Notes under the pieces: generated by a model | Told to the model about the DNA's origin: nothing | Databases searched by the model: none | The model's input: only the letters and a program-made list of their open reading frames with translations | Part shown: positions 1 to 64,000 of the stretch, piece after piece | Position numbering within the stretch: the first letter of the stretch is position 1 | Layout of the letters: every line of letters begins with the position of its first letter | Made by a program: the position numbers and the translations under genes | Origin: Bacilli bacterium | GTDB lineage: Bacteria > Bacillota_I > Bacilli_A > ML615J-28 > CAG-698 | Length of the DNA stretch: 64,000 nucleotides | Direction of reading: 5' to 3' | NCBI GenBank assembly: GCA_031553555.1 | Contig: JAVBLL010000008.1 | Location: 149,202 to 213,201, forward strand

Positions 1-100
1 TAATATAAGAAAACCAATTAAAAAGTTCATGTTTTTTCGTTTTCCCATTCGTGCTGGAATAAAAAATGTTGAAATATAATTTAATATCTTCATAAACCAC

Positions 101-2920
101 CTATTCTATTTTTTCTATTTGTCCAGTATAATAACAATTTTTCAACCAATCTTTCATGCCATTATAACTGACTATTATTAAATTAAACATACTTGCTAAA
201 CGAATGACTTTATTGTAATCTAATGAATCTAGTTCACTAGGAATATAAATTCCCTCAACTAAGCCTGAACTGAAATTATATGCATCAATACTATCAATCA
301 TTTTCATATGAATATACAGTTTTACCTTTAATTCTCGTAATTTCTCTAATATCAATGGTAACGAGGCATCATTATGAGAAATTATGAAACGTATATTACT
401 GAATCTTTCTATATCATTGTTATCAATTATTTCTTTAATTACTTTTGCTGACAATTCGATAAAACAATTACCTTTAATCTGTTTTTTCAGGAATTCATTA
501 ATAAAATATCGATCAAATTTTTCCAAAATCTCATTTTCCAAATAATCACGAGGGTTTTCTTTATCTGAAATGCCATTCACAATGGCTTTTATTCCCATCC
601 ATGTTCGATCATCATAACCGCGGTATATATACGCACCAATGTTTAATTTTGTATTGTCATTAATTATATTAATAATGGCATTACTAACTGAGATTTTTTT
701 GATATAATCTTTATATATTTGATCAGTAAAATATTGTTCACCAGTATCTAAACAAACTTTAGATATTTTTACTAGTTCGTCAATGTCCATAATATCACGG
801 GGATATCTTACAATCGAAACACGCTTGACAAAATTCTTTGTCAAACGCTCAAGAACTCGTTGATTTACTTCGTTTTCTAATATGATAACAAAAGTTCCAT
901 CATTCAAGTAATATGGTTCTACGCCGAAATCAGATTTTACATCTGCATATTCATCAATAGTACCACGAATCCTCACTAGAGAAAAACGAAATTCAATTGC
1001 TGATGCTTGCCTTTTTAATTCAATTATTTTTTTATTTAGGTCAGTCTCACTTAAAGCATAACCTAATGAATCATCATTAATTGGCATAATTGTTCCAATA
1101 TAAAACAAAATTTTCCCATCATTATCCTTATAGGCTATAATATTTTCTCTAATTGAAACTATTTCATTATTAATACTATATTTGTATTGAACATCATAAT
1201 TAACTGCTGAATTGATTGCATCATTATATTTATTAATATCTGCATGAGCAATATTTTTCTTATATTCATTGCGACTGATGGTATTATGTCGTAGCTTCAA
1301 CAATTTTTTTGTCATCTCAGATAAATAAATAATATTATTATTAATATAAACAAGTCCTAAATTGTAATTATCAACTAACATATTTATGGTATTTTGGTCA
1401 ATTATCATATTTCCTTGTATAAAAACATTAGTCAAAGCACTTTCTAATAGTTTTGTAGCAAATTTATATAAAACAGTATCATTTTGCGTCGTAATATCTG
1501 TTTCAAATGAAGAAAAAATCATAATCGCAAACATATCATCCTTATAAAAACAAGGAAATGCTGAAATATAATTTATTCCTTCGTCTTTATATAATTTATC
1601 ATTAAACACATGTTTTATCTTCAAATCTGATTGATGGAAGTCTATTGACATAGGCTTATTTTTTGATACCATCATTTCAACTATAGTTCCGCGCAAATTT
1701 TCATATCCGATAGTTTTTTCATATAAACGACTTTGTTTGAATCTTAAACACTGGATAAAACTATTCATTTGAAATTCGCGCTCTTCTATTTTATTAAATA
1801 GCACAAACGTCGCCTCATCAAAATTCAAGATTTGTTGCGTTTTCTTACAAAAGTCCATGATAACATCACGCAAACTATTATTATTTATCGCGACATTTAC
1901 TAGATTTGTTAGTGTATCGATTTTTCCAATAATATCATTAACTGATTTTTCAACAATATCATTTTTATCATCTTCAAAGTTTGCATTAATTATTTGTTGT
2001 TCATTAATCAGAATTTTTTGTTCAAGATCATCAACTTCTTTTAGAGTAGTTGCTATGCCATTATTATCATTTTTTGCAAGAAAATATTTTACTCTATTTT
2101 TATAAAATTGATGTTTTATTAATAAATCGTCACTTGCATTAATAAATAAAAATATTTTATTCATCAACAATGAGGCTCTATCAAGCAAATCCATAGTAAT
2201 CAATAACTCTAAATAATCATTCACAATTGTGAGTGTCATGGAGTCAATACTTTCTTTATTAAAAATATTGTCATATATTTTTAGAGCATCTTTGTTTTTA
2301 CCATCTAATACACATATTTTAGCAAGCAAATAATCACAATATATTTCGCCTTCATGATCATTATTCAATATCAAGCATTGGTTTAAAGAAATTTTTGCGG
2401 CCTCAATATCTTTTTGATCAATATAAATTTTCGTCAAATTATTTAAGACATGAGGTTTTATATCAATACTTGGATTATTTTTTAATATTATTTTTAAACA
2501 GGCTTCTGCCTTATCTAATTGTCCAATTTCCGCATATATATGAGATATTTCTAGATGCCATCTATTCATCGAAACGGAATCATCTTTATCAATATATAAT
2601 TCTTTTTCTCTAGCATATCTCAGGGCAACTTGATAGTTTCGTTTAGTAATATAAATATAGATTAAACGGTCAAGTAAAGATATATAAATTTTTTGAAAAA
2701 CACTTTTGTCAACATTGCGAATATCTTTCAAAATTATATTCAATGCTTCTTCAAAATTTCCATGTTCTATATATATATCTGAAATTAAGATATTACACAA
2801 ATACATATATTCTTGATTATCTTCTAATATACAATTATCTTTTAATATATTAACTTCATCAATTAAAGAAAACTTATAGTCTTTATAAGATAATTCTAGA
2901 TATTTCTCTCTAATATTCAT
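101..2920 (-). CDS. TPR-repeat regulatory protein with GAF-like segment and degenerate GGDEF-like/EAL-like C-terminal domains (probable non-catalytic c-di-GMP-related sensor)
   Basis: 957-aa ORF. Likely start is the internal Met (MNIREKYLELS) preceded by a GAAGGAA RBS. The N-terminal ~270 aa are TPR-like helical repeats. The middle has a GGDEF-like block with NDGTF replacing GGDEF (…LNDGTFVIILENEVNQRVLERL…). The C-terminus follows the EAL-domain layout but lacks the EAL and DDFGTGYSS motifs (…SIDAYNFSSGL… IIVSYNGMKDWLKNCYYTGQ). Confidence 0.45.
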   Translation of the reverse strand: MNIREKYLELSYKDYKFSLIDEVNILKDNCILEDNQEYMYLCNILISDIYIEHGNFEEALNIILKDIRNVDKSVFQKIYISLLDRLIYIYITKRNYQVALRYAREKELYIDKDDSVSMNRWHLEISHIYAEIGQLDKAEACLKIILKNNPSIDIKPHVLNNLTKIYIDQKDIEAAKISLNQCLILNNDHEGEIYCDYLLAKICVLDGKNKDALKIYDNIFNKESIDSMTLTIVNDYLELLITMDLLDRASLLMNKIFLFINASDDLLIKHQFYKNRVKYFLAKNDNNGIATTLKEVDDLEQKILINEQQIINANFEDDKNDIVEKSVNDIIGKIDTLTNLVNVAINNNSLRDVIMDFCKKTQQILNFDEATFVLFNKIEEREFQMNSFIQCLRFKQSRLYEKTIGYENLRGTIVEMMVSKNKPMSIDFHQSDLKIKHVFNDKLYKDEGINYISAFPCFYKDDMFAIMIFSSFETDITTQNDTVLYKFATKLLESALTNVFIQGNMIIDQNTINMLVDNYNLGLVYINNNIIYLSEMTKKLLKLRHNTISRNEYKKNIAHADINKYNDAINSAVNYDVQYKYSINNEIVSIRENIIAYKDNDGKILFYIGTIMPINDDSLGYALSETDLNKKIIELKRQASAIEFRFSLVRIRGTIDEYADVKSDFGVEPYYLNDGTFVIILENEVNQRVLERLTKNFVKRVSIVRYPRDIMDIDELVKISKVCLDTGEQYFTDQIYKDYIKKISVSNAIINIINDNTKLNIGAYIYRGYDDRTWMGIKAIVNGISDKENPRDYLENEILEKFDRYFINEFLKKQIKGNCFIELSAKVIKEIIDNNDIERFSNIRFIISHNDASLPLILEKLRELKVKLYIHMKMIDSIDAYNFSSGLVEGIYIPSELDSLDYNKVIRLASMFNLIIVSYNGMKDWLKNCYYTGQIEKIE

Positions 2921-3033
2921 AATAATTCCTTCTTTCTTTATAATTATACCATAACTGACCTTAAAAGTTAACAAAAATTTGTATTATAATAAGTAGTTTG
3001 TAAAAATAAAGAAATCGGCGAGTTCCGATTTCT

Positions 3034-3915
3034 TTATGTGACATTTGGTAAAACTATAGTATAAACTAATATTTTATTTCCTGCATCAAGCGTTTCAGTA
3101 AAAATCAATTTTTGATTTCTACGTGCATCAAGCGGTGAAGCGAAAATTAAACAGCCTTTTCTAGAACTATTTGGCTCTAAAGAAATACCATATAAAATAT
3201 CTATTTCATTTTTGAAAAACATTTCACTAGAAAATGAAGTATCATAAAAATAAATCATTGATCCATTATTGCTTGTTTGCGTCATTAATTTATTTGCATA
3301 CTTAAATTGTTCAGGAAAAATGGTTATGGCTGTTTCATCTTTATTTGCCATTTCAATTTCTATAACTAAATATGTTAATCCGCTACTAGGTTCAAAAGCG
3401 CCAATATTCCCAGGATAATTCACTGAATTAACTTGTAATTGTATTTTTTTAGCTGTATTCACCTTATCTCCAATTGCATATGTTTTTTTTTCAAATTTGC
3501 TTATGAGAAATGGAATACCAATAATCAAAATTAACAATAAAATAATTATAGTTGCATACGTTCTTTTTTTTATTTTTTTATTAAATAATTTTTCTGCTTT
3601 TATATTTTGCTGTAAATATTCATTTTCTTTATCAAGAATGACTTCGCTATCCATATTTGTCAACTCATTATGCACAATTTCATCTGTATTAGTTAATTCT
3701 ATATCTCTTCTATTTTCTGAATTAATTAAGGAATCCAGGGTTACATTAAAATATTTTGCTATCGAAACCAGTTTTTCAGTTTCCGGAAAAGTTGTGTTTG
3801 TTTCCCATTTTGATACTGATTGTCTACTAACTTGAAAAATATCAGCTAAATCTTCTTGCGTTAATCCCTTTTCTTTCCGTAGTTTAATTAAAATTTCACC
3901 AAAACTATTCATATT
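3034..3915 (-). CDS. XRE-family HTH transcriptional regulator, membrane-anchored, with DUF4352-like extracytoplasmic C-terminal domain
   Basis: N-terminal HTH_3 motif (LRKEKGLTQEDLADIFQVSRQSVSKWE) when started at internal Met MNSFGEIL, followed by one TM helix (ATIIILLLILIIGIPFLI) and a C-terminal beta-rich domain. Confidence 0.6.
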   Translation of the reverse strand, partial: NMNSFGEILIKLRKEKGLTQEDLADIFQVSRQSVSKWETNTTFPETEKLVSIAKYFNVTLDSLINSENRRDIELTNTDEIVHNELTNMDSEVILDKENEYLQQNIKAEKLFNKKIKKRTYATIIILLLILIIGIPFLISKFEKKTYAIGDKVNTAKKIQLQVNSVNYPGNIGAFEPSSGLTYLVIEIEMANKDETAITIFPEQFKYANKLMTQTSNNGSMIYFYDTSFSSEMFFKNEIDILYGISLEPNSSRKGCLIFASPLDARRNQKLIFTETLDAGNKILVYTIVLPNVT

Positions 3916-4087
3916 TATCACCTCACAATTATTATATATTTTTTTATAAATAAACAACACCAACTTTAGGTTGACATTTTGTCGCTTTTAAGTTGCGTTT
4001 CTATTTTTTCCACGTTTTGCTCTTCCTATGATTTTTTTCTTTCTGCTCATCCACTAGAAACTATAGTAGTATTATAACATAATAAAA

Positions 4088-4130
4088 AAGTATTAGTAGA
4101 TACTAAAAAACATTAGTATCTACTAGTACT
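4088..4130 (-). terminator. Intrinsic terminator of the apt-relA-dtd operon (perfect 13-bp inverted repeat plus U-tract on minus strand)
   Basis: TAGTAGATACTAA-aaaaca-TTAGTATCTACTA palindrome 35 nt downstream of the dtd stop. On the minus strand the hairpin is followed by TTTTTTATT. Confidence 0.4.
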
Positions 4131-4163
4131 TTATCATTTCATTTACGCTATTGATTTTTTATA

Positions 4164-4601
4164 TTAAAACTCCAAAATAATAGTTACTGGGCCATTATTT
4201 ATTAATTCTATTTCCATATGAGCACCAAATATGCCTTCTGCAACATTAATATTATTGTTTCTCAATTCTTTATTAAATTCATTATATAATATTTTTGCTT
4301 GATCAGGATTCATAGCGCTAGTAAACGATGGACGATTACCTTCACTTGTATTTGCATATAAAGTAAATTGAGAAATCGATAAGATGCTTCCATTTACTTG
4401 ATTGATATTTAAATTCATTTTATTGTTATCATCTTCAAAAATCCGCAAATTTAGAATTTTTTTTACTGATAATTGAATTTGTTTTAATGAATCATTATGA
4501 GTAAATCCAACCAATAACAAAAAGCCCATTCCTATATCACCAACGTTTTGATTATCTACTATACATTTTGCCATTTTAACTCTTTGTACTATTACTTTCA
4601 T
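4164..4601 (-). CDS. dtd: D-aminoacyl-tRNA deacylase
   Basis: 145 aa, MKVIVQRV…SGPVTIILEF pattern typical of Dtd. Overlaps the relA stop by 4 nt, as in the conserved apt-relA-dtd arrangement. Confidence 0.85.
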   Translation of the reverse strand: MKVIVQRVKMAKCIVDNQNVGDIGMGFLLLVGFTHNDSLKQIQLSVKKILNLRIFEDDNNKMNLNINQVNGSILSISQFTLYANTSEGNRPSFTSAMNPDQAKILYNEFNKELRNNNINVAEGIFGAHMEIELINNGPVTIILEF

Positions 4602-6784
4602 CGCATAATCCTTTCAATTGAATAAATATCATTGATTTTTTGTAAATTAGCAATGGCTTTATCTAAAACATCTACGTTCTTAACTAAAATTTTTATTTTA
4701 GTTAGAATCTCCCCTGTTTTATTCTTCAATGAATTAATAGACACAATTGATAGTGAATTACTATTTAAAGTATTAATGATATCAACAACAATGCTTTTTC
4801 TATCATAAGAATTGATTGTTAAAATAGTTTCAAATTGTTTGTTTTCATTTGGTGTATCCCAAAACACATTAATAACACGATCATAATTAATATTTTTCAC
4901 ATTAACACATTCAAAACGATGAACTATGATTCCTGAACCTTTTGAAACATAACCAATTATAGTGTCACCACGAACAGGATGACAACAATTGGCCAATTTA
5001 ATTTGCGCCCTATCTATACCTTCAACCGCTACTCCACAACTATTAACTTGTTTATGTTGTGCAAGTTTGCTTTCATTGTCTGCATATTGTTTCATTAATA
5101 TCTCTTCATCTGTTTCAACAGTGCCAAATAATTTATTTATGGCACCACGAACTGACAAAGAACCTTTACCCATTTCATAGTAAAAATCTTCAATACTATT
5201 AACAGAATATTTTGAGAAAGCATCAGTTACCATTTTGTCATTGATTTTTTCATCAATAGCTTCACTTTTCATCATAGCATCAAAATCTTGTTGACCTTTT
5301 TCAACCATTGCATCGCGTTTACGTTTATTCAATATAGCGTTAATTTTATGTTTAGCATGAGTGGTCTTAACAATTTTTACCCAATGCTCTGTGGGGCCAT
5401 TAAAGCTTTTGGACGTTTTTATTTCAACAACATCACTTGTTCTTAATTTATAAGTCAATGGAACTATTTTTCCATTTACAATTGCCCCAACAGTATGATT
5501 ACCAACTTCAGTATGTATTCGATATGCAAAATCTAATGGTGTCGCACCATTTGGAAGATCAATGACATCTCCTTTGGGTGTAAAAATATAAACATTAGCC
5601 GAAAAAATATCATCTCTAATGTTTTCAAGAGGATCTTTGCCCTCTTCCTCCGCATTTTCAATATAGGTCATCATATCTTTATACCATTTAAGTTTTTCAG
5701 CAAGCTCAGCTTGTTCTTTTTCAGGCGTATAGCCTATATTTTCTTCCTTATATGCCCAGTGTGCTGCAATACCAATTTCAGCGATTGCATCCATATCATA
5801 TGTTCGTATTTGAATTTCATAAATCTTTCCCTTCATACCAACTACAGTAGTATGGAGCGATTGATAAAGATTAGGTTTTGGAGTAGCAATATAATCCTTG
5901 AAACGCATTGGAATTGGTGCCCATTCAGAATGAACTAATCCTAAAACATGATAACAATCTTCAATAGATGGAACTAGAATTCTAAGTGCTAATAAATCAT
6001 AAATTTCCTCAAACTCTAGATTTTTAGTTTGCATTTTCTTACACACACTATAAATATTTTTTACTCGCCCCCTAATTTCATATTTCATTATTCCATTTGA
6101 TAATAAAACATTTTTTAAAGTGGCTTTCATTTTAGAAATATCTTCTTCTCTGGCAGCACGTTGACGTTTAATCATACTTAAGACACGTTGATATTCTAAT
6201 GGTTCAATGAATTTATAACTTAAATCCTCAAGTTCTGCTTTAACTCGATACATACCTAAGCGATGTGCTAAAGGTGCATATAAATCCAGAGTTTCTTGAG
6301 CTATCATCTTTTGTTTTTCAGGTGGTTGATATTGCAAAGTTCGCATATTATGAACTCGATCTAACAATTTCACAAGTATAACACGTATATCCTTGGCCAT
6401 CGCCAACAAAATTTTTTGATGTGTTTTTGCTAATACCTTTTCTTTAGTCATATATTTCAATTGACTAATTTTTGTAACACCATCAACAATGGAAGCAACA
6501 TCATCGCCAAAATGGCCCCTAAGGACATCTAAAGTATAGTCAGTATCCTCAACAATATCATGCAGCAATCCAGCTGCAATAGTTGATGGCCCCGCTTGTA
6601 TATTGGCTAACATATAAGCAACCGATAACGGATGATTAATATATGGTTCACCCGATTTGCGAACTTGTCCACGGTGCTTTTCTTCAGCAATCTTGTAGGC
6701 TTCCATTATCAAATTAATATTTTTTTCATTATGCAAATATCTTGATGCTGATGAAATCACCATTTCAATTGTAACAATTTCCAT
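4598..6784 (-). CDS. relA: Bifunctional (p)ppGpp synthetase/hydrolase RelA/SpoT (Rel)
   Basis: 728 aa with HD hydrolase motif (HRGQVRKSGEPYINHPLSVA… HDIVEDT), synthetase domain, TGS and ACT regions. Located between apt and dtd. Confidence 0.9.
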   Translation of the reverse strand: MEIVTIEMVISSASRYLHNEKNINLIMEAYKIAEEKHRGQVRKSGEPYINHPLSVAYMLANIQAGPSTIAAGLLHDIVEDTDYTLDVLRGHFGDDVASIVDGVTKISQLKYMTKEKVLAKTHQKILLAMAKDIRVILVKLLDRVHNMRTLQYQPPEKQKMIAQETLDLYAPLAHRLGMYRVKAELEDLSYKFIEPLEYQRVLSMIKRQRAAREEDISKMKATLKNVLLSNGIMKYEIRGRVKNIYSVCKKMQTKNLEFEEIYDLLALRILVPSIEDCYHVLGLVHSEWAPIPMRFKDYIATPKPNLYQSLHTTVVGMKGKIYEIQIRTYDMDAIAEIGIAAHWAYKEENIGYTPEKEQAELAEKLKWYKDMMTYIENAEEEGKDPLENIRDDIFSANVYIFTPKGDVIDLPNGATPLDFAYRIHTEVGNHTVGAIVNGKIVPLTYKLRTSDVVEIKTSKSFNGPTEHWVKIVKTTHAKHKINAILNKRKRDAMVEKGQQDFDAMMKSEAIDEKINDKMVTDAFSKYSVNSIEDFYYEMGKGSLSVRGAINKLFGTVETDEEILMKQYADNESKLAQHKQVNSCGVAVEGIDRAQIKLANCCHPVRGDTIIGYVSKGSGIIVHRFECVNVKNINYDRVINVFWDTPNENKQFETILTINSYDRKSIVVDIINTLNSNSLSIVSINSLKNKTGEILTKIKILVKNVDVLDKAIANLQKINDIYSIERIMR

Positions 6785-6808
6785 ATTTACCTCATTTATC
6801 TATTCTTA

Positions 6809-7327
6809 TTAAAATTGCATTAATGTTTTAATACTATATTTTTCTAATACATCACGCCCATTTAAATCACTTAATTCGATTAAAAAACATAATCCTACCA
6901 CTATTCCACCAAGTTTCTCAATCATTTGGATGGCTGCGTTGATTGTTCCACCAGTTGCCAATAAATCATCAACAAGGACCACCCTTTGTCCTTTAGAAAT
7001 AGCATCTTTATGTATGCACAAGCAATTCTTACCATATTCTAGTTCGTAAGCAAATTCAATAGTTTCTCTAGGTAGTTTATTAGGTTTTCTAATTGGTACA
7101 AAGCCAATTTCTAAATTGCTTGCAATTGGGCAACCAAATATGAACCCTCTAGACTCAGGACCGGCAATAACTTCTGCTTTTACTTCACGAGCAAAATCTG
7201 TCAACTCGTCACAAGCTGCTTTAAACACTTGACCATTTGCCATTAATGGTGTGATGTCGCGAAACACAATGCCATCAACTGGAAAATCTTTTACTGCTGC
7301 AATGTAATTTTTATAATCATATTTCAT
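6809..7327 (-). CDS. apt: Adenine phosphoribosyltransferase
   Basis: 172 aa with PRPP-binding motif VVLVDDLLATGGT. Conserved synteny with relA. Confidence 0.9.
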   Translation of the reverse strand: MKYDYKNYIAAVKDFPVDGIVFRDITPLMANGQVFKAACDELTDFAREVKAEVIAGPESRGFIFGCPIASNLEIGFVPIRKPNKLPRETIEFAYELEYGKNCLCIHKDAISKGQRVVLVDDLLATGGTINAAIQMIEKLGGIVVGLCFLIELSDLNGRDVLEKYSIKTLMQF

Positions 7328-7475
7328 AGTTTACCCTCCATTTGTAAATAATAAATTTAATCTAATCATTATATGTATAATTATATCAAAAAATCAATAA
7401 TAAATACATATATTTTCGAAAAAAGAATAAATAACATATTATTATCATAATCTTTTATATGCAAGGAGAATTGTA

Positions 7476-8906
7476 ATGAAATCCAAAAAAAATATTTTAA
7501 TTAAAAATGCTCTTTTTATATTAATTACTAGTATGTTGATCCGGATAATAGGTTTAGTAAATCGTATTATATTAACTAGAACATTAGGTCAGCAAGGTAT
7601 ATCTATATATACAATCATAATGCCCACAATCATGCTTTTTTTATCTTTAGGCGTATTTTCTATAAATACTGCAATGACAAAAGTAGTTGCCAAAAACCCT
7701 GGAATTAAAACAATTAAAAAAGGATTAACAATTGCAATTATCGCTTCAACAATATCTTCAATAATTTTATTAGTTATAGCTAGATACTTGACTCTATATT
7801 GGCTAAAACAACCAGCCGGTTATTTTCCTATTATTATATCAATTCCTCTAATATATTTAACAGCGATTAGTTCCGTGCTGCGTGGCTACTATAATGGCAT
7901 TCAAAAAATGAGCATTACGTCTATTGCTAATCTAATTGAACAAATTGCCAGAATTGCCTTTACTATTGCCATCTTTCAAATATACAATCAAAGAAGTCTT
8001 GTTTTTTTAGTAACATTATCCGTTCTTGCAATGAGTATTGGCGAAGTATTTTCCATATTGTTTACTATCAGTAGATTAAAAAAATATAAAACTAATGATA
8101 ATTCATCAACTAGTCGTGATTTGTTAAACATTGCTATACCAACTACAGCATCACAAATGATTAGTGGAGTGACTTTCTTTCTAGAACCAATTATCTATAC
8201 TTTTTCTTTAACGCTTCTTGGAATTGATAATAATCTTATATTGACCTCATATAGCGAAATCACCGCCTATGCTTTACCTTTAATAACCTTATTTTCCTTT
8301 ATCTCAATCACGATAGCAACAGTAATTATGCCAAACATTGCATCAGCTTCACCAAAACAAATAAAAGTATATATTGAGAAAATATTGTTTTTAACAAGTA
8401 TTCCCGCTTTAATAATTAGTATATTAATGTATAATTATGCAAATGAATATACATTTTTGTTATATAAAACGACAATTGGAGCGTCTTATGTAAAAAAGTA
8501 TGCGTTAATATTTTTAGTATTTTACTTTATCAGCCCACTTACAGCTATAATGCAAGCTACTGATAAATCTAAAAAACTCTTTATCTTTTCAACAATCATT
8601 CATATTATAAAGTTAATTCTAATATTTGCCCTTCCTTTTATAACAACTCATGCGTTAATATTATCATATTTAGTGACATATTATTTATATTTTATAATAA
8701 TTATTATATGTTTGAAGAAAAGCTACAAATTCGAATGGCAATATAAAAAATTTTTCACATTAATTTTAATTGGGGCATGTATGTTTTTTCTAGGGAAAAT
8801 ATTAATAGCAAGTAATATCAACTACTTGCTATCCAGTATTATTATATGTTTAACTTATTTAGGATTAGTTACTTTGTTCTTCTTTCGTATGCGACATAAT
8901 GAATAA
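7476..8906 (+). CDS. MOP-superfamily polysaccharide biosynthesis protein / flippase (Wzx/SpoVB/MurJ-like)
   Basis: 476 aa, ~12-14 predicted TM helices, hydrophobic throughout. Size and topology match PST-family exporters. Confidence 0.55.
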   Translation: MKSKKNILIKNALFILITSMLIRIIGLVNRIILTRTLGQQGISIYTIIMPTIMLFLSLGVFSINTAMTKVVAKNPGIKTIKKGLTIAIIASTISSIILLVIARYLTLYWLKQPAGYFPIIISIPLIYLTAISSVLRGYYNGIQKMSITSIANLIEQIARIAFTIAIFQIYNQRSLVFLVTLSVLAMSIGEVFSILFTISRLKKYKTNDNSSTSRDLLNIAIPTTASQMISGVTFFLEPIIYTFSLTLLGIDNNLILTSYSEITAYALPLITLFSFISITIATVIMPNIASASPKQIKVYIEKILFLTSIPALIISILMYNYANEYTFLLYKTTIGASYVKKYALIFLVFYFISPLTAIMQATDKSKKLFIFSTIIHIIKLILIFALPFITTHALILSYLVTYYLYFIIIIICLKKSYKFEWQYKKFFTLILIGACMFFLGKILIASNINYLLSSIIICLTYLGLVTLFFFRMRHNE

Positions 8907-9512
8907 ATCTTGATCTTCATATATTGCATACATTACATCTTTTAATTGATGACCCTTTAATCTCTTAATAATCCATTCTTCACTTAGTCCTAAAAGTTGT
9001 AAATTATCTTTGTTAATTTCACCACTTATAACAACCGGAAAAGGAGCTGATGGATTTTTTTCATATTCAAAAACACTAAGTTTACCATTTGTTTCTAAAA
9101 CAACATATCTGACCTCTGACAAACTACTAATACCTTGTAATCTAAGTTGCATAAGCAAGTCGTCAACATTATAATTTTGGCGTTTCATCTCTTTAATATT
9201 TAATTTGCCGTCGTATACTATGACAGATTGCTTACCGTCAAATATTCCTCGAAGTTTTGGAAATTTCATTAAAATGTATGCAAATACTTTTTGAACTACT
9301 GATAAAAGAACAATTGGTGCGATGTAATAATAAAAAGGTTCATCGGTTGATTCAATCCCAATTACTAAGATATCAGCAATTATTAAAATAATTGCAAAAT
9401 CCAGTAAACTTAACTGACCAACCTCCCTCTTTCCCATAAATTTTAAAGCAATTAAAACAACAAAATATGCCACTAGGGACTTCCAAATTATATTTATTAA
9501 CATATTATACAT
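8865..9512 (-). CDS. DUF421 (YetF-like) membrane protein
   Basis: Two N-terminal TM helices (INIIWKSLVAYFVVLIALKFMGKREVGQLSLLDFAIILIIADI) then a soluble C-terminal domain, typical of the DUF421/YetF family. Start placed at an internal Met to avoid overlapping the divergent neighbour. Confidence 0.5.
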   Translation of the reverse strand: MYNMLINIIWKSLVAYFVVLIALKFMGKREVGQLSLLDFAIILIIADILVIGIESTDEPFYYYIAPIVLLSVVQKVFAYILMKFPKLRGIFDGKQSVIVYDGKLNIKEMKRQNYNVDDLLMQLRLQGISSLSEVRYVVLETNGKLSVFEYEKNPSAPFPVVISGEINKDNLQLLGLSEEWIIKRLKGHQLKDVMYAIYEDQDLFIMSHTKEEQSN

Positions 9513-9536
9513 ACTCCTTTCATATATTATATTGGG

Positions 9537-9947
9537 ATGGTAAAAACGATGAAAAACAAAAATGCTGAACAAAAAAGCAAATTCAAAAAAACTCTTGGCG
9601 TTTATTTAATCTTTATATTTATTTTGTGCATCACTTGCATAATTTATGCACTATTAATTCGAAGTGGTAAAGCCCAAAGTTCTGGGAAAACATTTAATAT
9701 TGTCACGTTTATATTAGGAATCATTGATTTCCTCGTTCTTGGCTTATTAACCGGCATAGTTGCCAAAAAGAATGGTTTGGTTGAAGGATTAATTGCTGCA
9801 CTAATTATTATTCTCTTAGCTTTAATTGTCAATTTATTTGCACATATTCCGCTAGATACTCGCTTTTTCTTAAAAGGGTTAACTTATATTTTAGCATCAG
9901 CACTTGGTGGGGTAGTTGGTGTTAATATTGCAGCAAGAAAACATTAA
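9537..9947 (+). CDS. Small integral membrane protein (4 TM), function unknown
   Basis: 136 aa with four hydrophobic helices. Followed by a strong terminator. Confidence 0.4.
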   Translation: MVKTMKNKNAEQKSKFKKTLGVYLIFIFILCITCIIYALLIRSGKAQSSGKTFNIVTFILGIIDFLVLGLLTGIVAKKNGLVEGLIAALIIILLALIVNLFAHIPLDTRFFLKGLTYILASALGGVVGVNIAARKH

Positions 9948-9951
9948 TAAA

Positions 9952-10001
9952 AAATGATATTTCTATGTATTAAAAAATACAAAGAAATATCATTTTTTAT
10001 T
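9952..10001 (+). terminator. Rho-independent terminator
   Basis: AATGATATTTCT-17 nt loop-AGAAATATCATT perfect 12-bp stem followed by TTTTTATTT. Confidence 0.5.
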
Positions 10002-10071
10002 TATAATCGTCATTATTTACAAATGATTAATAATATGGTAAAATAGTAATTAACAAAATAGAGGTAAAAAT

Positions 10072-11307
10072 ATGGAACCACTAGCATACCGTTTAATGCC
10101 AAAAAAATTCGCTGATATAGTTGGGCAACAACATTTAATTGGTGAAAATGGATTTATTTATAAATCAGTTAAAAATAATAAACTTTCTTCAATAATATTA
10201 TATGGCAAACCAGGTATTGGAAAAACCACTATTGCCAATGTCATTTGCAATGAACTAAATATTCCTTCAGCCATTTTTAATGCTTCGGTTGATAATAAAG
10301 CAAAACTTTCTGCAGCAATTAATACTGCCCAGCAACATGAACGCTATATTTTAATTATTGATGAAATTCATCGTATGAAAAAAGATATTCAAGATTATTT
10401 ATTGCCACATGTTGAAAAGGGAACAATTATTATGATTGGCATTACTACGGTGAATCCTTATCAATCAGTTAATCCTGCCATTCGCTCACGCTGTATGGTA
10501 TATAAGCTAAATGATCTTTCAAACTCTGATTTAGAATTAATAGTTAATAAATCACTAACCACTATTGAAGAAAAAGCAATAATCGATGATGATGCAAAAA
10601 AATATTTAATACAAAATGCTAATGGTGAAGTTAGAACTTTAATCAACTTTATCGAGAATATTCATTTTATTGCTAATGAGAATTTACATATAAATCTTGA
10701 AATGGCAAAAATGGTAGTTCAAAAGGCTGCCATTGATATGGACGCTAATGAGGATAGTTTTTATGATACACTAAGTGGTCTTCAAAAATCCATCCGCGGA
10801 AGTGATATAAATGCTAGTCTCCATTACTTGGCAAAATTATTAATTAGCGAAGATTTAATTTCAATTACTAGAAGACTAAGTATCATCGCTTATGAAGATA
10901 TCGGTCTTGCCAACCCTTCAATGGGACCTAAAGTTAAAGCGGCTTGTGAGGTTGCCTTAGAGGTTGGACTCCCGGAAGCGGTTATCCCGCTTGGTGCTGT
11001 TGTTTGTGATATGGCCTTATCACCAAAATCTAATAGTGCATATTTAGCCATTTTTGCAGCAATGTCGGATATTGAAAATGGGAAAACCGGTAAACTTCCG
11101 GTTCATTTAAAAAACACTTATGCATATGATAGTGAAAAGGGAACTTATAAATATCCTCATGACTATCCTGATGCTTGGGTAAATCAACAATATTTACCAG
11201 ATAAAATCAAAAATGCTGAATACTATATTCCAAAAGATTCTAGCAAATATGAAGAAGCTTTAAAAGAAAGATATTTAGCAATTAAAAAAGGCAAAGGACA
11301 AAAATAA
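10072..11307 (+). CDS. rarA: Replication-associated recombination protein A (AAA+ ATPase RarA/MgsA)
   Basis: 411 aa with Walker A GKPGIGKTT, Walker B ILIIDEIHR, and RarA C-terminal MgsA_C region (SGLQKSIRGSD… HYLAKLL). Confidence 0.85.
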   Translation: MEPLAYRLMPKKFADIVGQQHLIGENGFIYKSVKNNKLSSIILYGKPGIGKTTIANVICNELNIPSAIFNASVDNKAKLSAAINTAQQHERYILIIDEIHRMKKDIQDYLLPHVEKGTIIMIGITTVNPYQSVNPAIRSRCMVYKLNDLSNSDLELIVNKSLTTIEEKAIIDDDAKKYLIQNANGEVRTLINFIENIHFIANENLHINLEMAKMVVQKAAIDMDANEDSFYDTLSGLQKSIRGSDINASLHYLAKLLISEDLISITRRLSIIAYEDIGLANPSMGPKVKAACEVALEVGLPEAVIPLGAVVCDMALSPKSNSAYLAIFAAMSDIENGKTGKLPVHLKNTYAYDSEKGTYKYPHDYPDAWVNQQYLPDKIKNAEYYIPKDSSKYEEALKERYLAIKKGKGQK

Positions 11308-11322
11308 TATTTATTAATTAAT

Positions 11323-11366
11323 AAAACCCTAAACGAAAGTTGATACTTCGTTTAGGGTTTTATTGA
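11323..11366. terminator. Bidirectional intrinsic terminator between convergent rarA and lipoprotein gene
   Basis: AAACCCTAAACGAAAG-ttgat-ACTTCGTTTAGGGTTT hairpin flanked by A/T runs on both sides. Confidence 0.55.
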
Positions 11367-11395
11367 TTTTGTTAATTATTTAATATATTCTAATA

Positions 11396-14332
11396 TTATG
11401 ATAATGCTGCAAATTTAGCCTCTGCTTTTAATAAAATATTATAATTATATACAATAATCTTTGTATTACTATCAAGAGCACCATATGCTGCTCTTGCAGC
11501 AAGTATTTCTATCTCATCAGCTGATGTAATCTCTTTATCCAATATACTAATTAAATAAATCGCATTCTCTGCTGCTGAATAATCTAGATTTTCCAGTGCC
11601 TCTTGGTAATCTTCTATAGTTGCATATAGACTACCTATTGTATATCCTGCATCTTTCTTTACTGCAGATGCTTCAATTCCATCTAAGTAATTATTAGTTG
11701 GAGTAGCAAACGATGCAGTAGCATAAGAATAGAAATGATACAATGTAGGTGCATTATTAGTACGGAAATTTGTCATTGAATTATAAACTATAGTGATAAT
11801 AAAATTATTAAAATCAGCTGTTTTTTCTGGATCGATATAAATACCATTTAATGCCTTATTTATTTTATTAAACATCATTGTTATTGATGTTTTAGCAGTT
11901 GCCGGAACCTCACCACCTGCATAATATCCATAAATCGCATAAGCCGCATTAACTACATCATCCATTGTATTATAACGTATATCCATAGCGACTTCTTCAA
12001 AACGAGTTATATGTAAACCACGATAACCTGCCTTTACAATAGTATTATTATTAAAGCTAAAAATGCCGCTTAAACCGCCCTTTACATTTCCACCAGCATC
12101 GCCAGTTATCAAAATGTCACGAGCAAAATCCTCAAAATAATTAGTGTCAATTACTAGATTTTTCACTGTCATTAAATAGATTGCTCTAACACTACTTGAG
12201 CCTTTGATACTATAGAATCTATTACGATCAATATAAATATTTTCTCCATATGTATCATTAGTAGAAATATGAAAAAATGATAAATCAGAACTGTATGATA
12301 TTGAATAAACATTATTATGACTGAAATAAATATTTTTCACAGTCATACTACCTTTATTATAAACTCTAGATGTACCAGTAAAGGCTAAGCCATTTAGCGT
12401 GATATAATCAGCTGCAAGTTCAACTAAACCAGTAATTATTGCCTCATCTTTTCTTGCACTATTTCCTGTTATATTATAGTTTGGTCCATAAATCTTAACT
12501 GATTTATCTATAACAATTTTTTCTGTATACGTTCCAGGAGTAAGGGTAATTGTACTATGAGCAGCAACAATACTGATTGCTTCTGTAACTGTACTAAACA
12601 TATTAACGCCATAAATATAAGCTCTGCCATCTACTGTCACAATAGTACCAATAGTTGATTTTTCAGCTCTCACATCGACGAATTGATAAGTAAATGCACT
12701 TTCAACAATTACCGTTACTTCATCAACAAATGATGAATCAACTGTTGATATAATCGAGATTTTTGTTTCTCCTGCAGATACTCCTGTGATTTTTCCATTT
12801 TGATCAACTGTTGCAACACCAGTATTGCTAGACGACCAAGTAAATCCAGTTATGGCCGTTTTTGGCAATGCTTCTGCTTGCATTTCAAAACTGTTTGTCT
12901 CCCCAATTAGCATATATAATGGAGCCGAAGTTATTTTAACTCCCGATAGAATAATACTAAGAGATGCTTCAGCAGCTGTTAATGTTGCATAATTTGTCAC
13001 AAGACTTTGCAATGAACTAGGTAATGCATCGTAGGCAGTTCTTGCAGCAACAACTTTATCTTCATCTGCTGGTAAAACAGTTGCTGGTATTGCCTTAATT
13101 AAATTAATTGCATTATTAACTGCTGTTGTTTTTGCAGTTGCAAGGGCTTCTTCTGCACTTGTTAAAGTTGCATAATTTGTCACAAGACTTTGCAAACCAG
13201 ATGCTAGTGCGTCATACGCTGTTCTTGCAGCAACAATTGCCGCCTCACTTGATAAATCAATCGTAGCAGGTATTGCCTTAATTGCATTGATAGCCTTATT
13301 TGCTGCCGTTTGTTTTAATTCAGCAAGCGTTTCTTCAGCACCAACTAATTTATTATAATTAGTAACTAATACTTTTGTAGTTGCTGATAATGCATTATAT
13401 GCTGCTCTTGCTTCAATAATTTTTTCTTCACTTGTTAAAGTAACCGATGATCCTATTTCATCAATTTTACCTTTTACTGCATTTGCAGCCGCAGTTTGCA
13501 AAACGCCTAACGCAGTTATAGCTTCTTCTAAATCATCAGCATTTGTAACTTGTGATTGTAACGAAGTAGGTAGTGCATCATATGCAACTTTTGCTGCTAA
13601 AACATCCTCTTCATCAGAAAGGGCAATAGTCGCAGGTAGACCAGAAATTAAGCCACTCACTTCGTTAATTGCCGCCGTTTGTAAAGCAGTTAAAGCAGTT
13701 TCAGCACTCGTTAAAGTAGCATAGTTAGATACTAATGCCTTTGATTCAGTAGATAATGCATCATACGCCGCTCTTGCCGTTCCAATTGCTGTTTCACTTT
13801 CAAGATTAACAGTCGCTGGAATTGCAGCTATTAAAGCCTTAACATCATTAGCTGTATTTTGTTGTAGAGTTTTTAGAGCTGTTTCAGCACTCGTTAAAGT
13901 AGCATAATTAGTAACCAGTGTTTTTTGATCACTTGTTAATGCATTATATGCCGTTTTCGCCTCATCTATTGCACTTTTATCCGATAACTTTATTACCGCT
14001 GGTAAAGCAGTAATTTTATTAACAACTGCCGTAGCTTTAACTAAATTATCCGCTGCTGTTTTCAAGTTTTGAATATCACCTAATTTTTGTTCCAGAACAT
14101 CAAAACTCTTCACATATTCCTTTTGCTTGTCTGTTAATGCATCATATCCCTCTTTTGCACTATTTACTGCTGCTTCATCAGTTAAAGCAACAACTTCAGG
14201 TAACAAAGCAATTTTATCATCAATTTCTTGAGCAGCCTTTTTGTCTGTTCCAGTACAAGCAACTAAAAAAAGAGCCAAAAATAATACACAACTATATATG
14301 AATATTTTGGCAATTGATTTTGTCTTCATCAT
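11396..14332 (-). CDS. Large surface lipoprotein: signal peptide/lipobox, ~8 tandem ~60-aa helical repeats, Big_2 Ig-like domain, right-handed parallel beta-helix domain
   Basis: 978 aa. N-terminus MMKTKSIAKIFIYSCVLFLALFLVAC (lipobox LVAC). Repeats of the form LPAT(I/V)xLSDExAIxxAxxAYDALxxxxKxLVTNYATLTSAExAL. A Big_2-like segment (ITGFTWSSSNTGVATVDQNGKITGVSAGET). A beta-helix segment shared with the 20456..22906 protein. Confidence 0.6.
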   Translation of the reverse strand: MMKTKSIAKIFIYSCVLFLALFLVACTGTDKKAAQEIDDKIALLPEVVALTDEAAVNSAKEGYDALTDKQKEYVKSFDVLEQKLGDIQNLKTAADNLVKATAVVNKITALPAVIKLSDKSAIDEAKTAYNALTSDQKTLVTNYATLTSAETALKTLQQNTANDVKALIAAIPATVNLESETAIGTARAAYDALSTESKALVSNYATLTSAETALTALQTAAINEVSGLISGLPATIALSDEEDVLAAKVAYDALPTSLQSQVTNADDLEEAITALGVLQTAAANAVKGKIDEIGSSVTLTSEEKIIEARAAYNALSATTKVLVTNYNKLVGAEETLAELKQTAANKAINAIKAIPATIDLSSEAAIVAARTAYDALASGLQSLVTNYATLTSAEEALATAKTTAVNNAINLIKAIPATVLPADEDKVVAARTAYDALPSSLQSLVTNYATLTAAEASLSIILSGVKITSAPLYMLIGETNSFEMQAEALPKTAITGFTWSSSNTGVATVDQNGKITGVSAGETKISIISTVDSSFVDEVTVIVESAFTYQFVDVRAEKSTIGTIVTVDGRAYIYGVNMFSTVTEAISIVAAHSTITLTPGTYTEKIVIDKSVKIYGPNYNITGNSARKDEAIITGLVELAADYITLNGLAFTGTSRVYNKGSMTVKNIYFSHNNVYSISYSSDLSFFHISTNDTYGENIYIDRNRFYSIKGSSSVRAIYLMTVKNLVIDTNYFEDFARDILITGDAGGNVKGGLSGIFSFNNNTIVKAGYRGLHITRFEEVAMDIRYNTMDDVVNAAYAIYGYYAGGEVPATAKTSITMMFNKINKALNGIYIDPEKTADFNNFIITIVYNSMTNFRTNNAPTLYHFYSYATASFATPTNNYLDGIEASAVKKDAGYTIGSLYATIEDYQEALENLDYSAAENAIYLISILDKEITSADEIEILAARAAYGALDSNTKIIVYNYNILLKAEAKFAALS
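12950..14250 (-). repeat. In-frame tandem coding repeats (~180 nt unit, ~8 copies) inside the lipoprotein gene
   Basis: Near-identical DNA blocks, e.g. gcttcttctgcacttgttaaagttgcataatttgtcacaagactttgcaa at ~12975 and ~13150. Repeated TLTSAE/YDAL peptide motif. Confidence 0.5.
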
Positions 14333-14454
14333 ATTTTCCTCCTTATGATAAACGTTTATGAAAACGTTACAATAATTATATCACTTTTCAACAAAAAAAA
14401 CAACCATTTTAATATTATGATTGGTTTTTAAGTAAATATATTGGTCAATATAAA

Positions 14455-15696
14455 TTATTCTGAGAGACCTGCTTTGCTACGATAAAATTCCTTCAACCAA
14501 ATCCCCCATGTTTTTAAATATTCATTGGAAAAGTCATTAATATATGGAGCATCAACTTTTAAAATAGAGCATTCTCTTGGTCCTGTGGAAATATTCCAAG
14601 CAATATAACTAATATTAAGATTATCAAGCAAATCATACCAAGCCTTTCCCGATTCCAAATTTATTGAACCATATCCCTGAGAATTCATCAATGCATGCTC
14701 TGTAACAAAAATTGGAAGTTTATTATTATAAGCAGTCTCCACCATTTTCCTATGTGATTCCTTGTGAGTATCTGCATAGAAATGATAAGTATACATGATA
14801 TTATCAAATTTTATTGGATTTTTAATAACTGAATCCAAATCGCTTGAATAATTCGGGGTGCCTACGATAATTATTGCCTTTGGATTATTATTCCTAATAA
14901 TTGGAATGATTATATTTGCGTATTTTTTAATATCATCCCAAGTGGTTGTACCATTTGGTTCGTTGCAAATTTCATATAATATGTTTTCATTATCCTTGAA
15001 TTTTTTTGAAATATAATTAAAAAAAGACGAAGCTTCATTTATCCAGTTTAATGGATTTTTATCCTTGACTTCTTCAGCGCCGACAATATGCCAATCTACA
15101 ATTGCATACATATCTAAACTGGTAATATCATTAATAGCTTTTACCATCATAGTTTTTAATTCATTTTGATAAATGCCATTATCTTGGCAATATCCGCCCT
15201 TTTGTGATGTGTACATTGCTAATCTAATTGTATTGATTCCAAACTCTGTCTTAACATTGGCAAAAGTATTATAATTAATGAATTGAGGAAAAAAATTAAA
15301 ACCATGGGTTGACAAACCAAACAACTGAACTTTCTGAAGGTTTTTGTCAACTAAATCCGTGCCAATAACTGAGAGATTCCCATATTTCGAAAATCCATCA
15401 TATGCATTAAATACTTTTTCTAAAGCAGCTATTGCATCTTCCAAATAATTAATATTATTTACTAATAATTTTTGCTCACTTGTCAATTCGTTATATGCCA
15501 TAATTGCATCATCTATTGCCGTTTTGTCAGATAATTTTATTACCTTTGGTAATGCATTTATTTTATTAACTACTACTGTATCTCTTGTAAGATTGTCTGG
15601 TGTTAATTTTAAATCTTGAATTCCATCGTGTTTTTGTTGCAAAATATTGTAGTCCATTATATACCCCTTTTGTATATTTATAATAATTTTTTTCAT
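14455..15696 (-). CDS. Glycoside hydrolase family 5 (endoglucanase/mannanase-like) with N-terminal copy of the neighbouring lipoprotein's repeat unit; no signal peptide
   Basis: 413 aa with GH5 hallmarks (YEICNEPNG catalytic acid region, VTEH nucleophile region, (beta/alpha)8 pattern). Residues 20-95 match the ALPxVIKLSDKxAID…YNxLTSxQK repeat of the 11396..14332 product. Confidence 0.6.
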   Translation of the reverse strand: MKKIIINIQKGYIMDYNILQQKHDGIQDLKLTPDNLTRDTVVVNKINALPKVIKLSDKTAIDDAIMAYNELTSEQKLLVNNINYLEDAIAALEKVFNAYDGFSKYGNLSVIGTDLVDKNLQKVQLFGLSTHGFNFFPQFINYNTFANVKTEFGINTIRLAMYTSQKGGYCQDNGIYQNELKTMMVKAINDITSLDMYAIVDWHIVGAEEVKDKNPLNWINEASSFFNYISKKFKDNENILYEICNEPNGTTTWDDIKKYANIIIPIIRNNNPKAIIIVGTPNYSSDLDSVIKNPIKFDNIMYTYHFYADTHKESHRKMVETAYNNKLPIFVTEHALMNSQGYGSINLESGKAWYDLLDNLNISYIAWNISTGPRECSILKVDAPYINDFSNEYLKTWGIWLKEFYRSKAGLSE

Positions 15697-15706
15697 TTAT
15701 CAAACA

Positions 15707-16408
15707 TTAATTTTCGAATAGTATTTTATATATTTTTTCAGGATTTTCAAGCATTGTTTTGGTTATAGTATAATGATTTGTTTCTTTATAATCTACCTTT
15801 TTCATTTGATTATTGTCAATCAAAAACAAATCCGCATTAGGATATGACATAATAATGGGCGAATGGGTAAGAATTATAATTTGTGATTTATCATTTTTTT
15901 CCAAATCATATATTATCCTTAACAATCCTAATTGATTTTGTGGAGACAATGCCGATTCTGGTTCATCCAGTAAAAAAATTCCTTCATTGAAATTATTGAA
16001 TAATTCCAAAAAACTTTCTCCATGCGATAGCTTTGAGAATTTTTTAGGATAATATCTTGATATTTCTTTATCTGATTCTATATAATTGTAATATGTATCA
16101 AATGTATCACTTCTAAAATAAAAGCCTTTTTTTGTTTTATGCGACCAACTCATTGTTATCAAATTGTCTTCATTTAATTGTTCATCAGCATAATTACTAC
16201 TAGAATTTCCTCCAAATATATTAAATCCAATATTTTTAGCTATTTTTTTCATAATTGTTGACTTTCCACAACCATTTTCACCAATAATAATAGTTACTTT
16301 TTTGTCAAATAATAACTCAAAGCCTTCCTTGAATAGCTCAATATTAAAAGGATATTCATTACTATTATTTTTCAATACTGAAACTCGCTTTAAATATTTC
16401 ATACTCAC
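15707..16408 (-). CDS. Stand-alone AAA/ABC-type ATPase (AAA_21/SMC-like head)
   Basis: 233 aa with Walker A GENGCGKST, signature-like LSHGES, Walker B LLDEPESAL and H-loop LTHSP. No partner nuclease or permease adjacent. Confidence 0.55.
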   Translation of the reverse strand: MSMKYLKRVSVLKNNSNEYPFNIELFKEGFELLFDKKVTIIIGENGCGKSTIMKKIAKNIGFNIFGGNSSSNYADEQLNEDNLITMSWSHKTKKGFYFRSDTFDTYYNYIESDKEISRYYPKKFSKLSHGESFLELFNNFNEGIFLLDEPESALSPQNQLGLLRIIYDLEKNDKSQIIILTHSPIIMSYPNADLFLIDNNQMKKVDYKETNHYTITKTMLENPEKIYKILFEN

Positions 16409-16562
16409 CCCAAATTATTAATTCGCTTTTTTATTATAGCACACAATCTCAATTAATTCAATATTCTTATTATTCAATATAGATACAAGAGTATTAAAAT
16501 CAAATATGTCCCTTTGAATTTCGCCCCTAATCGCTTTTTAGTGAATGTATTCATACTATTCA

Positions 16563-16606
16563 AACAAATAAAAAAAGTGAAATAAATTGATTTTATCCCA
16601 CTTCAT
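16563..16606 (-). terminator. Putative intrinsic terminator downstream of FtsK-like gene
   Basis: Minus strand AAGTGGGATAAA…TTTATTTCACTT stem (with G·U pairs) followed by TTTTTTT. Confidence 0.3.
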
Positions 16607-16609
16607 TTA

Positions 16610-18322
16610 TTATTTAATTATTTTATTCACTTCTTCAATTGTCACTAAAGCAGTTTGAATTCTTTTTTTGGATGTTTCTTTTATATATATTGCTTCACCA
16701 GGTTGTTCTAAAACATTAAATTGACTACTTTCTAAAAGAGCAATTTTTTTATTTTTTAAAGAGAAAATCATTTTATGCTTAAATAAACTAAAAAGAACTG
16801 TAGAAACCTTTTGTGGTTCCCTAGATATATACAATGTATAGATACCCACATCTTTTCCTAATTGAATGATATACATAATTTTGTCATCAATGTAACGAAA
16901 GTCATTTGTTTTATTATACTCATCAATTTGAATTACATAAACTATTCTTCGCATTTTAACCTTTTTATCCATATCTTGTTTTATATTATATTCATCAATT
17001 TGACGACATTTATTTTCACTAAGTAATTGAATTCTATCATCAATTTCCCTGATTATGCGATTCAAATATTCTTTAATTTCTGTTTTTTCTATTTCCTTAA
17101 ATAATATAGCATATTGAGAGAAATCGCTGAGTTCATCATATAAATTAAAGACTATTGTTTCTGTACCCATTTTAACCAGCATTGACATGATATAACTAGT
17201 AACAAATGTTCTAATACCTGATTTATATTCGCCAATTAAAAGCATATTCCCATCTTTAGATATATCAATTTCTTCAAGCTGATTTTTTAAATTAATGCCA
17301 ATAGGCAGTAAATAATTATTTTTGAGCACACTTTGCATTAATAACATGCTTTTGATAGTTAATATGCAAATATGTTTGTTATTCACCTCAATATTAAGGC
17401 TTTTATCAATGCGATGTATATAAACTCTTTCATCAAGTACGGCGGTCAATTTTTCACCTACTATATTACATTCATATTCACTATATATGGAATATGTAAA
17501 ACATGTAGCACTATAACTTACCGATAACTGTTGTTCTCGATGTTGCAAAGAGAGGTTATTAAATATTGATACTATTAAACCTTTTAATTCATTTGCATAT
17601 TTTTCTTGGAATTCCATAATATTTGAATTGCGATAGTCGTCAAATATTTTTAAATGTAAATCCTTATTTTTATCATATATTGAGATTATTTCATTTTTAT
17701 TTTTTTTGCCGATATCATACTTAAAGAAATTTGAAAATGATTTTTGATATTTACCAACATTTTTAATTCTTTTAATCACAATTCGCCAAATTTCAATTAT
17801 TGATTTGTTGACAATCATTGTAAATCCAAACAAAATACTCAAAAAAGCGACTAGTCCTACCCCTATTGATCCCAATAGGTAATATACTAAATAGAATAAT
17901 ATGCCACCTATAATACCTCCGCCTAAATATGTATCCGTCCCACTTTTTATGAAACCCATATAATGACTCCAAGTACTTTTGAAATATGACTGGGTAGTGG
18001 ATAATACATATTTATGAACTGGGAAATGTGTGATCATTAACAATCCTAAAAGACAAAAAATATAACCAACAAAGCGCTGATTTTTAAAGTTAAAACTGCG
18101 ATGATTTAATATACTATATCCACCATAAATAAAAATTGCTAAAACAGCTAATAAATACCAATCCCCAAACGCAACCTTAAATAACATCGTCAACAAAACT
18201 CCAACTCGTCCGAGTTGGGCAACTACAATAATTGATAATATGACAACTATAAAACCAATGGCTTCATAGTAAAATACAGTTTCTTTTTTGTCCTGTTCAT
18301 TTTTCAACTTCTTATCTTTCAT
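16610..18322 (-). CDS. FtsK/SpoIIIE-family membrane protein with degenerate P-loop (pseudo-translocase)
   Basis: 570 aa. N-terminal FtsK_4TM-like region with four helices and GxxG motifs. C-terminal motor-like region where the Walker A position reads LLIGEYKSGIRT (not GxxGSGKS) and the Walker B-like region reads RIVYVIQIDEY. No gamma domain. Confidence 0.45.
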   Translation of the reverse strand: MKDKKLKNEQDKKETVFYYEAIGFIVVILSIIVVAQLGRVGVLLTMLFKVAFGDWYLLAVLAIFIYGGYSILNHRSFNFKNQRFVGYIFCLLGLLMITHFPVHKYVLSTTQSYFKSTWSHYMGFIKSGTDTYLGGGIIGGILFYLVYYLLGSIGVGLVAFLSILFGFTMIVNKSIIEIWRIVIKRIKNVGKYQKSFSNFFKYDIGKKNKNEIISIYDKNKDLHLKIFDDYRNSNIMEFQEKYANELKGLIVSIFNNLSLQHREQQLSVSYSATCFTYSIYSEYECNIVGEKLTAVLDERVYIHRIDKSLNIEVNNKHICILTIKSMLLMQSVLKNNYLLPIGINLKNQLEEIDISKDGNMLLIGEYKSGIRTFVTSYIMSMLVKMGTETIVFNLYDELSDFSQYAILFKEIEKTEIKEYLNRIIREIDDRIQLLSENKCRQIDEYNIKQDMDKKVKMRRIVYVIQIDEYNKTNDFRYIDDKIMYIIQLGKDVGIYTLYISREPQKVSTVLFSLFKHKMIFSLKNKKIALLESSQFNVLEQPGEAIYIKETSKKRIQTALVTIEEVNKIIK

Positions 18323-18432
18323 AAAATCACCTTAGCATTATTAAACCATATAAGTGATAAAAAAGACGTCGAAAAATATGAATAATAAAAAAAAGCTTAA
18401 CACATTTATATGTTAAGCTTTTCTAGTAAAAA

Positions 18433-18588
18433 TTATTTTTTAGTTTTTTCTTTATGTAAAGTTTGTTTTTGGCATTTTGAACAGAATTTTTTTTGTTCAA
18501 TGCGATCAGGAGTGTTTTTCTTATTTTTTTCAGTTAAATAGTTTTCTTCTCCACAAACTGTACACTTCATTAAAAATGTTACACGCAT
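18433..18588 (-). CDS. rpmG: 50S ribosomal protein L33
   Basis: MRVTFLMKCTVCGEENYLTEKNKKNTPDRIEQKKFCSKCQKQTLHKEKTKK shows the L33 zinc-ribbon pattern (CxxC…CxxC). The upstream ORF extension in the track is not real; a GGGGGTGGA RBS precedes this ATG. Confidence 0.8.
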   Translation of the reverse strand: MRVTFLMKCTVCGEENYLTEKNKKNTPDRIEQKKFCSKCQKQTLHKEKTKK

Positions 18589-18821
18589 AGATTTCCACCC
18601 CCATTCTCTTAAACTACTATACATTATACTATTTTTGTCATAATTTTGCAAGGCTTTTCTGAAAATTGATTTTATAAAGTTTGTTTACATTTTATAGTTA
18701 TCATATTGTAAAAAACATTTTATGTCTTTTACAATCAAAACTTGTTTTTTTTCCAAAAATATGTTATTATTATTAGGAAATAATTAACTGTCATAATATA
18801 TATAAATTAGGAGGAAATTAA

Positions 18822-19265
18822 ATGATTGACTTATCCAAAATTGAAATTATCGAGGAAGAAGTAAAACCTGCGAAATTAACAAAAGATGAAAAAAAGAAAT
18901 TAAAAGTAATTAAAAGACTAATTAATGAAGAATTTAATGGACCTTATGCTGCCAAACTTCTAAAAGTGTCGACAAGACAAATTAGAAATTTAAAACGACA
19001 AGTTTTAATAGAAGGTGATGCGGGAATTATTCATAAAAACAAATATAATAAACCTATTAATACCTATGATGAAGAAATACGTATTGAACTTGCCAAAATT
19101 TACAGGCGCGAATTTCGTGGGGTTAATTTCACTGAATTTGCCAAAATAATGCAAGATGAACGAGGTTTTGAACAATCTCGAAGCACTATTTATAATATTT
19201 TACGTGAACAACATATTCGTTCACCACAAAGAAAGACGAAGAAAAGAAAGAAAGTTTCTGAATAA
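18822..19265 (+). pseudogene. Orphan N-terminal HTH fragment of an IS481/ISNCY-type (integrase-core) transposase; DDE domain absent
   Basis: 147 aa. HTH plus the motif block GIIHKNKYNKP… NFTEFAKIMQDERGFEQSRSTIYNILREQHIRSPQRK typical of the N-terminus of rve-type transposases. The ORF ends with a basic tail immediately before ispG; no integrase catalytic core follows. Confidence 0.4.
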
Positions 19266-19270
19266 CAATA

Positions 19271-20332
19271 ATGAAAAGACGAATAACCAAGGAAATTAGC
19301 ATTAGAAATGTGAAAATTGGCGGAAATAATCCAATTGCTATTCAAAGTATGTGCAATACAAAAACTAAAGATATTGCTTCTACTATTGAGCAAATTCATA
19401 ATCTAGAAAAAGCAGGATGTGAGATTGTACGTGTAGCAGTATTGGACATTGAAGATGCACTAGCAATTAAGGAAATTAAAAAAGAAATCACCATTCCTCT
19501 TGTTGCTGATATTCATTTTGATTATAAACTTGCCATTCAGGCAATTGAATCTGGATGTGATAAACTTAGAATTAATCCTGGAAATATTGGAAGTTTAGAT
19601 AAAATCAAGATGGTCGTAAATAAATGCCAAGAAAAAAACATTCCTATTAGAATAGGAGTTAACTTAGGTTCATTAGATCAGGAAATTGAAAAACAATATG
19701 GTCGAAATGCAATTGCACTAGTAGAAAGTGCCAAAAAACATATTCAAATATTAGAGGATTTACATTTTTATAATATCGTCTTATCTTTAAAAGCAAGTGA
19801 CATTGAAACAACAGTTGAAGCATATCGATTAGCCAGTAATCTTTTCCAATACCCTCTTCATATTGGCATTACGGAATCTGGAACAAATTACACAGGGACA
19901 ATTCGTTCCTCCATTGGCCTAGGTATTTTATTATTTGATGGAATTGGTGATACGATACGTGTTTCCTTAGCTGCAGATCCTCTACTTGAAATCAAAGCTG
20001 CTAAAGAAATATTATCTTCTTTTTCATTATATATTAAACCACAACTTATTGCTTGTCCAACATGTGGACGTACACAATATGATATGTTTGAAATCGTCAA
20101 TGAAATTGAGCAGTTCATTGATACTCTACCAAAAATCAAACTGAAAATCGCCATTATGGGATGTGCAGTAAATGGCCCTGGAGAAGCAAGTGATGCTGAT
20201 ATTGGAATTGCTGGTGGTATTAATGAGGCTTTAATATTTAGACATGGAAAAATTATACGAAAAATAAAGCAAGAAAATGTAATCTCAGAATTAAAATATG
20301 AAATATTAAAATTAATTGATAATAATAATTAA
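19271..20332 (+). CDS. ispG: 4-hydroxy-3-methylbut-2-en-1-yl diphosphate synthase (flavodoxin)
   Basis: 353 aa. N-terminal IRNVKIGGNNPIAIQSMCNTKT and C-terminal 4Fe-4S cysteines (CPTCGRT… GCAVNGPGE) are characteristic of IspG/GcpE. Confidence 0.9.
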   Translation: MKRRITKEISIRNVKIGGNNPIAIQSMCNTKTKDIASTIEQIHNLEKAGCEIVRVAVLDIEDALAIKEIKKEITIPLVADIHFDYKLAIQAIESGCDKLRINPGNIGSLDKIKMVVNKCQEKNIPIRIGVNLGSLDQEIEKQYGRNAIALVESAKKHIQILEDLHFYNIVLSLKASDIETTVEAYRLASNLFQYPLHIGITESGTNYTGTIRSSIGLGILLFDGIGDTIRVSLAADPLLEIKAAKEILSSFSLYIKPQLIACPTCGRTQYDMFEIVNEIEQFIDTLPKIKLKIAIMGCAVNGPGEASDADIGIAGGINEALIFRHGKIIRKIKQENVISELKYEILKLIDNNN

Positions 20333-20358
20333 TCGTTCAAATGAACGATTTTTATTAT
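20333..20358 (+). terminator. Rho-independent terminator after ispG
   Basis: CGTTCAAATGAACG hairpin followed by ATTTTTATT. Confidence 0.45.
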
Positions 20359-20455
20359 GTTATATCATTCGTATATATACAACATTTACCACTTGCTTTT
20401 TAGGCTATTTTGTCATATAATGATAGAGATTAATAATATAATTTAGGAGTAAAAA

Positions 20456-22906
20456 ATGAAAATTATAAATAACAAAAATATTCGGATTTTTTTTGTAGCA
20501 TTTATTTTAATTGCTACAACTTTTCTAGTAAAACTCAAAGCTATTGATAATTTCCAAACTTCTAGTGATATCACTATAAAGGGGGCACAAATTAGAACTC
20601 TTGATCCTAATGGCCTAGCTTTTGTTGGTGAAGTTACTAATTCAGAACAGTTTGGAACAAATATCAACTATGGAATTATTTTATCTCGTGGTGAAGTTTT
20701 AGAAACTGATTATGACGATTTTCTTGTAGGTTCTACTATGAATGGCTACTTAACAATCAATGCTTTCGTTGATAGTTTAGATGATGAAAACTTTTTTCGC
20801 ATTACTTTAATTAATATCCCAGAAATATACTATAACCTAAAATTTTCAGCAAGAGCCTATGTTATGCTTAATAATGGAAGTTATATATATAGTTCCCAAA
20901 TTCAAACGCGTTCGTTTTACCAAGTTGCAAAAGCCTTTTTAGATAAAGGAAATGAAAGTGAATTAATCCAAGATATTTGTAAAACAAGAGTTAATTATGC
21001 TTTAAATGGTGGTTCTTGGAATGACACTTCTATTAATAAATACTATGAAGAATTCGCTAATATAACTACTGATTTTTTAAATGATTATAATGAATATGCA
21101 ACTAGTGTTTCAAAACCAATTTATACAAAATCTCAGTTTGGGAGTTTAGACACTACGGGAATTCCAGAATATACTTTGACCGATTTTTTATATAGCTCTA
21201 CATACAAAACAAAATGGATATGGCTTGTAAATTATTTCGCCATTAATGCCAATGCAAATAATATAACTGCTTTTCAAGCATTTAATAATTATACTTCTTC
21301 TACGTCATTAAATGCTGCTAATCAAAATTTTATAAAACAAATAAATTATGAATTTCGAGGCTTTATTAGCGAAAGTCTATATGGCTCTGCTACTCCTTAC
21401 CAATCTGCTGATTACAGTAGCGTGAATCCACAAACGCAAATATTAAATTATAATAATGATAATCAAAAGAGATTATTCACATATGAGAACGCCTTATTAA
21501 ATTTGGACGCACCAAAAAAAGATTATTATAATTTTGTTGGTTGGTATAATAATCCAAGTTTTACTGGTGAAGCTATTACAAATATAGATATTAATCTGGG
21601 AGTAATTCCATTATATGCACAGTATGCTCCTATCAATTATACAATCATTTATGTGACAAATGACGGCGAATTTTCATCTAGTCCTATAACTAATTTTAAT
21701 GTTGAAGATGAAGAAATTATATTACCTACAAATATCTCCTTGGCAAACGCAACATTTCAAGGTTGGTATTTAAATAATAGTTTTAGCGGTGATATAGTTA
21801 CTTCAGTTGCTGCTGGTACAAGTTGCAACCTCACATTATATGCAAAATGGGAGATGGACGCCAAACCTATAAATGTACAATCAAGTGGTGGAGCAAGCAT
21901 CAGCTATAATACTTTCAATGAATTCACTATGGCAAGTGGTGATATAATAACAGTTGCTGCTGGTACGTACAACGAAAATCTAACAATTCCAGCTGCTGCC
22001 ACTAATATTTCTTTATTAGGTCCTAATAAAGATGTACTTGGAACAAGCATTAATAGAACTGATGAAGCTATTTTCACAGGCATAATTACCATAAATGCAA
22101 CTTATTGTACTATTAATGGTATTTCAACTTTTGGTAGTGCTCAAATTAAAACCACTAAGAGTAATACAGTCTTGACTTGTCTAAAAATGATATCTAATAT
22201 AAAAGTAGATATGATATCCGTTGCGGCAACATTAGCAATTTCTAATATTACGATATCTAATTCTTCTATTATTACTACCTCTAATGCTAATGCCATTGTC
22301 ATTACTGGAACAAGTAGCGCAAAAGTGAGTAATATAACAATTACTGATAATTACATCAAAGGATTGATAACTGAGACAACGGATATTGAAACTTGTGCTA
22401 TAAAAGCCAATTATACCAATAATAGCGTTAGCATAATTAACAATAATATTGTTGGTTTTGGAAAGTATCCTATTAATATTAATAATCCAACTACTTCATC
22501 TATTAATATTACCAATAATTCTTTTGTATCTGGGGGTATTATTGGTGGACATATAATTATTATTCAAACTTCTACGACTAATACAGCATGCATAATTTCA
22601 TATAATACTTTTACTACAAGTAAATGTGATAATTCCACAGATACTAGTGATGGTTCAATTATTAATGTAAGAGGAGCTGTAGGTACTGATAAATATTCGA
22701 TTATTTACAACAAATTTATGGATGCAGGATCACTTGCAAAAACAATATATTTAAGTTTTGGTGTTAGTTCAGCATCTAGTGCAGCATTCATAGTTGATTC
22801 TAACTATTTTGCCATTGCTCCAACAACAACAAATGTAAAAACCACACTTGAAATTACAAATACTTATTCGTCATCAAATGATGTACCTACATATAGTCCA
22901 TCTTGA
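20456..22906 (+). CDS. Secreted surface protein with Listeria-Bacteroides (Flg_new) repeats and right-handed parallel beta-helix domain
   Basis: 816 aa. Signal peptide MKIINNKNIRIFFVAFILIATTFLV. Two Flg_new repeats (YNFVGWYNNPSFTGEAI… ATFQGWYLNNSFSGDIVTSVAAGTSCNLTLYAKWE). A beta-helix block (AGTYNENLTI… TDEAIFTGII…) paralogous to that in 11396..14332. Confidence 0.6.
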   Translation: MKIINNKNIRIFFVAFILIATTFLVKLKAIDNFQTSSDITIKGAQIRTLDPNGLAFVGEVTNSEQFGTNINYGIILSRGEVLETDYDDFLVGSTMNGYLTINAFVDSLDDENFFRITLINIPEIYYNLKFSARAYVMLNNGSYIYSSQIQTRSFYQVAKAFLDKGNESELIQDICKTRVNYALNGGSWNDTSINKYYEEFANITTDFLNDYNEYATSVSKPIYTKSQFGSLDTTGIPEYTLTDFLYSSTYKTKWIWLVNYFAINANANNITAFQAFNNYTSSTSLNAANQNFIKQINYEFRGFISESLYGSATPYQSADYSSVNPQTQILNYNNDNQKRLFTYENALLNLDAPKKDYYNFVGWYNNPSFTGEAITNIDINLGVIPLYAQYAPINYTIIYVTNDGEFSSSPITNFNVEDEEIILPTNISLANATFQGWYLNNSFSGDIVTSVAAGTSCNLTLYAKWEMDAKPINVQSSGGASISYNTFNEFTMASGDIITVAAGTYNENLTIPAAATNISLLGPNKDVLGTSINRTDEAIFTGIITINATYCTINGISTFGSAQIKTTKSNTVLTCLKMISNIKVDMISVAATLAISNITISNSSIITTSNANAIVITGTSSAKVSNITITDNYIKGLITETTDIETCAIKANYTNNSVSIINNNIVGFGKYPININNPTTSSINITNNSFVSGGIIGGHIIIIQTSTTNTACIISYNTFTTSKCDNSTDTSDGSIINVRGAVGTDKYSIIYNKFMDAGSLAKTIYLSFGVSSASSAAFIVDSNYFAIAPTTTNVKTTLEITNTYSSSNDVPTYSPS

Positions 22907-22928
22907 TTAAAAATAAGTGATGTATTAA

Positions 22929-22972
22929 AAATGGAACTCCTATCATTATTATGATAGGAGTTCCATTTTTAA
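22929..22972. terminator. Bidirectional intrinsic terminator
   Basis: GGAACTCCTATCAT-tatt-ATGATAGGAGTTCC perfect 14-bp stem with T/A runs on both sides. Confidence 0.55.
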
Positions 22973-22990
22973 TATAACTGCTATTTTTTA

Positions 22991-23548
22991 TTAGTAATGT
23001 TCATCATCTAAAACAGTTTTTTCATTAAATGATAGCCAAGTTAAACGACTAGTTAAAACCCATAAAAGAAATATATAAATTACGGACATTACTAATGATG
23101 TACCAATTTTTATAAAAATCATTAGAAATGTTTGAGTACTCGCATATCCCATTAGCTTAGAATCCAAAAAAATCACTAAAGAATTAATAAGAGTAACAAA
23201 TATAGAAGTTGAAATAACTACTATACCTATATTAATTAAAGTATTTTTAGATTTTAATAACTTATATATAAATCCACTAAGTGCTCCCCATATAATTGGA
23301 GCTAGCATCCAGAGAGGGGTTGTTGGCCCTAATCCATACTCACTTATAATTTGCATTACAAAGCCCGATACTAACCCAGTTAAAAGTCCAAGTGTTGGAC
23401 CATACATAATTCCTACAAACATTAATGGCAAGGCATATAATGTTATTTTAATATCATTTCCAATTTTGATACTAATAAAATCCAGAGCAATCGCCAGAGC
23501 AGCCATATTTGCACACAAACAAATTTTCAAAACTAAATTTTTCTTCAT
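22991..23548 (-). CDS. folT: ECF-transporter substrate-specific S component, probable folate/THF-family (FolT-like)
   Basis: 185 aa, 5-6 TM helices, typical S-component size. Preceded by a THF-riboswitch-like leader. Confidence 0.6.
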   Translation of the reverse strand: MKKNLVLKICLCANMAALAIALDFISIKIGNDIKITLYALPLMFVGIMYGPTLGLLTGLVSGFVMQIISEYGLGPTTPLWMLAPIIWGALSGFIYKLLKSKNTLINIGIVVISTSIFVTLINSLVIFLDSKLMGYASTQTFLMIFIKIGTSLVMSVIYIFLLWVLTSRLTWLSFNEKTVLDDEHY

Positions 23549-23554
23549 AAAAAA

Positions 23555-23672
23555 AGACCTCCATACAGAGATCCGCTATATTAACAGCGGAAGAATAGAA
23601 AAACCGCCACTATGTGTTCGTCCGTATCTTATCCTAAATACAGCACTTAACGCTTTTCCACTATTTCTGTTA
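23555..23672 (-). ncRNA. Tetrahydrofolate (THF-I) riboswitch-like 5' leader
   Basis: Minus-strand leader AGAAAUAGUGGAAAAGCGUUAAGUGCUG…UAGGAUAAGAUACGGACGAACACAUAGUGGCGG…CCGCUG. It contains the conserved GCGUUAAGUG, GGAU, ACGAA/GGCGG and 3' CCGC(U) pseudoknot-partner segments of the THF aptamer. Followed by the GGAGG RBS. Confidence 0.55.
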
Positions 23673-23677
23673 ACATT

Positions 23678-23706
23678 ATTATATAGTAAAGTACTTTTTA
23701 TTGCAA
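23678..23706 (-). promoter_or_regulatory. Sigma-A-type promoter for folT leader (TTGCAA-17-TATAAT)
   Basis: Read on the minus strand: TTGCAATAAAAAGTACTTTACTATATAAT, ~8 nt upstream of the riboswitch 5' end. Confidence 0.4.
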
Positions 23707-23764
23707 GATAAATGTAACTTATAAAAACATTTTCTTACAAAATTCTAGATTAATTTCAAATTTT

Positions 23765-24325
23765 TTAAATGATAAAAGTAATACAACCCTCTTTACGTTT
23801 TGAAGATATTGGAAGATTTCCAGTTTTATACCCTAACATAATTGATATATATACTTTATATCCTTCAGGAATTTGTAATTCTTTGTATAGGTCATCTCTT
23901 TCAACGGTATTAAATGCTTGAGTGACAAAATACCCCCAACAAGATCCAATATCAAGACTTTCTGCTGCTAATAATATATTTTCAGTTGCAGCGGATACGT
24001 CATATATAGAGCAAACATTTCGCTCTTCTCCTGATACAAGAATAACTGTTGGAGCATTATATGTACTATGAAATCCATCATCCTTACCTAATTGCTCAAG
24101 CCACGGCAAACCACATGTTGCAGCAAATTCTTTTGCAAGTTTATTAAGTCTTGATAAGACTTCAATATTTTGAATCACTGTAAAATGCCATGCTTCTCCA
24201 CTTCCATTTGGTGCATACTGTCCAGCCTCAACGATTGCTTCTATTTCTGGAATACTAATTTGTTCTAAACAAAATTCACGAATGCTTCTTCGTCTTTTAA
24301 TCGTATCTAATATTTTATTTGTCAT
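23765..24325 (-). CDS. Nitroreductase-family (NAD(P)H-flavin oxidoreductase) protein
   Basis: 186 aa. N-terminal RRSIREF motif and overall nitroreductase fold pattern. Confidence 0.8.
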   Translation of the reverse strand: MTNKILDTIKRRRSIREFCLEQISIPEIEAIVEAGQYAPNGSGEAWHFTVIQNIEVLSRLNKLAKEFAATCGLPWLEQLGKDDGFHSTYNAPTVILVSGEERNVCSIYDVSAATENILLAAESLDIGSCWGYFVTQAFNTVERDDLYKELQIPEGYKVYISIMLGYKTGNLPISSKRKEGCITFII

Positions 24326-24345
24326 TAAAAAGTTCTCCTATTTTA

Positions 24346-25230
24346 TTAAGATTCATTGATTTTATTAATGAGATTAGCATCAAATTCTTGTTTCTTCAAC
24401 ATTTCAATTTCCCATTTATATGGTGCGAATTCCGATACATATGGAGTTTCCAATATTTTAGCGACATTTACAAATCTATCATCAAAAACAAATTTTGATA
24501 ATGTTGAAAAACCAATTTGTCCAAAGCCAATATTTTCATGGCGGTCTTTATGGCTTTCCAAAAAATTCTTTGAATCATTTAAGTGAATAACCTTTATTTT
24601 ATCAAGTCCAATGAGTTCATCAAATTTTTTTAATACTTCTTCATAATTATCCACAATATTATATCCACTATCCCAAACATGACATGTATCAAAGCATATT
24701 TGAAGACGATTATTATTGACATTTTCCAATACAGTTTTTAACTCCTCAAACTTAGAACAACATTCGGTCCCTTTACCTGCCATTGTCTCTAAACATATTA
24801 TGACGTCAGTATTTTTGGTTTTCTCAAAAATCTTTTTTAAACTATCACTAATTAGATTTAGTCCTCTTTCCAGACCTTCCCCAACATGAGCACCAGGATG
24901 AACAACAATATACCTTGCCCCTATGGCATCAACTTTCATAATTTCATTAGCGATAAAATCAATGGCATATTCTCGTTTTTGAATATCTGGTTGAGCCAAA
25001 TTAACAATATAAGGCGCATGAATAATAACGTCATTATAATCAATATTATTTTTTAATAGTAAATCATGAAATTCTTCTATTTTAAATTCTTTAAGTGGTT
25101 TTCTAAACGAGTTTTGTGGCGCACCTAAATAAAACATTAGGCAATTGGCATTATAACTAAGTGCTTCATTTAATGCTCCAACCAACATCTTCTCACCACT
25201 ATTGCTGACGTGACTTCCGATTTTAATCAT
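24346..25230 (-). CDS. nfo: Deoxyribonuclease IV / apurinic-apyrimidinic endonuclease IV
   Basis: MIKIGSHVSNSGE… start. Conserved AP-endonuclease 2 family metal ligands (HAPYIVNLA, HPGAHVG, ICLETMAGKG, CFDTCH, HLNDSK). Confidence 0.85.
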   Translation of the reverse strand: MIKIGSHVSNSGEKMLVGALNEALSYNANCLMFYLGAPQNSFRKPLKEFKIEEFHDLLLKNNIDYNDVIIHAPYIVNLAQPDIQKREYAIDFIANEIMKVDAIGARYIVVHPGAHVGEGLERGLNLISDSLKKIFEKTKNTDVIICLETMAGKGTECCSKFEELKTVLENVNNNRLQICFDTCHVWDSGYNIVDNYEEVLKKFDELIGLDKIKVIHLNDSKNFLESHKDRHENIGFGQIGFSTLSKFVFDDRFVNVAKILETPYVSEFAPYKWEIEMLKKQEFDANLINKINES

Positions 25231-26557
25231 TATTTTTACTATGCTCCTTCTTATGATACATTGAATCAATATTACTTCTTTTCATTTTACGCAATTTTTT
25301 CTTTATTTCTATATTTCTTTTTTTACGATAACCTGGCTTTACTTTCTTTGGCATCGGCGTTTTCAAATGCAGTTCTTCTTCAATTTTTATAACTTTTGAT
25401 GATTTAGGGCGTTGATTTCGTTCCTTAGTCGCAACCAAATTTCCATCTTTCATTGCCATATAAGTACATTTCAAACCTTTATTTTGAAGTTTTTCAATAT
25501 ATAAATCATCTTCAAAATCATAAAATGAAATGGCGGTTCCATCAAAATTATAACGTGCTGTTCTTCCAACTCTATGAATAAAGAAATCAATATCCTCAGG
25601 CAATTCATAATTTATAACATGACTAACCCCCTCAATATCAAGTCCGCGTGAGGCAATATCACTAGCAACTAAATATTTATATTCGCCATCTTTTATGCGC
25701 TTCAACATTTGTTTTCTTTCTCTTGATTGTAAATCACCAGTAAGTTTTCCTACTTTTATGTTATTATTCGCCAAATAATCCGCAAGAAAATCGACCTGAT
25801 TTTTGGTATTAGCAAAAATAAGAACTAAATATGGAGTAAAAGAATGCAAAACATTTACTAGTAATTGATTTTTATCTTTATTTTTAGTTGGAATAAATAT
25901 ATGATTTATCGATGATTTAGTGAAACTGGAAACTGACAAATCAATTAATTCATAATTATTTAAATATTTTTTAAGAAAAGTTAAGAGGTTTTTGGAAATC
26001 GTTGCGCTGAAAATACCAATTTGTATATTATTTGGTATTTTTGAAAATACTTTGTCAACATTTTCAATATCACTATCTTCAAACACCATATCCGCCTCAT
26101 CAATAATAATCATATTAGCCTGATGTATTTTTAGAATATTGCTAGATATAGCTAAATCATTTATTTTACCAATAGTACCAACAATGATTTGTGGTTGTGA
26201 TTTTTCAAGGCGTTTGATTTCTTGTTCTCTGTCAGTACCACCAACATATAATCGACAATCAACTTCTATACTTGCATCAAGTAAATTTGTTAATTCCTTA
26301 TACAACTGCATTGCTAATTCTCTTGTTGGAGAAATAATAATTTTTTGTAAATTTTTATCATTTTCATCCAAACTTTGAAGCATTGGTATTAGAAAAGCAT
26401 GTGTCTTACCAGTTCCCGTAGCACTTTTAACAATAACATTTTCTTTGTGTAACAATTTTGGAATAACAACTTCTTGTACATCAGTTGGTTCCAAAAAGGA
26501 TTTTTTATTTAAACTATTCAATAAATAAGTCTTTAACTTATAATCTTTAAACTTCAT
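25223..26557 (-). CDS. cshB: DEAD-box ATP-dependent RNA helicase
   Basis: 444 aa with motif I ATGTGKTHAF, PTRELA, DEAD (IIDEADMVFE), SAT, HRVGRTAR and a basic C-terminal tail. Adjacent to nfo as in B. subtilis (yqfR-yqfS). Confidence 0.8.
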   Translation of the reverse strand: MKFKDYKLKTYLLNSLNKKSFLEPTDVQEVVIPKLLHKENVIVKSATGTGKTHAFLIPMLQSLDENDKNLQKIIISPTRELAMQLYKELTNLLDASIEVDCRLYVGGTDREQEIKRLEKSQPQIIVGTIGKINDLAISSNILKIHQANMIIIDEADMVFEDSDIENVDKVFSKIPNNIQIGIFSATISKNLLTFLKKYLNNYELIDLSVSSFTKSSINHIFIPTKNKDKNQLLVNVLHSFTPYLVLIFANTKNQVDFLADYLANNNIKVGKLTGDLQSRERKQMLKRIKDGEYKYLVASDIASRGLDIEGVSHVINYELPEDIDFFIHRVGRTARYNFDGTAISFYDFEDDLYIEKLQNKGLKCTYMAMKDGNLVATKERNQRPKSSKVIKIEEELHLKTPMPKKVKPGYRKKRNIEIKKKLRKMKRSNIDSMYHKKEHSKNND

Positions 26558-27848
26558 TAATTTCTACTCCTTGACTTTTTGGATATCCAATTTCTTTCAA
26601 TATTACTTTAACTAAAGTATTTTGTTCGGCTTTACTATTAAACTCTACTTCAATATAATTTGAAGTATGACCAAATGCTATGCCATTCTCATTTTTTTCA
26701 ATTAGTACATTCAATACAACATTTTTAAACTGATTGCGATATTCTAAAGCTTTTTGTTTATTTAATTCAATTAGTTTATTGACACGTAATTTTTTAGATA
26801 TCTCATCTACTTGTTCAGGGTAGTTATAAGCAGGCGTCAGTGGCCTACGAGAATATGGAAATACGTGCATTTCACCATATCCTTGTGAAAGGATAAATTG
26901 ATATGCCTCCAGAAAATCTTCATTTGTTTCACCAGGAAATCCCGTTAAAATATCAGTTGTAATATTAATTGTCGGAAATATTTTACGGATACTAACTATT
27001 TTTTCTTGATATTCTCTAGTAGTGTATTTGCGATTCATATTTTTAAGTATTTTATCAGTACCACCTTGTAAAGGAATATGCAAATGACTGCAAAAATGAT
27101 TTTCATATTTCTTCATAACAAATAATAATTTTTCAGTTATTTCGGTCATCTCAATTGATGAAATACGTAATTTATATAACTTTGGTACGTTTTTTATTAT
27201 ATCAACTAATAAATCTGAAAAATCATAATTAATTAAATCTTGTCCGTAACTGCCAGTATTAATACCCGATAATACTATTTCTTTCATGCCTTGATTCGTT
27301 AAATCTGCAATTTCAGTAATGACATCATTAGCATTACGACTTCGAACATGGCCTCTAGCATAAGGAATAGTACAATAACTACAATAGTTATCACAACCAT
27401 CCTGAATCTTTACAAAACCTCTTGTTTTTTTATTATAACGAACTATTTTCAATTCTTCATACTTAGATATATTAAAAATATCTTCATGTGTATTAATAAT
27501 TTTCTTTTTATTTAATGCATCAATTACCATTGAATATAATTGATTACGCTTGGAAGTGCCGATTAAAATATCTACTCCTTCGATTTTCTCGATTTCCTCA
27601 GAATTTAATTGAGCATAGCACCCCATTACAGCAATAATAGCTTGGGAATTGCAATTTATTGCTTGTCTAATCATACGACGACTTTTCGCATCACTGACGT
27701 GAGTAATTGTACAAGTATTTATGATATATACATCACATACATCACTAAAATCAGCTAATTCAAAACCGTTATTTAAAAACTCATTAATAACCGCTTCACT
27801 TTCATATAAATTAACTTTACATCCTAAAGAGCAATAACTAACCTTCAT
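26547..27848 (-). CDS. mtaB: tRNA t6A37 methylthiotransferase (radical-SAM MiaB-like, MtaB)
   Basis: N-terminal MTTase domain (KVSYCSLGCKVNLYESE) and radical-SAM CxxxCxxC (CDNYCSYC). Synteny with rsmE matches yqeV-yqeU. Confidence 0.8.
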   Translation of the reverse strand: MKVSYCSLGCKVNLYESEAVINEFLNNGFELADFSDVCDVYIINTCTITHVSDAKSRRMIRQAINCNSQAIIAVMGCYAQLNSEEIEKIEGVDILIGTSKRNQLYSMVIDALNKKKIINTHEDIFNISKYEELKIVRYNKKTRGFVKIQDGCDNYCSYCTIPYARGHVRSRNANDVITEIADLTNQGMKEIVLSGINTGSYGQDLINYDFSDLLVDIIKNVPKLYKLRISSIEMTEITEKLLFVMKKYENHFCSHLHIPLQGGTDKILKNMNRKYTTREYQEKIVSIRKIFPTINITTDILTGFPGETNEDFLEAYQFILSQGYGEMHVFPYSRRPLTPAYNYPEQVDEISKKLRVNKLIELNKQKALEYRNQFKNVVLNVLIEKNENGIAFGHTSNYIEVEFNSKAEQNTLVKVILKEIGYPKSQGVEINEV

Positions 27849-28560
27849 TTTCCACCTCATATGCTAGAATGCTCATGACATATAACGGGGCCGTTTCTGT
27901 GCGCAAAATACGTCTTCCTAGACTGACCAATTGAGCCTTTGTTTTCATGATTTCCTTGACTTCATTATCACTGAAACCACCTTCTGGGCCAATGATTACT
28001 AAAATATTATGTCCTGTAAAAGATTGCATTACCTTCTTTAGATTTATTTCTTGTCTATTAATGGTATGACAAAATAATACTAAATCAAAATGGATAGTTA
28101 AAGCTAATAGTTCCTTATATGAAATGATTTCATTAATTTCCATCAACTTTTGGCGCTCTGATTGTTCTGATGCTTCCTTGATAATCTTCATATATCGCTC
28201 TTGTTTATCATTAGTATGTCTAACAACTGAGCGATTCATTAAAACCGGTATGTATTTATGGCAGCCTAGTTCAACTAGTCTTCTTATAACTTCTTCCGTT
28301 TTCTCTCTACGAACTAATCCATGGGCAATAGTGACATTATTAAGGAGTTCAGCATTATCATCTAAAGTGTTAATGATTTCTAAATTTACATAATCATCAA
28401 CACTAATAATTTTACACAAATAAGATTTTTCTTGATCACATGCTATAACTTCATCGTCTATTTTCATTCTCATAACATTTTTTATATGATGATAATCATT
28501 ATCTTTTATTTTGATAGTATTATTAATTATTTGATTTTTATTAATAAAATAACGCTGCAT
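27838..28560 (-). CDS. rsmE: 16S rRNA (uracil1498-N3)-methyltransferase
   Basis: 240 aa, RsmE/YqeU family (PUA-like N-terminus, SPOUT C-terminus: IAHGLVRREKTEEVIRRLVELGCHKYIPV… VIIGPEGGFSDNE). Confidence 0.8.
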   Translation of the reverse strand: MQRYFINKNQIINNTIKIKDNDYHHIKNVMRMKIDDEVIACDQEKSYLCKIISVDDYVNLEIINTLDDNAELLNNVTIAHGLVRREKTEEVIRRLVELGCHKYIPVLMNRSVVRHTNDKQERYMKIIKEASEQSERQKLMEINEIISYKELLALTIHFDLVLFCHTINRQEINLKKVMQSFTGHNILVIIGPEGGFSDNEVKEIMKTKAQLVSLGRRILRTETAPLYVMSILAYEVENEG

Positions 28561-28569
28561 ATTTTTTCC

Positions 28570-29058
28570 TTATTTTTTATATTTTTTCAAATCAATATGA
28601 CAATATCCATTTGGATTTTTATCTAAATAATCTTGGTGATATTCCTCAGCTAAATAAAAGTTTTCTAAATAAGAAATTTCTATAGCAAATTCTTCACTTG
28701 ATTCTTTTTGTTTATTAATAATATAATTTTTAACAAACTGTTCATCCTCGCCATCATTATAATATATTCCTGTTCTATATTGATGACCGTAATCTCCACC
28801 TTGATGATCAATATTATATGGATTTATGATTTCAAAAAAGAAATCCAAAATTTCTTTTAATGATATAAGGGAGTTATCGTAAATAATTTGTACAGCCTCA
28901 CTATGTTTTGCAAGTTGACTTCTCACTTCTTCATATGATGGGTTAGCAAAATTACCATTGGCATATCCACATTCAGTAGAAATAACCCCTTCATGCAATT
29001 TATAGTAAGCTTCAACACCCCAAAAACATCCACCAGCAAGAAAAATAACTTTTTCCAT
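28570..29058 (-). CDS. msrA: Peptide-methionine (S)-S-oxide reductase
   Basis: 162 aa. Active-site GCFWG motif (AGGCFWGVEAYY). Confidence 0.85.
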   Translation of the reverse strand: MEKVIFLAGGCFWGVEAYYKLHEGVISTECGYANGNFANPSYEEVRSQLAKHSEAVQIIYDNSLISLKEILDFFFEIINPYNIDHQGGDYGHQYRTGIYYNDGEDEQFVKNYIINKQKESSEEFAIEISYLENFYLAEEYHQDYLDKNPNGYCHIDLKKYKK

Positions 29059-29149
29059 AATCCCTATTCCTTATATATATTACTATTATACTATAAAAAC
29101 CACATTTAGTCAAAAGATGTTTACTGATGATTTTCATATTTTTATAATT

Positions 29150-29202
29150 TAAAAACGCCTGGACATTATAACTATTTTTGCTAGCTAATATTCAGGCGTT
29201 TT
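29150..29202 (-). terminator. Putative terminator downstream of dnaJ
   Basis: AACGCCTG…CAGGCGTT stem with a long loop followed by a T-run on the minus strand. Weak. Confidence 0.3.
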
Positions 29203-29327
29203 AAATCTTTTTTAATTATTCATTTTTCAACAATCTTAATAAAGACACTTAAGTGTCTTTATATATATTATAGAATATATATATATACTATTCTATTGTT
29301 TTAGTTATATGAGTATTACAATTAGAT

Positions 29328-30425
29328 TTAATTCTTAAAGAACTTCTTTACTTTATCAAAGAAAGTTTCATTAGTTTCATTAGTTTTACTTAATTTACTA
29401 AAAATACCTTTTTGTTCTGAGCTGAGTTTTGTTGGCGTAATAACTTTTGCCGTGACATACAAGTTGCCAATTGTTCCAGTGCGTCCATTTTTTATCCCTT
29501 TATTAGGAATTCTAAACTTGGTTCCACTTTGGGTTCCTGATGGAATTTTTAATGAACATTTACCATCTAAAGTTGGTATTTCAATAGAATCACCTAAGGC
29601 TGCTTGACTAAAGGTAATTGGCATATCCATTAGCAAATTCATGCCATCACGCTCAAACAATTCATGAGGTTTTACATTAATTTCAATGTATAAATCTCCT
29701 GCTAAACCGCCATTTTGTCCTGCTTCACCTTTTCCAGAAACTGTTAATGTTTGTTCATTATCTATTCCTGAAGGAATTTTAACTTTTAGCTTGCTAGTAT
29801 TTCTAATACGACCTTCGCCCTTGCATGTTGTACATTTATTTTTGATAGTTTTTCCTCTACCATTACATTGTGGACAAGTAGTCTCAGTTTGAATACGTCC
29901 GAACAATGAATTTTGTTCAACAACTACACGGCCTAAACCACGACATTTTGTACAAGATTCTATATCTTTTCCAGACATTGCGCCAGTACCACTACAATCT
30001 TTACATGTATCAAGTTTAGTAATCGATATTTCTTTTTCAACTCCAAAAGCAGCTTCTTCAAATGTTAGTGTTATTTCTGTTTTTATATTTCTCCCACGAA
30101 TTGCTCCGCCAGTTCCTGATTGTCTCGTTCTACCGCCACCAAAAATGGAAGAGAATATATCCTCAAAACCACCAAAACCTCCACCGCCAAAACCACTTCC
30201 CATATTAGGACCATCATGACCAAATTGATTGTATTGCTCACGCTTCTGTGGGTCACTCAAAACATCATATGCTTCTTGAATTTCCTTAAATTTTGCTTCT
30301 GCATCAGGTTCTTTGCAAACATCTGGATGATATTTTTTAGCCAGTGTACGATACGACTTTTTTATTTCATCATCACTTGCTGATTTGCTTACTCCTAGTA
30401 CTTCATAATAATCTCTTTTGGCCAT
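29328..30425 (-). CDS. dnaJ: Molecular chaperone DnaJ
   Basis: J-domain with HPD (YHPDVCKE), G/F-rich linker, four CxxCxGxG zinc-finger repeats. Confidence 0.92.
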
Positions 30426-30440
30426 TTTAAATCACACCTT

Positions 30441-32832
<2,392 letters not shown>

Positions 32833-32849
32833 ATCTATATTTGATATTA

Positions 32850-33851
32850 TTAATATTTATTTAAATGTTTAGCAATATAATCAAGCAATGGTATGACTTT
32901 TTGATATTCCATACGTGTTGGACCAATAATGGCAATAGCACCATGACGACCATTTTTATCATGATACGGTACGGTGATTACTGTACAATCTTCCATTGCT
33001 TTAATTTCATTATCTTGACCAATTTTGACAGTTATACCTTGATTATTCATATTAACAACTTTAAATATTTCACGTTTCTCCATCGCCCTAAAAATATTTC
33101 TAACTTTATCAATATCTTTAAACTCTGGTTGATTCAATATATTTGTTTGTCCAGACATAAAGTAATTATCTTGAACCATATCACTCATTGCTCTAACAAA
33201 TACACTTACTAACTCATCGTAATACTCAACATTAGCTAAAATATCTTCTTCGGATATCTTTTCTTTTAAACGATTATCAATTTCTACAATCGGACAATTA
33301 TATAATGTTTCATTTAATAAGTTAACAACTTTTTCAATATCCCGAAAATTAATATCTTCTGGAATTAATATCTTTTTACTTTCAACATATCCTTGATCAG
33401 TTACCATCACAATAACCGCTGAGTTTTCATTTAATTTAACAATCTGAAGTTGTTTAATTAAAGCGTTGTATGCGCCACTCCCCAGAACAACGGAAGCATA
33501 GTTTGTTAAATCAGATACTAAAGACATTGTTTCACGAACCGCTTCTTCTTTACTAGATTCATTTCTTTTGAAAATTTCATCTATCATTGGAAACTCATCA
33601 TCGTCCCTATTTGCCATTACTTCGCTCACATATAGTTTATAACCTTTTTCTGATGGAACGCGTCCACTTGATGTATGAGTTTTAATGAGTAATCCTGCAT
33701 CCTCTAGTTCAGCCATATCATTTCTAATTGTTGCTGAAGAATAACCATATTCTAAAAGTTCCGCAATAGCCTTTGAACCAACTGGTTCAGCAGTGCGAAC
33801 GTATTCTTCAACAATCCACTTCAAAATTTGTTTTTGCCTTAATGTAATCAT
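32850..33851 (-). CDS. hrcA: Heat-inducible transcription repressor HrcA
   Basis: Start at MITLRQKQILKWIVEEYV… with an AGGAGG RBS. The longer ORF-track start would overlap the CIRCE operator. Winged-helix N-terminus plus HrcA C-terminal domain. Confidence 0.85.
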   Translation of the reverse strand: MITLRQKQILKWIVEEYVRTAEPVGSKAIAELLEYGYSSATIRNDMAELEDAGLLIKTHTSSGRVPSEKGYKLYVSEVMANRDDDEFPMIDEIFKRNESSKEEAVRETMSLVSDLTNYASVVLGSGAYNALIKQLQIVKLNENSAVIVMVTDQGYVESKKILIPEDINFRDIEKVVNLLNETLYNCPIVEIDNRLKEKISEEDILANVEYYDELVSVFVRAMSDMVQDNYFMSGQTNILNQPEFKDIDKVRNIFRAMEKREIFKVVNMNNQGITVKIGQDNEIKAMEDCTVITVPYHDKNGRHGAIAIIGPTRMEYQKVIPLLDYIAKHLNKY

Positions 33852-33865
33852 GTTACCTCCTATCG

Positions 33866-33892
33866 TTAGCACTCTATGCGTTCATTTGCTAA
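33866..33892 (-). promoter_or_regulatory. Second, half-degenerate CIRCE-like element (TTAGCACTC-N9-ATTTGCTAA) at the hrcA transcription start / leader
   Basis: The left arm matches the CIRCE consensus exactly. The right arm is ATTTGCTAA versus consensus GAGTGCTAA. Confidence 0.4.
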
Positions 33893-33893
33893 T

Positions 33894-33922
33894 ATTATAT
33901 AATAATCTATTAGCACTGTCAA
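33894..33922 (-). promoter_or_regulatory. Sigma-A promoter of hrcA-grpE-dnaK-dnaJ operon (TTGACA-17-TATAAT)
   Basis: Minus-strand read: TTGACAGTGCTAATAGATTATTATATAAT. The -35 box sits inside the upstream CIRCE. Confidence 0.5.
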
Positions 33923-33936
33923 TAGTTTAGTGCTAA
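33910..33936 (-). promoter_or_regulatory. CIRCE operator (HrcA binding site)
   Basis: TTAGCACTG-tcaatagtt-TAGTGCTAA is a 9-bp inverted repeat with 9-nt spacer. It matches the consensus TTAGCACTC-N9-GAGTGCTAA at 16 of 18 positions. Confidence 0.75.
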
Positions 33937-34000
33937 TTTTAAGGTTTAATTAAGTGAAAATGTTTTCAAAATATTAAATACTAATTAATAATTAGTAATC

Positions 34001-34052
34001 AAAAAGCTCTATAATCTTTAAACTTTTAGTTTTTAGATTATAGAGCTTTTTA
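34001..34052. terminator. Strong hairpin terminator ending the upstream LRR/TasA-like operon (and insulating the hrcA promoter)
   Basis: AAAAAGCTCTATAATCT-loop-AGATTATAGAGCTTTTT, ~15-bp perfect stem flanked by A and T runs. Confidence 0.55.
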
Positions 34053-34061
34053 ATTTTATCA

Positions 34062-34748
34062 TTAATAAGTTGATTTAAAGAAAACAAGCATTTTTTCAAT
34101 TTTAAATTCTTTATGTTCTTCAACATATATTTGATAATTAAGTTCTTGAATAAAATTAGAGGACACCTTATCATCATATGTACTAATTAACTTTGAAAGA
34201 CTTAAACATGAAAGTTGAAAGAAAATTGTCATTGTGCTCCCAGGTGCAAGACCATCATATGTGAAGAATGGCGTTTTAAAACTACCATCTGATTTTATCA
34301 GATTAGGCATATACTGTCCGCCTTCTACTTCTACTATATTATCCGGTTCTGAATCAAGACAATATCTAATATTTTCAAATGCGAATATTTTAATTAAAAC
34401 AAAGCCAGCCACATCACTAACGCCTAGTTCAACCTTAGATTTTACGCTACCTGTGTTTTTAACAACAAATTTATAGCTAAGTACTTTGCCAGAAACAACT
34501 AAAGCGTTATTAGTGACATCGCTTGATACATATTTATATATATCCTCCCCGTTTTCCTGGTCTAAAATACCATCTAGATTATTATCTAAGCCAACATACA
34601 AATCAGCTGTTCCAGAGACGTCACCGCTAACTACTACTACTTTTTGGGTTTCTTTGATTAAAGGCATCCATGCATACACAACCATAACAAACAAAAATAA
34701 AGTTGCGAAAAGACTGAAAATTGAAAATATTAATTGTTTTTTCGTCAT
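34062..34748 (-). CDS. Small TasA/camelysin-like secreted protein with SipW-cognate-type signal peptide (last gene of operon 1)
   Basis: 228 aa. N-terminus KKQLIFSIFSLFATLFLFVMVVYAWM has a hydrophobic core followed by a (T/V)YA(W/Y) motif, as in the TasA/CalY signals (GGGTFAYFSD). The mature part reads VSGTADLYVG… YKFVVKNTGSV, paralleling TasA ASGTLDL… FQFENNGSL. Confidence 0.45.
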   Translation of the reverse strand: MTKKQLIFSIFSLFATLFLFVMVVYAWMPLIKETQKVVVVSGDVSGTADLYVGLDNNLDGILDQENGEDIYKYVSSDVTNNALVVSGKVLSYKFVVKNTGSVKSKVELGVSDVAGFVLIKIFAFENIRYCLDSEPDNIVEVEGGQYMPNLIKSDGSFKTPFFTYDGLAPGSTMTIFFQLSCLSLSKLISTYDDKVSSNFIQELNYQIYVEEHKEFKIEKMLVFFKSTY

Positions 34749-34752
34749 ATTA

Positions 34753-37700
34753 TCAACTTCCTTTCTCTATCATTATTTGACGATAGGCAATTGTATTATC
34801 ACTTAATGACGTCACTTTTAAATAAACAGCGAAAGCATTGCCAACAGCGCTTGCTGTAATTGCAAAACTTTGAACATTACCAGTTGTATTTTGAGAATAA
34901 ACAAAGTCATCAGTAGTCAATAGAATTTCTATAGTATATTTTGGACTAACATCTTTTTGATTCATATTAATATCAAAATTACCTAAATTAATAATTCCAT
35001 CTGCAGGAATAATTTTATCATAACATAAAATAGCATTAACAGCTCTATGAACAGCCAATTCACTATTACCAACAACTATTAGAGCATTGTTTGTGTTATA
35101 TACAATGACTTTGCGTTCCAATAATTCAATGTAAGTCGCCTTATTCAAAGCGCCATTTGTTCCATAGGCATCAGCAATTGTAACATCATCTTTGCTACTA
35201 TCATAAAGTCCCTCAACAGTATTAGCAGCAACAATATTATTACCAACATAAGCATATTTTAAGTTCGACAATCCTAATAATGGACTAAAAATTGCGATTT
35301 TATTATTTTCTATATTTACCTCTACTAAAATAGGCATTTTTTCGATACCACTAATATCACTTAAATTAGTTTGATTATTTAAGCTTATCTTTTTGATTTT
35401 TCGATAAAAATACGAATTGCTACCATTTAATAAAGATGTAATACCATTATACGATAAATCTATTTCTTCCAATTCTATTAACTGTTGAAAAACTATCAAA
35501 TCAGAATCAATAAGCCCACAATTACTAGCATACATTTTAACAATTTTCAAACCTGAAAGGTTTGCCAACTTATTAGTTCCTGTTAATGGATTATTATTTA
35601 AATTAAGAATAGATAGTGATGTTAAGTATTGCATCCCGCTAAGATTTTTGATACTCAAATCACTAATATCAAAATTGTCAATCAAGATAACAGAATCACG
35701 AAAAACATAATTAAATAATTCATTATTATTTTGTAATCTTCCCCAAATAGTTTCGCTATAAATACCAGCTTTATATTGAAGGATTTTGGATTTTATGGCA
35801 TTATAAAGATTAGTATCTTTATATGGTTCACCATCACCCAAACGATAAATTCCAGGAATCGTAAAGTAATATTCTTGAACTACTTTCGCTTGATTAGGAA
35901 CAATAATATTTGCAGTTATACTAATAATAGTGTTAGTAGTTGGAATAAAGTTTTTGTTAATAATTATTTGAACCATATTTTCTGTTTGAATAATTGAACA
36001 AAAACTCAAACCTTTGCTATCATCTGCAAATTCCAATTCCACTTCTATTTCATTTAATTTACGTTCAAATTCAAAACCAGTTATAGTATACGCATTATTT
36101 GTAAATACACTTTGCAAAATTTGTTGCATATTGACCAGTTCATCATCACCACCACTACCACCTTTGGCAGGTATTGTAATGTTATATAAATGTTCTGTAA
36201 CCGTATTATTATTCCATTTAACCGTAACTTTTAAATCTAATTTTTGTTTTTCAGTAATTTGAAAGTTTAAAAAACTGGAAACTTTAACACGATCAGCAGT
36301 TGGATCAGTAAAATCAAAAATTAAACGATTGTAAAACTGCTCTGATAACGTTTGATCTGCAATAAATTCATCAGTATCTTCATTTAAATTATAAGCTACG
36401 ATATCGTATTCTACACTAGCGATTCCAAATAATAATTTCAAGTCAGTAGTAAATAAATCATAAAAATCTTTTTCAACAAAATATACTGGACCAAAAGCCG
36501 AATTTAATTGTTTTTCTTTTTCAGCTTGGGTGCATCCTTCAATTGTAATTGTTAAAACTTTAGTTGCAGTATTAGTAGTATCTTTCTTTGAATAAGTTAC
36601 TTTTATATCAATATTAGTATCAATAATAGCCGACCTAATCAAATTCATTATATTAGTATTAGAATCGTAAACAACTAATTTATTACTGCTCAATTCATAA
36701 TTTAATGTCATATCTTCATCAAACATACTGACTGCAGGAAGCATTATTCCCGCAGGAAATGATCCTCTGTCCATAATGCTATAAATAATTCGGTTGATTT
36801 CACGAATAGTTTGGTTAAATATACAATCATCCGTATTTCCCACTATGACTAAATTATAATCCATACTAGCATTTTCAAATGCTGAAACAGGTGTGTCATT
36901 ATACTTCAATGAAACCGTTAAGACAACATCTCTATCAGTAGACCCCCTAGTAATATGACCATTTGCTTGTAAATAATCAATATTAGAGGAACTATAATTA
37001 TATGTAATTGGATAATTGAAAAATGTTTTTGGTAAAACGATGTCATCCATAATAGCATATTTAGTTGTATTATTTTCCACGAAATCATATAAAAACAAGC
37101 TTTTCAAATATATTTGTGCAGCCTCAGCCGCAAAAATAATTTTATCTTCACTAGCATTACTAAAAACATCAATAAAGTTTGATGAATTAGATATTAAATT
37201 CATATCACTAAAATTATAAAAACAATTTGGGGCGCTAATTTTTAAGATTTCATTATCATTATCAATTCCACCACCACTAAGAGCATTAATATAATATACT
37301 CCATAATAATGATGTTTTATGTTTACTGGAGCTGATAAAACTAATGTATTATCAAGCAAATCAATTGTTGATGGAAGGTTAATGACTAATTCATCAACTA
37401 TCTCTAAGTCATTCAATAAAATAAAATGTGGTATTCTAGTTTTTGTAGATGATTTATCATTTAAACTAAAACTATTTAAATGTTTACGAATATCAAATTC
37501 TTTATTAATATAACAATTTGTTGATTGCTCATCTTTGCTAGATTCTCTATATAAAACATAAACGCTTAAGTTAGCATCAGCAATTTCGTTATTAGTTGAA
37601 TTGATTATATTTAAATCAATAGTGACCTTATTCTCAATATTAGGTTTTAATTCACTTTCACTTTCATAAAATAAAACAGTTTTATTTTGAATCATCACCA

Positions 37701-38007
37701 TTGAATTATCTTCATATTCAATTTCCATTCCATTGACATTTGTTTTTAAAACAATATCATAATAAACTTTTACATCTCCTGTATTATATAAATCTATTGA
37801 ATAATTAATAGATGAGGAGGATGAAATTGTTGGTAAAGATATTAAATCATAATAATTATTTGAATCATTAATTGTTAATTTGTAATTCCCTGTACTAATA
37901 TTATACTTTTCGCTTATTGCCACTTGAACAAAGACATCCGCAGCATAAACGATAACAGCAGATAATACAATCGTTAGAAAAACCATTAAAACTTTTTTCA
38001 ATTTCAT
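34753..38007 (-). CDS. Giant secreted protein: TasA-type signal peptide + TasA-like N-domain + internalin-type leucine-rich repeats
   Basis: 1084 aa. N-terminus MKLKKVLMVFLTIVLSAVIVYAADVF, then INYSIDLYNTGDVKVYYDIVLKTN (TasA-like strand pattern). LRR block (LSILNLNNNPLTGTNKLANLSGLKIVKMYASNCGLIDSDL… LSYNGITSL… LSDISGIEKMPILVEVNIENNKIAIFSPLLGLSNLKYAYVGNN). No LPXTG. Confidence 0.55.
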   Translation of the reverse strand: MKLKKVLMVFLTIVLSAVIVYAADVFVQVAISEKYNISTGNYKLTINDSNNYYDLISLPTISSSSSINYSIDLYNTGDVKVYYDIVLKTNVNGMEIEYEDNSMVMIQNKTVLFYESESELKPNIENKVTIDLNIINSTNNEIADANLSVYVLYRESSKDEQSTNCYINKEFDIRKHLNSFSLNDKSSTKTRIPHFILLNDLEIVDELVINLPSTIDLLDNTLVLSAPVNIKHHYYGVYYINALSGGGIDNDNEILKISAPNCFYNFSDMNLISNSSNFIDVFSNASEDKIIFAAEAAQIYLKSLFLYDFVENNTTKYAIMDDIVLPKTFFNYPITYNYSSSNIDYLQANGHITRGSTDRDVVLTVSLKYNDTPVSAFENASMDYNLVIVGNTDDCIFNQTIREINRIIYSIMDRGSFPAGIMLPAVSMFDEDMTLNYELSSNKLVVYDSNTNIMNLIRSAIIDTNIDIKVTYSKKDTTNTATKVLTITIEGCTQAEKEKQLNSAFGPVYFVEKDFYDLFTTDLKLLFGIASVEYDIVAYNLNEDTDEFIADQTLSEQFYNRLIFDFTDPTADRVKVSSFLNFQITEKQKLDLKVTVKWNNNTVTEHLYNITIPAKGGSGGDDELVNMQQILQSVFTNNAYTITGFEFERKLNEIEVELEFADDSKGLSFCSIIQTENMVQIIINKNFIPTTNTIISITANIIVPNQAKVVQEYYFTIPGIYRLGDGEPYKDTNLYNAIKSKILQYKAGIYSETIWGRLQNNNELFNYVFRDSVILIDNFDISDLSIKNLSGMQYLTSLSILNLNNNPLTGTNKLANLSGLKIVKMYASNCGLIDSDLIVFQQLIELEEIDLSYNGITSLLNGSNSYFYRKIKKISLNNQTNLSDISGIEKMPILVEVNIENNKIAIFSPLLGLSNLKYAYVGNNIVAANTVEGLYDSSKDDVTIADAYGTNGALNKATYIELLERKVIVYNTNNALIVVGNSELAVHRAVNAILCYDKIIPADGIINLGNFDINMNQKDVSPKYTIEILLTTDDFVYSQNTTGNVQSFAITASAVGNAFAVYLKVTSLSDNTIAYRQIMIEKGS

Positions 38008-38018
38008 CTCTCCTTTCT

Positions 38019-41000
38019 CTATTTAATTTCTATAAATATAGTACGTTCCATACTAACTTCAGCATTTTCTGAATTTATGAAGTTCACACGAACAGCAATT
38101 TTCGCAAAAGGCGTTTCATCAGTAAATGGTATTATTTCCATAACATTATCCTCAATTTTAATATAGGATGATGTTTCCACTATATTATATTTTATAGCAT
38201 ATTCCTGACCGCTGTGGTTAATAGAACTATTCAAGTTAACTTTATAAACTCCATTAACAATAGAATCTTTATTAATTGTAATTATAAAGTTATCAGTATC
38301 AAAACTTGCTATGCCAGTATTTGAATCAGGCAATTCTATTTTACTTAAAATTTCAGCGGCAACAACCGATCCAGTGACACTAATAGTTGGTACAGTTATA
38401 GTTACAGTAGGACGATATAATTTAAACCAATAATATAGATAAGCATAATTTTGAGTATCCAATATATTATTTGTCTGAGCAGTATTTAAAGTAATTGATG
38501 TAATCTTAGAAAAATGCGTCAATAAAGTTATATCTGGCATTAGTCCAAAACAAGTGAAGGTTGTTAAAGAATCTTTTGAACCTTCTAAAGGACGAAGATC
38601 AATAACACCAATATGACCAATATTAATAGTACTTGAAATATACATTGAAAATGTTACTAACTTCATATTTTTAATTGGAGTTAAATCGACAGCCTGAGTA
38701 TTAATTAGCGTCAATGATGTCATATTCTTAAAAATTTCTAAGCCTTTAATACTAGTAATTGTATAACCACTATGAGTACCCGATGTTTCACCAGTATAAC
38801 TAAAAACTGTATACGCCAAAATTTCTACTTGTGATAAAATATATTTATTACTAACTTCACCAACATCTTCAATATCAGTAGTTCCTGTAATATTACTATT
38901 GCAAGTAGCTGTATTCATAAGAATAGCAATTAAGTTCATATCTTCAAACACATCTTCAGCCTTCTCATATGTATCAGTTGATGTTTCAATATAGTATTGG
39001 TCAAAAATATAAGATGTATCTTCTTCGTTTAATGTGTAACAAGTAGTATTACCTAAATCCTTACCAGTAGCATTACTATATACAACTTCATTATTGCATT
39101 TTACGGCAGTAATTTTTGGACTTATTATGAATGAAACTGCATCTAAAGTACCAATATTTAATATATATCTTTGATTAGTTGCATCAGCTGTTAAAGTAAC
39201 TCCAGCCTGAGCAGTAGTATAAGATAAATAAAATTCATAATTACCTAAAGTTATAACACTTGGCAGATAATAATCATTGTTTTGAGCGAATTTCTTATTA
39301 TAACTTATAGTATCAGCTGTAGTCATACCAAGCGTATATCGTAAAGCCGCCAAAAACTGAGCAGCACTAGCTGTAGTAGTAGCATTTGCACTATCATATA
39401 TCATATAACGATAAACCAAACTATCTAAATGTTCTTGATAATTATCAAAATATGTATTTACATAATAAAGCGTGCTCGCTGATGTATATCTTCGATAAGA
39501 AAGATTAGTTGTATAAGTATTAATTGATTTTGCGCCATTACTAGTACTAATATTAAACAACCCTTTTGTTAAACTAAGCATCTGTGGAATATAGTTATTA
39601 TCAAGTTTTGGATAATATATATAATTATTATACTGAAAATTAACCAACTTTGTAAGTCCAGCAATGTATTCCATTGAACTCTTATTTGATGAATCCTTAT
39701 CCTTAGCAAGATCAATTGAATTAGTATTTGTCAGATTTAAAGTAGTTAAGTTAGCATAATATTTTATATTAACCAAACTTTTTAATTGTTGACATCCTGT
39801 TAAGCTTAATGTTGTAATAACAGATTGATTGCTTGCATTAAGATATGGAATAGGGATTTCTGTTATCCTTTGACTTTGCAAAGTAACACTAGTAATTTTT
39901 TTGAAATATTCAATTCCCTTTAAATTAGTCCAGCCATTATTATGTTGCGCTGTGACACCAAAGACAGTTCCTGCAGTAATCGATGTTATACCATCGCAAT
40001 TAGCTATTGTAAAAGTATTATTCGCAGGATTTGGTGTATTTGCCAATAAACGTCCTAATAAATAGTTACTGAATGCCTCATCAGGGAAAGCCGTTCTATT
40101 TGATAAGGATATAACTTGAACTGTTGGGCTGCCATCGGCCTGATATTGAATAAAATATTCATCAGTAGTTGAAGCAGCATTAGTTTTGCTAAAATTTAAA
40201 GTAATATACAATGCTACATCAAAGCCATTATAGAAATTAATACTTGCATTAGTTTTAATAATACCTGTAACAGTAGAGAAATAACTTGTAGTACCATAAA
40301 CTGTGCCTGCCGGAAACATTAAATAATCATAATAAGTGATATTCAATAAAGTATTGCTATCAGAATATAAAGTAAAATAATTAGTTTCATTACCATTAGT
40401 TCCTCTGACATTGACAATATATTCAGTTTTTGGTGTTAATTTTTCTAAATCATAAACTGGATACCCTTCTACTAATGCAGCATAGCCATATCCTGAATTC
40501 AAAGTTTTTATTCCATTAACTAAAGTATAATACTCATAAGTATAACGATATTTATTACTAACATATTGAATTTGATAGATATCTTCAAAAGTATTAATTA
40601 TATAATCAAGTTTAGTTAATAAATTTTCACCTGCAGTTGCAGTTCCACCGTTTGTTGATAAAGCAAAATTCAAGCTAGTCGAACTCATGCCCTTTTCAGT
40701 AACTAATATATCAACTAAATCTCTCATAATATAAATACCTGTAATTGAGGCGGATATATTAGTAAAACCTAAATTTAATGTATTTAGCAATACTATACTA
40801 TTATCATTACAATCATTTTTCAAAGCAATTAAAGAATCTATGTCAATACCATAATTGTAACTTAAATTAAGTGAAGTTAACGTATTAAGACAATTTTTAA
40901 AGACTGTTGTTAAATCACTTTGACTAGTATCAATAATTGTGTCTATGGCATTTTGAGATAAATTAACAGTAACTAAATTTATCAATTTTTTTATTGATGA

Positions 41001-44000
41001 TATATCAGAAATACTATTATTATAAATAGTCAACGTAGTTATTTGAGGCATTTTTTCAAGTGGCGTAATATCAGCAATAAAATTACTATACAGTGATACG
41101 CTGGTAGCACTAGTAAACATTTGAATACCCGAAATATCAGTTAATCCTTTTGTATTTAATGATATTGATGCAATACTACCTATACCCGTAGAAGCTTTCG
41201 AAGCCTCAACATCAGTATAACTATATGAACCAAAGATATTACCTACTGAATTATAAGTGACGTTGGCAAGAACGTTATACATTAATGTCTTCTCTTTAAT
41301 ATTAGCAATTGTATAATAGTCATAAGCATATAAATTAGCATTCACAGTATAATTGCCAGTTACAACGGCATTACCAAAGGTAACTGTATTATCAATACTA
41401 ACCGTTTTTATAATATACTTGTTCATAGCTGTTAAAGTAGGCACTTTTTGAAAATATGTATTATTAGTCTCGTTTTCTGTATATGCAAGCGAACCGCCAT
41501 GAATAAACATATATCTAAACTTAAGAACATTAGTACTACTTAAAGCATAATCAAGTTCCAAATTATACCCAATAACCGCAACAATAGATATTGCAATATC
41601 AATCAATGGAGTAGCAGTAATATCTACTACATAGTACTCTTCGTCATTGATTTCAACAACTCCCATATTTGATAAATCAAACAAAGCAACGTAAGTATCA
41701 TCCTCAACAAAAATAGATTGTTGAGTAGTTCTATTTCCAGCATTGGCAGCTGAAGATTCATAGAAATATTGAATTTCATATTTAACATTTTTATCATTTA
41801 CATAACTACTATCAGCATCACTAGATGTAGCCGTTCTCATAGCATAAACATATTTTGGCAAGTAAACTTTATCTCCTGCCTTCAACATATGTTGCTGAGT
41901 AATACTGCCATCAGCTTTTTGATATACTAAACTGTCATATGCAATATAATTATTTGAGCCATTCTTTTTAATGAACGGTTCAATTCCCGTAATAGCATTT
42001 TTCAAAGTCAACCATGATTCTTGACGAATAACTAAAAGTTCCTCATCATCATCATCAATTTCATCAGTTTGTTTTGTATTTGCATCATAAAATCTAAAAT
42101 CAAGTTCACGATCAGGAAAGGTTTTTCTAATATTATTATATAAAGATATGAATCTATCGATATTTGATTGGTAAGTTAAAGCTACCGTATTACCATATAA
42201 ATATAAAGTGTTTAGGTTAATGTTAGGTTTTTCTCCTTCTTCTAATCCGTTAAACTTTTCGTTAAAAGCTGATAAGAAAGACATTATATAAATATTACAT
42301 GTTGTAACTTGCAGTTTTTCTAATTTAGAAAAACTACTAATACTATTTTCAACAGAAATATATTTACAAGCATCAAAAATCATTATTTTTAATTGGTTAT
42401 TTAATGAGTCTAAACATGCTGTTGACATAGTTGTATATTTAATTGTTAATGATGTAATTTTAGACCCAGTATAGGCCATATACAATTCAACATCATCATA
42501 TGCAAGATTTGTCATTCTAAGTAAAGTCACTGTTGTAAGATTAGTTAATAATTCTAACCCTTTTATTGGCGACAAATGCATGCCATCTTCGCCCATTACA
42601 TCAGTTCCACCTTCTACACTAACAGATGTAATATATTGTAAACTATTACTATCAACAAATAAATATCCAGTATCATCATCAGTTTGAATAGTACAATTAT
42701 CAATAATTTGATAACGTAAGCTTCTATTTGGGAAAGCTTCATTTAATGGAATAAAACTACCATCATCCGCCTTATACATTAACTCATCATTATATTCTAA
42801 ACGAACTTCAATATAATATGTGAATGTTAAATCATATGATTTGGCATTTGTATTAGCCATAGAAATATAAAAAGACGTAGTATATGGAAAACATTTTGTC
42901 AAAGTAATACTGGCATCAGTTCCACCAACATTCAAGAAACTACTAACATCAATTGTATTATACAATGAACTATACGCACAAACTATTGGAACCAATATAT
43001 ACGTATCGTATGCTTCCACTCTCAATTGATTATTAGCAGCAATAACATATTTTTGGTTAAGTTTACTCAAACAAATAATTGATGGTAAATTAAGTAACGT
43101 TCTTTGAAGTGGAATTAACCATGGATTCCATATAACGGTATTACTATCTTTATATATTTTAATACCTTCATTATTAGTGTAAACCATGAACAATCCAGTC
43201 AATACTTTTTCATCCATCAAGCCAAAGGAACCATATACATAAAATGTTTCCAAATTTTCAAGTGATGCTAATATTGAATAATCAAAACGAGCATTATTAA
43301 CGTATAAATTTTTCAAATAAACTAGTGCATTAATTTCATTAAAAGCATTATTAGGATTATCTAAATTATTATTTCTGACATCCAAATTTTGAATACAATT
43401 TACAAAATAATTTAATCCCGTCAAATCCATAATACCTCTACTGTTTAAATCAAGAGAAATCAGATTAGTTGGATTTAAATCATCTTGTGACAATACATAT
43501 TTACCAGGAATAGTAGTTCCATTTATTATGAAATCACCATCATTATCAGTATTAAATGTATTAAATAAGATATTTCTTAAAATTGTATCAGGAATAGCTT
43601 TCTCTAAAGAAATAAATTCACCATCAGGAGTTTCAATAAAATAAGCAGGATCTTCAAGCGCTTTAACACTAACTTTAATCAATCTATTAATAGTACTTGT
43701 TCCTGATGCAAAACCAGTAACTGTAGCATATAAAAAGATGTCAGTTTCACCAATTTGATTGTAAATATGATATTCACGATTAATGATTTTTAAAATCAAT
43801 TCATCACTACTAGTCCAGGCAATACCATATGTGGTAGTCTCCGTGGCATCTTTATATTTATATTCAGTAATTAAATTCATAACGTCATATATTGAGGAAA
43901 TTTCTTTAATGCCAGACAATATTTTTGCGGCAATCAATTCATCAGAACTTGGAATATATTTCGTAGATGTGCTTTGGATATATATGCTAATGCTATCATT

Positions 44001-46673
44001 ATTATTGTATAACAAAGCATAGTAATATCGATTACTAGGGGATAAAATAAATGTATCCGATGTTGAACGAACAATATATAATGTTGTCAAAGAAGTCATA
44101 TATTCAAGTGGAGAATAATCCTGAATTAGATTAGATGATAAATATAATGTTTTTATACCTGTCAAATATTTTATTGGTTCAAATGAATATATAATATTGG
44201 ATGTTAAATTCAAAGTTTCTAAATTATCCAAATTCGCTAATGGAGAAACATCGGCAATTTGATTAGTCGATAAATTTAAAGTTGTCAATTGATACATTGT
44301 ACTAAGCGGTGTTAAATCAACGATTGCATTAGTTGACAAATTTATATTGACACAACCAGTTAAAAATTCAATTCCTTTTATGTTTTTAATAGCTTGACTA
44401 TTGATATTTATAGCTGTTGTTTTTGTAACACCAAGTTCATGAACTGTTAGCCAACCATCTTTATCTGTATCAAAATTATTAATAATATATAAATATAATT
44501 TTTCATCAGGAATATCATCAATATCATTATGAATTAAGCCAGTAATCTTAAAATTAATTTCAAAACGTTCATCGTTAACATAACAAACAAAATATACTTC
44601 AGTAATTTTATTTGGTAAATTAGGTTTTTTGAAAACAACCATCATTTTTCCATCAATTTCTTGAATAGAAAAATAATCTTTATAAATTGCTGGAACGGCA
44701 TCATCAAGATATTTAATTTGATATTTATTGTCAATTGATGAAGCAATTTCAAAATCCTTATATACATCTTCTTTCGGAATATATTGGTTTAATGCGTTAA
44801 ATACATTAAGTTTTTCTACAGTTTGAGCATAGCCAATAACTATAATTTCATTTTTAACAACATAAGTTCCATGTTCATAAACAAAAGTAATGGTTACTGG
44901 CATACTAACACTTGCCTGATTAACCGGTTTATTTAACAAAACAATTTGATTATTAACCATACCAATAAACTTTATAGAACTATCAAATATATCTGTATTA
45001 TTAGTATAATCAATATTATAACTGACACTTAACAATTGTGTCTTTTCTAATAAACTTGTGTTATTAATGTTATTACCTAGAACATCATACTTATCCCCTT
45101 CTTTATCTAATATAATTGTATCGTAAATATTTGGATTGATTAATTCAGTGCAATAAATCGCATTTAAAATATTAACTTTAACAATCTTTTCAGCATATGA
45201 AGTCATACCATTTTGTTCAACCATAACACGTATAGTTACATTTTCATAACCATAATGATCAAATATCTCATAGCCATTACGAAGATAAACACCATTACCA
45301 TCAATTAAATTCAAATTATCAGTTAACCAAGTGTAATAGGCATTGTAAGCAGGGTCATATACCTTTAAAAATAAAGAACTATCAATCGTATCTGGAATAT
45401 TGTTAATGGCATTATCTGCTAAAGACTGAGCCCCAGTGCCAAGCACAACCACAAAGCGATTATTTATTGATTCAGATTTGTTATTAGTTGCACTACTATC
45501 AGTACAAACAATTGTAAAATCAATTTCTTTTAAATTTGTATAAGGAGTCTGATTGATTTTAAAGTTATAGACATTATCAACAGTAATATACTTTTTCATT
45601 TCGGTTGATAAATTATAAACTACTAACTCTTTAACAATATAATATTCAATATTTTTAGAAATATCTAATTTCGTTGATAAATTCTTCTTTTCTTCAATAC
45701 TAATCAATTCTTTAATATAATCAATCATAGCATCATAATCATAGTTAGTAATTTCAATCAAACTAGAATCCGCAAACAATTTATCAATTTCCATAAAACC
45801 ATTTTCTACGCTAATCTTTACTTTTCCTTTTTCGGCAGCCGTGTCGACTAATACATCGGCAGATGAAGTTTTTCCAGAAAATCTAGACAAGGAATCATAG
45901 AATTTGGCTTTTAATGGCGTACTAGTATCACCATAATCAAAAATTATATCATGACCGTTTAAATCAATTTTTTTATTATTAAAATCAAGAGAAATTTTTT
46001 GTTTAATTTCCAAATCAGCGTCTAAAGTAACATTTGATAATAATCTCAAAACGGGCGTAGTAAAAGTCACTGGCGTTTCATTTAAACTTTTGATTGTTGA
46101 TTTTAATGACGCTAAACTTGTTATATAGTAAATACCATATTGAGAAATCAAGTCTTCTTCTAATATCATTGTGGCTATGACATCAATTTGCAATGTAAAC
46201 TCTTGCCCTTGATAATACTCTCCAGCACCAGCTGAATATACGAACTTGAAATAATATATATCATATTCACTACCACTCAAGATATTATTATAATCATTTT
46301 CATAATCTGCAATATCACTTAACATGCAAACAAACTGGTATTCTCCATCTTGTTTTAAATGCAATTCAATTGCTCTTGGCAATTCATCATTTTCAGAAAT
46401 ATTAAAAACCATTTCATAAAGATACGCAGTAATACCCACATTTGCTACCTTTACTTGAAATTCATAATAATCTCCCGGTTTCTCTAAACGAACATTTTTT
46501 GAATTAATGTGATTTACATCTACATTATCATTAACGCTTAAGACAATAGTTTCAACTTTTATTACTTGCTCATTACCTTCTTTTACATAAAGAAAATAGG
46601 CATATGTCAATGTAGAAAAAATTAAAATCATCATAAATGAAATAAATAAAAAGAATAAACTTCTATTTTTCAT
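38019..46673 (-). CDS. Giant (2884 aa) secreted protein: TasA-type signal peptide, TasA-like N-domain, multiple LRR arrays and beta-rich repeats
   Basis: N-terminus MKNRSLFFLFISFMMILIFSTLTYAYFLYVKEGNEQ. VRLEKPGDYYEFQVKVANVGITAYLYEMVFNIS matches the TasA LSNLKPGDKLTKDFQFENNGSLAIKEVLMALN pattern. At least three LRR arrays (e.g. LTPLSTMYQLTTLNLSTNQIADVSPLANLDNLETLNLTSNIIYSFEPIKYLTGIKTLYLSSNLIQDYSPL; ADITPLEKMPQITTLTIYNNSISDISSIKKLINLVTVNLSQNAI). No LPXTG or other cell-wall anchor. Confidence 0.55.
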   Translation of the reverse strand: MKNRSLFFLFISFMMILIFSTLTYAYFLYVKEGNEQVIKVETIVLSVNDNVDVNHINSKNVRLEKPGDYYEFQVKVANVGITAYLYEMVFNISENDELPRAIELHLKQDGEYQFVCMLSDIADYENDYNNILSGSEYDIYYFKFVYSAGAGEYYQGQEFTLQIDVIATMILEEDLISQYGIYYITSLASLKSTIKSLNETPVTFTTPVLRLLSNVTLDADLEIKQKISLDFNNKKIDLNGHDIIFDYGDTSTPLKAKFYDSLSRFSGKTSSADVLVDTAAEKGKVKISVENGFMEIDKLFADSSLIEITNYDYDAMIDYIKELISIEEKKNLSTKLDISKNIEYYIVKELVVYNLSTEMKKYITVDNVYNFKINQTPYTNLKEIDFTIVCTDSSATNNKSESINNRFVVVLGTGAQSLADNAINNIPDTIDSSLFLKVYDPAYNAYYTWLTDNLNLIDGNGVYLRNGYEIFDHYGYENVTIRVMVEQNGMTSYAEKIVKVNILNAIYCTELINPNIYDTIILDKEGDKYDVLGNNINNTSLLEKTQLLSVSYNIDYTNNTDIFDSSIKFIGMVNNQIVLLNKPVNQASVSMPVTITFVYEHGTYVVKNEIIVIGYAQTVEKLNVFNALNQYIPKEDVYKDFEIASSIDNKYQIKYLDDAVPAIYKDYFSIQEIDGKMMVVFKKPNLPNKITEVYFVCYVNDERFEINFKITGLIHNDIDDIPDEKLYLYIINNFDTDKDGWLTVHELGVTKTTAININSQAIKNIKGIEFLTGCVNINLSTNAIVDLTPLSTMYQLTTLNLSTNQIADVSPLANLDNLETLNLTSNIIYSFEPIKYLTGIKTLYLSSNLIQDYSPLEYMTSLTTLYIVRSTSDTFILSPSNRYYYALLYNNNDSISIYIQSTSTKYIPSSDELIAAKILSGIKEISSIYDVMNLITEYKYKDATETTTYGIAWTSSDELILKIINREYHIYNQIGETDIFLYATVTGFASGTSTINRLIKVSVKALEDPAYFIETPDGEFISLEKAIPDTILRNILFNTFNTDNDGDFIINGTTIPGKYVLSQDDLNPTNLISLDLNSRGIMDLTGLNYFVNCIQNLDVRNNNLDNPNNAFNEINALVYLKNLYVNNARFDYSILASLENLETFYVYGSFGLMDEKVLTGLFMVYTNNEGIKIYKDSNTVIWNPWLIPLQRTLLNLPSIICLSKLNQKYVIAANNQLRVEAYDTYILVPIVCAYSSLYNTIDVSSFLNVGGTDASITLTKCFPYTTSFYISMANTNAKSYDLTFTYYIEVRLEYNDELMYKADDGSFIPLNEAFPNRSLRYQIIDNCTIQTDDDTGYLFVDSNSLQYITSVSVEGGTDVMGEDGMHLSPIKGLELLTNLTTVTLLRMTNLAYDDVELYMAYTGSKITSLTIKYTTMSTACLDSLNNQLKIMIFDACKYISVENSISSFSKLEKLQVTTCNIYIMSFLSAFNEKFNGLEEGEKPNINLNTLYLYGNTVALTYQSNIDRFISLYNNIRKTFPDRELDFRFYDANTKQTDEIDDDDEELLVIRQESWLTLKNAITGIEPFIKKNGSNNYIAYDSLVYQKADGSITQQHMLKAGDKVYLPKYVYAMRTATSSDADSSYVNDKNVKYEIQYFYESSAANAGNRTTQQSIFVEDDTYVALFDLSNMGVVEINDEEYYVVDITATPLIDIAISIVAVIGYNLELDYALSSTNVLKFRYMFIHGGSLAYTENETNNTYFQKVPTLTAMNKYIIKTVSIDNTVTFGNAVVTGNYTVNANLYAYDYYTIANIKEKTLMYNVLANVTYNSVGNIFGSYSYTDVEASKASTGIGSIASISLNTKGLTDISGIQMFTSATSVSLYSNFIADITPLEKMPQITTLTIYNNSISDISSIKKLINLVTVNLSQNAIDTIIDTSQSDLTTVFKNCLNTLTSLNLSYNYGIDIDSLIALKNDCNDNSIVLLNTLNLGFTNISASITGIYIMRDLVDILVTEKGMSSTSLNFALSTNGGTATAGENLLTKLDYIINTFEDIYQIQYVSNKYRYTYEYYTLVNGIKTLNSGYGYAALVEGYPVYDLEKLTPKTEYIVNVRGTNGNETNYFTLYSDSNTLLNITYYDYLMFPAGTVYGTTSYFSTVTGIIKTNASINFYNGFDVALYITLNFSKTNAASTTDEYFIQYQADGSPTVQVISLSNRTAFPDEAFSNYLLGRLLANTPNPANNTFTIANCDGITSITAGTVFGVTAQHNNGWTNLKGIEYFKKITSVTLQSQRITEIPIPYLNASNQSVITTLSLTGCQQLKSLVNIKYYANLTTLNLTNTNSIDLAKDKDSSNKSSMEYIAGLTKLVNFQYNNYIYYPKLDNNYIPQMLSLTKGLFNISTSNGAKSINTYTTNLSYRRYTSASTLYYVNTYFDNYQEHLDSLVYRYMIYDSANATTTASAAQFLAALRYTLGMTTADTISYNKKFAQNNDYYLPSVITLGNYEFYLSYTTAQAGVTLTADATNQRYILNIGTLDAVSFIISPKITAVKCNNEVVYSNATGKDLGNTTCYTLNEEDTSYIFDQYYIETSTDTYEKAEDVFEDMNLIAILMNTATCNSNITGTTDIEDVGEVSNKYILSQVEILAYTVFSYTGETSGTHSGYTITSIKGLEIFKNMTSLTLINTQAVDLTPIKNMKLVTFSMYISSTINIGHIGVIDLRPLEGSKDSLTTFTCFGLMPDITLLTHFSKITSITLNTAQTNNILDTQNYAYLYYWFKLYRPTVTITVPTISVTGSVVAAEILSKIELPDSNTGIASFDTDNFIITINKDSIVNGVYKVNLNSSINHSGQEYAIKYNIVETSSYIKIEDNVMEIIPFTDETPFAKIAVRVNFINSENAEVSMERTIFIEIK

Positions 46674-46691
46674 TATAACCTACCTCCTTTT

Positions 46692-47393
46692 TTAATTTGC
46701 AAATATTTTAATAGATTTTATAGTCAAAGATTGAAATTGATAACGATTATCTCCATCATCAAAATCTAAATTTTCTTTTGAAACAAACATAATGCTGAAA
46801 ACTAATTCATGTGTACTGCCAGATGGCAAAACCAAATCACTTAAAAACGCTTCATTAAGTTCATAGTATTCTTCAACTTCACTTTCAACATCATCAATTT
46901 TACTACTGATCACATGAATCTCCATTGTTTCTTCAATTGGATACTCAGGAACATAATTACCATCATCATCTATGTAATAATATCCTGGAATGTATTGGAT
47001 GCCATCAAACCTATTTACGTACAAATAATCATCTTCTATTCCGTCATATACCATATTAGAGTAATATTCAGTCAAACTCATTTTCAATTTATATGCCATA
47101 TCGCTTTTTGAGGTAGTGATTAATTTAAATAAATATTCTTGCTCTGGAACAATATATTGTAGTTTAATATCTTTTGTAACTGCTGACCAGTCATTTATAT
47201 CATTATCCCATGAATATAGTGCGCACTGTATACTTTTCTTTTCTAAATCTTCCGTATCAATAGGAATACCATTTATTTTTGCTTTTTCATATATCGTTAT
47301 CCAAGCAAATGTCAACATTAAAAACATCAATAACGCAAAAACAACTGAAAATATTGATAAAATAAATTTTTGATTAATTTTCTTTTTAGTCAT
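46692..47393 (-). CDS. Membrane-anchored/secreted protein with SipW-cognate-like N-terminus (first gene of operon 1), function unknown
   Basis: Start MTKKKINQKFILSIFSVVFALLMFLMLTFAWITIY (the 5' extension in the ORF track overlaps the leader RNA). GGAGGG RBS. Acidic, Tyr-rich soluble part. Confidence 0.4.
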   Translation of the reverse strand: MTKKKINQKFILSIFSVVFALLMFLMLTFAWITIYEKAKINGIPIDTEDLEKKSIQCALYSWDNDINDWSAVTKDIKLQYIVPEQEYLFKLITTSKSDMAYKLKMSLTEYYSNMVYDGIEDDYLYVNRFDGIQYIPGYYYIDDDGNYVPEYPIEETMEIHVISSKIDDVESEVEEYYELNEAFLSDLVLPSGSTHELVFSIMFVSKENLDFDDGDNRYQFQSLTIKSIKIFAN

Positions 47394-47404
47394 ATTCCCT
47401 CCAT

Positions 47405-47498
47405 AAAAAAAATGCCAGTACACATAATTCCTATGCAACTGGCTATCTATTTCAGACCCTTTAGTTTTGCGTCATCGCCTTTCGACGATTTTGCCTCT
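47405..47498 (-). ncRNA. c-di-GMP-I (GEMM)-like riboswitch element, copy 1, with intrinsic terminator abutting the RBS
   Basis: Minus-strand RNA: AGAGGCAAAAUCGUCGAAAGGCGAUGACGCAAAACUAAAGGGUCUGAAAUAGAUAGCCAGUUGCAUAGGAAUUAUGUGUACUGGCAUUUUUUUU. GGCAAA–hairpin with GAAA tetraloop–GACGCAAA(G/A)C core as in the Vc2 GEMM aptamer (GGCAAACCAUUCGAAAGAGUGGGACGCAAAGCC), and a UAG(A/G)UAGC 3' segment. The terminator hairpin GCCAGU…ACUGGC plus U8 lies directly before the GGAGGG RBS. Confidence 0.5.
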
Positions 47499-47522
47499 AT
47501 TTTAATATTCACTTTTATTAAT

Positions 47523-47613
47523 AAAAAAAGCCAGCACACATAATTATATGCAACTGGCTATCTATTTCAGACCCTTTAGTTTTGCGTCATCGCCTTTCGA
47601 CGATTTTGCCTTT
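47523..47613 (-). ncRNA. c-di-GMP-I (GEMM)-like riboswitch element, copy 2 (tandem, upstream of copy 1)
   Basis: Identical to copy 1 over the ~60 nt of the aptamer core; ~95% identical over the whole element. Differences are confined to the terminator loop and closing pair (A→G giving G·U). Confidence 0.5.
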
Positions 47614-47639
47614 ATTCTAATATTCATTTTATTACTATT

Positions 47640-47668
47640 ATTATATCACCTTTTACAAAAAATGTCAA
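47640..47668 (-). promoter_or_regulatory. Sigma-A promoter of operon 1 (TTGACA-17-TATAAT)
   Basis: Minus-strand read CTTGACATTTTTTGTAAAAGGTGATATAATAATAG, ~25 nt upstream of riboswitch copy 2. Homologous to the operon-2 promoter. Confidence 0.4.
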
Positions 47669-47771
47669 GTTTTTATAAAAATTTTCTCATTTTAGTTTTG
47701 GTAATTTTTAGATATTAACATATTTATATAATATTTCATCAAAATATTAATTTTAATACTACAATATTATA

Positions 47772-48590
47772 TCAAATATTAGGATTAAATAGTACATTAA
47801 TTTTTTTAATCTCCATCATTTGATATTTAAAATGATTGCTATCAAAAGTTTTATTACCATCACCGTCATAACCACTAACTATAGGATCAAAAAATACATC
47901 AAAAAAAACAATTAAATGTGATTGCTGTGTACTTACTTCATCAATCTTTATTCCTGATATTAAGTTATAACTATTTTTTATATTTGGACTAATATTCTCA
48001 TCAGCAAAAGGAGTATCAACAGCAAAATCAATTAAATACTCTGTTTTATTTAAGCCATTAACGTCTATAATATCAATCTCATTATCACCATTTATATAAA
48101 TAGCTCTAGTCAACATATATTTAAACGCATATCTAATATCATTTCGTGAATCCCCAATTTCTCTATCAATAACATTGTTAATATTTGTTAAATTAATAAC
48201 TATTGATCCTTTACTTTTTTCAAAATTTTCAATACCAATAGCAAATGAAAATCTATCTCCTGGAGCGGCTTGAACTTGAGAGGTTCCAAAATCAAATAAA
48301 TTTGTAACAGCAGGATTCGTTATTAATTCATATACTTGATCATTTTTATTTATATCCGCTTCATCATAAATATTATTTATTAAAGATATTTCGGAATCAA
48401 TGGCGCCAATTCTGGCGCTATCATGATAAACATATAAATCAAGTTTTAAATTAAACCCATTAACCTCATTAATGATAGAAATCTCAGCAGTATCAAGCAA
48501 AGTAAACCAAGCATAAACAACAAAAACAACAGCAAATGAAGCTAATACAAGAGAAATAATTGAACCAATAAATTTTTTTCTAATATTCAT
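47772..48590 (-). CDS. TasA/camelysin-like secreted protein with SipW-cognate-type signal peptide (last gene of operon 2)
   Basis: 272 aa. MNIRKKFIGSIISLVLASFAVVFVVYAWFTLLDTAE… FNLKLDL… AAPGDRFSFAIGIENFEKSKGSIVINLTNI parallels TasA AAFND…GTLDL…LKPGDKLTKDFQFENNGSLAIKEVLMALN. Confidence 0.5.
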   Translation of the reverse strand: MNIRKKFIGSIISLVLASFAVVFVVYAWFTLLDTAEISIINEVNGFNLKLDLYVYHDSARIGAIDSEISLINNIYDEADINKNDQVYELITNPAVTNLFDFGTSQVQAAPGDRFSFAIGIENFEKSKGSIVINLTNINNVIDREIGDSRNDIRYAFKYMLTRAIYINGDNEIDIIDVNGLNKTEYLIDFAVDTPFADENISPNIKNSYNLISGIKIDEVSTQQSHLIVFFDVFFDPIVSGYDGDGNKTFDSNHFKYQMMEIKKINVLFNPNI

Positions 48591-48598
48591 TATATCAC

Positions 48599-51250
48599 CT
48601 AATCCAAAATAAGTAGTCTTGTTATATAAACACTTGAGTCGCTCTTATTATAAATTCTTAATATTACTGCATGCGGTCTTCCAGTTGTACTTACAGCGGT
48701 CATTTCTGTTATAGTATATCCATATGTAGTACTAAAAGGAGTTGCATTCAAAAATGGTGTCAAAGTATTTGTAGCATTTGCATAACTATTATTTCTACGA
48801 TAGATTATTCCACTTAAAGTTTGTTGCAAAACTAATTGAGCTGCAGTATAACTAAAAGTTGTAGTGTTCGTAATATATATTAAAACACCTTTTTTAGCAA
48901 GAAAAATGAATGAATATTTATTATATAAACCATTCGTCCCATAATTAGTATCACTAGTATAATTATTATAAACTTTTATCTCCGTCAAATTTGAAAATTC
49001 TTCTAAAGAATAGAATAATTCTATATTGTTATTAGAAATATCCAATTTCTTGATTTTTGATAAACTACTAAGATATGATAAATGTAGTGTTGTTAAGCTA
49101 TTACCAGATAAGTTAAGACCTTCCAAGGAAACAAGACTATTGATAATAGCAAAATTCCTTGTAATATATGTAGCATTGGTGAAATTTTGATCAGATAAAT
49201 CTAAATATTTAGTATTATCTAAATATTGTAAACCCTCAAAATTCGCAATTCCTGTATATCCACTTAAAGAAAATATTTCTCTATTAACTGCTAATTGATT
49301 TCTAAGTAAGATTCCATCTGTTATATCGCCATATGCTTTTAATAGTGCATTATATAAATTATTATCAATAACATCTACACCATTATGGATAAAGCCTTGA
49401 ACAAGAACTCTAGAATATGGAAAATCAGATACTTCTTCATAATCATCTCTTGTATTTAATTTGAAAGAAAAGATTATTTCAATATATAAATCAGTAAGCG
49501 GCACTTTATCCCAATCAAAGGTAAAGTCAAAATGTCCATCTTCACTATTATAAGTAATAGTTAAGAAATTCAAGGCACCAGTATATTTATTATTTTGATC
49601 TATCCAAGCTACCAAACGATAACGAAATTTACAATTTAAATATTCACTAGGCATTTCAAAATCATGATGAGTATCTAAACCAGTTTTTTCTATAAGTAAA
49701 GAATTCAAATAACGATAATAGTCAATATATAAATCATTTGGACCAATATCATCAGTAGGAGCCCCGATATCACCAAATGGGTCATAGGCAATACCAACTC
49801 TTCTCACCACTGTAAGTGGTATTCCATCACTAAACTTAAATTCCATAGACAAAAATATTTGATTAATAACAGATGGGGGATTACTCTTATCTACTGTTAA
49901 GATAGTATATGTCTTTCCATCTAATGCCACTTCTTTAATAATATATGATCCATATGAATCGCCAATAATTGAATAGGAAATTTTGTCTAATTGATAACCT
50001 GTAAAATCTGATGCTGATGGCAAAATAAAGATGTTTTCTAAACTAATGTCACCACTTGTTCCTGTCATTGTTTTAATATTATTAAAATAAATATTTTGGT
50101 CGCCATCCTTTACAACATACAAATATCCATCTTCTATGAAGGTTGCTATTAATTCATCTGCTCTTTCAAAGTTTGAAGTAGCAAGGATTTTTTTAAATGT
50201 CACTGTGAGAGAAATACTTCCACTTGCATTAATGATTTTTACTAGAACTATTTTTTCTAATGATAATGTATTATAATCTAAAATATAGTTCTCCACATCA
50301 GATGATGAGTATGTATAAGTTAAATTACCATAACTATAATTTTTAATTAACTGAATGTCCGATTTTATTTCATAATATTGTAATGTCTTATTCCAAAATT
50401 CAGAAATAGTTTCATAGAATATATTCTTACCAATTGTCAGCCAATAACTATGATCTTTATTCAAAATATTAAACGCATATTCTTCAGAATAGACATTATT
50501 ATTTTGGAAAGTAAGTTCTAATGTTAAAACCACTTCCTCAATACCGTTACTAGCAACTATCCCACTAACATTAACAGCACCATATGAACTCAAAACATTT
50601 TCCTTATTGGATGTATATTTAAATTCAACTGGGTAATTGTAATAATTAAAAACCAAAGGAATATCATCGTGATAATAATTCTTTGATAAATCAGCATAAA
50701 CTACTTCTTCAATATATTTAAATATCTTAGTCGATAATAAATCCGAATCAAATGACTGATATGTAACAATAATATTTGTTTTAATTAACTCATTATCAAT
50801 TTGAATAAACGCATTAGGCGTATTAATCATAATATTACTACTATTTGCTGCAGAATTTTTGATGGAGCCATTAGTAATCCATAAAATTGTTTGATAATAA
50901 TTTTCAAATGTTATACTATGACCATTTAAATCCAAACTATAACTATTTAAATTAATATTAATATCACTAGTAATAATTAAGTCTTTTGTTAATTGGATAT
51001 TATTATTTAATTTCACTACTTTTCTATCTTTTAGCTGGCTAATTAGTTTTGAGTCATTCCACTTGCTTGCACTAGCTACTAATCTTAAATCTTTTTCATT
51101 ATTAATAGCAATAATTGTCTGGTCACCTGATGCACTTAATTCCATATTATAAAAATCTGTTATTGTTGAAAAATATGCATAAGTCATAATGCATGCAAAA
51201 GTAATCGTAATAATGATAGTACATATTAATAAAATGCTTTTTTTCATCAT
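48599..51250 (-). CDS. Large (883 aa) secreted protein with TasA-type signal peptide and C-terminal LRR array
   Basis: MMKKSILLICTIIITITFACIMTYAYFSTITDF. Beta-helix-like LDLNGHSITF segment. LRR block LQYLDNTKYLDLSDQNF… LEGLNLSGNSLTTLHLSYLSSLSKIKKLDISNNNIELFYSLEEFSNLTEIKVYNN. Start overlaps the upstream stop (ATGA coupling). Confidence 0.5.
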   Translation of the reverse strand: MMKKSILLICTIIITITFACIMTYAYFSTITDFYNMELSASGDQTIIAINNEKDLRLVASASKWNDSKLISQLKDRKVVKLNNNIQLTKDLIITSDININLNSYSLDLNGHSITFENYYQTILWITNGSIKNSAANSSNIMINTPNAFIQIDNELIKTNIIVTYQSFDSDLLSTKIFKYIEEVVYADLSKNYYHDDIPLVFNYYNYPVEFKYTSNKENVLSSYGAVNVSGIVASNGIEEVVLTLELTFQNNNVYSEEYAFNILNKDHSYWLTIGKNIFYETISEFWNKTLQYYEIKSDIQLIKNYSYGNLTYTYSSSDVENYILDYNTLSLEKIVLVKIINASGSISLTVTFKKILATSNFERADELIATFIEDGYLYVVKDGDQNIYFNNIKTMTGTSGDISLENIFILPSASDFTGYQLDKISYSIIGDSYGSYIIKEVALDGKTYTILTVDKSNPPSVINQIFLSMEFKFSDGIPLTVVRRVGIAYDPFGDIGAPTDDIGPNDLYIDYYRYLNSLLIEKTGLDTHHDFEMPSEYLNCKFRYRLVAWIDQNNKYTGALNFLTITYNSEDGHFDFTFDWDKVPLTDLYIEIIFSFKLNTRDDYEEVSDFPYSRVLVQGFIHNGVDVIDNNLYNALLKAYGDITDGILLRNQLAVNREIFSLSGYTGIANFEGLQYLDNTKYLDLSDQNFTNATYITRNFAIINSLVSLEGLNLSGNSLTTLHLSYLSSLSKIKKLDISNNNIELFYSLEEFSNLTEIKVYNNYTSDTNYGTNGLYNKYSFIFLAKKGVLIYITNTTTFSYTAAQLVLQQTLSGIIYRRNNSYANATNTLTPFLNATPFSTTYGYTITEMTAVSTTGRPHAVILRIYNKSDSSVYITRLLILD

Positions 51251-60265: not shown

Positions 60266-60305
60266 CCCTGTAATTACACTAAAAAGTGGTATACAGGGGG
60301 ATTTT
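60266..60305 (-). terminator. Intrinsic terminator downstream of greA
   Basis: CCCCTGTA…TACAGGGG stem with T-run on the minus strand. Confidence 0.4.
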
Positions 60306-60764
60306 TTAATAAATTTTTTCAATACGAATTTTATATTCATCGTATTCCGTTTTAACATCTAATTCTTGACCGACTCTAGATTTCATTAATAATTTACCAA
60401 CTGGCGAAGTGTTAGAAATTTTACCATTTTGTGTATCTGCTTCAATACTATTAACTAACTTATATTTAGCCATTTCATTATTATCTAAATATCTAAACTC
60501 AACTGTTTTTCCTAAATTAGAAGTATTTGAAGATTCTATAATATCCGCATTTTTCAAGGTATTTTCAATTTCTTTTATACGTTTTTCTATTTGAAGTTGT
60601 TGATCACGAGCAGCATCATAATCAGCATTTTCAGATAAATCACCTTGTGCTCTAGCTTCTTTTATGTCTTCTAAATTTTTAACTCTATTGACATGGATTA
60701 ATTGATTTAATTCATTTTCTAAATCTTGTTTTCCTTCTTGAGTTAATTGTAATTTTGTATTCAT
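60306..60764 (-). CDS. greA: Transcription elongation factor GreA
   Basis: 152 aa. N-terminal coiled coil with conserved acidic tip (GDLSENADYDAARDQQ) and C-terminal FKBP-like domain. Confidence 0.85.
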   Translation of the reverse strand: MNTKLQLTQEGKQDLENELNQLIHVNRVKNLEDIKEARAQGDLSENADYDAARDQQLQIEKRIKEIENTLKNADIIESSNTSNLGKTVEFRYLDNNEMAKYKLVNSIEADTQNGKISNTSPVGKLLMKSRVGQELDVKTEYDEYKIRIEKIY

Positions 60765-60861
60765 CTAATAACCATCCTATTCTATATTAATAATTTCTAT
60801 AGTATTATATCAAATTGCTTTAAAAAAAGCAACTGAAAAATTTTTATTCCATAATATTCAA

Positions 60862-62058
60862 TTATGTTTTCAGCCTTATCATATCATTTATACTAACATC
60901 AAAATTAACTTTCAATATAATTAACTGTTGAGGGTGCCTTGCAGCATCTAACCTATTATATTCAAAATCATAAATTTCATTCACTTTATTCAAAGTGTTT
61001 TTTAAAAACGGACCGAAAAATTCTAAGGTATCTCCAACCTCAAAATAATTTCTTTGCTCAATAACACATTCCTTTGTTTCTTTACGATATTCTCTTACGA
61101 TTCCAACAAATTCCTTAGTAGGATGTTCATCGCGGTCATATAATTGTTCATTGGCGGTAGTATCACCAAATAAAAAACCAGTAGATGAAATTCTATTTTC
61201 GGCTTTTTGAATCTCATTATTATAATATTGATAATCGATTAAATCATTATTATAAATGGCATCTATCAATTGCCTATACGTTCTAACAATTGTTGCTATA
61301 TAATATTCTGATTTCATTCTCCCCTCAATCTTCAATGAAACTATTCCCAAGGTTATCATTTCCTGAATTGCCTCTACTCCCACAAGATCTTTTGAGCCTA
61401 TATGAAAATAACCATTTGTATTAATTTGTTGCTTATTATTTAACAAATTATAGTTCCAACGACACGAATGGGCGCAACCACCTCTATTAGCGTCACGGTT
61501 AACCATATAATTGCTAAGCATACAACGACCAGAATATGCACTACACATACCTCCATGTATGAATGCTTCTAATTCAATATCACAGTCATTAATAATCAAC
61601 TTCATTTCCCTAAGACTCACTTCCCTAGCTAAAACGACCCTTTTAATACCTAATTTTTCATAAAATTTTATGGCTTCTGAATTAGTAATGGAAACCTGCG
61701 TACTTAGATGCACTTCTAACAAAGGTGCAACCATCAAACTTTTTTTGATTATGTATAAACTTGAAGTAATAATTGCCTTAACCCCAACCGCTTGAAGAAA
61801 TAATAAATATTCCTCCAAGTCTTCTAAATCTTCACTATGGGGAATTATATTCATTGTCACATATATTTTAGCATTATATACACTAGCAAACTCACATGCT
61901 TCTTTAATATCAACTAATTCAAAGTTGTTTGCCCTGGCTCTTAAACTGAATTTTTTACCACCAATATAGACAGCATCAGCACCATATAATATAGCGATTT
62001 TTAGTTTTTGTAAATTACCAGCTGGAGCAAGCAATTCGATTTTTTTATTTTCACCCAT
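60862..62058 (-). CDS. Peptidase U32-family protein (YrrO/TrhP-like, tRNA U34 hydroxylation)
   Basis: 398 aa with U32 signature region (EAFIHGGMCSAYSGRCMLSNYMVNRDANRGGCAHSCRW). Part of the yrrM-yrrN-yrrO-like trio. Confidence 0.75.
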   Translation of the reverse strand: MGENKKIELLAPAGNLQKLKIAILYGADAVYIGGKKFSLRARANNFELVDIKEACEFASVYNAKIYVTMNIIPHSEDLEDLEEYLLFLQAVGVKAIITSSLYIIKKSLMVAPLLEVHLSTQVSITNSEAIKFYEKLGIKRVVLAREVSLREMKLIINDCDIELEAFIHGGMCSAYSGRCMLSNYMVNRDANRGGCAHSCRWNYNLLNNKQQINTNGYFHIGSKDLVGVEAIQEMITLGIVSLKIEGRMKSEYYIATIVRTYRQLIDAIYNNDLIDYQYYNNEIQKAENRISSTGFLFGDTTANEQLYDRDEHPTKEFVGIVREYRKETKECVIEQRNYFEVGDTLEFFGPFLKNTLNKVNEIYDFEYNRLDAARHPQQLIILKVNFDVSINDMIRLKT

Positions 62059-62909
62059 TATTCGTTTTCCTTTAGAATCAATGGTTTCTTATATAAGAAA
62101 CCAGTCGTCACATTTGAAGAAACTGCTATCAATTCTTCTAAATATGTATCATCAAATTGTGTGGATAATGCTTTATTATATATTTCAATTACTTTTAAAA
62201 TTTTTTCTTCATCAATTAAATACCCATTTATATAAATCATATGCATATTTGATAGATTCATAAGCTCTTTAAATAGTATGTAAGGAAACTCATTAAAAAT
62301 GTAAGTACCTGTTTTGTTTTCAATAATTGGATAAATTGCATCTCTTGTCGTTTCTACGATTTCAAAAGAACTATCAATCGTTCTTTGTTTATTTGTATAT
62401 TGAAAATATGAATTAATTAATTTTCTTTTTGAATAAAACATTTCAAGATAACCATATGCATATAAAACTACATTTTTAGTTTTTATATTATATAACTCAT
62501 CCAAAGATAATTCCTTAGAGACAATAACCTTAACACCCATTTCAGCATACATTAGACATTCTTCATTTGAACAAACCAAAGTAGATGCTGAATATATAAG
62601 TTTATTAGATAATTTTCTTTCAGCAAAATAATTATATATTGACATATCAGAAAATATAAAATAATCAATGTTATTTTTTTCATAACTATCTAAAAAGGAA
62701 TATAAAATAGAAATTTCCGATTGATCAACAATTTTATCAATTAAAAAGGCAACTTCTTTTTGTAAATTATGAATTTCAGTAACTATATTTTCAAGATTCT
62801 TTTGATATACGCTATCGCTATAGCAAGAAAAAGGGGTTGATAATATCAAGCAAGAAGCTTTATATTCAGCAATATTAGCATCGTTTTTTAGTCTTGTAAT
62901 TATCTTCAT
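62058..62909 (-). CDS. U32-family-like protein (YrrN-like partner)
   Basis: 283 aa. Positional equivalent of B. subtilis yrrN between the O-methyltransferase and the large U32 gene. Weak TIM-barrel-like pattern. Confidence 0.5.
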   Translation of the reverse strand: MKIITRLKNDANIAEYKASCLILSTPFSCYSDSVYQKNLENIVTEIHNLQKEVAFLIDKIVDQSEISILYSFLDSYEKNNIDYFIFSDMSIYNYFAERKLSNKLIYSASTLVCSNEECLMYAEMGVKVIVSKELSLDELYNIKTKNVVLYAYGYLEMFYSKRKLINSYFQYTNKQRTIDSSFEIVETTRDAIYPIIENKTGTYIFNEFPYILFKELMNLSNMHMIYINGYLIDEEKILKVIEIYNKALSTQFDDTYLEELIAVSSNVTTGFLYKKPLILKENE

Positions 62910-62910
62910 G

Positions 62911-63543
62911 CTATTCCTCTTTTTTCATACTTACAGACATTCCATCACCAATATTCATAAAAAAACTATTATAATAAGGGTTACATTTTAACCATTCATT
63001 AAAACTTTTTATTTTCTTAACAAGGGCCTGTAGACTTTTACTACCGATAATTTTTTCTTGTTCAACCAGACCATGAAAATTCAAATTATCGCAAATGATA
63101 ACACCATGTGAATTCAATTTTTTTTCATATTTTTCAAAAAACTTTCTATATTGAGCTTTGGCAGCATCAATAAATATAACATCATAAGTATTCAACAAAT
63201 TATCAACATCATATTCTAAGGCATCGCCTTTTAAAATATTAATCTGTGAAGATAAATTTAAATCTTGAACGTTTTTTTTTGCCATATCAATCATCAAATC
63301 ATTTCTTTCAATAGTATCTATTATAATATCTGAAGACGCCAATGCCATATTACAGGCGGAATAACCAATCGCTGTTCCTAGTTCTAATATACGTTTAGAA
63401 TTAGTCAAACGAATTATTAATAAAATTAGCGATAGGCCTTCCTCACTAATAATAGGGACATTATTGCAATCAGCATATTTTTTCATTTCCTTTATAAATG
63501 ACAATTTTGAAAAATCATTTAAGTTCACCAAATAATCCGCCAT
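62911..63543 (-). CDS. Class I SAM-dependent O-methyltransferase (YrrM/TrmR-like, tRNA mo5U)
   Basis: SAM-binding motif ILELGTAIGYSA and acidic DAAK motif (VIFIDAAKAQY). Caffeoyl-CoA-OMT-like family. Confidence 0.7.
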   Translation of the reverse strand: MADYLVNLNDFSKLSFIKEMKKYADCNNVPIISEEGLSLILLIIRLTNSKRILELGTAIGYSACNMALASSDIIIDTIERNDLMIDMAKKNVQDLNLSSQINILKGDALEYDVDNLLNTYDVIFIDAAKAQYRKFFEKYEKKLNSHGVIICDNLNFHGLVEQEKIIGSKSLQALVKKIKSFNEWLKCNPYYNSFFMNIGDGMSVSMKKEE

Positions 63544-63580
63544 AAATACTCCAATCATATAGTCTTAATAATATTATACT

Positions 63581-63910
63581 CTAAAAAGGTAATTTCTTCA
63601 AGTTCTTTCGTTTAGACGATAAGAATAAATATGCATCTTTATATCGACTCAATTTTCCTAATAATTCACAGTAGCGTTCTTCAATATAATGATTATACAG
63701 TGGATAATAGAAATCCTCCATTTCTTTTAATAAATAATTTTTAATATAATTACATATAACATCCATTTCAACTTGATCGATTTCATATTGCATTAAACGA
63801 ATAAATGCAAGATGGAAAGTGTCAGTTGGCTTTTGCTCTGCTTTTCGCAAATACCCAACAAGCTTGCCCTTTTGTGTCCGTAATTCTTCATTAGTGGACT
63901 GCCCAATCAA
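63581..63910 (-). CDS. Hypothetical small protein
   Basis: 109-aa ORF with no recognisable motifs. Retained only because it is compact and in-operon. Confidence 0.3.
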   Translation of the reverse strand: MIGQSTNEELRTQKGKLVGYLRKAEQKPTDTFHLAFIRLMQYEIDQVEMDVICNYIKNYLLKEMEDFYYPLYNHYIEERYCELLGKLSRYKDAYLFLSSKRKNLKKLPF

Positions 63911-64000
63911 AGTTTTAAAAATGCAATATGCAAGTAAAGTAATAGTTCGATAATCAAAATTATTATGTCCTTGAATAAAATTAATAGCTTCATCGTACTT

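Follow-up and report, generated by a model that had tools for sequence, protein, structure and literature searches.

Giant leucine-rich repeat proteins in a riboswitch-headed surface-protein locus with features of a TasA/SipW-type system

Two giant leucine-rich repeat (LRR) proteins, E2884 and F1084, were confirmed as genuine proteins of a seven-gene, two-operon surface-protein locus, which occupies 34062-54282 on the minus strand of the window, that is, the whole 64-kb stretch of DNA (64,000 nucleotides) analyzed here. The context of the two genes favors a TasA-like system, and we give a probability of about 0.45 to the reading that the locus is a c-di-GMP-induced fiber and adhesin system of the TasA/SipW kind, with the giants attached as adhesins. 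What we show here is the gene set, the signal motif of its products, the riboswitches, a predicted TasA-like fold for the small protein C272, and linkage to SipW in related loci. Operon 1 consists of A1011-B883-C272 and operon 2 of D248-E2884-F1084-G228 (the arrow marks the predicted cleavage site):

51247-54258, minus strand: A1011, signal motif TYG↓WI, beta-rich N-domain, beta-helix-like module, LRRs
48599-51250, minus strand: B883, signal motif TYA↓YF, short N-terminal segment, LDLNGH beta-helix-like module, LRRs
47772-48590, minus strand: C272, putative small TasA-like subunit, signal motif VYA↓WF (AF2 model and Foldseek)
46692-47393, minus strand: D248, putative small subunit, signal motif TFA↓WI (phmmer, mature-domain comparison)
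38019-46673, minus strand: E2884, giant LRR protein, 2884 aa, whole gene
34753-38007, minus strand: F1084, large LRR protein, 1084 aa, signal motif VYA↓AD
34062-34748, minus strand: G228, putative small subunit, signal motif VYA↓WM, last gene of operon 2

The true start of A1011 is likely ATG 54258, which follows the ribosome-binding sequence AGGAGG and gives a product of 1003 aa, and D248 starts at ATG 47393 (233 aa), a TTG-extended ORF overlapping the riboswitch terminator. Pfam and NCBIfam HMM scans of all seven proteins returned LRR matches only. PDB sequence searches by phmmer and profile with C272, E2884 1-251, and alignments A2 and A7 gave no meaningful match, and an exact-protein look-up found no record for C272 or for the 215-aa product of the gene at the window end.

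The initial annotation had described both giant ORFs as LRR proteins lacking a known surface anchor, and this description stood: the 2884-aa and 1084-aa ORFs, with both peptides it quoted, are present where it placed them. On Pfam LRR_4, E2884 scored 50.4 bits in 5 stretches (cut-off 27); canonical internalin-type repeats of 22 residues span 744-869 and ~1847-1960, and further degenerate arrays lie near residues 1100, 1424, and 2248-2330. The F1084 repeats, at residues ~776-945, were seen by eye and score 16.9 bits, under the cut-off. Motif and HMM searches of the giants found no LPXTG, SLH, LysM, or choline-binding anchor; a sortase pilus was rejected because of the missing LPXTG motif. The parts of E2884 are arranged as follows:

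46599-46673, minus strand: signal peptide, residues 1-25, predicted cleavage TYA↓YF by analogy with TasA TWA↓AF
46158-46598, minus strand: N-domain, residues 26 to ~172, predicted 8-strand beta-sandwich (model pLDDT 54)
45684-46091, minus strand: LDLNGH module, residues ~195-330, from sequence comparison
44067-44444, minus strand: internalin-type LRR array 1, residues 744-869 (internalin_H region 752-869)
40794-41135, minus strand: LRR array, residues ~1847-1960

In F1084, cleavage is predicted after residue 22, and a beta-rich N-region spans residues 23 to ~160. The N-domain of A1011 is homologous to that of E2884 (A1011 15-446 versus E2884 1-463, E 3e-6), while B883 has no beta-sandwich N-domain and its N-terminal segment leads straight into the LDLNGH module. 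This module is common to all four large proteins and is probably a pectate-lyase-like beta-helix adhesive domain; residues 194-301 of the homologue P0030 scored 20.6 bits (E 5e-4) on PF20585 (Pectate_lyase_5), under the 24.3-bit cut-off, and the window proteins themselves gave no match to this family.

A hydrophobic segment ending in (T/V)(Y/F)(A/G)↓(W/Y/A) is found at the N terminus of all seven cluster products and in none of the 38 other ORFs of the window. This motif follows the -3/-1 signal-peptidase rule and aligns with the SipW site of TasA, having a small residue at -3, an aromatic at -2, Ala or Gly at -1, and a hydrophobic residue at +2. When the seven N termini were compared with the TasA precursor by hhalign (E 9e-5, probability 59%), the cleavage motif, the first strand, and the PGD strand fell in register. 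None of the seven N termini matched TIGR04088, the SipW-dependent-type signal peptide model, at E ≤ 10 (cut-off 19 bits; the TasA control scores 38 bits), and a paralogue in the related locus L003 reaches 9.2 bits. No S26 catalytic motif was found in any reading frame of the window, which holds no signal peptidase gene; nor was one present in the stretch of contig L013 examined beyond the window start. Part of the window also occurs in Logan SRR23967709.

Among the three small proteins, C272 provides the structural link to TasA. It has 28 homologues of ~250 aa, in which the Ala at -1 is at least 90% conserved and the Trp at +1 is 100% conserved. Its AF2 model (pLDDT 80.5, pTM 0.77) was compared with the PDB by Foldseek, TasA having been named as the target beforehand, and the TasA fiber chain 8AUR_A ranked first among 350,542 chains and was the sole match at E ≤ 0.001 (E 8e-4, prob 0.98). 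The model thus points to a TasA-like fold with TM-scores to TasA of only 0.30/0.34, and the next-best folds were flocculin, cohesin, and CBM domains (E 1e-3 to 1e-2). Peptidase_M73 was the sole Pfam family matched by more than one C272 family member, two of the 29 members giving weak matches (best E 0.032). For D248, phmmer ties the protein to C272 and to 300-aa YAWF-motif proteins of the related loci L003 and L005, and its mature domain compares with that of C272 at z = 2.8; G228 is likewise related to C272 (phmmer E 1.9e-6; z = 2.4).

The giants' own N-domains gave a different result. A TasA/camelysin jelly-roll with a TasA core pattern had been claimed for residues ~30-250 of both giants, and this claim was not confirmed. 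When the mature N-domains were compared with TasA by Smith-Waterman, the scores were at chance (z = 0.5 for E2884 and 1.5 for F1084, with 80/300 and 27/300 shuffles, respectively, reaching the observed score). Profile and pairwise comparisons of the giants' mature N-domains with C272 were also at chance. None of the seven window proteins matched Pfam PF12389 (Peptidase_M73) at E ≤ 1, and hhalign of the mature domains across all subfamilies and TasA gave nothing significant; in every case the top local match fell on the PGD...N.G strand (E ~0.01), a motif also found in DUF11/DUF7507-type beta-sandwich domains. The low-confidence model of E2884 residues 1-197 (pLDDT 54), predicted from an alignment of 3 sequences, matched only generic CBM/Ig-like beta-sandwiches, not TasA. 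The broader proposal, that the giants belong to a TasA-like, SipW-processed system, gained support from the signal motif, the C272 fold, the SipW genes of related loci, and the riboswitches.

Both operons are headed by full-length matches to the c-di-GMP-I riboswitch model RF01051, three in all, against a gathering score of 35 bits for the covariance model:

54442-54470, minus strand: promoter-like site of operon 1, TTGACT-17-TATAAT with extended -10 TG, 11/12 consensus
54352-54426, minus strand: aptamer RS3 in the operon 1 leader, 57.0 bits, E 1.6e-8
54323-54364, minus strand: predicted RS3 terminator hairpin and U-run (ViennaRNA MFE versus aptamer alignment)
47640-47668, minus strand: promoter-like site of operon 2, TTGACA-17-TATAAT with TG, 12/12 consensus
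47546-47620, minus strand: aptamer RS1, first of a tandem pair, 63.8 bits, E 3.7e-10
47523-47559, minus strand: RS1 terminator hairpin and U-run, overlapping the P2 3' strand
47431-47505, minus strand: aptamer RS2, second of the pair, 61.5 bits
47405-47444, minus strand: RS2 terminator hairpin and U-run, followed directly by the RBS GGAGGG and ATG 47393

RS2 is 96% identical to RS1. In all three leaders the 5' arm of the terminator is the 3' strand of aptamer P2, and therefore all three riboswitches are predicted to be ON switches. The operon 1 promoter call depends on where the site lies, ahead of the riboswitch, since sites found in the scan were no more common than in shuffled sequence. In related loci, we found 13 further RF01051 matches in 8 loci, and in each of the eight loci tested the first small motif gene is immediately preceded by a c-di-GMP-I riboswitch.

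The related loci also supply the link to SipW. In L003, the C272 homologue is followed by a gene for an archaeal/SipW-type signal peptidase I (75 bits on TIGR02228 versus a 51.85 cut-off; E 9e-16 on the SipW model), and the cluster holds a second, weaker copy; genes with the same SMEPT peptidase motif were seen by eye in L004, L005, L007, L008, and L009. Related clusters each encode several paralogous small subunits. A type IV pilin-like N-terminal helix was rejected for the products studied here: the hydrophobic stretch is not preceded by a conserved G/A↓F cleavage site, position +5 lacks Glu, and the accompanying peptidases belong to the S26 type. On the independent contig L011, a relative held in ERR14045517, a small (LYAWY), a giant (AYAVF), and a large (TYAIN) gene follow one another behind a c-di-GMP riboswitch, with matches to E2884 710-1205 (E 4e-32) and to F1084 (E 2e-10). 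Elsewhere among the related loci, the giant is not homologous to E2884 and has a signal peptide of the ordinary kind, so attachment of giants to a fiber would not be a conserved feature. The giants' N-terminal family is very rare, since a search with the four-protein N-terminal alignment yielded P0030 only, and a search with P0030 yielded P0031 only. A word-indexed homologue search with E2884 1-330 returned nothing, and relatives were absent from a genome contig scan with E2884 1-503 and from two metagenome scans.

From these results, we infer signal cleavage, polymerization, and attachment of the giants along the following lines. A rise in c-di-GMP would lead to ligand binding at the single riboswitch before A1011-B883-C272 and at the tandem pair before D248-E2884-F1084-G228; bound c-di-GMP would hold P2 closed, so that the overlapping terminator could not form and both operons would be transcribed. 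All seven products would be exported by Sec, and a SipW-like archaeal-type peptidase, putatively encoded elsewhere in the genome, would cut after (T/V)(Y/F)(A/G). C272, D248, and G228 may then polymerize, each donating its new N-terminal strand to the next subunit, as suggested by the fold match. The signal and the N-terminal strand segment recur in the four large proteins, where A1011, E2884, and F1084 have a predicted beta-sandwich N-domain in addition and B883 has the strand segment only. By this N-terminal end, they could join or cap the fiber as tip adhesins, displaying the beta-helix module and the LRR arrays away from the cell.

It is possible, at odds we put well short of even, that the giants are co-regulated with fibers formed by the small proteins but are separate from them. 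The small proteins would form a fiber or matrix on their own, and the N-terminal segment of the giants would be either a signal-anchor that stays in place or a signal cleaved in the ordinary way, leaving E2884 and F1084 to act as LRR adhesins that are tethered to the membrane or released. At 16-20 residues, the hydrophobic segments could span a membrane, and in the AF2 models of C272 and E2884 they form one long helix through the motif; an N-terminal tether would also explain surface retention of proteins with no other anchor. The giants' N-domains show no detectable TasA link, and the giant of other loci has no motif at all. Against this, the motif obeys the -3/-1 rule and fits the TasA site, and it is common to the small TasA-like proteins, whose relatives adjoin SipW-type peptidases. 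Moreover, the conservation of Ala at -1 and Trp at +1 in the C272 family exceeds what a simple membrane anchor would need.

We consider it unlikely that there is no fiber at all, the cluster encoding lineage-specific, c-di-GMP-induced secreted surface proteins that have a common signal peptide. The N-domains would then be carbohydrate-binding or Ig-like modules and the match of C272 to TasA a generic jelly-roll likeness, in keeping with the low TM-scores, with flocculin, cohesin, and CBM domains close behind, and with the failure of every curated TasA-family model. This reading must nevertheless account for the first rank of TasA at prob 0.98, for dedicated SipW/archaeal-type peptidase genes inside homologous clusters, and for several paralogous small subunits per cluster, as is typical of donor-strand fibers with major and minor subunits. 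Finally, mis-assembly or fusion of neighboring genes, of which the L011 homologue of the giant gene, broken by a stop codon and frameshifts, might be taken as a sign, is most improbable: so far as can be judged, the riboswitch copies are the sole DNA repeats in the 20.6-kb cluster, a search for repeats within the protein gave none at E < 1e-3 as a possible cause of mis-assembly, the frame stays open throughout with uniform composition across the region, and the independent contigs L011 and L012 show collinearity for the N-terminal, middle, and downstream-gene parts, with the gene order of L011 in agreement.

To our knowledge, Bacillus and a few archaea are the only sources of detailed information on TasA-type donor-strand fibers. 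Even on a conservative reading, the conserved pairing with c-di-GMP-I riboswitches annotates a set of previously uncharacterized proteins. The locus and its relatives make up a compact system with a single RNA input (c-di-GMP), few small subunits, and, in the relatives, a dedicated peptidase; its very large LRR proteins carry the signal of the subunits, which bears on how TasA-type fibers may carry adhesins. If, as in the fiber-and-adhesin reading, the giants attach by their N termini, the locus would show how Gram-positive bacteria lacking a wall anchor display megadalton-scale adhesins at a distance, and the TasA superfamily would reach Bacilli and Mollicutes-like lineages that are uncultured and little studied.

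The closest comparison is with tapA-sipW-tasA of Bacillus subtilis (8AUR, 5OF1). Both systems have small, beta-rich secreted subunits, a signal whose last residues are small-aromatic-Ala, with a hydrophobic residue at +2, as in TasA, and a dedicated archaeal-type signal peptidase, found here inside the homologous clusters of relatives. We also count as a likeness the accessory protein TapA, which has the common signal and is thought to give the first donor strand. In contrast to B. subtilis, the window cluster has no PF12389 or TIGR04088 match and no sipW in the window, the mature domains resemble TasA in sequence no more than expected by chance, a single TapA is replaced by three small paralogues together with four large LRR proteins, and control is by c-di-GMP riboswitches rather than SinR/SlrR.

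TapA and AbpB have been proposed as suppliers of the first donor strand, their distal domains acting as adhesins (PMC9245690), and the archaeal tafi tip protein TafC joins a pilin-like N-domain to an adhesin domain beside a cluster-encoded signal peptidase (PMC11821415). The haloarchaeal tafi (TafA/C/E/F, TafD peptidase) and the Pyrobaculum ABP (AbpA/AbpB) resemble the present locus in having several paralogous small subunits and a tip or initiator protein with a pilin-like N-terminal end and a distal adhesive domain. The tafi cluster also holds a signal peptidase I gene, and in ABP, homology to TasA is detectable by profile or structure comparison only. The archaeal adhesins are ~38-45 kDa, whereas those here are 883-2884 aa with LRR arrays; the present locus is bacterial, while tafi subunits are exported by Tat and the archaeal systems have no riboswitch control.

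Features in common with the internalin-type LRR surface proteins of Firmicutes (Listeria InlA/InlH class) are 22-residue LRRs and cap-like F/IPD..L segments before several arrays, and E2884 gave a partial match to NF033188 (InlH/InlC2) of 89 bits, far under the 1050-bit cut-off. The differences from internalins are the missing LPXTG or GW anchor, the presence of some six diverged arrays within one chain, an N-terminal signal of another type, and the addition of a beta-sandwich N-domain and a beta-helix module.

In Firmicutes, c-di-GMP riboswitches control pilA1 and CD2831 of Clostridioides difficile and, in tandem, a collagen adhesin of Bacillus thuringiensis. The leader aptamer, the predicted ON response by antitermination, and the tandem arrangement are alike in such adhesin and pilus operons and in the present locus, but the cargo there is type IV pilins or sortase-anchored adhesins, and here a TasA-like subunit set with giant LRR proteins. 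Tentatively, and as something we rate below an even chance, the locus may represent a so far undescribed branch of the TasA superfamily, spread among low-GC Bacilli and bacteria resembling Acholeplasmatales and Izemoplasmatales. Such a branch would be recognizable by the FAWF-type signal, by archaeal-type signal peptidases encoded in the cluster, and by a c-di-GMP-I riboswitch as an obligatory control. In the present lineage, the adhesins of the fiber would have become giant LRR proteins of up to 2884 aa that plug into it by a pilin-like N terminus. The result would be a Gram-positive pilus that needs neither sortase nor chaperone, has interchangeable giant tip adhesins, and is switched on directly by c-di-GMP.

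The two giant LRR proteins, E2884 and F1084 (numbers give ORF length in amino acids), are the fifth and sixth genes of a minus-strand cluster of seven, comprising two operons, A1011-B883-C272 and D248-E2884-F1084-G228, each with a near-perfect sigma-70-like promoter sequence (54470-54442 and 47668-47640). All seven products have an N-terminal hydrophobic segment ending in (T/V)(Y/F)(A/G)(W/Y/A)(F/I/M/D), an ending (defined post hoc) that is absent from the 38 other ORFs of the window, other secreted proteins included.

Genes with their variants of the signal ending, and c-di-GMP-I aptamers
51247-54282, minus strand, A1011, TYGWI
48599-51250, minus strand, B883, TYAYF
47772-48590, minus strand, C272, VYAWF
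46692-47438, minus strand, D248, TFAWI
38019-46673, minus strand, E2884, TYAYF
34753-38007, minus strand, F1084, VYAAD
34062-34748, minus strand, G228, VYAWM
47546-47620, minus strand, aptamer upstream of D248, tandem copy 1, 63.8 bits
47431-47505, minus strand, aptamer upstream of D248, tandem copy 2, 61.5 bits
54352-54426, minus strand, single aptamer upstream of A1011, 57.0 bits

The three aptamers, all above the Rfam gathering score, were absent from this entry of the initial annotation. Each is followed by a hairpin and U-run, and because the 5' arm of the hairpin (AGCCAGU) is the 3' strand of P2, ligand-stabilised P2 should block termination; we infer that the riboswitches are ON switches. 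The starts that ORF calling assigned to D248 (TTG at 47438) and A1011 (ATG at 54282) are probably wrong, since ribosome-binding sites precede ATGs at 47393 (GGAGGG) and 54258 (AGGAGG), which removes 54259-54282 from A1011, and since the D248 extension (47393-47438) overlaps the riboswitch terminator. In all eight related loci tested, L011 and L012 included, a c-di-GMP-I riboswitch immediately precedes the first small gene; in L003 and L005 it is a tandem pair.

The giants' first domain had been read as similar to TasA, the Bacillus subtilis fibre subunit, and to camelysin, a reading that gained no support from curated models or from pairwise and profile comparison of the mature domains. PF12389 and TIGR04088 matched none of the seven cluster proteins (the TasA control scored 38 bits on TIGR04088), and Smith-Waterman comparison of the mature N-domains with TasA (a query 100% identical to 8AUR_A, from the TasA fibre structure) gave chance-level z values of 0.5 for E2884 and 1.5 for F1084. 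Profile-profile comparison of the mature domains returned nothing significant, the best local match always being a PGD...N.G strand (E ~0.01), a motif present also in DUF11/DUF7507-type sandwiches. The domain is a predicted beta-sandwich, and none of these comparisons establishes a TasA-like fold for it. When the seven N-termini were compared with their signals to the TasA precursor, the cleavage motif, first strand and PGD strand aligned in register (E 9e-5, probability 59%), which is suggestive, with the hydrophobic segment supplying part of the score.

We favor, at a probability of roughly 0.45, a c-di-GMP-induced TasA-like fibre that the LRR proteins join or cap. Binding of c-di-GMP would cause antitermination and open both operons, and the seven products would be exported and cut after (T/V)(Y/F)(A/G) by a peptidase of the SipW type (SipW being the archaeal-type peptidase of TasA) encoded elsewhere. 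The small proteins C272, D248 and G228 would then form a donor-strand fibre; the large proteins are proposed to join or cap it, displaying beta-helix and LRR modules, because they share the small subunits' signal and post-cleavage strand segment. The main rival, possible if doubtful, keeps the giants co-regulated with the fibre and makes them separately anchored or released adhesins. As initially annotated, the giants lack an LPXTG motif and show no match to SLH, LysM or choline-binding domains. In a point against the favored model, the giants of the other related loci have ordinary signal peptides, no homology to E2884 and no Pfam domain except one GLUG motif; hence only the window and L011/L012 have a giant with the fibre-type signal, and these operons seem to conserve a place for a giant protein that different proteins fill. 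Giants of 2260-2390 aa end the related clusters at L001 12147-18929, L003 13066-20229 and L006 11880-18878.

Despite the results for the giants' N-domain, the locus is probably TasA-like, judging by the fold match of C272 and by the peptidases and gene context of its relatives. Exhaustive HMMER searching with C272 as query recovered 28 homologues of ~250 aa. Common to them are FAWF behind the hydrophobic segment (invariant W; A in 90% or more), the motif PGxRFSFAxKITN and, C-terminally, NSNAFQNQxFxI; Peptidase_M73 is the sole Pfam family matched by more than one member. The AF2 model of C272 from the family alignment (pLDDT 80.5, pTM 0.77) had one PDB match at E <= 0.001 among 350,542 chains, 8AUR_A (E 8e-4, prob 0.98), with modest TM-scores of 0.30 and 0.34. 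D248 (phmmer E 1.5e-4, mature-domain z = 2.8) and G228 (E 1.9e-6, z = 2.4) are weakly linked to C272. The family occurs in ten GTDB loci (Acholeplasmatales, Izemoplasmatales, 'Tenericutes' and Bacilli MAGs), where two to six small paralogues bearing the motif are clustered ahead of one protein of 2250-2390 aa. In L003 the gene adjoining the C272 homologue encodes an archaeal/SipW-type signal peptidase I (TIGR02228, 75 bits vs 51.85), the cluster has a second, weaker copy, and L004, L005, L007, L008 and L009 have genes with the same SMEPT motif by eye. Against the favored model, the S26 peptidase motif is absent from all frames of the window and from the stretch of L013 examined past the start of the window. 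With the TasA and SipW-type matches on one side and the modest TM-scores on the other, we consider it unlikely that the locus is not a fibre system.

Between the two SipW-like peptidase genes of L003 (5727-11422; also in L005, L007, L008 and L009), upstream of the C272 homologue, lies a conserved pair, a 514-aa protein that includes a P-loop/AAA_22-like region and one of 626 aa without matches; the pair is absent from the window.

Both giant ORFs are real and contain the peptides originally quoted, and their LRR arrays were borne out, for E2884 by Pfam LRR_4 (50.4 bits, cut-off 27, five stretches; canonical 22-residue internalin-type repeats readable at residues 744-869 and ~1847-1960) and for F1084 clearly by eye, its Pfam score being below the cut-off. 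DNA repeats inside the 20.6-kb cluster are the riboswitch copies only, and within E2884 no protein repeats were detected at E < 1e-3. The independent Logan contig L011 has the same order of small, giant and large genes, matching E2884 710-1205 (E 4e-32) and F1084 (E 2e-10). Nothing points to mis-assembly, and it is most improbable that the giant ORFs are artefacts. In the E2884 homologue of L011 (Logan ERR14045517), an in-frame stop codon and one or more frameshifts at 3990-4870 separate a 501-aa N-terminal part from a 2052-aa LRR part; the gene could be a pseudogene or phase-variable, or the assembly could be in error here.

The host is probably a low-GC, sporulating Bacillota, given the GC content of ~28%, hrcA-grpE-dnaK-dnaJ in the window, and two genes that suggest an endospore-forming lineage: a 225-aa sigma factor (58062-58739, plus strand) with a hydrophobic N-terminal extension reminiscent of pro-sigma E/K, and a SpoIIIAH-domain gene just past the window start (L013 7880-8443). 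Two further large surface proteins, a lipoprotein-type protein of 978 aa (11396-14332, minus strand; ~8 tandem copies of a ~46-aa helical repeat, ...AIDEAKTAYNALTSDQKTLVTNYATLTSAETAL...) and one of 816 aa (20456-22906, plus strand), both end in a right-handed beta-helix-like region and lack the YAWF-type signal. A THF riboswitch (23583-23671, minus strand; RF01831, 44.7 bits, gathering score 36) precedes a 185-aa multi-pass membrane protein (22991-23548), probably a folate-family transporter.

TasA-like subunit, SipW-type processing, LRR adhesins and c-di-GMP-I riboswitches are each of a known kind, and no description of such a combination was found in the literature searched. The combination is a divergent TasA-like subfamily, missed by curated models and always preceded by a c-di-GMP riboswitch, here with four LRR proteins of 883-2884 aa bearing the subunits' signal. 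The InlH/InlC2 internalin model matches E2884 partially, at 89 bits, far under its cut-off of 1050. All four large proteins have an ...LDLNGH... module after the N-region, and its copy in the homologue P0030 gives a weak match to PF20585, a pectate-lyase-like adhesive domain (E 5e-4, below cut-off). Weak NCBIfam matches of the B883 N-terminus (48599-51250) to MAG1140_fam (E 0.0046) and of the L003 peptidase at 10778-11422 to MAG0920_fam (E 0.028), both Mycoplasmopsis agalactiae families, suggest that mycoplasmas may have a related system. B883 has no beta-rich N-domain, its short post-signal segment leading directly into the LDLNGH module; with the strand segment present and the acceptor domain absent, it is, of the cluster's proteins, the one most likely to act as an initiator or tip protein in the manner of TapA or TafC, a logic with precedents in TapA and AbpB (PMC9245690) and in TafC (PMC11821415).

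Follow-up and report, generated by a model that had tools for sequence, protein, structure and literature searches.

Three canonical c-di-GMP-I riboswitches, two of them in tandem, predicted to induce two operons that encode large secreted proteins of an uncultured bacterium

Background

On the minus strand of the 64-kb stretch of DNA analysed here (the window, always meant at its full length), two operons, A and B, begin behind copies of the same short leader RNA. A preliminary description, made by eye from the raw sequence, had assigned these leaders to the c-di-GMP-I (GEMM) riboswitches and placed them between promoters and the starts of operons of adhesin-like genes. If this is correct, the locus raises several questions: which ligand would the leaders sense, would binding switch the genes on or off, what would a pair of such elements do in front of a single operon, and what kind of proteins would come under their control? 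The coordinates on which our answers are based are collected in Table 1.

Table 1. Riboswitches, promoters and genes of operons A and B (Vc2 numbering for key nucleotides; energies are of the terminator hairpins)
Feature	Position	Strand	Description
Operon A promoter	54442-54470	(-)	TTGACT-17-TATAAT with TG, 11/12 consensus
sw3 aptamer (riboswitch 3)	54352-54426	(-)	RF01051, 57.0 bits, E 1.6e-08
sw3 key nucleotides	G20=54416, A47=54389, C92=54356	(-)	GUAA tetraloop
sw3 platform	54323-54364	(-)	terminator hairpin 54364-54331, -17.5 kcal/mol; U8 54330-54323
A1	51247-54258	(-)	1003 aa, weak LRR signal, N-terminal TM segment and TYGW motif
A2	48599-51250	(-)	883 aa, LRR-like signals, N-terminal TYAYFS motif
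A3	47772-48590	(-)	272 aa, B1 paralogue, last gene of operon A
Operon B promoter	47640-47668	(-)	TTGACA-17-TATAAT, extended -10 TG, 12/12 consensus
sw1 aptamer (riboswitch 1)	47546-47620	(-)	RF01051, 63.8 bits, E 3.7e-10
sw1 key nucleotides	G20=47610, C44=47586, A47=47583, G83=47558, C92=47550	(-)	GAAA tetraloop
sw1 platform	47523-47558	(-)	terminator hairpin 47558-47530, -13.0 kcal/mol; U7 47529-47523
sw2 aptamer (riboswitch 2)	47431-47505	(-)	RF01051, 61.5 bits, E 1.4e-09
sw2 key nucleotides	G20=47495, A47=47468, C92=47435	(-)	GAAA loop
sw2 platform	47405-47443	(-)	terminator hairpin 47443-47413, -14.2 kcal/mol; U8 47412-47405
B1	46692-47393	(-)	233 aa, first gene of operon B; no Pfam/NCBIfam family
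B2	38019-46673	(-)	2884 aa, giant LRR protein, N-terminal TM segment, TYAYF motif
B3	34753-38007	(-)	1084 aa, weak LRR signals (all Pfam matches sub-cutoff), N-terminal signal-like segment
B4	34062-34748	(-)	228 aa, B1 paralogue, last gene of operon B

The leaders and their class

A repeat search of the window returned an 84-nt family with three members, all on the minus strand (47432-47515, 47547-47630, 96% identical, and 54353-54436, 79%). An alignment of copies 1 and 2 shows no difference between GGCAAAA and GCCAGTTGCATA, and the variation is confined to the 5' flank and the terminator loop; sw1 and sw2 thus have the same aptamer core. The preliminary description had proposed a search with the Rfam models of the two c-di-GMP classes, and this search gives a clear result. 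At gathering thresholds, cmscan finds exactly three matches to RF01051 (c-di-GMP-I) in the window, all of them full-length on the model (1-87) and 22-29 bits above its gathering score of 35 bits (E-values are computed for the whole 64-kb window, both strands, and 4227 families), while the same whole-window scan against 4227 Rfam families contains no match to c-di-GMP-II (RF01786). The three minus-strand copies are therefore where the preliminary description had put them, as both the repeat search and the RF01051 matches confirm, although the Rfam aptamers begin 7-8 nt 5' of the starts that it had given.

The nucleotides that matter most for ligand binding are also in place. In Vc2 of Vibrio cholerae, the structural reference for this class, the ligand contacts are G20, A47 and C92, and C44-G83 is the interhelical pair (PMC4744006, PMC11218506). 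Equivalents of all five are present in each of the three window copies, and the spacing between G20 and A47 is always 27 nt, as in Vc2, Vc1 and Bc1. Vc2 and the window RNAs further have in common the GGCAAA and GACGCAAA junctions and a first hairpin capped by a GNRA loop, a feature that had rightly been recognised by eye. RNAalifold recovers both helices from nine related aptamers, with compensatory double changes in 7 of the 16 predicted pairs. In type 1 GEMM RNAs the second helix carries a tetraloop receptor, and the high affinity of Vc2 is due to the docking of the GNRA loop into it. The window aptamers differ from Vc2 on this very point, since their second helix is truncated, with only about 6 bp and a 5-nt loop, which makes the presence of a receptor uncertain. 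They also differ from it in showing no clear P1 (a closing P1 helix is not evident in the window copies, and some of the pairs assigned to P1 in the RF03167 alignment are non-canonical) and in carrying a terminator-type expression platform.

Judged by covariance model and by the canonical G20/A47/C92 set, the three leaders are thus canonical class I c-di-GMP riboswitches, that is, a well-known regulatory element and no new kind. The by-eye call was correct, and it confirms that a riboswitch class can be recognised from raw sequence in this way.

How widespread is the compact form? In a collection with one genome per species, a pattern search for this aptamer core matched only three unrelated MAGs, all with canonical RF01051 elements, and a tight pattern of the aptamer had no matches in metagenomes. 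A looser pattern for the compact aptamer retrieved at least 120 metagenome loci, many of them labelled human gut, upstream of genes of the kinds usual for GEMM, which code for signalling proteins, lipoproteins, prepilins and large surface proteins. Among 123 matched metagenome aptamers GNRA loops are nearly universal, position 20 is G in 99, A in 20 and C in 1, and two closely spaced matches occur in three loci. These matches indicate that neither the compact form nor the tandem habit is peculiar to the window; both are common.

Ligand specificity

The GEMM-I fold is shared by RNAs with other preferences, and one may ask whether the window RNAs are variants sensing either 3'3'-c-AMP-GMP (GEMM-Ib) or the ligand of the "GGC" class (c-di-GMP-I-GGC, RF03167), with which they have the fold and clan CL00126 in common. 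When Rfam is run in E-value mode, clan competition indeed retains RF03167, and not RF01051, at 47430-47619 and 54351-54425 (-). The scores (58.9, 57.7 and 55.3 bits) come close to the RF03167 gathering score of 59, but all three fall short of it, by 0.1-3.7 bits. Moreover, after GACGC the RF03167 consensus has G, whereas the window RNAs, like RF01051, have A. We have therefore rejected the GGC class, whose gathering score is unreached and whose defining G47 is replaced by A47 in all three copies, and we have likewise rejected the c-AMP-GMP class, whose defining A20 is absent, the three window copies all having G20. The combination of G20 and A47 in every copy excludes both forms, and a G at the position-20 contact goes with selectivity for c-di-GMP, an A with selectivity for c-AMP-GMP (PMC9481103). 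What speaks for a variant ligand, beyond the sub-threshold scores, comes from outside the window: A replaces G20 at the homologous loci L010, L011 and L013, as it does in the 20 metagenome aptamers mentioned above, and this suggests that the lineage explores altered specificity. For the window copies themselves, we find a ligand other than c-di-GMP improbable.

The sub-threshold report of RF03167 in E-value mode is, incidentally, a trap for automated annotation.

Promoters and expression platforms

The preliminary description had each copy lying between a promoter and the ribosome-binding site (RBS) of an operon, and ending in a hairpin with a U8 run. The general position, from promoter to operon start with a terminator-type platform, is borne out by our promoter scan and by the folds; the details have to be adjusted. 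A hairpin and a U-run follow every aptamer, but the run of sw1 is U7, those of the two others being U8. The promoter of operon A belongs to sw3 only, whereas sw1 and sw2 share that of operon B, which is the only strong promoter for the pair. Finally, the U-run of sw2 adjoins the RBS of B1 (GGAGGG, 47402-47397, followed by ATG at 47393-47391), but sw1 is not beside any RBS; in operon A the RBS (AGGAGG, 54269-54264) and the ATG (54258) come about 65 nt beyond the platform of sw3. The two promoter regions are homologous, which suggests that the whole promoter-switch unit was duplicated.

A promoter-like site inside sw1 (CTGAAA-16-TATAAT, 47570-47543 (-)) was considered as an internal promoter for sw2. 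It is a 10/12 match, its -10 box lies in the terminator loop of sw1, and it is absent from sw2; matches of this type occur in the window at the rate of shuffled controls (109 found, 97.7 expected), and we have treated it as due to chance.

The direction of the switch can be predicted from the way in which aptamer and terminator overlap. In all three copies the 5' arm of the terminator, GCCAGUU(G/A)C, is at the same time the 3' strand of the second aptamer helix together with C92 (in sw1 the arm is GCCAGUUGC, C92 included). Folded without constraints, every leader has the terminator as its structure of minimum energy (-27.0 to -29.3 kcal/mol). Imposing the aptamer raises the energy by 4.4-9.1 kcal/mol and does away with the GC-rich terminator base; these folds are thermodynamic and leave co-transcriptional kinetics aside. 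Since one strand serves both structures, aptamer and terminator would be mutually exclusive, and the predicted outcome is a c-di-GMP-induced ON switch, working by anti-termination, a direction that refines the preliminary description. In such a scheme the leader would, without ligand, fold into the intrinsic terminator and RNA polymerase would stop; with c-di-GMP bound, the shared strand would be locked in the aptamer, the terminator would be blocked, and transcription would go on. The same mutually exclusive design is that of the ON switches of pilM (PMC9262584) and Bc3-5 (PMC4759541).

One could still imagine that these are true c-di-GMP aptamers that work as OFF switches, or that act mainly on translation or RNA stability. 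Switches of both directions exist in this class (in C. difficile, Cd1 is OFF and the pilM switch is ON; PMC9262584), the direction proposed here is read entirely from predicted folds, and the RBS of B1 lies 2 nt past the terminator U-run. We nevertheless give this reading little credence: the identity of terminator arm and aptamer strand is found in the three window copies and again at L009, L010, L012 and L013, a separate anti-terminator element is not visible, and the induction of surface proteins by c-di-GMP fits known biology.

Our preferred reading, to which we would give a probability of roughly 0.85, is thus that three canonical c-di-GMP-I riboswitches (GEMM-I, RF01051) act on transcription termination as ON switches and control operons A and B. 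According to the fold predictions, a rise in c-di-GMP most likely turns on two operons of large secreted leucine-rich-repeat (LRR) proteins.

A tandem pair upstream of operon B

Operon A, with three genes, is preceded by one switch, and operon B, with four genes, by two. The latter, sw1 and sw2, stand 115 nt apart, and each has its own hairpin and U-run. The possession of a terminator by each aptamer makes the pair two complete switches in series, which corresponds to the category "multiple expression platforms", under which tandem c-di-GMP-I elements are listed (PMC9481103 Table 1). In terms of sequence architecture, sw1-sw2 is therefore a pseudo-cooperative tandem of complete riboswitches of one class. 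Read-through into operon B would then be the product of two independent decisions, and the response would be less leaky, steeper and more digital.

The proximity of two aptamers with identical cores in one 5' UTR could also bring to mind a single cooperative two-aptamer unit of the kind known from glycine riboswitches; the complete terminator hairpin and U-run of each aptamer, and the agreement of this layout with the published category (PMC9481103 Table 1), make such a unit very improbable here, and we retain the reading of two switches in series. A simple scan of the stretch from the end of operon A (47772) to the promoter of operon B revealed no terminator, so that transcripts of operon A may also have to pass the tandem pair.

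Arrangements of this sort are far from rare. Doublets (347) and triplets (12) of c-di-GMP-I make it the commonest same-class tandem known (PMC9481103), and its tandems are statistically enriched (PMC12452182). The closest parallel is Bc3-5 in the 5' UTR of cspABCDE of Bacillus thuringiensis CT-43 (Zhou et al. 2016, PMC4759541). This is a triple tandem, the window having a pair, but in both cases near-identical complete c-di-GMP-I switches follow each other in one 5' UTR upstream of genes for cell-surface proteins. In both, too, each terminator takes up the aptamer's 3' strand together with the equivalent of C92, an overlap from which an ON switch is predicted; in Bc3-5 the overlap comprises the C92 equivalent, P1 and part of P3, and a more stringent and more digital response of the tandem has been shown experimentally (PMC4759541). 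The window aptamers are more compact (75 nt, with the short second helix). The products differ as well, being LRR proteins and an unannotated family of small proteins, and the host is an uncultured bacterium with relatives labelled Bacilli or Acholeplasmataceae.

For sw3 the nearest counterpart is Bc2 of B. thuringiensis, a solitary c-di-GMP-I switch within the 5' UTR of the surface adhesin gene cap (collagen adhesion protein), and cap is reported to be strongly repressed in the parent strain owing to Bc2 (PMC4933901). Bc2 and sw3 differ in their host and in the family of the protein encoded downstream.

Both the riboswitch class and the tandem architecture are, in other words, already well documented (PMC9481103, PMC4759541). 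The gene context, too, is a documented one, and the locus leaves the picture of riboswitch mechanisms as it was. What we regard as noteworthy at this locus is the pairing with an unannotated family of secreted proteins, the A20 variants found at homologues, and the island character of the operons, to which we now turn.

The genes under predicted riboswitch control and their products

Judged from sequence, the two operons appear to encode seven secreted or membrane-anchored proteins, of which four are large LRR proteins and three are paralogues within an unannotated family of about 230 aa. The LRR signal exceeds the Pfam cutoff in B2 only (LRR_4, 50.4 bits, cutoff 27; a partial internalin-like LRR match of 89 bits lies far under the family cutoff of 1050 bits) and is sub-threshold in the other large proteins. 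All seven N-termini show a basic stretch, a hydrophobic segment and the motif (T/V)(Y/F)(A/G)(Y/W)(F/I), which is present as a variant in B3. This N-terminal motif is found in no other secreted protein of the window, where the only further match is an internal stretch of a YetF/DUF421 ORF (8865-9572). Neither the SipW-cognate signal model TIGR04088 nor any other NCBIfam model gives a convincing match on the seven N-termini, the weak ones being MAG1140 and Mfer763 only (E 0.0015 and 0.013).

The genes had previously been called "adhesin-like". The LRR domains and the N-terminal signal or anchor segments of the large proteins are in partial agreement with this, and a function in adhesion is plausible. 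Together the seven products would probably make up a surface or adhesion module induced by c-di-GMP. Such an annotation provides two operons of uncharacterised surface proteins in an uncultured bacterium with a signal, c-di-GMP, and with a predicted response, induction.

The B1 family and its riboswitches in other genomes

Among 5.8 billion clustered proteins none is closely related to B1, and six distant homologues came to light in an exhaustive HMMER search. A profile built from five external homologues only recovers B1 (1.6e-37), A3 (5.8e-16) and B4 (4.4e-07), which shows that the island contains three paralogues of one unannotated family. Its members measure about 230-270 aa; an N-terminal hydrophobic helix, which carries an F-A-W motif, precedes a beta-sandwich body, and the conserved C-terminal strand reads N-x-Y-Q-x-Q-x-L-x-I-K. 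The four external ones that were looked up are 21-25% identical to B1 in the family alignment and 26-33% over the matched stretches.

These four external homologues occupy five loci, and at each of them the gene comes immediately after an RF01051 match with the same overlap of aptamer and terminator (L009, with the aptamer truncated by the end of the contig; L010 and L011; L012; L013). The gene order at L012 resembles that of the window, small proteins being followed by a giant of 3527 aa, and three further members of the family (L087, L097 and L100) are found downstream of such aptamers in metagenome contigs. On these sequence comparisons, the association of riboswitch and gene is conserved in other organisms and metagenomes, and the link of an unannotated family of small proteins with a c-di-GMP regulon in several unrelated metagenomes is a usable clue to its function.

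The A20 aptamers before B1 homologues are those at L010 710-784, L011 612-686 and L013 221-296; they carry the signature that has been linked to c-AMP-GMP selectivity. At L012, a gene at 1881-2528 codes for a signal peptidase I of the archaeal/SipW type (TIGR02228, 63.1 bits, cutoff 51.85). It lies 3.5 kb upstream of the homologous operon with the riboswitch, and its presence there fits a SipW-type processing of the TYAYF/FAW N-termini. A SipW-type signal peptidase was not found within the 64-kb window.

It is tempting to go further and to see here a mobile, c-di-GMP-induced surface module built around the undescribed B1/A3/B4 family, whose members would be TasA-like, SipW-processed fibre or anchor subunits displaying the giant LRR proteins, and which would travel with GEMM-I riboswitches (both G20 and A20) among uncultured bacteria known from metagenomes. 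This is a speculation that we regard as rather unlikely, but if it were true, it would mean a new adhesion system controlled by cyclic dinucleotides in a lineage related to Mollicutes.

Genomic setting

Operons A and B make up a block of 20.4 kb (34062-54470) between a gene for an MBL-fold hydrolase and hrcA. The upstream flank consists of greA, a sigma factor gene, yqeH, yqeK-rsfS and the MBL-fold hydrolase gene, the downstream flank of hrcA-grpE-dnaK-dnaJ. Three DnaK relatives (88-90% identity) provide seven loci for comparison, and there the MBL gene directly precedes hrcA, except that at one locus a single amidase gene separates the two. The absence of the block at these loci argues for a lineage-specific insertion. 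The GC content of the island is that of its surroundings, without any shift, and the 20.4 kb contain no integrase. The host is placed through its DnaK alone. This protein is a singleton at 90% clustering, and its named relative, at 88% identity, bears the label "Bacilli bacterium" or "Acholeplasmataceae".

Might three near-identical copies in a lineage-specific island be nothing else than a dispersed repeat, or a relic decayed beyond regulatory function? There are only three of them in 64 kb, each between a near-consensus promoter and an operon start, all the functionally critical nucleotides are intact, and the order of aptamer, terminator and gene recurs at homologues that are 21-25% identical to B1, so that we regard this possibility as practically negligible and keep to the reading of functional riboswitches.

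Genes with GGDEF, EAL or HD-GYP domains were not found within the 64-kb window, which counts against our preferred reading. In its favour, Acholeplasma laidlawii encodes 14 GGDEF/EAL proteins (PMC2408644); our literature search found no report of a c-di-GMP riboswitch in Acholeplasma.

Other features of the window

The MBL-fold hydrolase gene (54526-55152 (-)), just upstream of sw3, is conserved in all relatives. Their proteins (e.g. L006 7550-8179) have a precomputed Pfam match to Anti-Pycsar_Apyc1 (PF23023), a family of cyclic-nucleotide phosphodiesterases; for the window protein Lactamase_B is the sole match at E<0.001. On the other side of the island, the start of hrcA carries two CIRCE-like inverted repeats (33866-33892 and 33910-33936, + coordinates; TTAGCACT-N9-AGTGCTAA) with 2-3 mismatches, where none are expected by chance; this is the usual operator of HrcA.

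The ORF at 11396-14332 (-) codes for a lipoprotein-like protein of 978 aa with a Big_2 domain, and contains six or seven tandem copies of a 183-nt (61-codon) repeat (12959-14177, 60-74% identity). Another riboswitch of the window belongs to the THF class (RF01831, 23583-23671 (-), 44.7 bits, gathering score 36), and lies directly upstream of a gene for an ECF-transporter S component (22991-23548 (-)), the usual context of a folate transporter.

Follow-up and report, generated by a model that had tools for sequence, protein, structure and literature searches.

The locus studied here raises a double question: what is sensed by the structured RNA elements that precede two neighbouring operons of this Bacilli bacterium, and what would it mean for gene expression that one operon is preceded by two copies of the element and the other by a single copy? 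The window, by which we mean the whole stretch of DNA that was analysed, is 64,000 nucleotides (64 kb) long, and all positions refer to it. The genes concerned are arranged as follows.

47393-34062, minus strand: operon 1, four genes separated by gaps of 18, 11 and 4 nt
47393-46692, minus strand: operon 1 gene 1, 233 aa
46673-38019, minus strand: operon 1 gene 2, 2884 aa, with leucine-rich repeats (LRR)
38007-34753, minus strand: operon 1 gene 3, 1084 aa
34748-34062, minus strand: operon 1 gene 4, 228 aa
34047-34001, minus strand: terminator at the end of operon 1, 13-bp stem AGCUCUAUAAUCU / AGAUUAUAGAGCU, then UUUU
54258-51247, minus strand: operon 2 gene 1, 1003 aa
51250-48599, minus strand: operon 2 gene 2, 883 aa, LRR
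48590-47772, minus strand: operon 2 gene 3, 272 aa

The terminator at the end of operon 1, which has a 17-nt loop, was overlooked by the automated scan. The G+C content of the window is 28.8%, and both operons have the same composition as their flanks. The flanking genes (hrcA-grpE-dnaK-dnaJ, the yqeG-yqeH-yqeK/rsfS cluster, ylmC/ymxH, spoVB and relA) indicate a spore-forming member of Bacillota, represented by a metagenome-derived assembly.

A preliminary description of this DNA had proposed tandem riboswitches before operon 1 and a single copy before operon 2, and exactly this arrangement was recovered by Rfam in the form of three matches to the family RF01051 (c-di-GMP-I, GEMM-I).

47620-47546, minus strand: aptamer copy 2 (promoter-proximal), RF01051 63.8 bits, E 3.7e-10
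47505-47431, minus strand: aptamer copy 1 (RBS-proximal), RF01051 61.5 bits
54426-54352, minus strand: aptamer copy 3 (operon 2 leader), RF01051 57.0 bits

The gathering cut-off of this family is 35 bits, the E-values range from 1e-8 to 4e-10 for the 64-kb window, and at the gathering threshold all three copies cover model positions 1-87 of 87. Copies 1 and 2 are identical at 72 of 75 aptamer positions, while copy 3 shares 60 of 75 with either of them. The P2 hairpin reads AUCGUC-GAAA-GGCGAU in copies 1 and 2 and AUCGUU-GUAA-GGCGAU in copy 3, where the C-to-U change leaves a G-U pair; it ends in a GNRA tetraloop in every copy (GAAA, GAAA and GUAA) and is flanked by GC...GACGC. The basal pairs of P3, the helix that carries the tetraloop receptor in this class, are present (AACU/AGUU, GG/CC, and GUC with GAU or GAC), and its distal part is cut down to a 7-nt loop (2-3 nt versus 14-15 in the Rfam consensus), a short form common to many relatives (matches of 74-76 nt) among the related loci, at least 120 from many phyla, that were collected by an aptamer-pattern scan of genome contigs. 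P1 is A/U-rich and weak, with non-canonical pairs flagged in the model alignment.

The positions expected to contact the ligand are all occupied as in known c-di-GMP receptors. Each of the three copies has a G at model position 11, an A immediately after GACGC and a C after the P3 3' strand (GC-A); these positions, G11, A38 and C81, correspond to the ligand-contact positions G20, A47 and C92 of Vc2 (PMC11218506, PMC4744006). Both partners of the inter-helix C-G pair are also in place, C within GAC and G within the AG bulge. By these sequence features, all three are canonical c-di-GMP-I aptamers, and binding of c-di-GMP is predicted. No GGDEF or EAL gene was found among the genes of the 64-kb window. 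The preliminary description had given neither the ligand nor the ON direction.

Another important question is how the aptamers are placed relative to the signals for transcription and translation. The following elements were located in the two leaders.

47668-47640, minus strand: operon 1 promoter, -35 TTGACA at 47668-47663, 17-nt spacer, extended -10 TGaTATAAT at 47648-47640
47402-47397 and 47393-47391, minus strand: operon 1 SD sequence GGAGGG and start codon ATG
54470-54442, minus strand: operon 2 promoter, TTGACT, 17-nt spacer, TGtTATAAT
54269-54264 and 54258, minus strand: operon 2 SD sequence AGGAGG and the first base of the start codon ATG

The promoters match the sigma-70 consensus at 12/12 (operon 1) and 11/12 (operon 2) positions and are the two best in a 9-kb region. 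Transcription of operon 1 is predicted to start near 47633, which gives a leader of about 47633-47394 on the minus strand, and both of its aptamers lie between one promoter (47668-47640) and one start (ATG 47393). The start codons proposed by the ORF tool were not retained: TTG 47438 of operon 1 falls within terminator 1 (see below) and is unlikely, and ATG 54258 after AGGAGG is preferred to ATG 54282 in operon 2. An internal promoter in unit 2 (CTGAAA-16-TATAAT, 47570-47543) was also considered and rejected as being at chance level, with 73 such matches found and 72.9 expected.

The spacings that had been described were reproduced. The 24-nt spacer between the copies of leader 1 runs from the end of the terminator-2 stem at 47530 to the start of aptamer 1 at 47505 and consists of U7 plus 17 nt; the RBS does follow copy 1 directly (U8 tract 47412-47405, GGAGGG 47402-47397, ATG 47393); and the distance of ~55 nt between copy 3 and its RBS is 64 nt when measured from the stem end at 54334 and 53 nt when measured past the U tract.

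The direction of switching is predicted from the expression platforms. As had been claimed, each copy contains a terminator; separate hairpins with U tracts occupy 47558-47523 and 47443-47405, and a third belongs to copy 3, so that each of the three aptamers is directly followed by an intrinsic terminator of its own.

47558-47530 and 47529-47523, minus strand: terminator 2, hairpin (GCCAGUUGCAUAUAAUUAUGUGUGCUGGC) and U7 tract, -13.0 kcal/mol (MFE folds)
47443-47414 and 47413-47405, minus strand: terminator 1, hairpin, then A and U8, -12.5 kcal/mol
54364-54334, minus strand: terminator 3, hairpin followed by UUAUUUUUUUU (UUAU8), 54364-54323 in all, -16.3 kcal/mol

Terminator 2 had been overlooked by the automated terminator scan because of its bulge. 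Its 5' arm overlaps the last 13 nt of aptamer 2, and the terminator 5' arm GCCAGUUGCAU holds the P3 3' strand, the equivalent of C92 and the P1 3' strand, with an overlap of 6-7 nt between the terminator 5' arms and the P3 3' strand. Since the terminator 5' arm doubles as an aptamer strand, aptamer and terminator are predicted to be mutually exclusive, and since they cannot coexist, an ON switch is predicted. The unconstrained MFE corresponds to the terminator state, and the state in which the aptamer is enforced is less stable by 4.4-11.3 kcal/mol; because of this cost, the ON state would need energy from the ligand. There is no separate anti-terminator element, and the RBS falls outside both structures. 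Bc4 (PMC4759541) and the pilM ON switch (PMC9262584) have been reported to use the same kind of mutually exclusive aptamer and terminator.

The mechanism that we propose can be described in a few steps. The nascent RNA of each unit would fold the aptamer first. Binding of c-di-GMP would keep the P3 3' strand, together with the ligand-pairing C and the P1 strand (CCAGUUGCAU), locked in the aptamer; no terminator hairpin would form from the locked strand, and RNA polymerase would read on. If no ligand is present, the CCAGUUGCAU strand would pair with the downstream arm AUGUGUnCUGGC, and transcription would stop at the U tract.

The comparison of copies and relatives shows which parts of this platform are kept. 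Compared with copies 1 and 2, copy 3 has changes in both terminator arms and yet retains the stem. The terminator arms of copies 2 and 3 pair in different registers, and stem lengths differ among relatives; this variation spoke against a covariance model, and the terminator hairpins were tabulated sequence by sequence. The combination GCCAGUUGC...CUGGC plus a U tract is kept in related leaders (L017, L022, L082, L111, L127 and others), while the stems and loops further inside vary. When 134 related aptamers were surveyed in a crude way, the terminator overlapped the P3 strand in 40 and was separate in 30; none was detectable in another 30, and 34 remained unparsed.

A further question is whether the doublet in leader 1 is a genuine repeat or an artefact of assembly. 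The repeat made up of copies 1 and 2 is direct and has a period of 115 nt; 84 nt match at 96% identity and a further 23 nt at 91%, and the aptamer core is identical across 62 nt. Several positions nevertheless distinguish the units, a 1-nt indel among them, and the changes lie in loops, in flanks or, within a stem, turn U-G into U-A. Two Logan assemblies from separate runs both stop at window position 47461, which is 30 nt into the shared block that begins at 47432. As a 31-mer assembly graph would branch at this very point, the ends at 47461 argue for a real repeat. An assembly artefact is rejected in view of the differences between the units together with the two Logan assemblies that break at the expected repeat branch.

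How much was duplicated? The preliminary description held that the whole cassette, promoter included, had been copied, and this part did not withstand the comparison of the two promoter regions. The promoter strings quoted in its favour do occur, apart from one slip, copy 2 reading AAAATGTCAAGTTT. Once the -35 and -10 hexamers are masked, local alignment of the two regions scores the same as shuffled sequences (P = 0.69); identity is 9/17 in the promoter spacer (P about 0.05) and 17/40 upstream (P = 0.13). What the promoters have in common are the consensus elements, the extended -10 TG and a few flanking A/T bases. Near-consensus promoters of the TTGACA-17-TAtAAT type also stand just upstream of the aptamer in leaders L125 and L127 from other metagenomes, and because homologous leaders elsewhere carry such promoters, the resemblance is best ascribed to features that strong promoters have in common. 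That the promoter was co-duplicated is possible, yet not demonstrable, and judging from the repeat itself the clearly recent duplication is that of the aptamer-plus-terminator unit with its 115-nt period, not that of the promoter.

Taken as a whole, the leader of operon 1 very probably holds, in series, two c-di-GMP-I riboswitches that are each complete, act independently and switch transcription ON, and the leader of operon 2 holds one. For operon 1, polymerase would have to pass both gates, and read-through would become the product of two probabilities, with the leak squared. A simple binding model predicts that the 10-90% span narrows from ~81-fold to ~40-fold when two identical ON gates follow one another. 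By this model and by analogy with characterised tandems, operon 1 should have a lower leak and a steeper dose-response. The more digital response that had been anticipated for this leader likewise matches, by analogy, the published behaviour of c-di-GMP-I tandems (PMC4759541, PMC9481103): with one, two and three units of a B. thuringiensis c-di-GMP-I riboswitch, the leak was 74%, 25% and 8.4%, respectively, and induction rose (PMC4759541). Such tandems are widespread; 347 doublets and 12 triplets of the c-di-GMP-I class have been surveyed, more than for any other class (PMC9481103), and their enrichment is statistically significant (PMC12452182). Among the related loci that we fetched, Rfam identified triplets in L025 and L030 and doublets in L094, L117, L075 and L004, and neighbouring operons with a single riboswitch each, as they also occur in this window, in L041 and L082. 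One complication is suggested by folding of the full leader, in which the MFE structure joins the 5' arm of terminator 2 to the 3' arm of terminator 1; in this model, cross-unit misfolding in leader 1 could complicate the independent action of the two switches.

The two operons may also be connected by transcription. It had been noted that no terminator is visible between the end of operon 2 (47772) and leader 1 and that read-through from operon 2 would hence be gated by the same two elements; the first statement held when the spacer was inspected, and the second is the expected consequence.

47771-47669, minus strand: spacer from the stop codon of operon 2 to the promoter of operon 1, A+U-rich, no G+C hairpin plus U tract

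The fold z-score of this spacer is -1.1, no better than for shuffled sequences, and no intrinsic terminator was seen in it before leader 1. Transcription could plausibly continue from operon 2 into leader 1, and Rho-dependent termination is also conceivable. A graded hierarchy is thereby predicted, in which operon 2 would be controlled by one gate, operon 1 with its 2884-aa protein by two, and read-through transcripts of operon 2 by three.

Several other explanations of these data have to be weighed, two of which concern the nature of the switch. The elements might be specificity variants (c-GAMP GEMM-Ib or c-di-GMP-I-GGC) with a ligand other than c-di-GMP, a reading that draws on the behaviour of RF03167 (c-di-GMP-I-GGC): in E-value mode, this model scores 58.9, 57.7 and 55.3 bits against a cut-off of 59 and wins the clan competition by E-value. 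Bit scores are nevertheless higher on RF01051, which is the sole family whose curated cut-off is passed; all three copies carry A as the diagnostic base behind GACGC, whereas the GGC consensus has G; and the G20 equivalent, at which an A switches specificity to c-AMP-GMP (PMC9481103), is G in all three. We therefore regard a different ligand as very unlikely. Still harder to sustain is the proposal that the switches are OFF or translational devices, so that binding of c-di-GMP would lower expression of the operons. Some c-di-GMP-I riboswitches do work as OFF switches, Cd1 of C. difficile being an example (PMC9262584), but here the terminator takes its 5' arm from the aptamer, an anti-terminator is missing and the RBS stands apart from both structures; moreover, the regulated genes are of the surface or matrix type, which c-di-GMP normally induces. 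That the direction is reversed is, in our view, highly improbable.

The third explanation leaves ligand and direction untouched and concerns the doublet, which might serve no regulatory purpose and be the product of a recent, nearly neutral 115-nt duplication or of gene conversion, with one copy doing the work. It is compatible with the 96% identity of units 1 and 2 and with the aptamer core that is unchanged over 62 nt, and the first gene of operon 1 stands as an orphan in a set of 5.8 billion protein clusters, no orthologous locus having been located in which conservation could be tested. Against it stands the fact that both copies retain an intact aptamer, terminator stem and U tract, their differences being confined to loops, flanks and the U-G to U-A change. 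Doublets and triplets also recur independently in other genomes and are statistically enriched (PMC12452182), and a functional second terminator necessarily multiplies read-through. A doublet of this idle kind is accordingly judged unlikely, if less so than the two readings above. Selection for the tandem at this particular locus is a separate matter: it is not demonstrable from units that are 96% identical, no close relative of the genome having been found for comparison, and the duplication may be recent and near-neutral. The reading that we prefer remains that of two working c-di-GMP-I ON switches in series before operon 1 and one before operon 2.

What, then, is switched on? Leucine-rich repeats, in the large proteins, are the only domains recognised by Pfam/NCBIfam, and the seven products are unannotated. 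All seven begin with a K-rich segment and a hydrophobic helix, followed by the motif T/V-Y/F-A/G-Y/W-F/I/M. We infer that the output consists of secreted or surface proteins, including giant LRR proteins, expressed at high c-di-GMP; such expression would agree with the usual role of c-di-GMP in promoting a sessile and adhesive way of life. The 233-aa and 272-aa proteins matched themselves alone in a word-indexed search of 5.8 billion clusters, and a 15-sequence profile added just two matches to that search. An exhaustive HMMER search yielded 28 full-length homologues of the 272-aa protein, and the profile of this family matches the 228-aa, 233-aa and 1003-aa proteins of the window as well as 27 riboswitch-associated ORFs in other genomes.

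The N-terminal motif of the seven proteins resembles the SipW-cleaved signal of TasA and CalY. TasA carries an aromatic residue at P2' and depends on SipW (PMC10269814). Among the listed loci, 22 of 114 related riboswitches are followed by a first ORF that opens with the motif in its strict form, and more are found if I/V is admitted at the second position. Proteins with such an N-terminus stand behind c-di-GMP-I riboswitches, predicted to be ON switches, in many lineages of uncultured Bacillota, from MAGs labelled Acholeplasmataceae, Mollicutes, Bacilli and others. In L125 and L126, homologues lie ~50 nt downstream of a c-di-GMP-I aptamer, and at L127 and L128 a Peptidase_S26 gene comes directly behind the homologue, with another aptamer after it. 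Pfam/NCBIfam returned no Peptidase_M73 or SipW-type signal match in the window proteins, Peptidase_M73 matched the N-terminus below threshold (E about 0.04) in 3/7 relatives from other genomes, the family profile had no match among PDB sequences, and a motif search found no SipW-type signal peptidase gene in the window. At the level of sequence, the proteins thus failed the tests for membership in the TasA/camelysin group.

One additional piece of evidence was provided by structure prediction. An AlphaFold model of the 272-aa protein built from the homologue alignment reached a pLDDT of 79.8; compared with 350,542 PDB chains, it matched the TasA fibre 8aur_A best (E 2.7e-4, probability 0.98), but with a TM-score of only 0.28-0.31. 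A first AlphaFold run with a 5-sequence alignment, which gave a pLDDT of 48 and meaningless Foldseek matches, was discarded. Three weak independent lines point to products that are TasA-like and depend on SipW, as components of fibres or as adhesins, and this is regarded as a lead. As a tentative and rather doubtful extension, the locus might represent an undescribed c-di-GMP-induced surface system of fast-evolving secreted proteins of the TasA/SipW type with a TasA-like beta-sandwich fold, expanded here to giant LRR forms of up to 2884 aa.

The practical value of these results lies first in annotation, as two unannotated operons of an uncultured member of Bacillota can now be labelled c-di-GMP-induced (predicted). 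If the regulated proteins are indeed TasA-like, the riboswitch would become a genomic marker for the family in uncultured Bacillota of the gut and rumen. If the surface system proposed above is real, fibres would display LRR adhesins in the fashion of TasA, and c-di-GMP would be tied to matrix fibres via RNA and not via SinR-type repressors.

Compared with known systems, the proteins resemble TasA and CalY of B. subtilis and B. cereus in having a signal that ends in T-[FYW]-A and continues with an aromatic residue and F, in having homologues elsewhere that adjoin a Peptidase_S26 gene, and in having the TasA fibre as the best PDB match. They differ from TasA in that sequence similarity is not significant, the TM-score is about 0.3 and the window lacks a signal peptidase gene; they also include giant LRR members and would be regulated by a c-di-GMP riboswitch, in contrast to the SinR/SlrR regulation of TasA.

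Among riboswitches, the pilM c-GAMP ON riboswitch (GEMM-Ib) of Geobacter (PMC9262584) has a homologous fold, and its terminator sequesters the ligand-pairing C. The present switches would also share its short decision window and its ON state, which is intrinsically leaky or incomplete (PMC9262584). It carries A at the specificity base and acts as a single unit in a Gram-negative host, whereas the base is G and the arrangement tandem at the present locus. The tandem glycine riboswitch, which the preliminary description had invoked as a parallel, agrees in having two adjacent aptamers in one leader, and here the likeness ends: its aptamers interact physically, bind cooperatively and share one expression platform, whereas the platforms here are independent, each aptamer having its own terminator with no contact implied, which makes the comparison a loose one. 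Closer in principle are the 'pseudo-cooperative' tandems of Sherlock and Breaker 2022 (PMC9481103), including the tandem TPP riboswitch of B. anthracis, in which riboswitches of the same class stand in series with their own expression platforms, respond to one ligand and are predicted to give a more digital response.

The closest counterpart is the triple Bc3-Bc4-Bc5 array before cspABCDE of B. thuringiensis CT-43 (Zhou et al. 2016, PMC4759541). That array was assayed experimentally, while the present locus, from an uncultured member of Bacillota with 29% G+C, has been read from its sequence alone. It has three units, as against two with a 115-nt period and a short P3 here, and it serves unrelated proteins, those of the present operons having a TasA-like signal and LRRs and no Pfam/NCBIfam match to a cell-wall anchor. 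The two systems agree in the class of the riboswitch, in having several complete units within a single 5' UTR, in the terminator that each unit possesses, in a terminator arm that takes in the ligand-pairing C as well as P1 and a portion of P3 and would thereby make the switch ON, in the high similarity of the units, and in the operon for cell-surface proteins, putative in the present case, that lies downstream. Action in series, which lowers the leak and sharpens the response there, is predicted to do so here. The tandem c-di-GMP-I arrangement itself, the most numerous among homotypic riboswitch tandems, is thus already well known, and this locus is another instance of it.

All seven proteins encoded by the two riboswitch-controlled operons (operon 1, 34062-47393, and operon 2, 47772-54258, both on the minus strand) share an N-terminal signal with the end motif T/V-Y/F-A/G-Y/W-F/I/M. 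Among the matches listed from elsewhere in Bacillota, mostly from uncultured members, the first gene 3' of many c-di-GMP-I riboswitches starts with the same signal (compared loci in other assemblies and metagenomes L004, L009, L011, L014, L017, L022, L029, L035, L082, L111, L113 and L125-L128), and a Peptidase_S26 gene is present at some of the loci in other genomes that bear it. The best match of the predicted structure (AlphaFold model) of the 272-aa protein of operon 2, although weak, is the TasA fibre, a biofilm component of Bacillus.

The two operons, about 20 kb in total, are flanked by housekeeping clusters (33872-55152), with hrcA-grpE-dnaK-dnaJ on one side and genes for an MBL-fold hydrolase, ylmC/ymxH and yqeK/rsfS-yqeH-yqeG on the other. 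Since the G+C content of the operons is the same as that of the flanks, they are not obviously a recent import. The following features mark the junction between operon 1 and hrcA, where the hrcA promoter is overlapped by the inverted repeat:

34047-34005 plus UUUU, minus strand: terminator hairpin of 13 bp, closing operon 1
33936-33910, minus strand: CIRCE-like inverted repeat, TTAGCACT-N11-AGTGCTAA
33922-33894, minus strand: hrcA promoter, perfect TTGACA-17-TATAAT, 3' of the operon 1 terminator

Regarding family assignment, the c-di-GMP-I-GGC variant model gave 55.3-58.9 bits for the three aptamers (47430-47619 and 54351-54425; E-value mode; cut-off 59), and under clan competition in the same mode it displaced RF01051 for all three. 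The diagnostic base is nevertheless the canonical A in each of them. Automated annotation could attach the wrong family label.

Within unit 2, the promoter-proximal aptamer of operon 1 with its own terminator, one promoter-like match was detected:

47543-47570, minus strand: CTGAAA-16-TATAAT, 10/12

Its -10 falls in the terminator loop of the unit, while unit 1 has no such match, the corresponding sequence being CATAGGAAT. If active as a promoter, it would bypass the first gate; matches of this kind occur at chance frequency in this DNA.

Two Logan assemblies, L001 and L002 (separate runs SRR23967709 and SRR23967707), both end at 47461, within aptamer copy 1 and 30 nt inside the stretch common to copy 2, as expected if a 31-mer graph branches at the tandem repeat.

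A riboswitch of another class was also found in the window:

23583-23671, minus strand: THF (tetrahydrofolate) riboswitch, RF01831, 44.7 bits (cut-off 36)

An ECF-transporter S-component gene (23548-22991) lies directly downstream, the arrangement expected for a folate transporter. Elsewhere in the window, other large proteins that are putatively secreted or on the cell surface are encoded without a riboswitch. The 978-aa product of 11396-14332 carries a Big_2 domain and weakly matches the NosD family, 14455-15696 encodes a GH5 cellulase, and the product of 20456-22906, 816 aa long, contains Listeria-Bacteroides repeats.

Another tandem occurs in L094, a locus from an uncultured Bacillales MAG:

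1826-1901 and 1908-1989: two back-to-back c-di-GMP-I aptamers, 7 nt apart

Downstream of both, an ORF of >1987 aa begins at 2038; across a 672-aa stretch its product is 22% identical to the protein encoded by the first gene of operon 2. The 7-nt gap is too short for the first L094 aptamer to be followed by a terminator of its own, and the tandem is therefore of a different type from that of the window.
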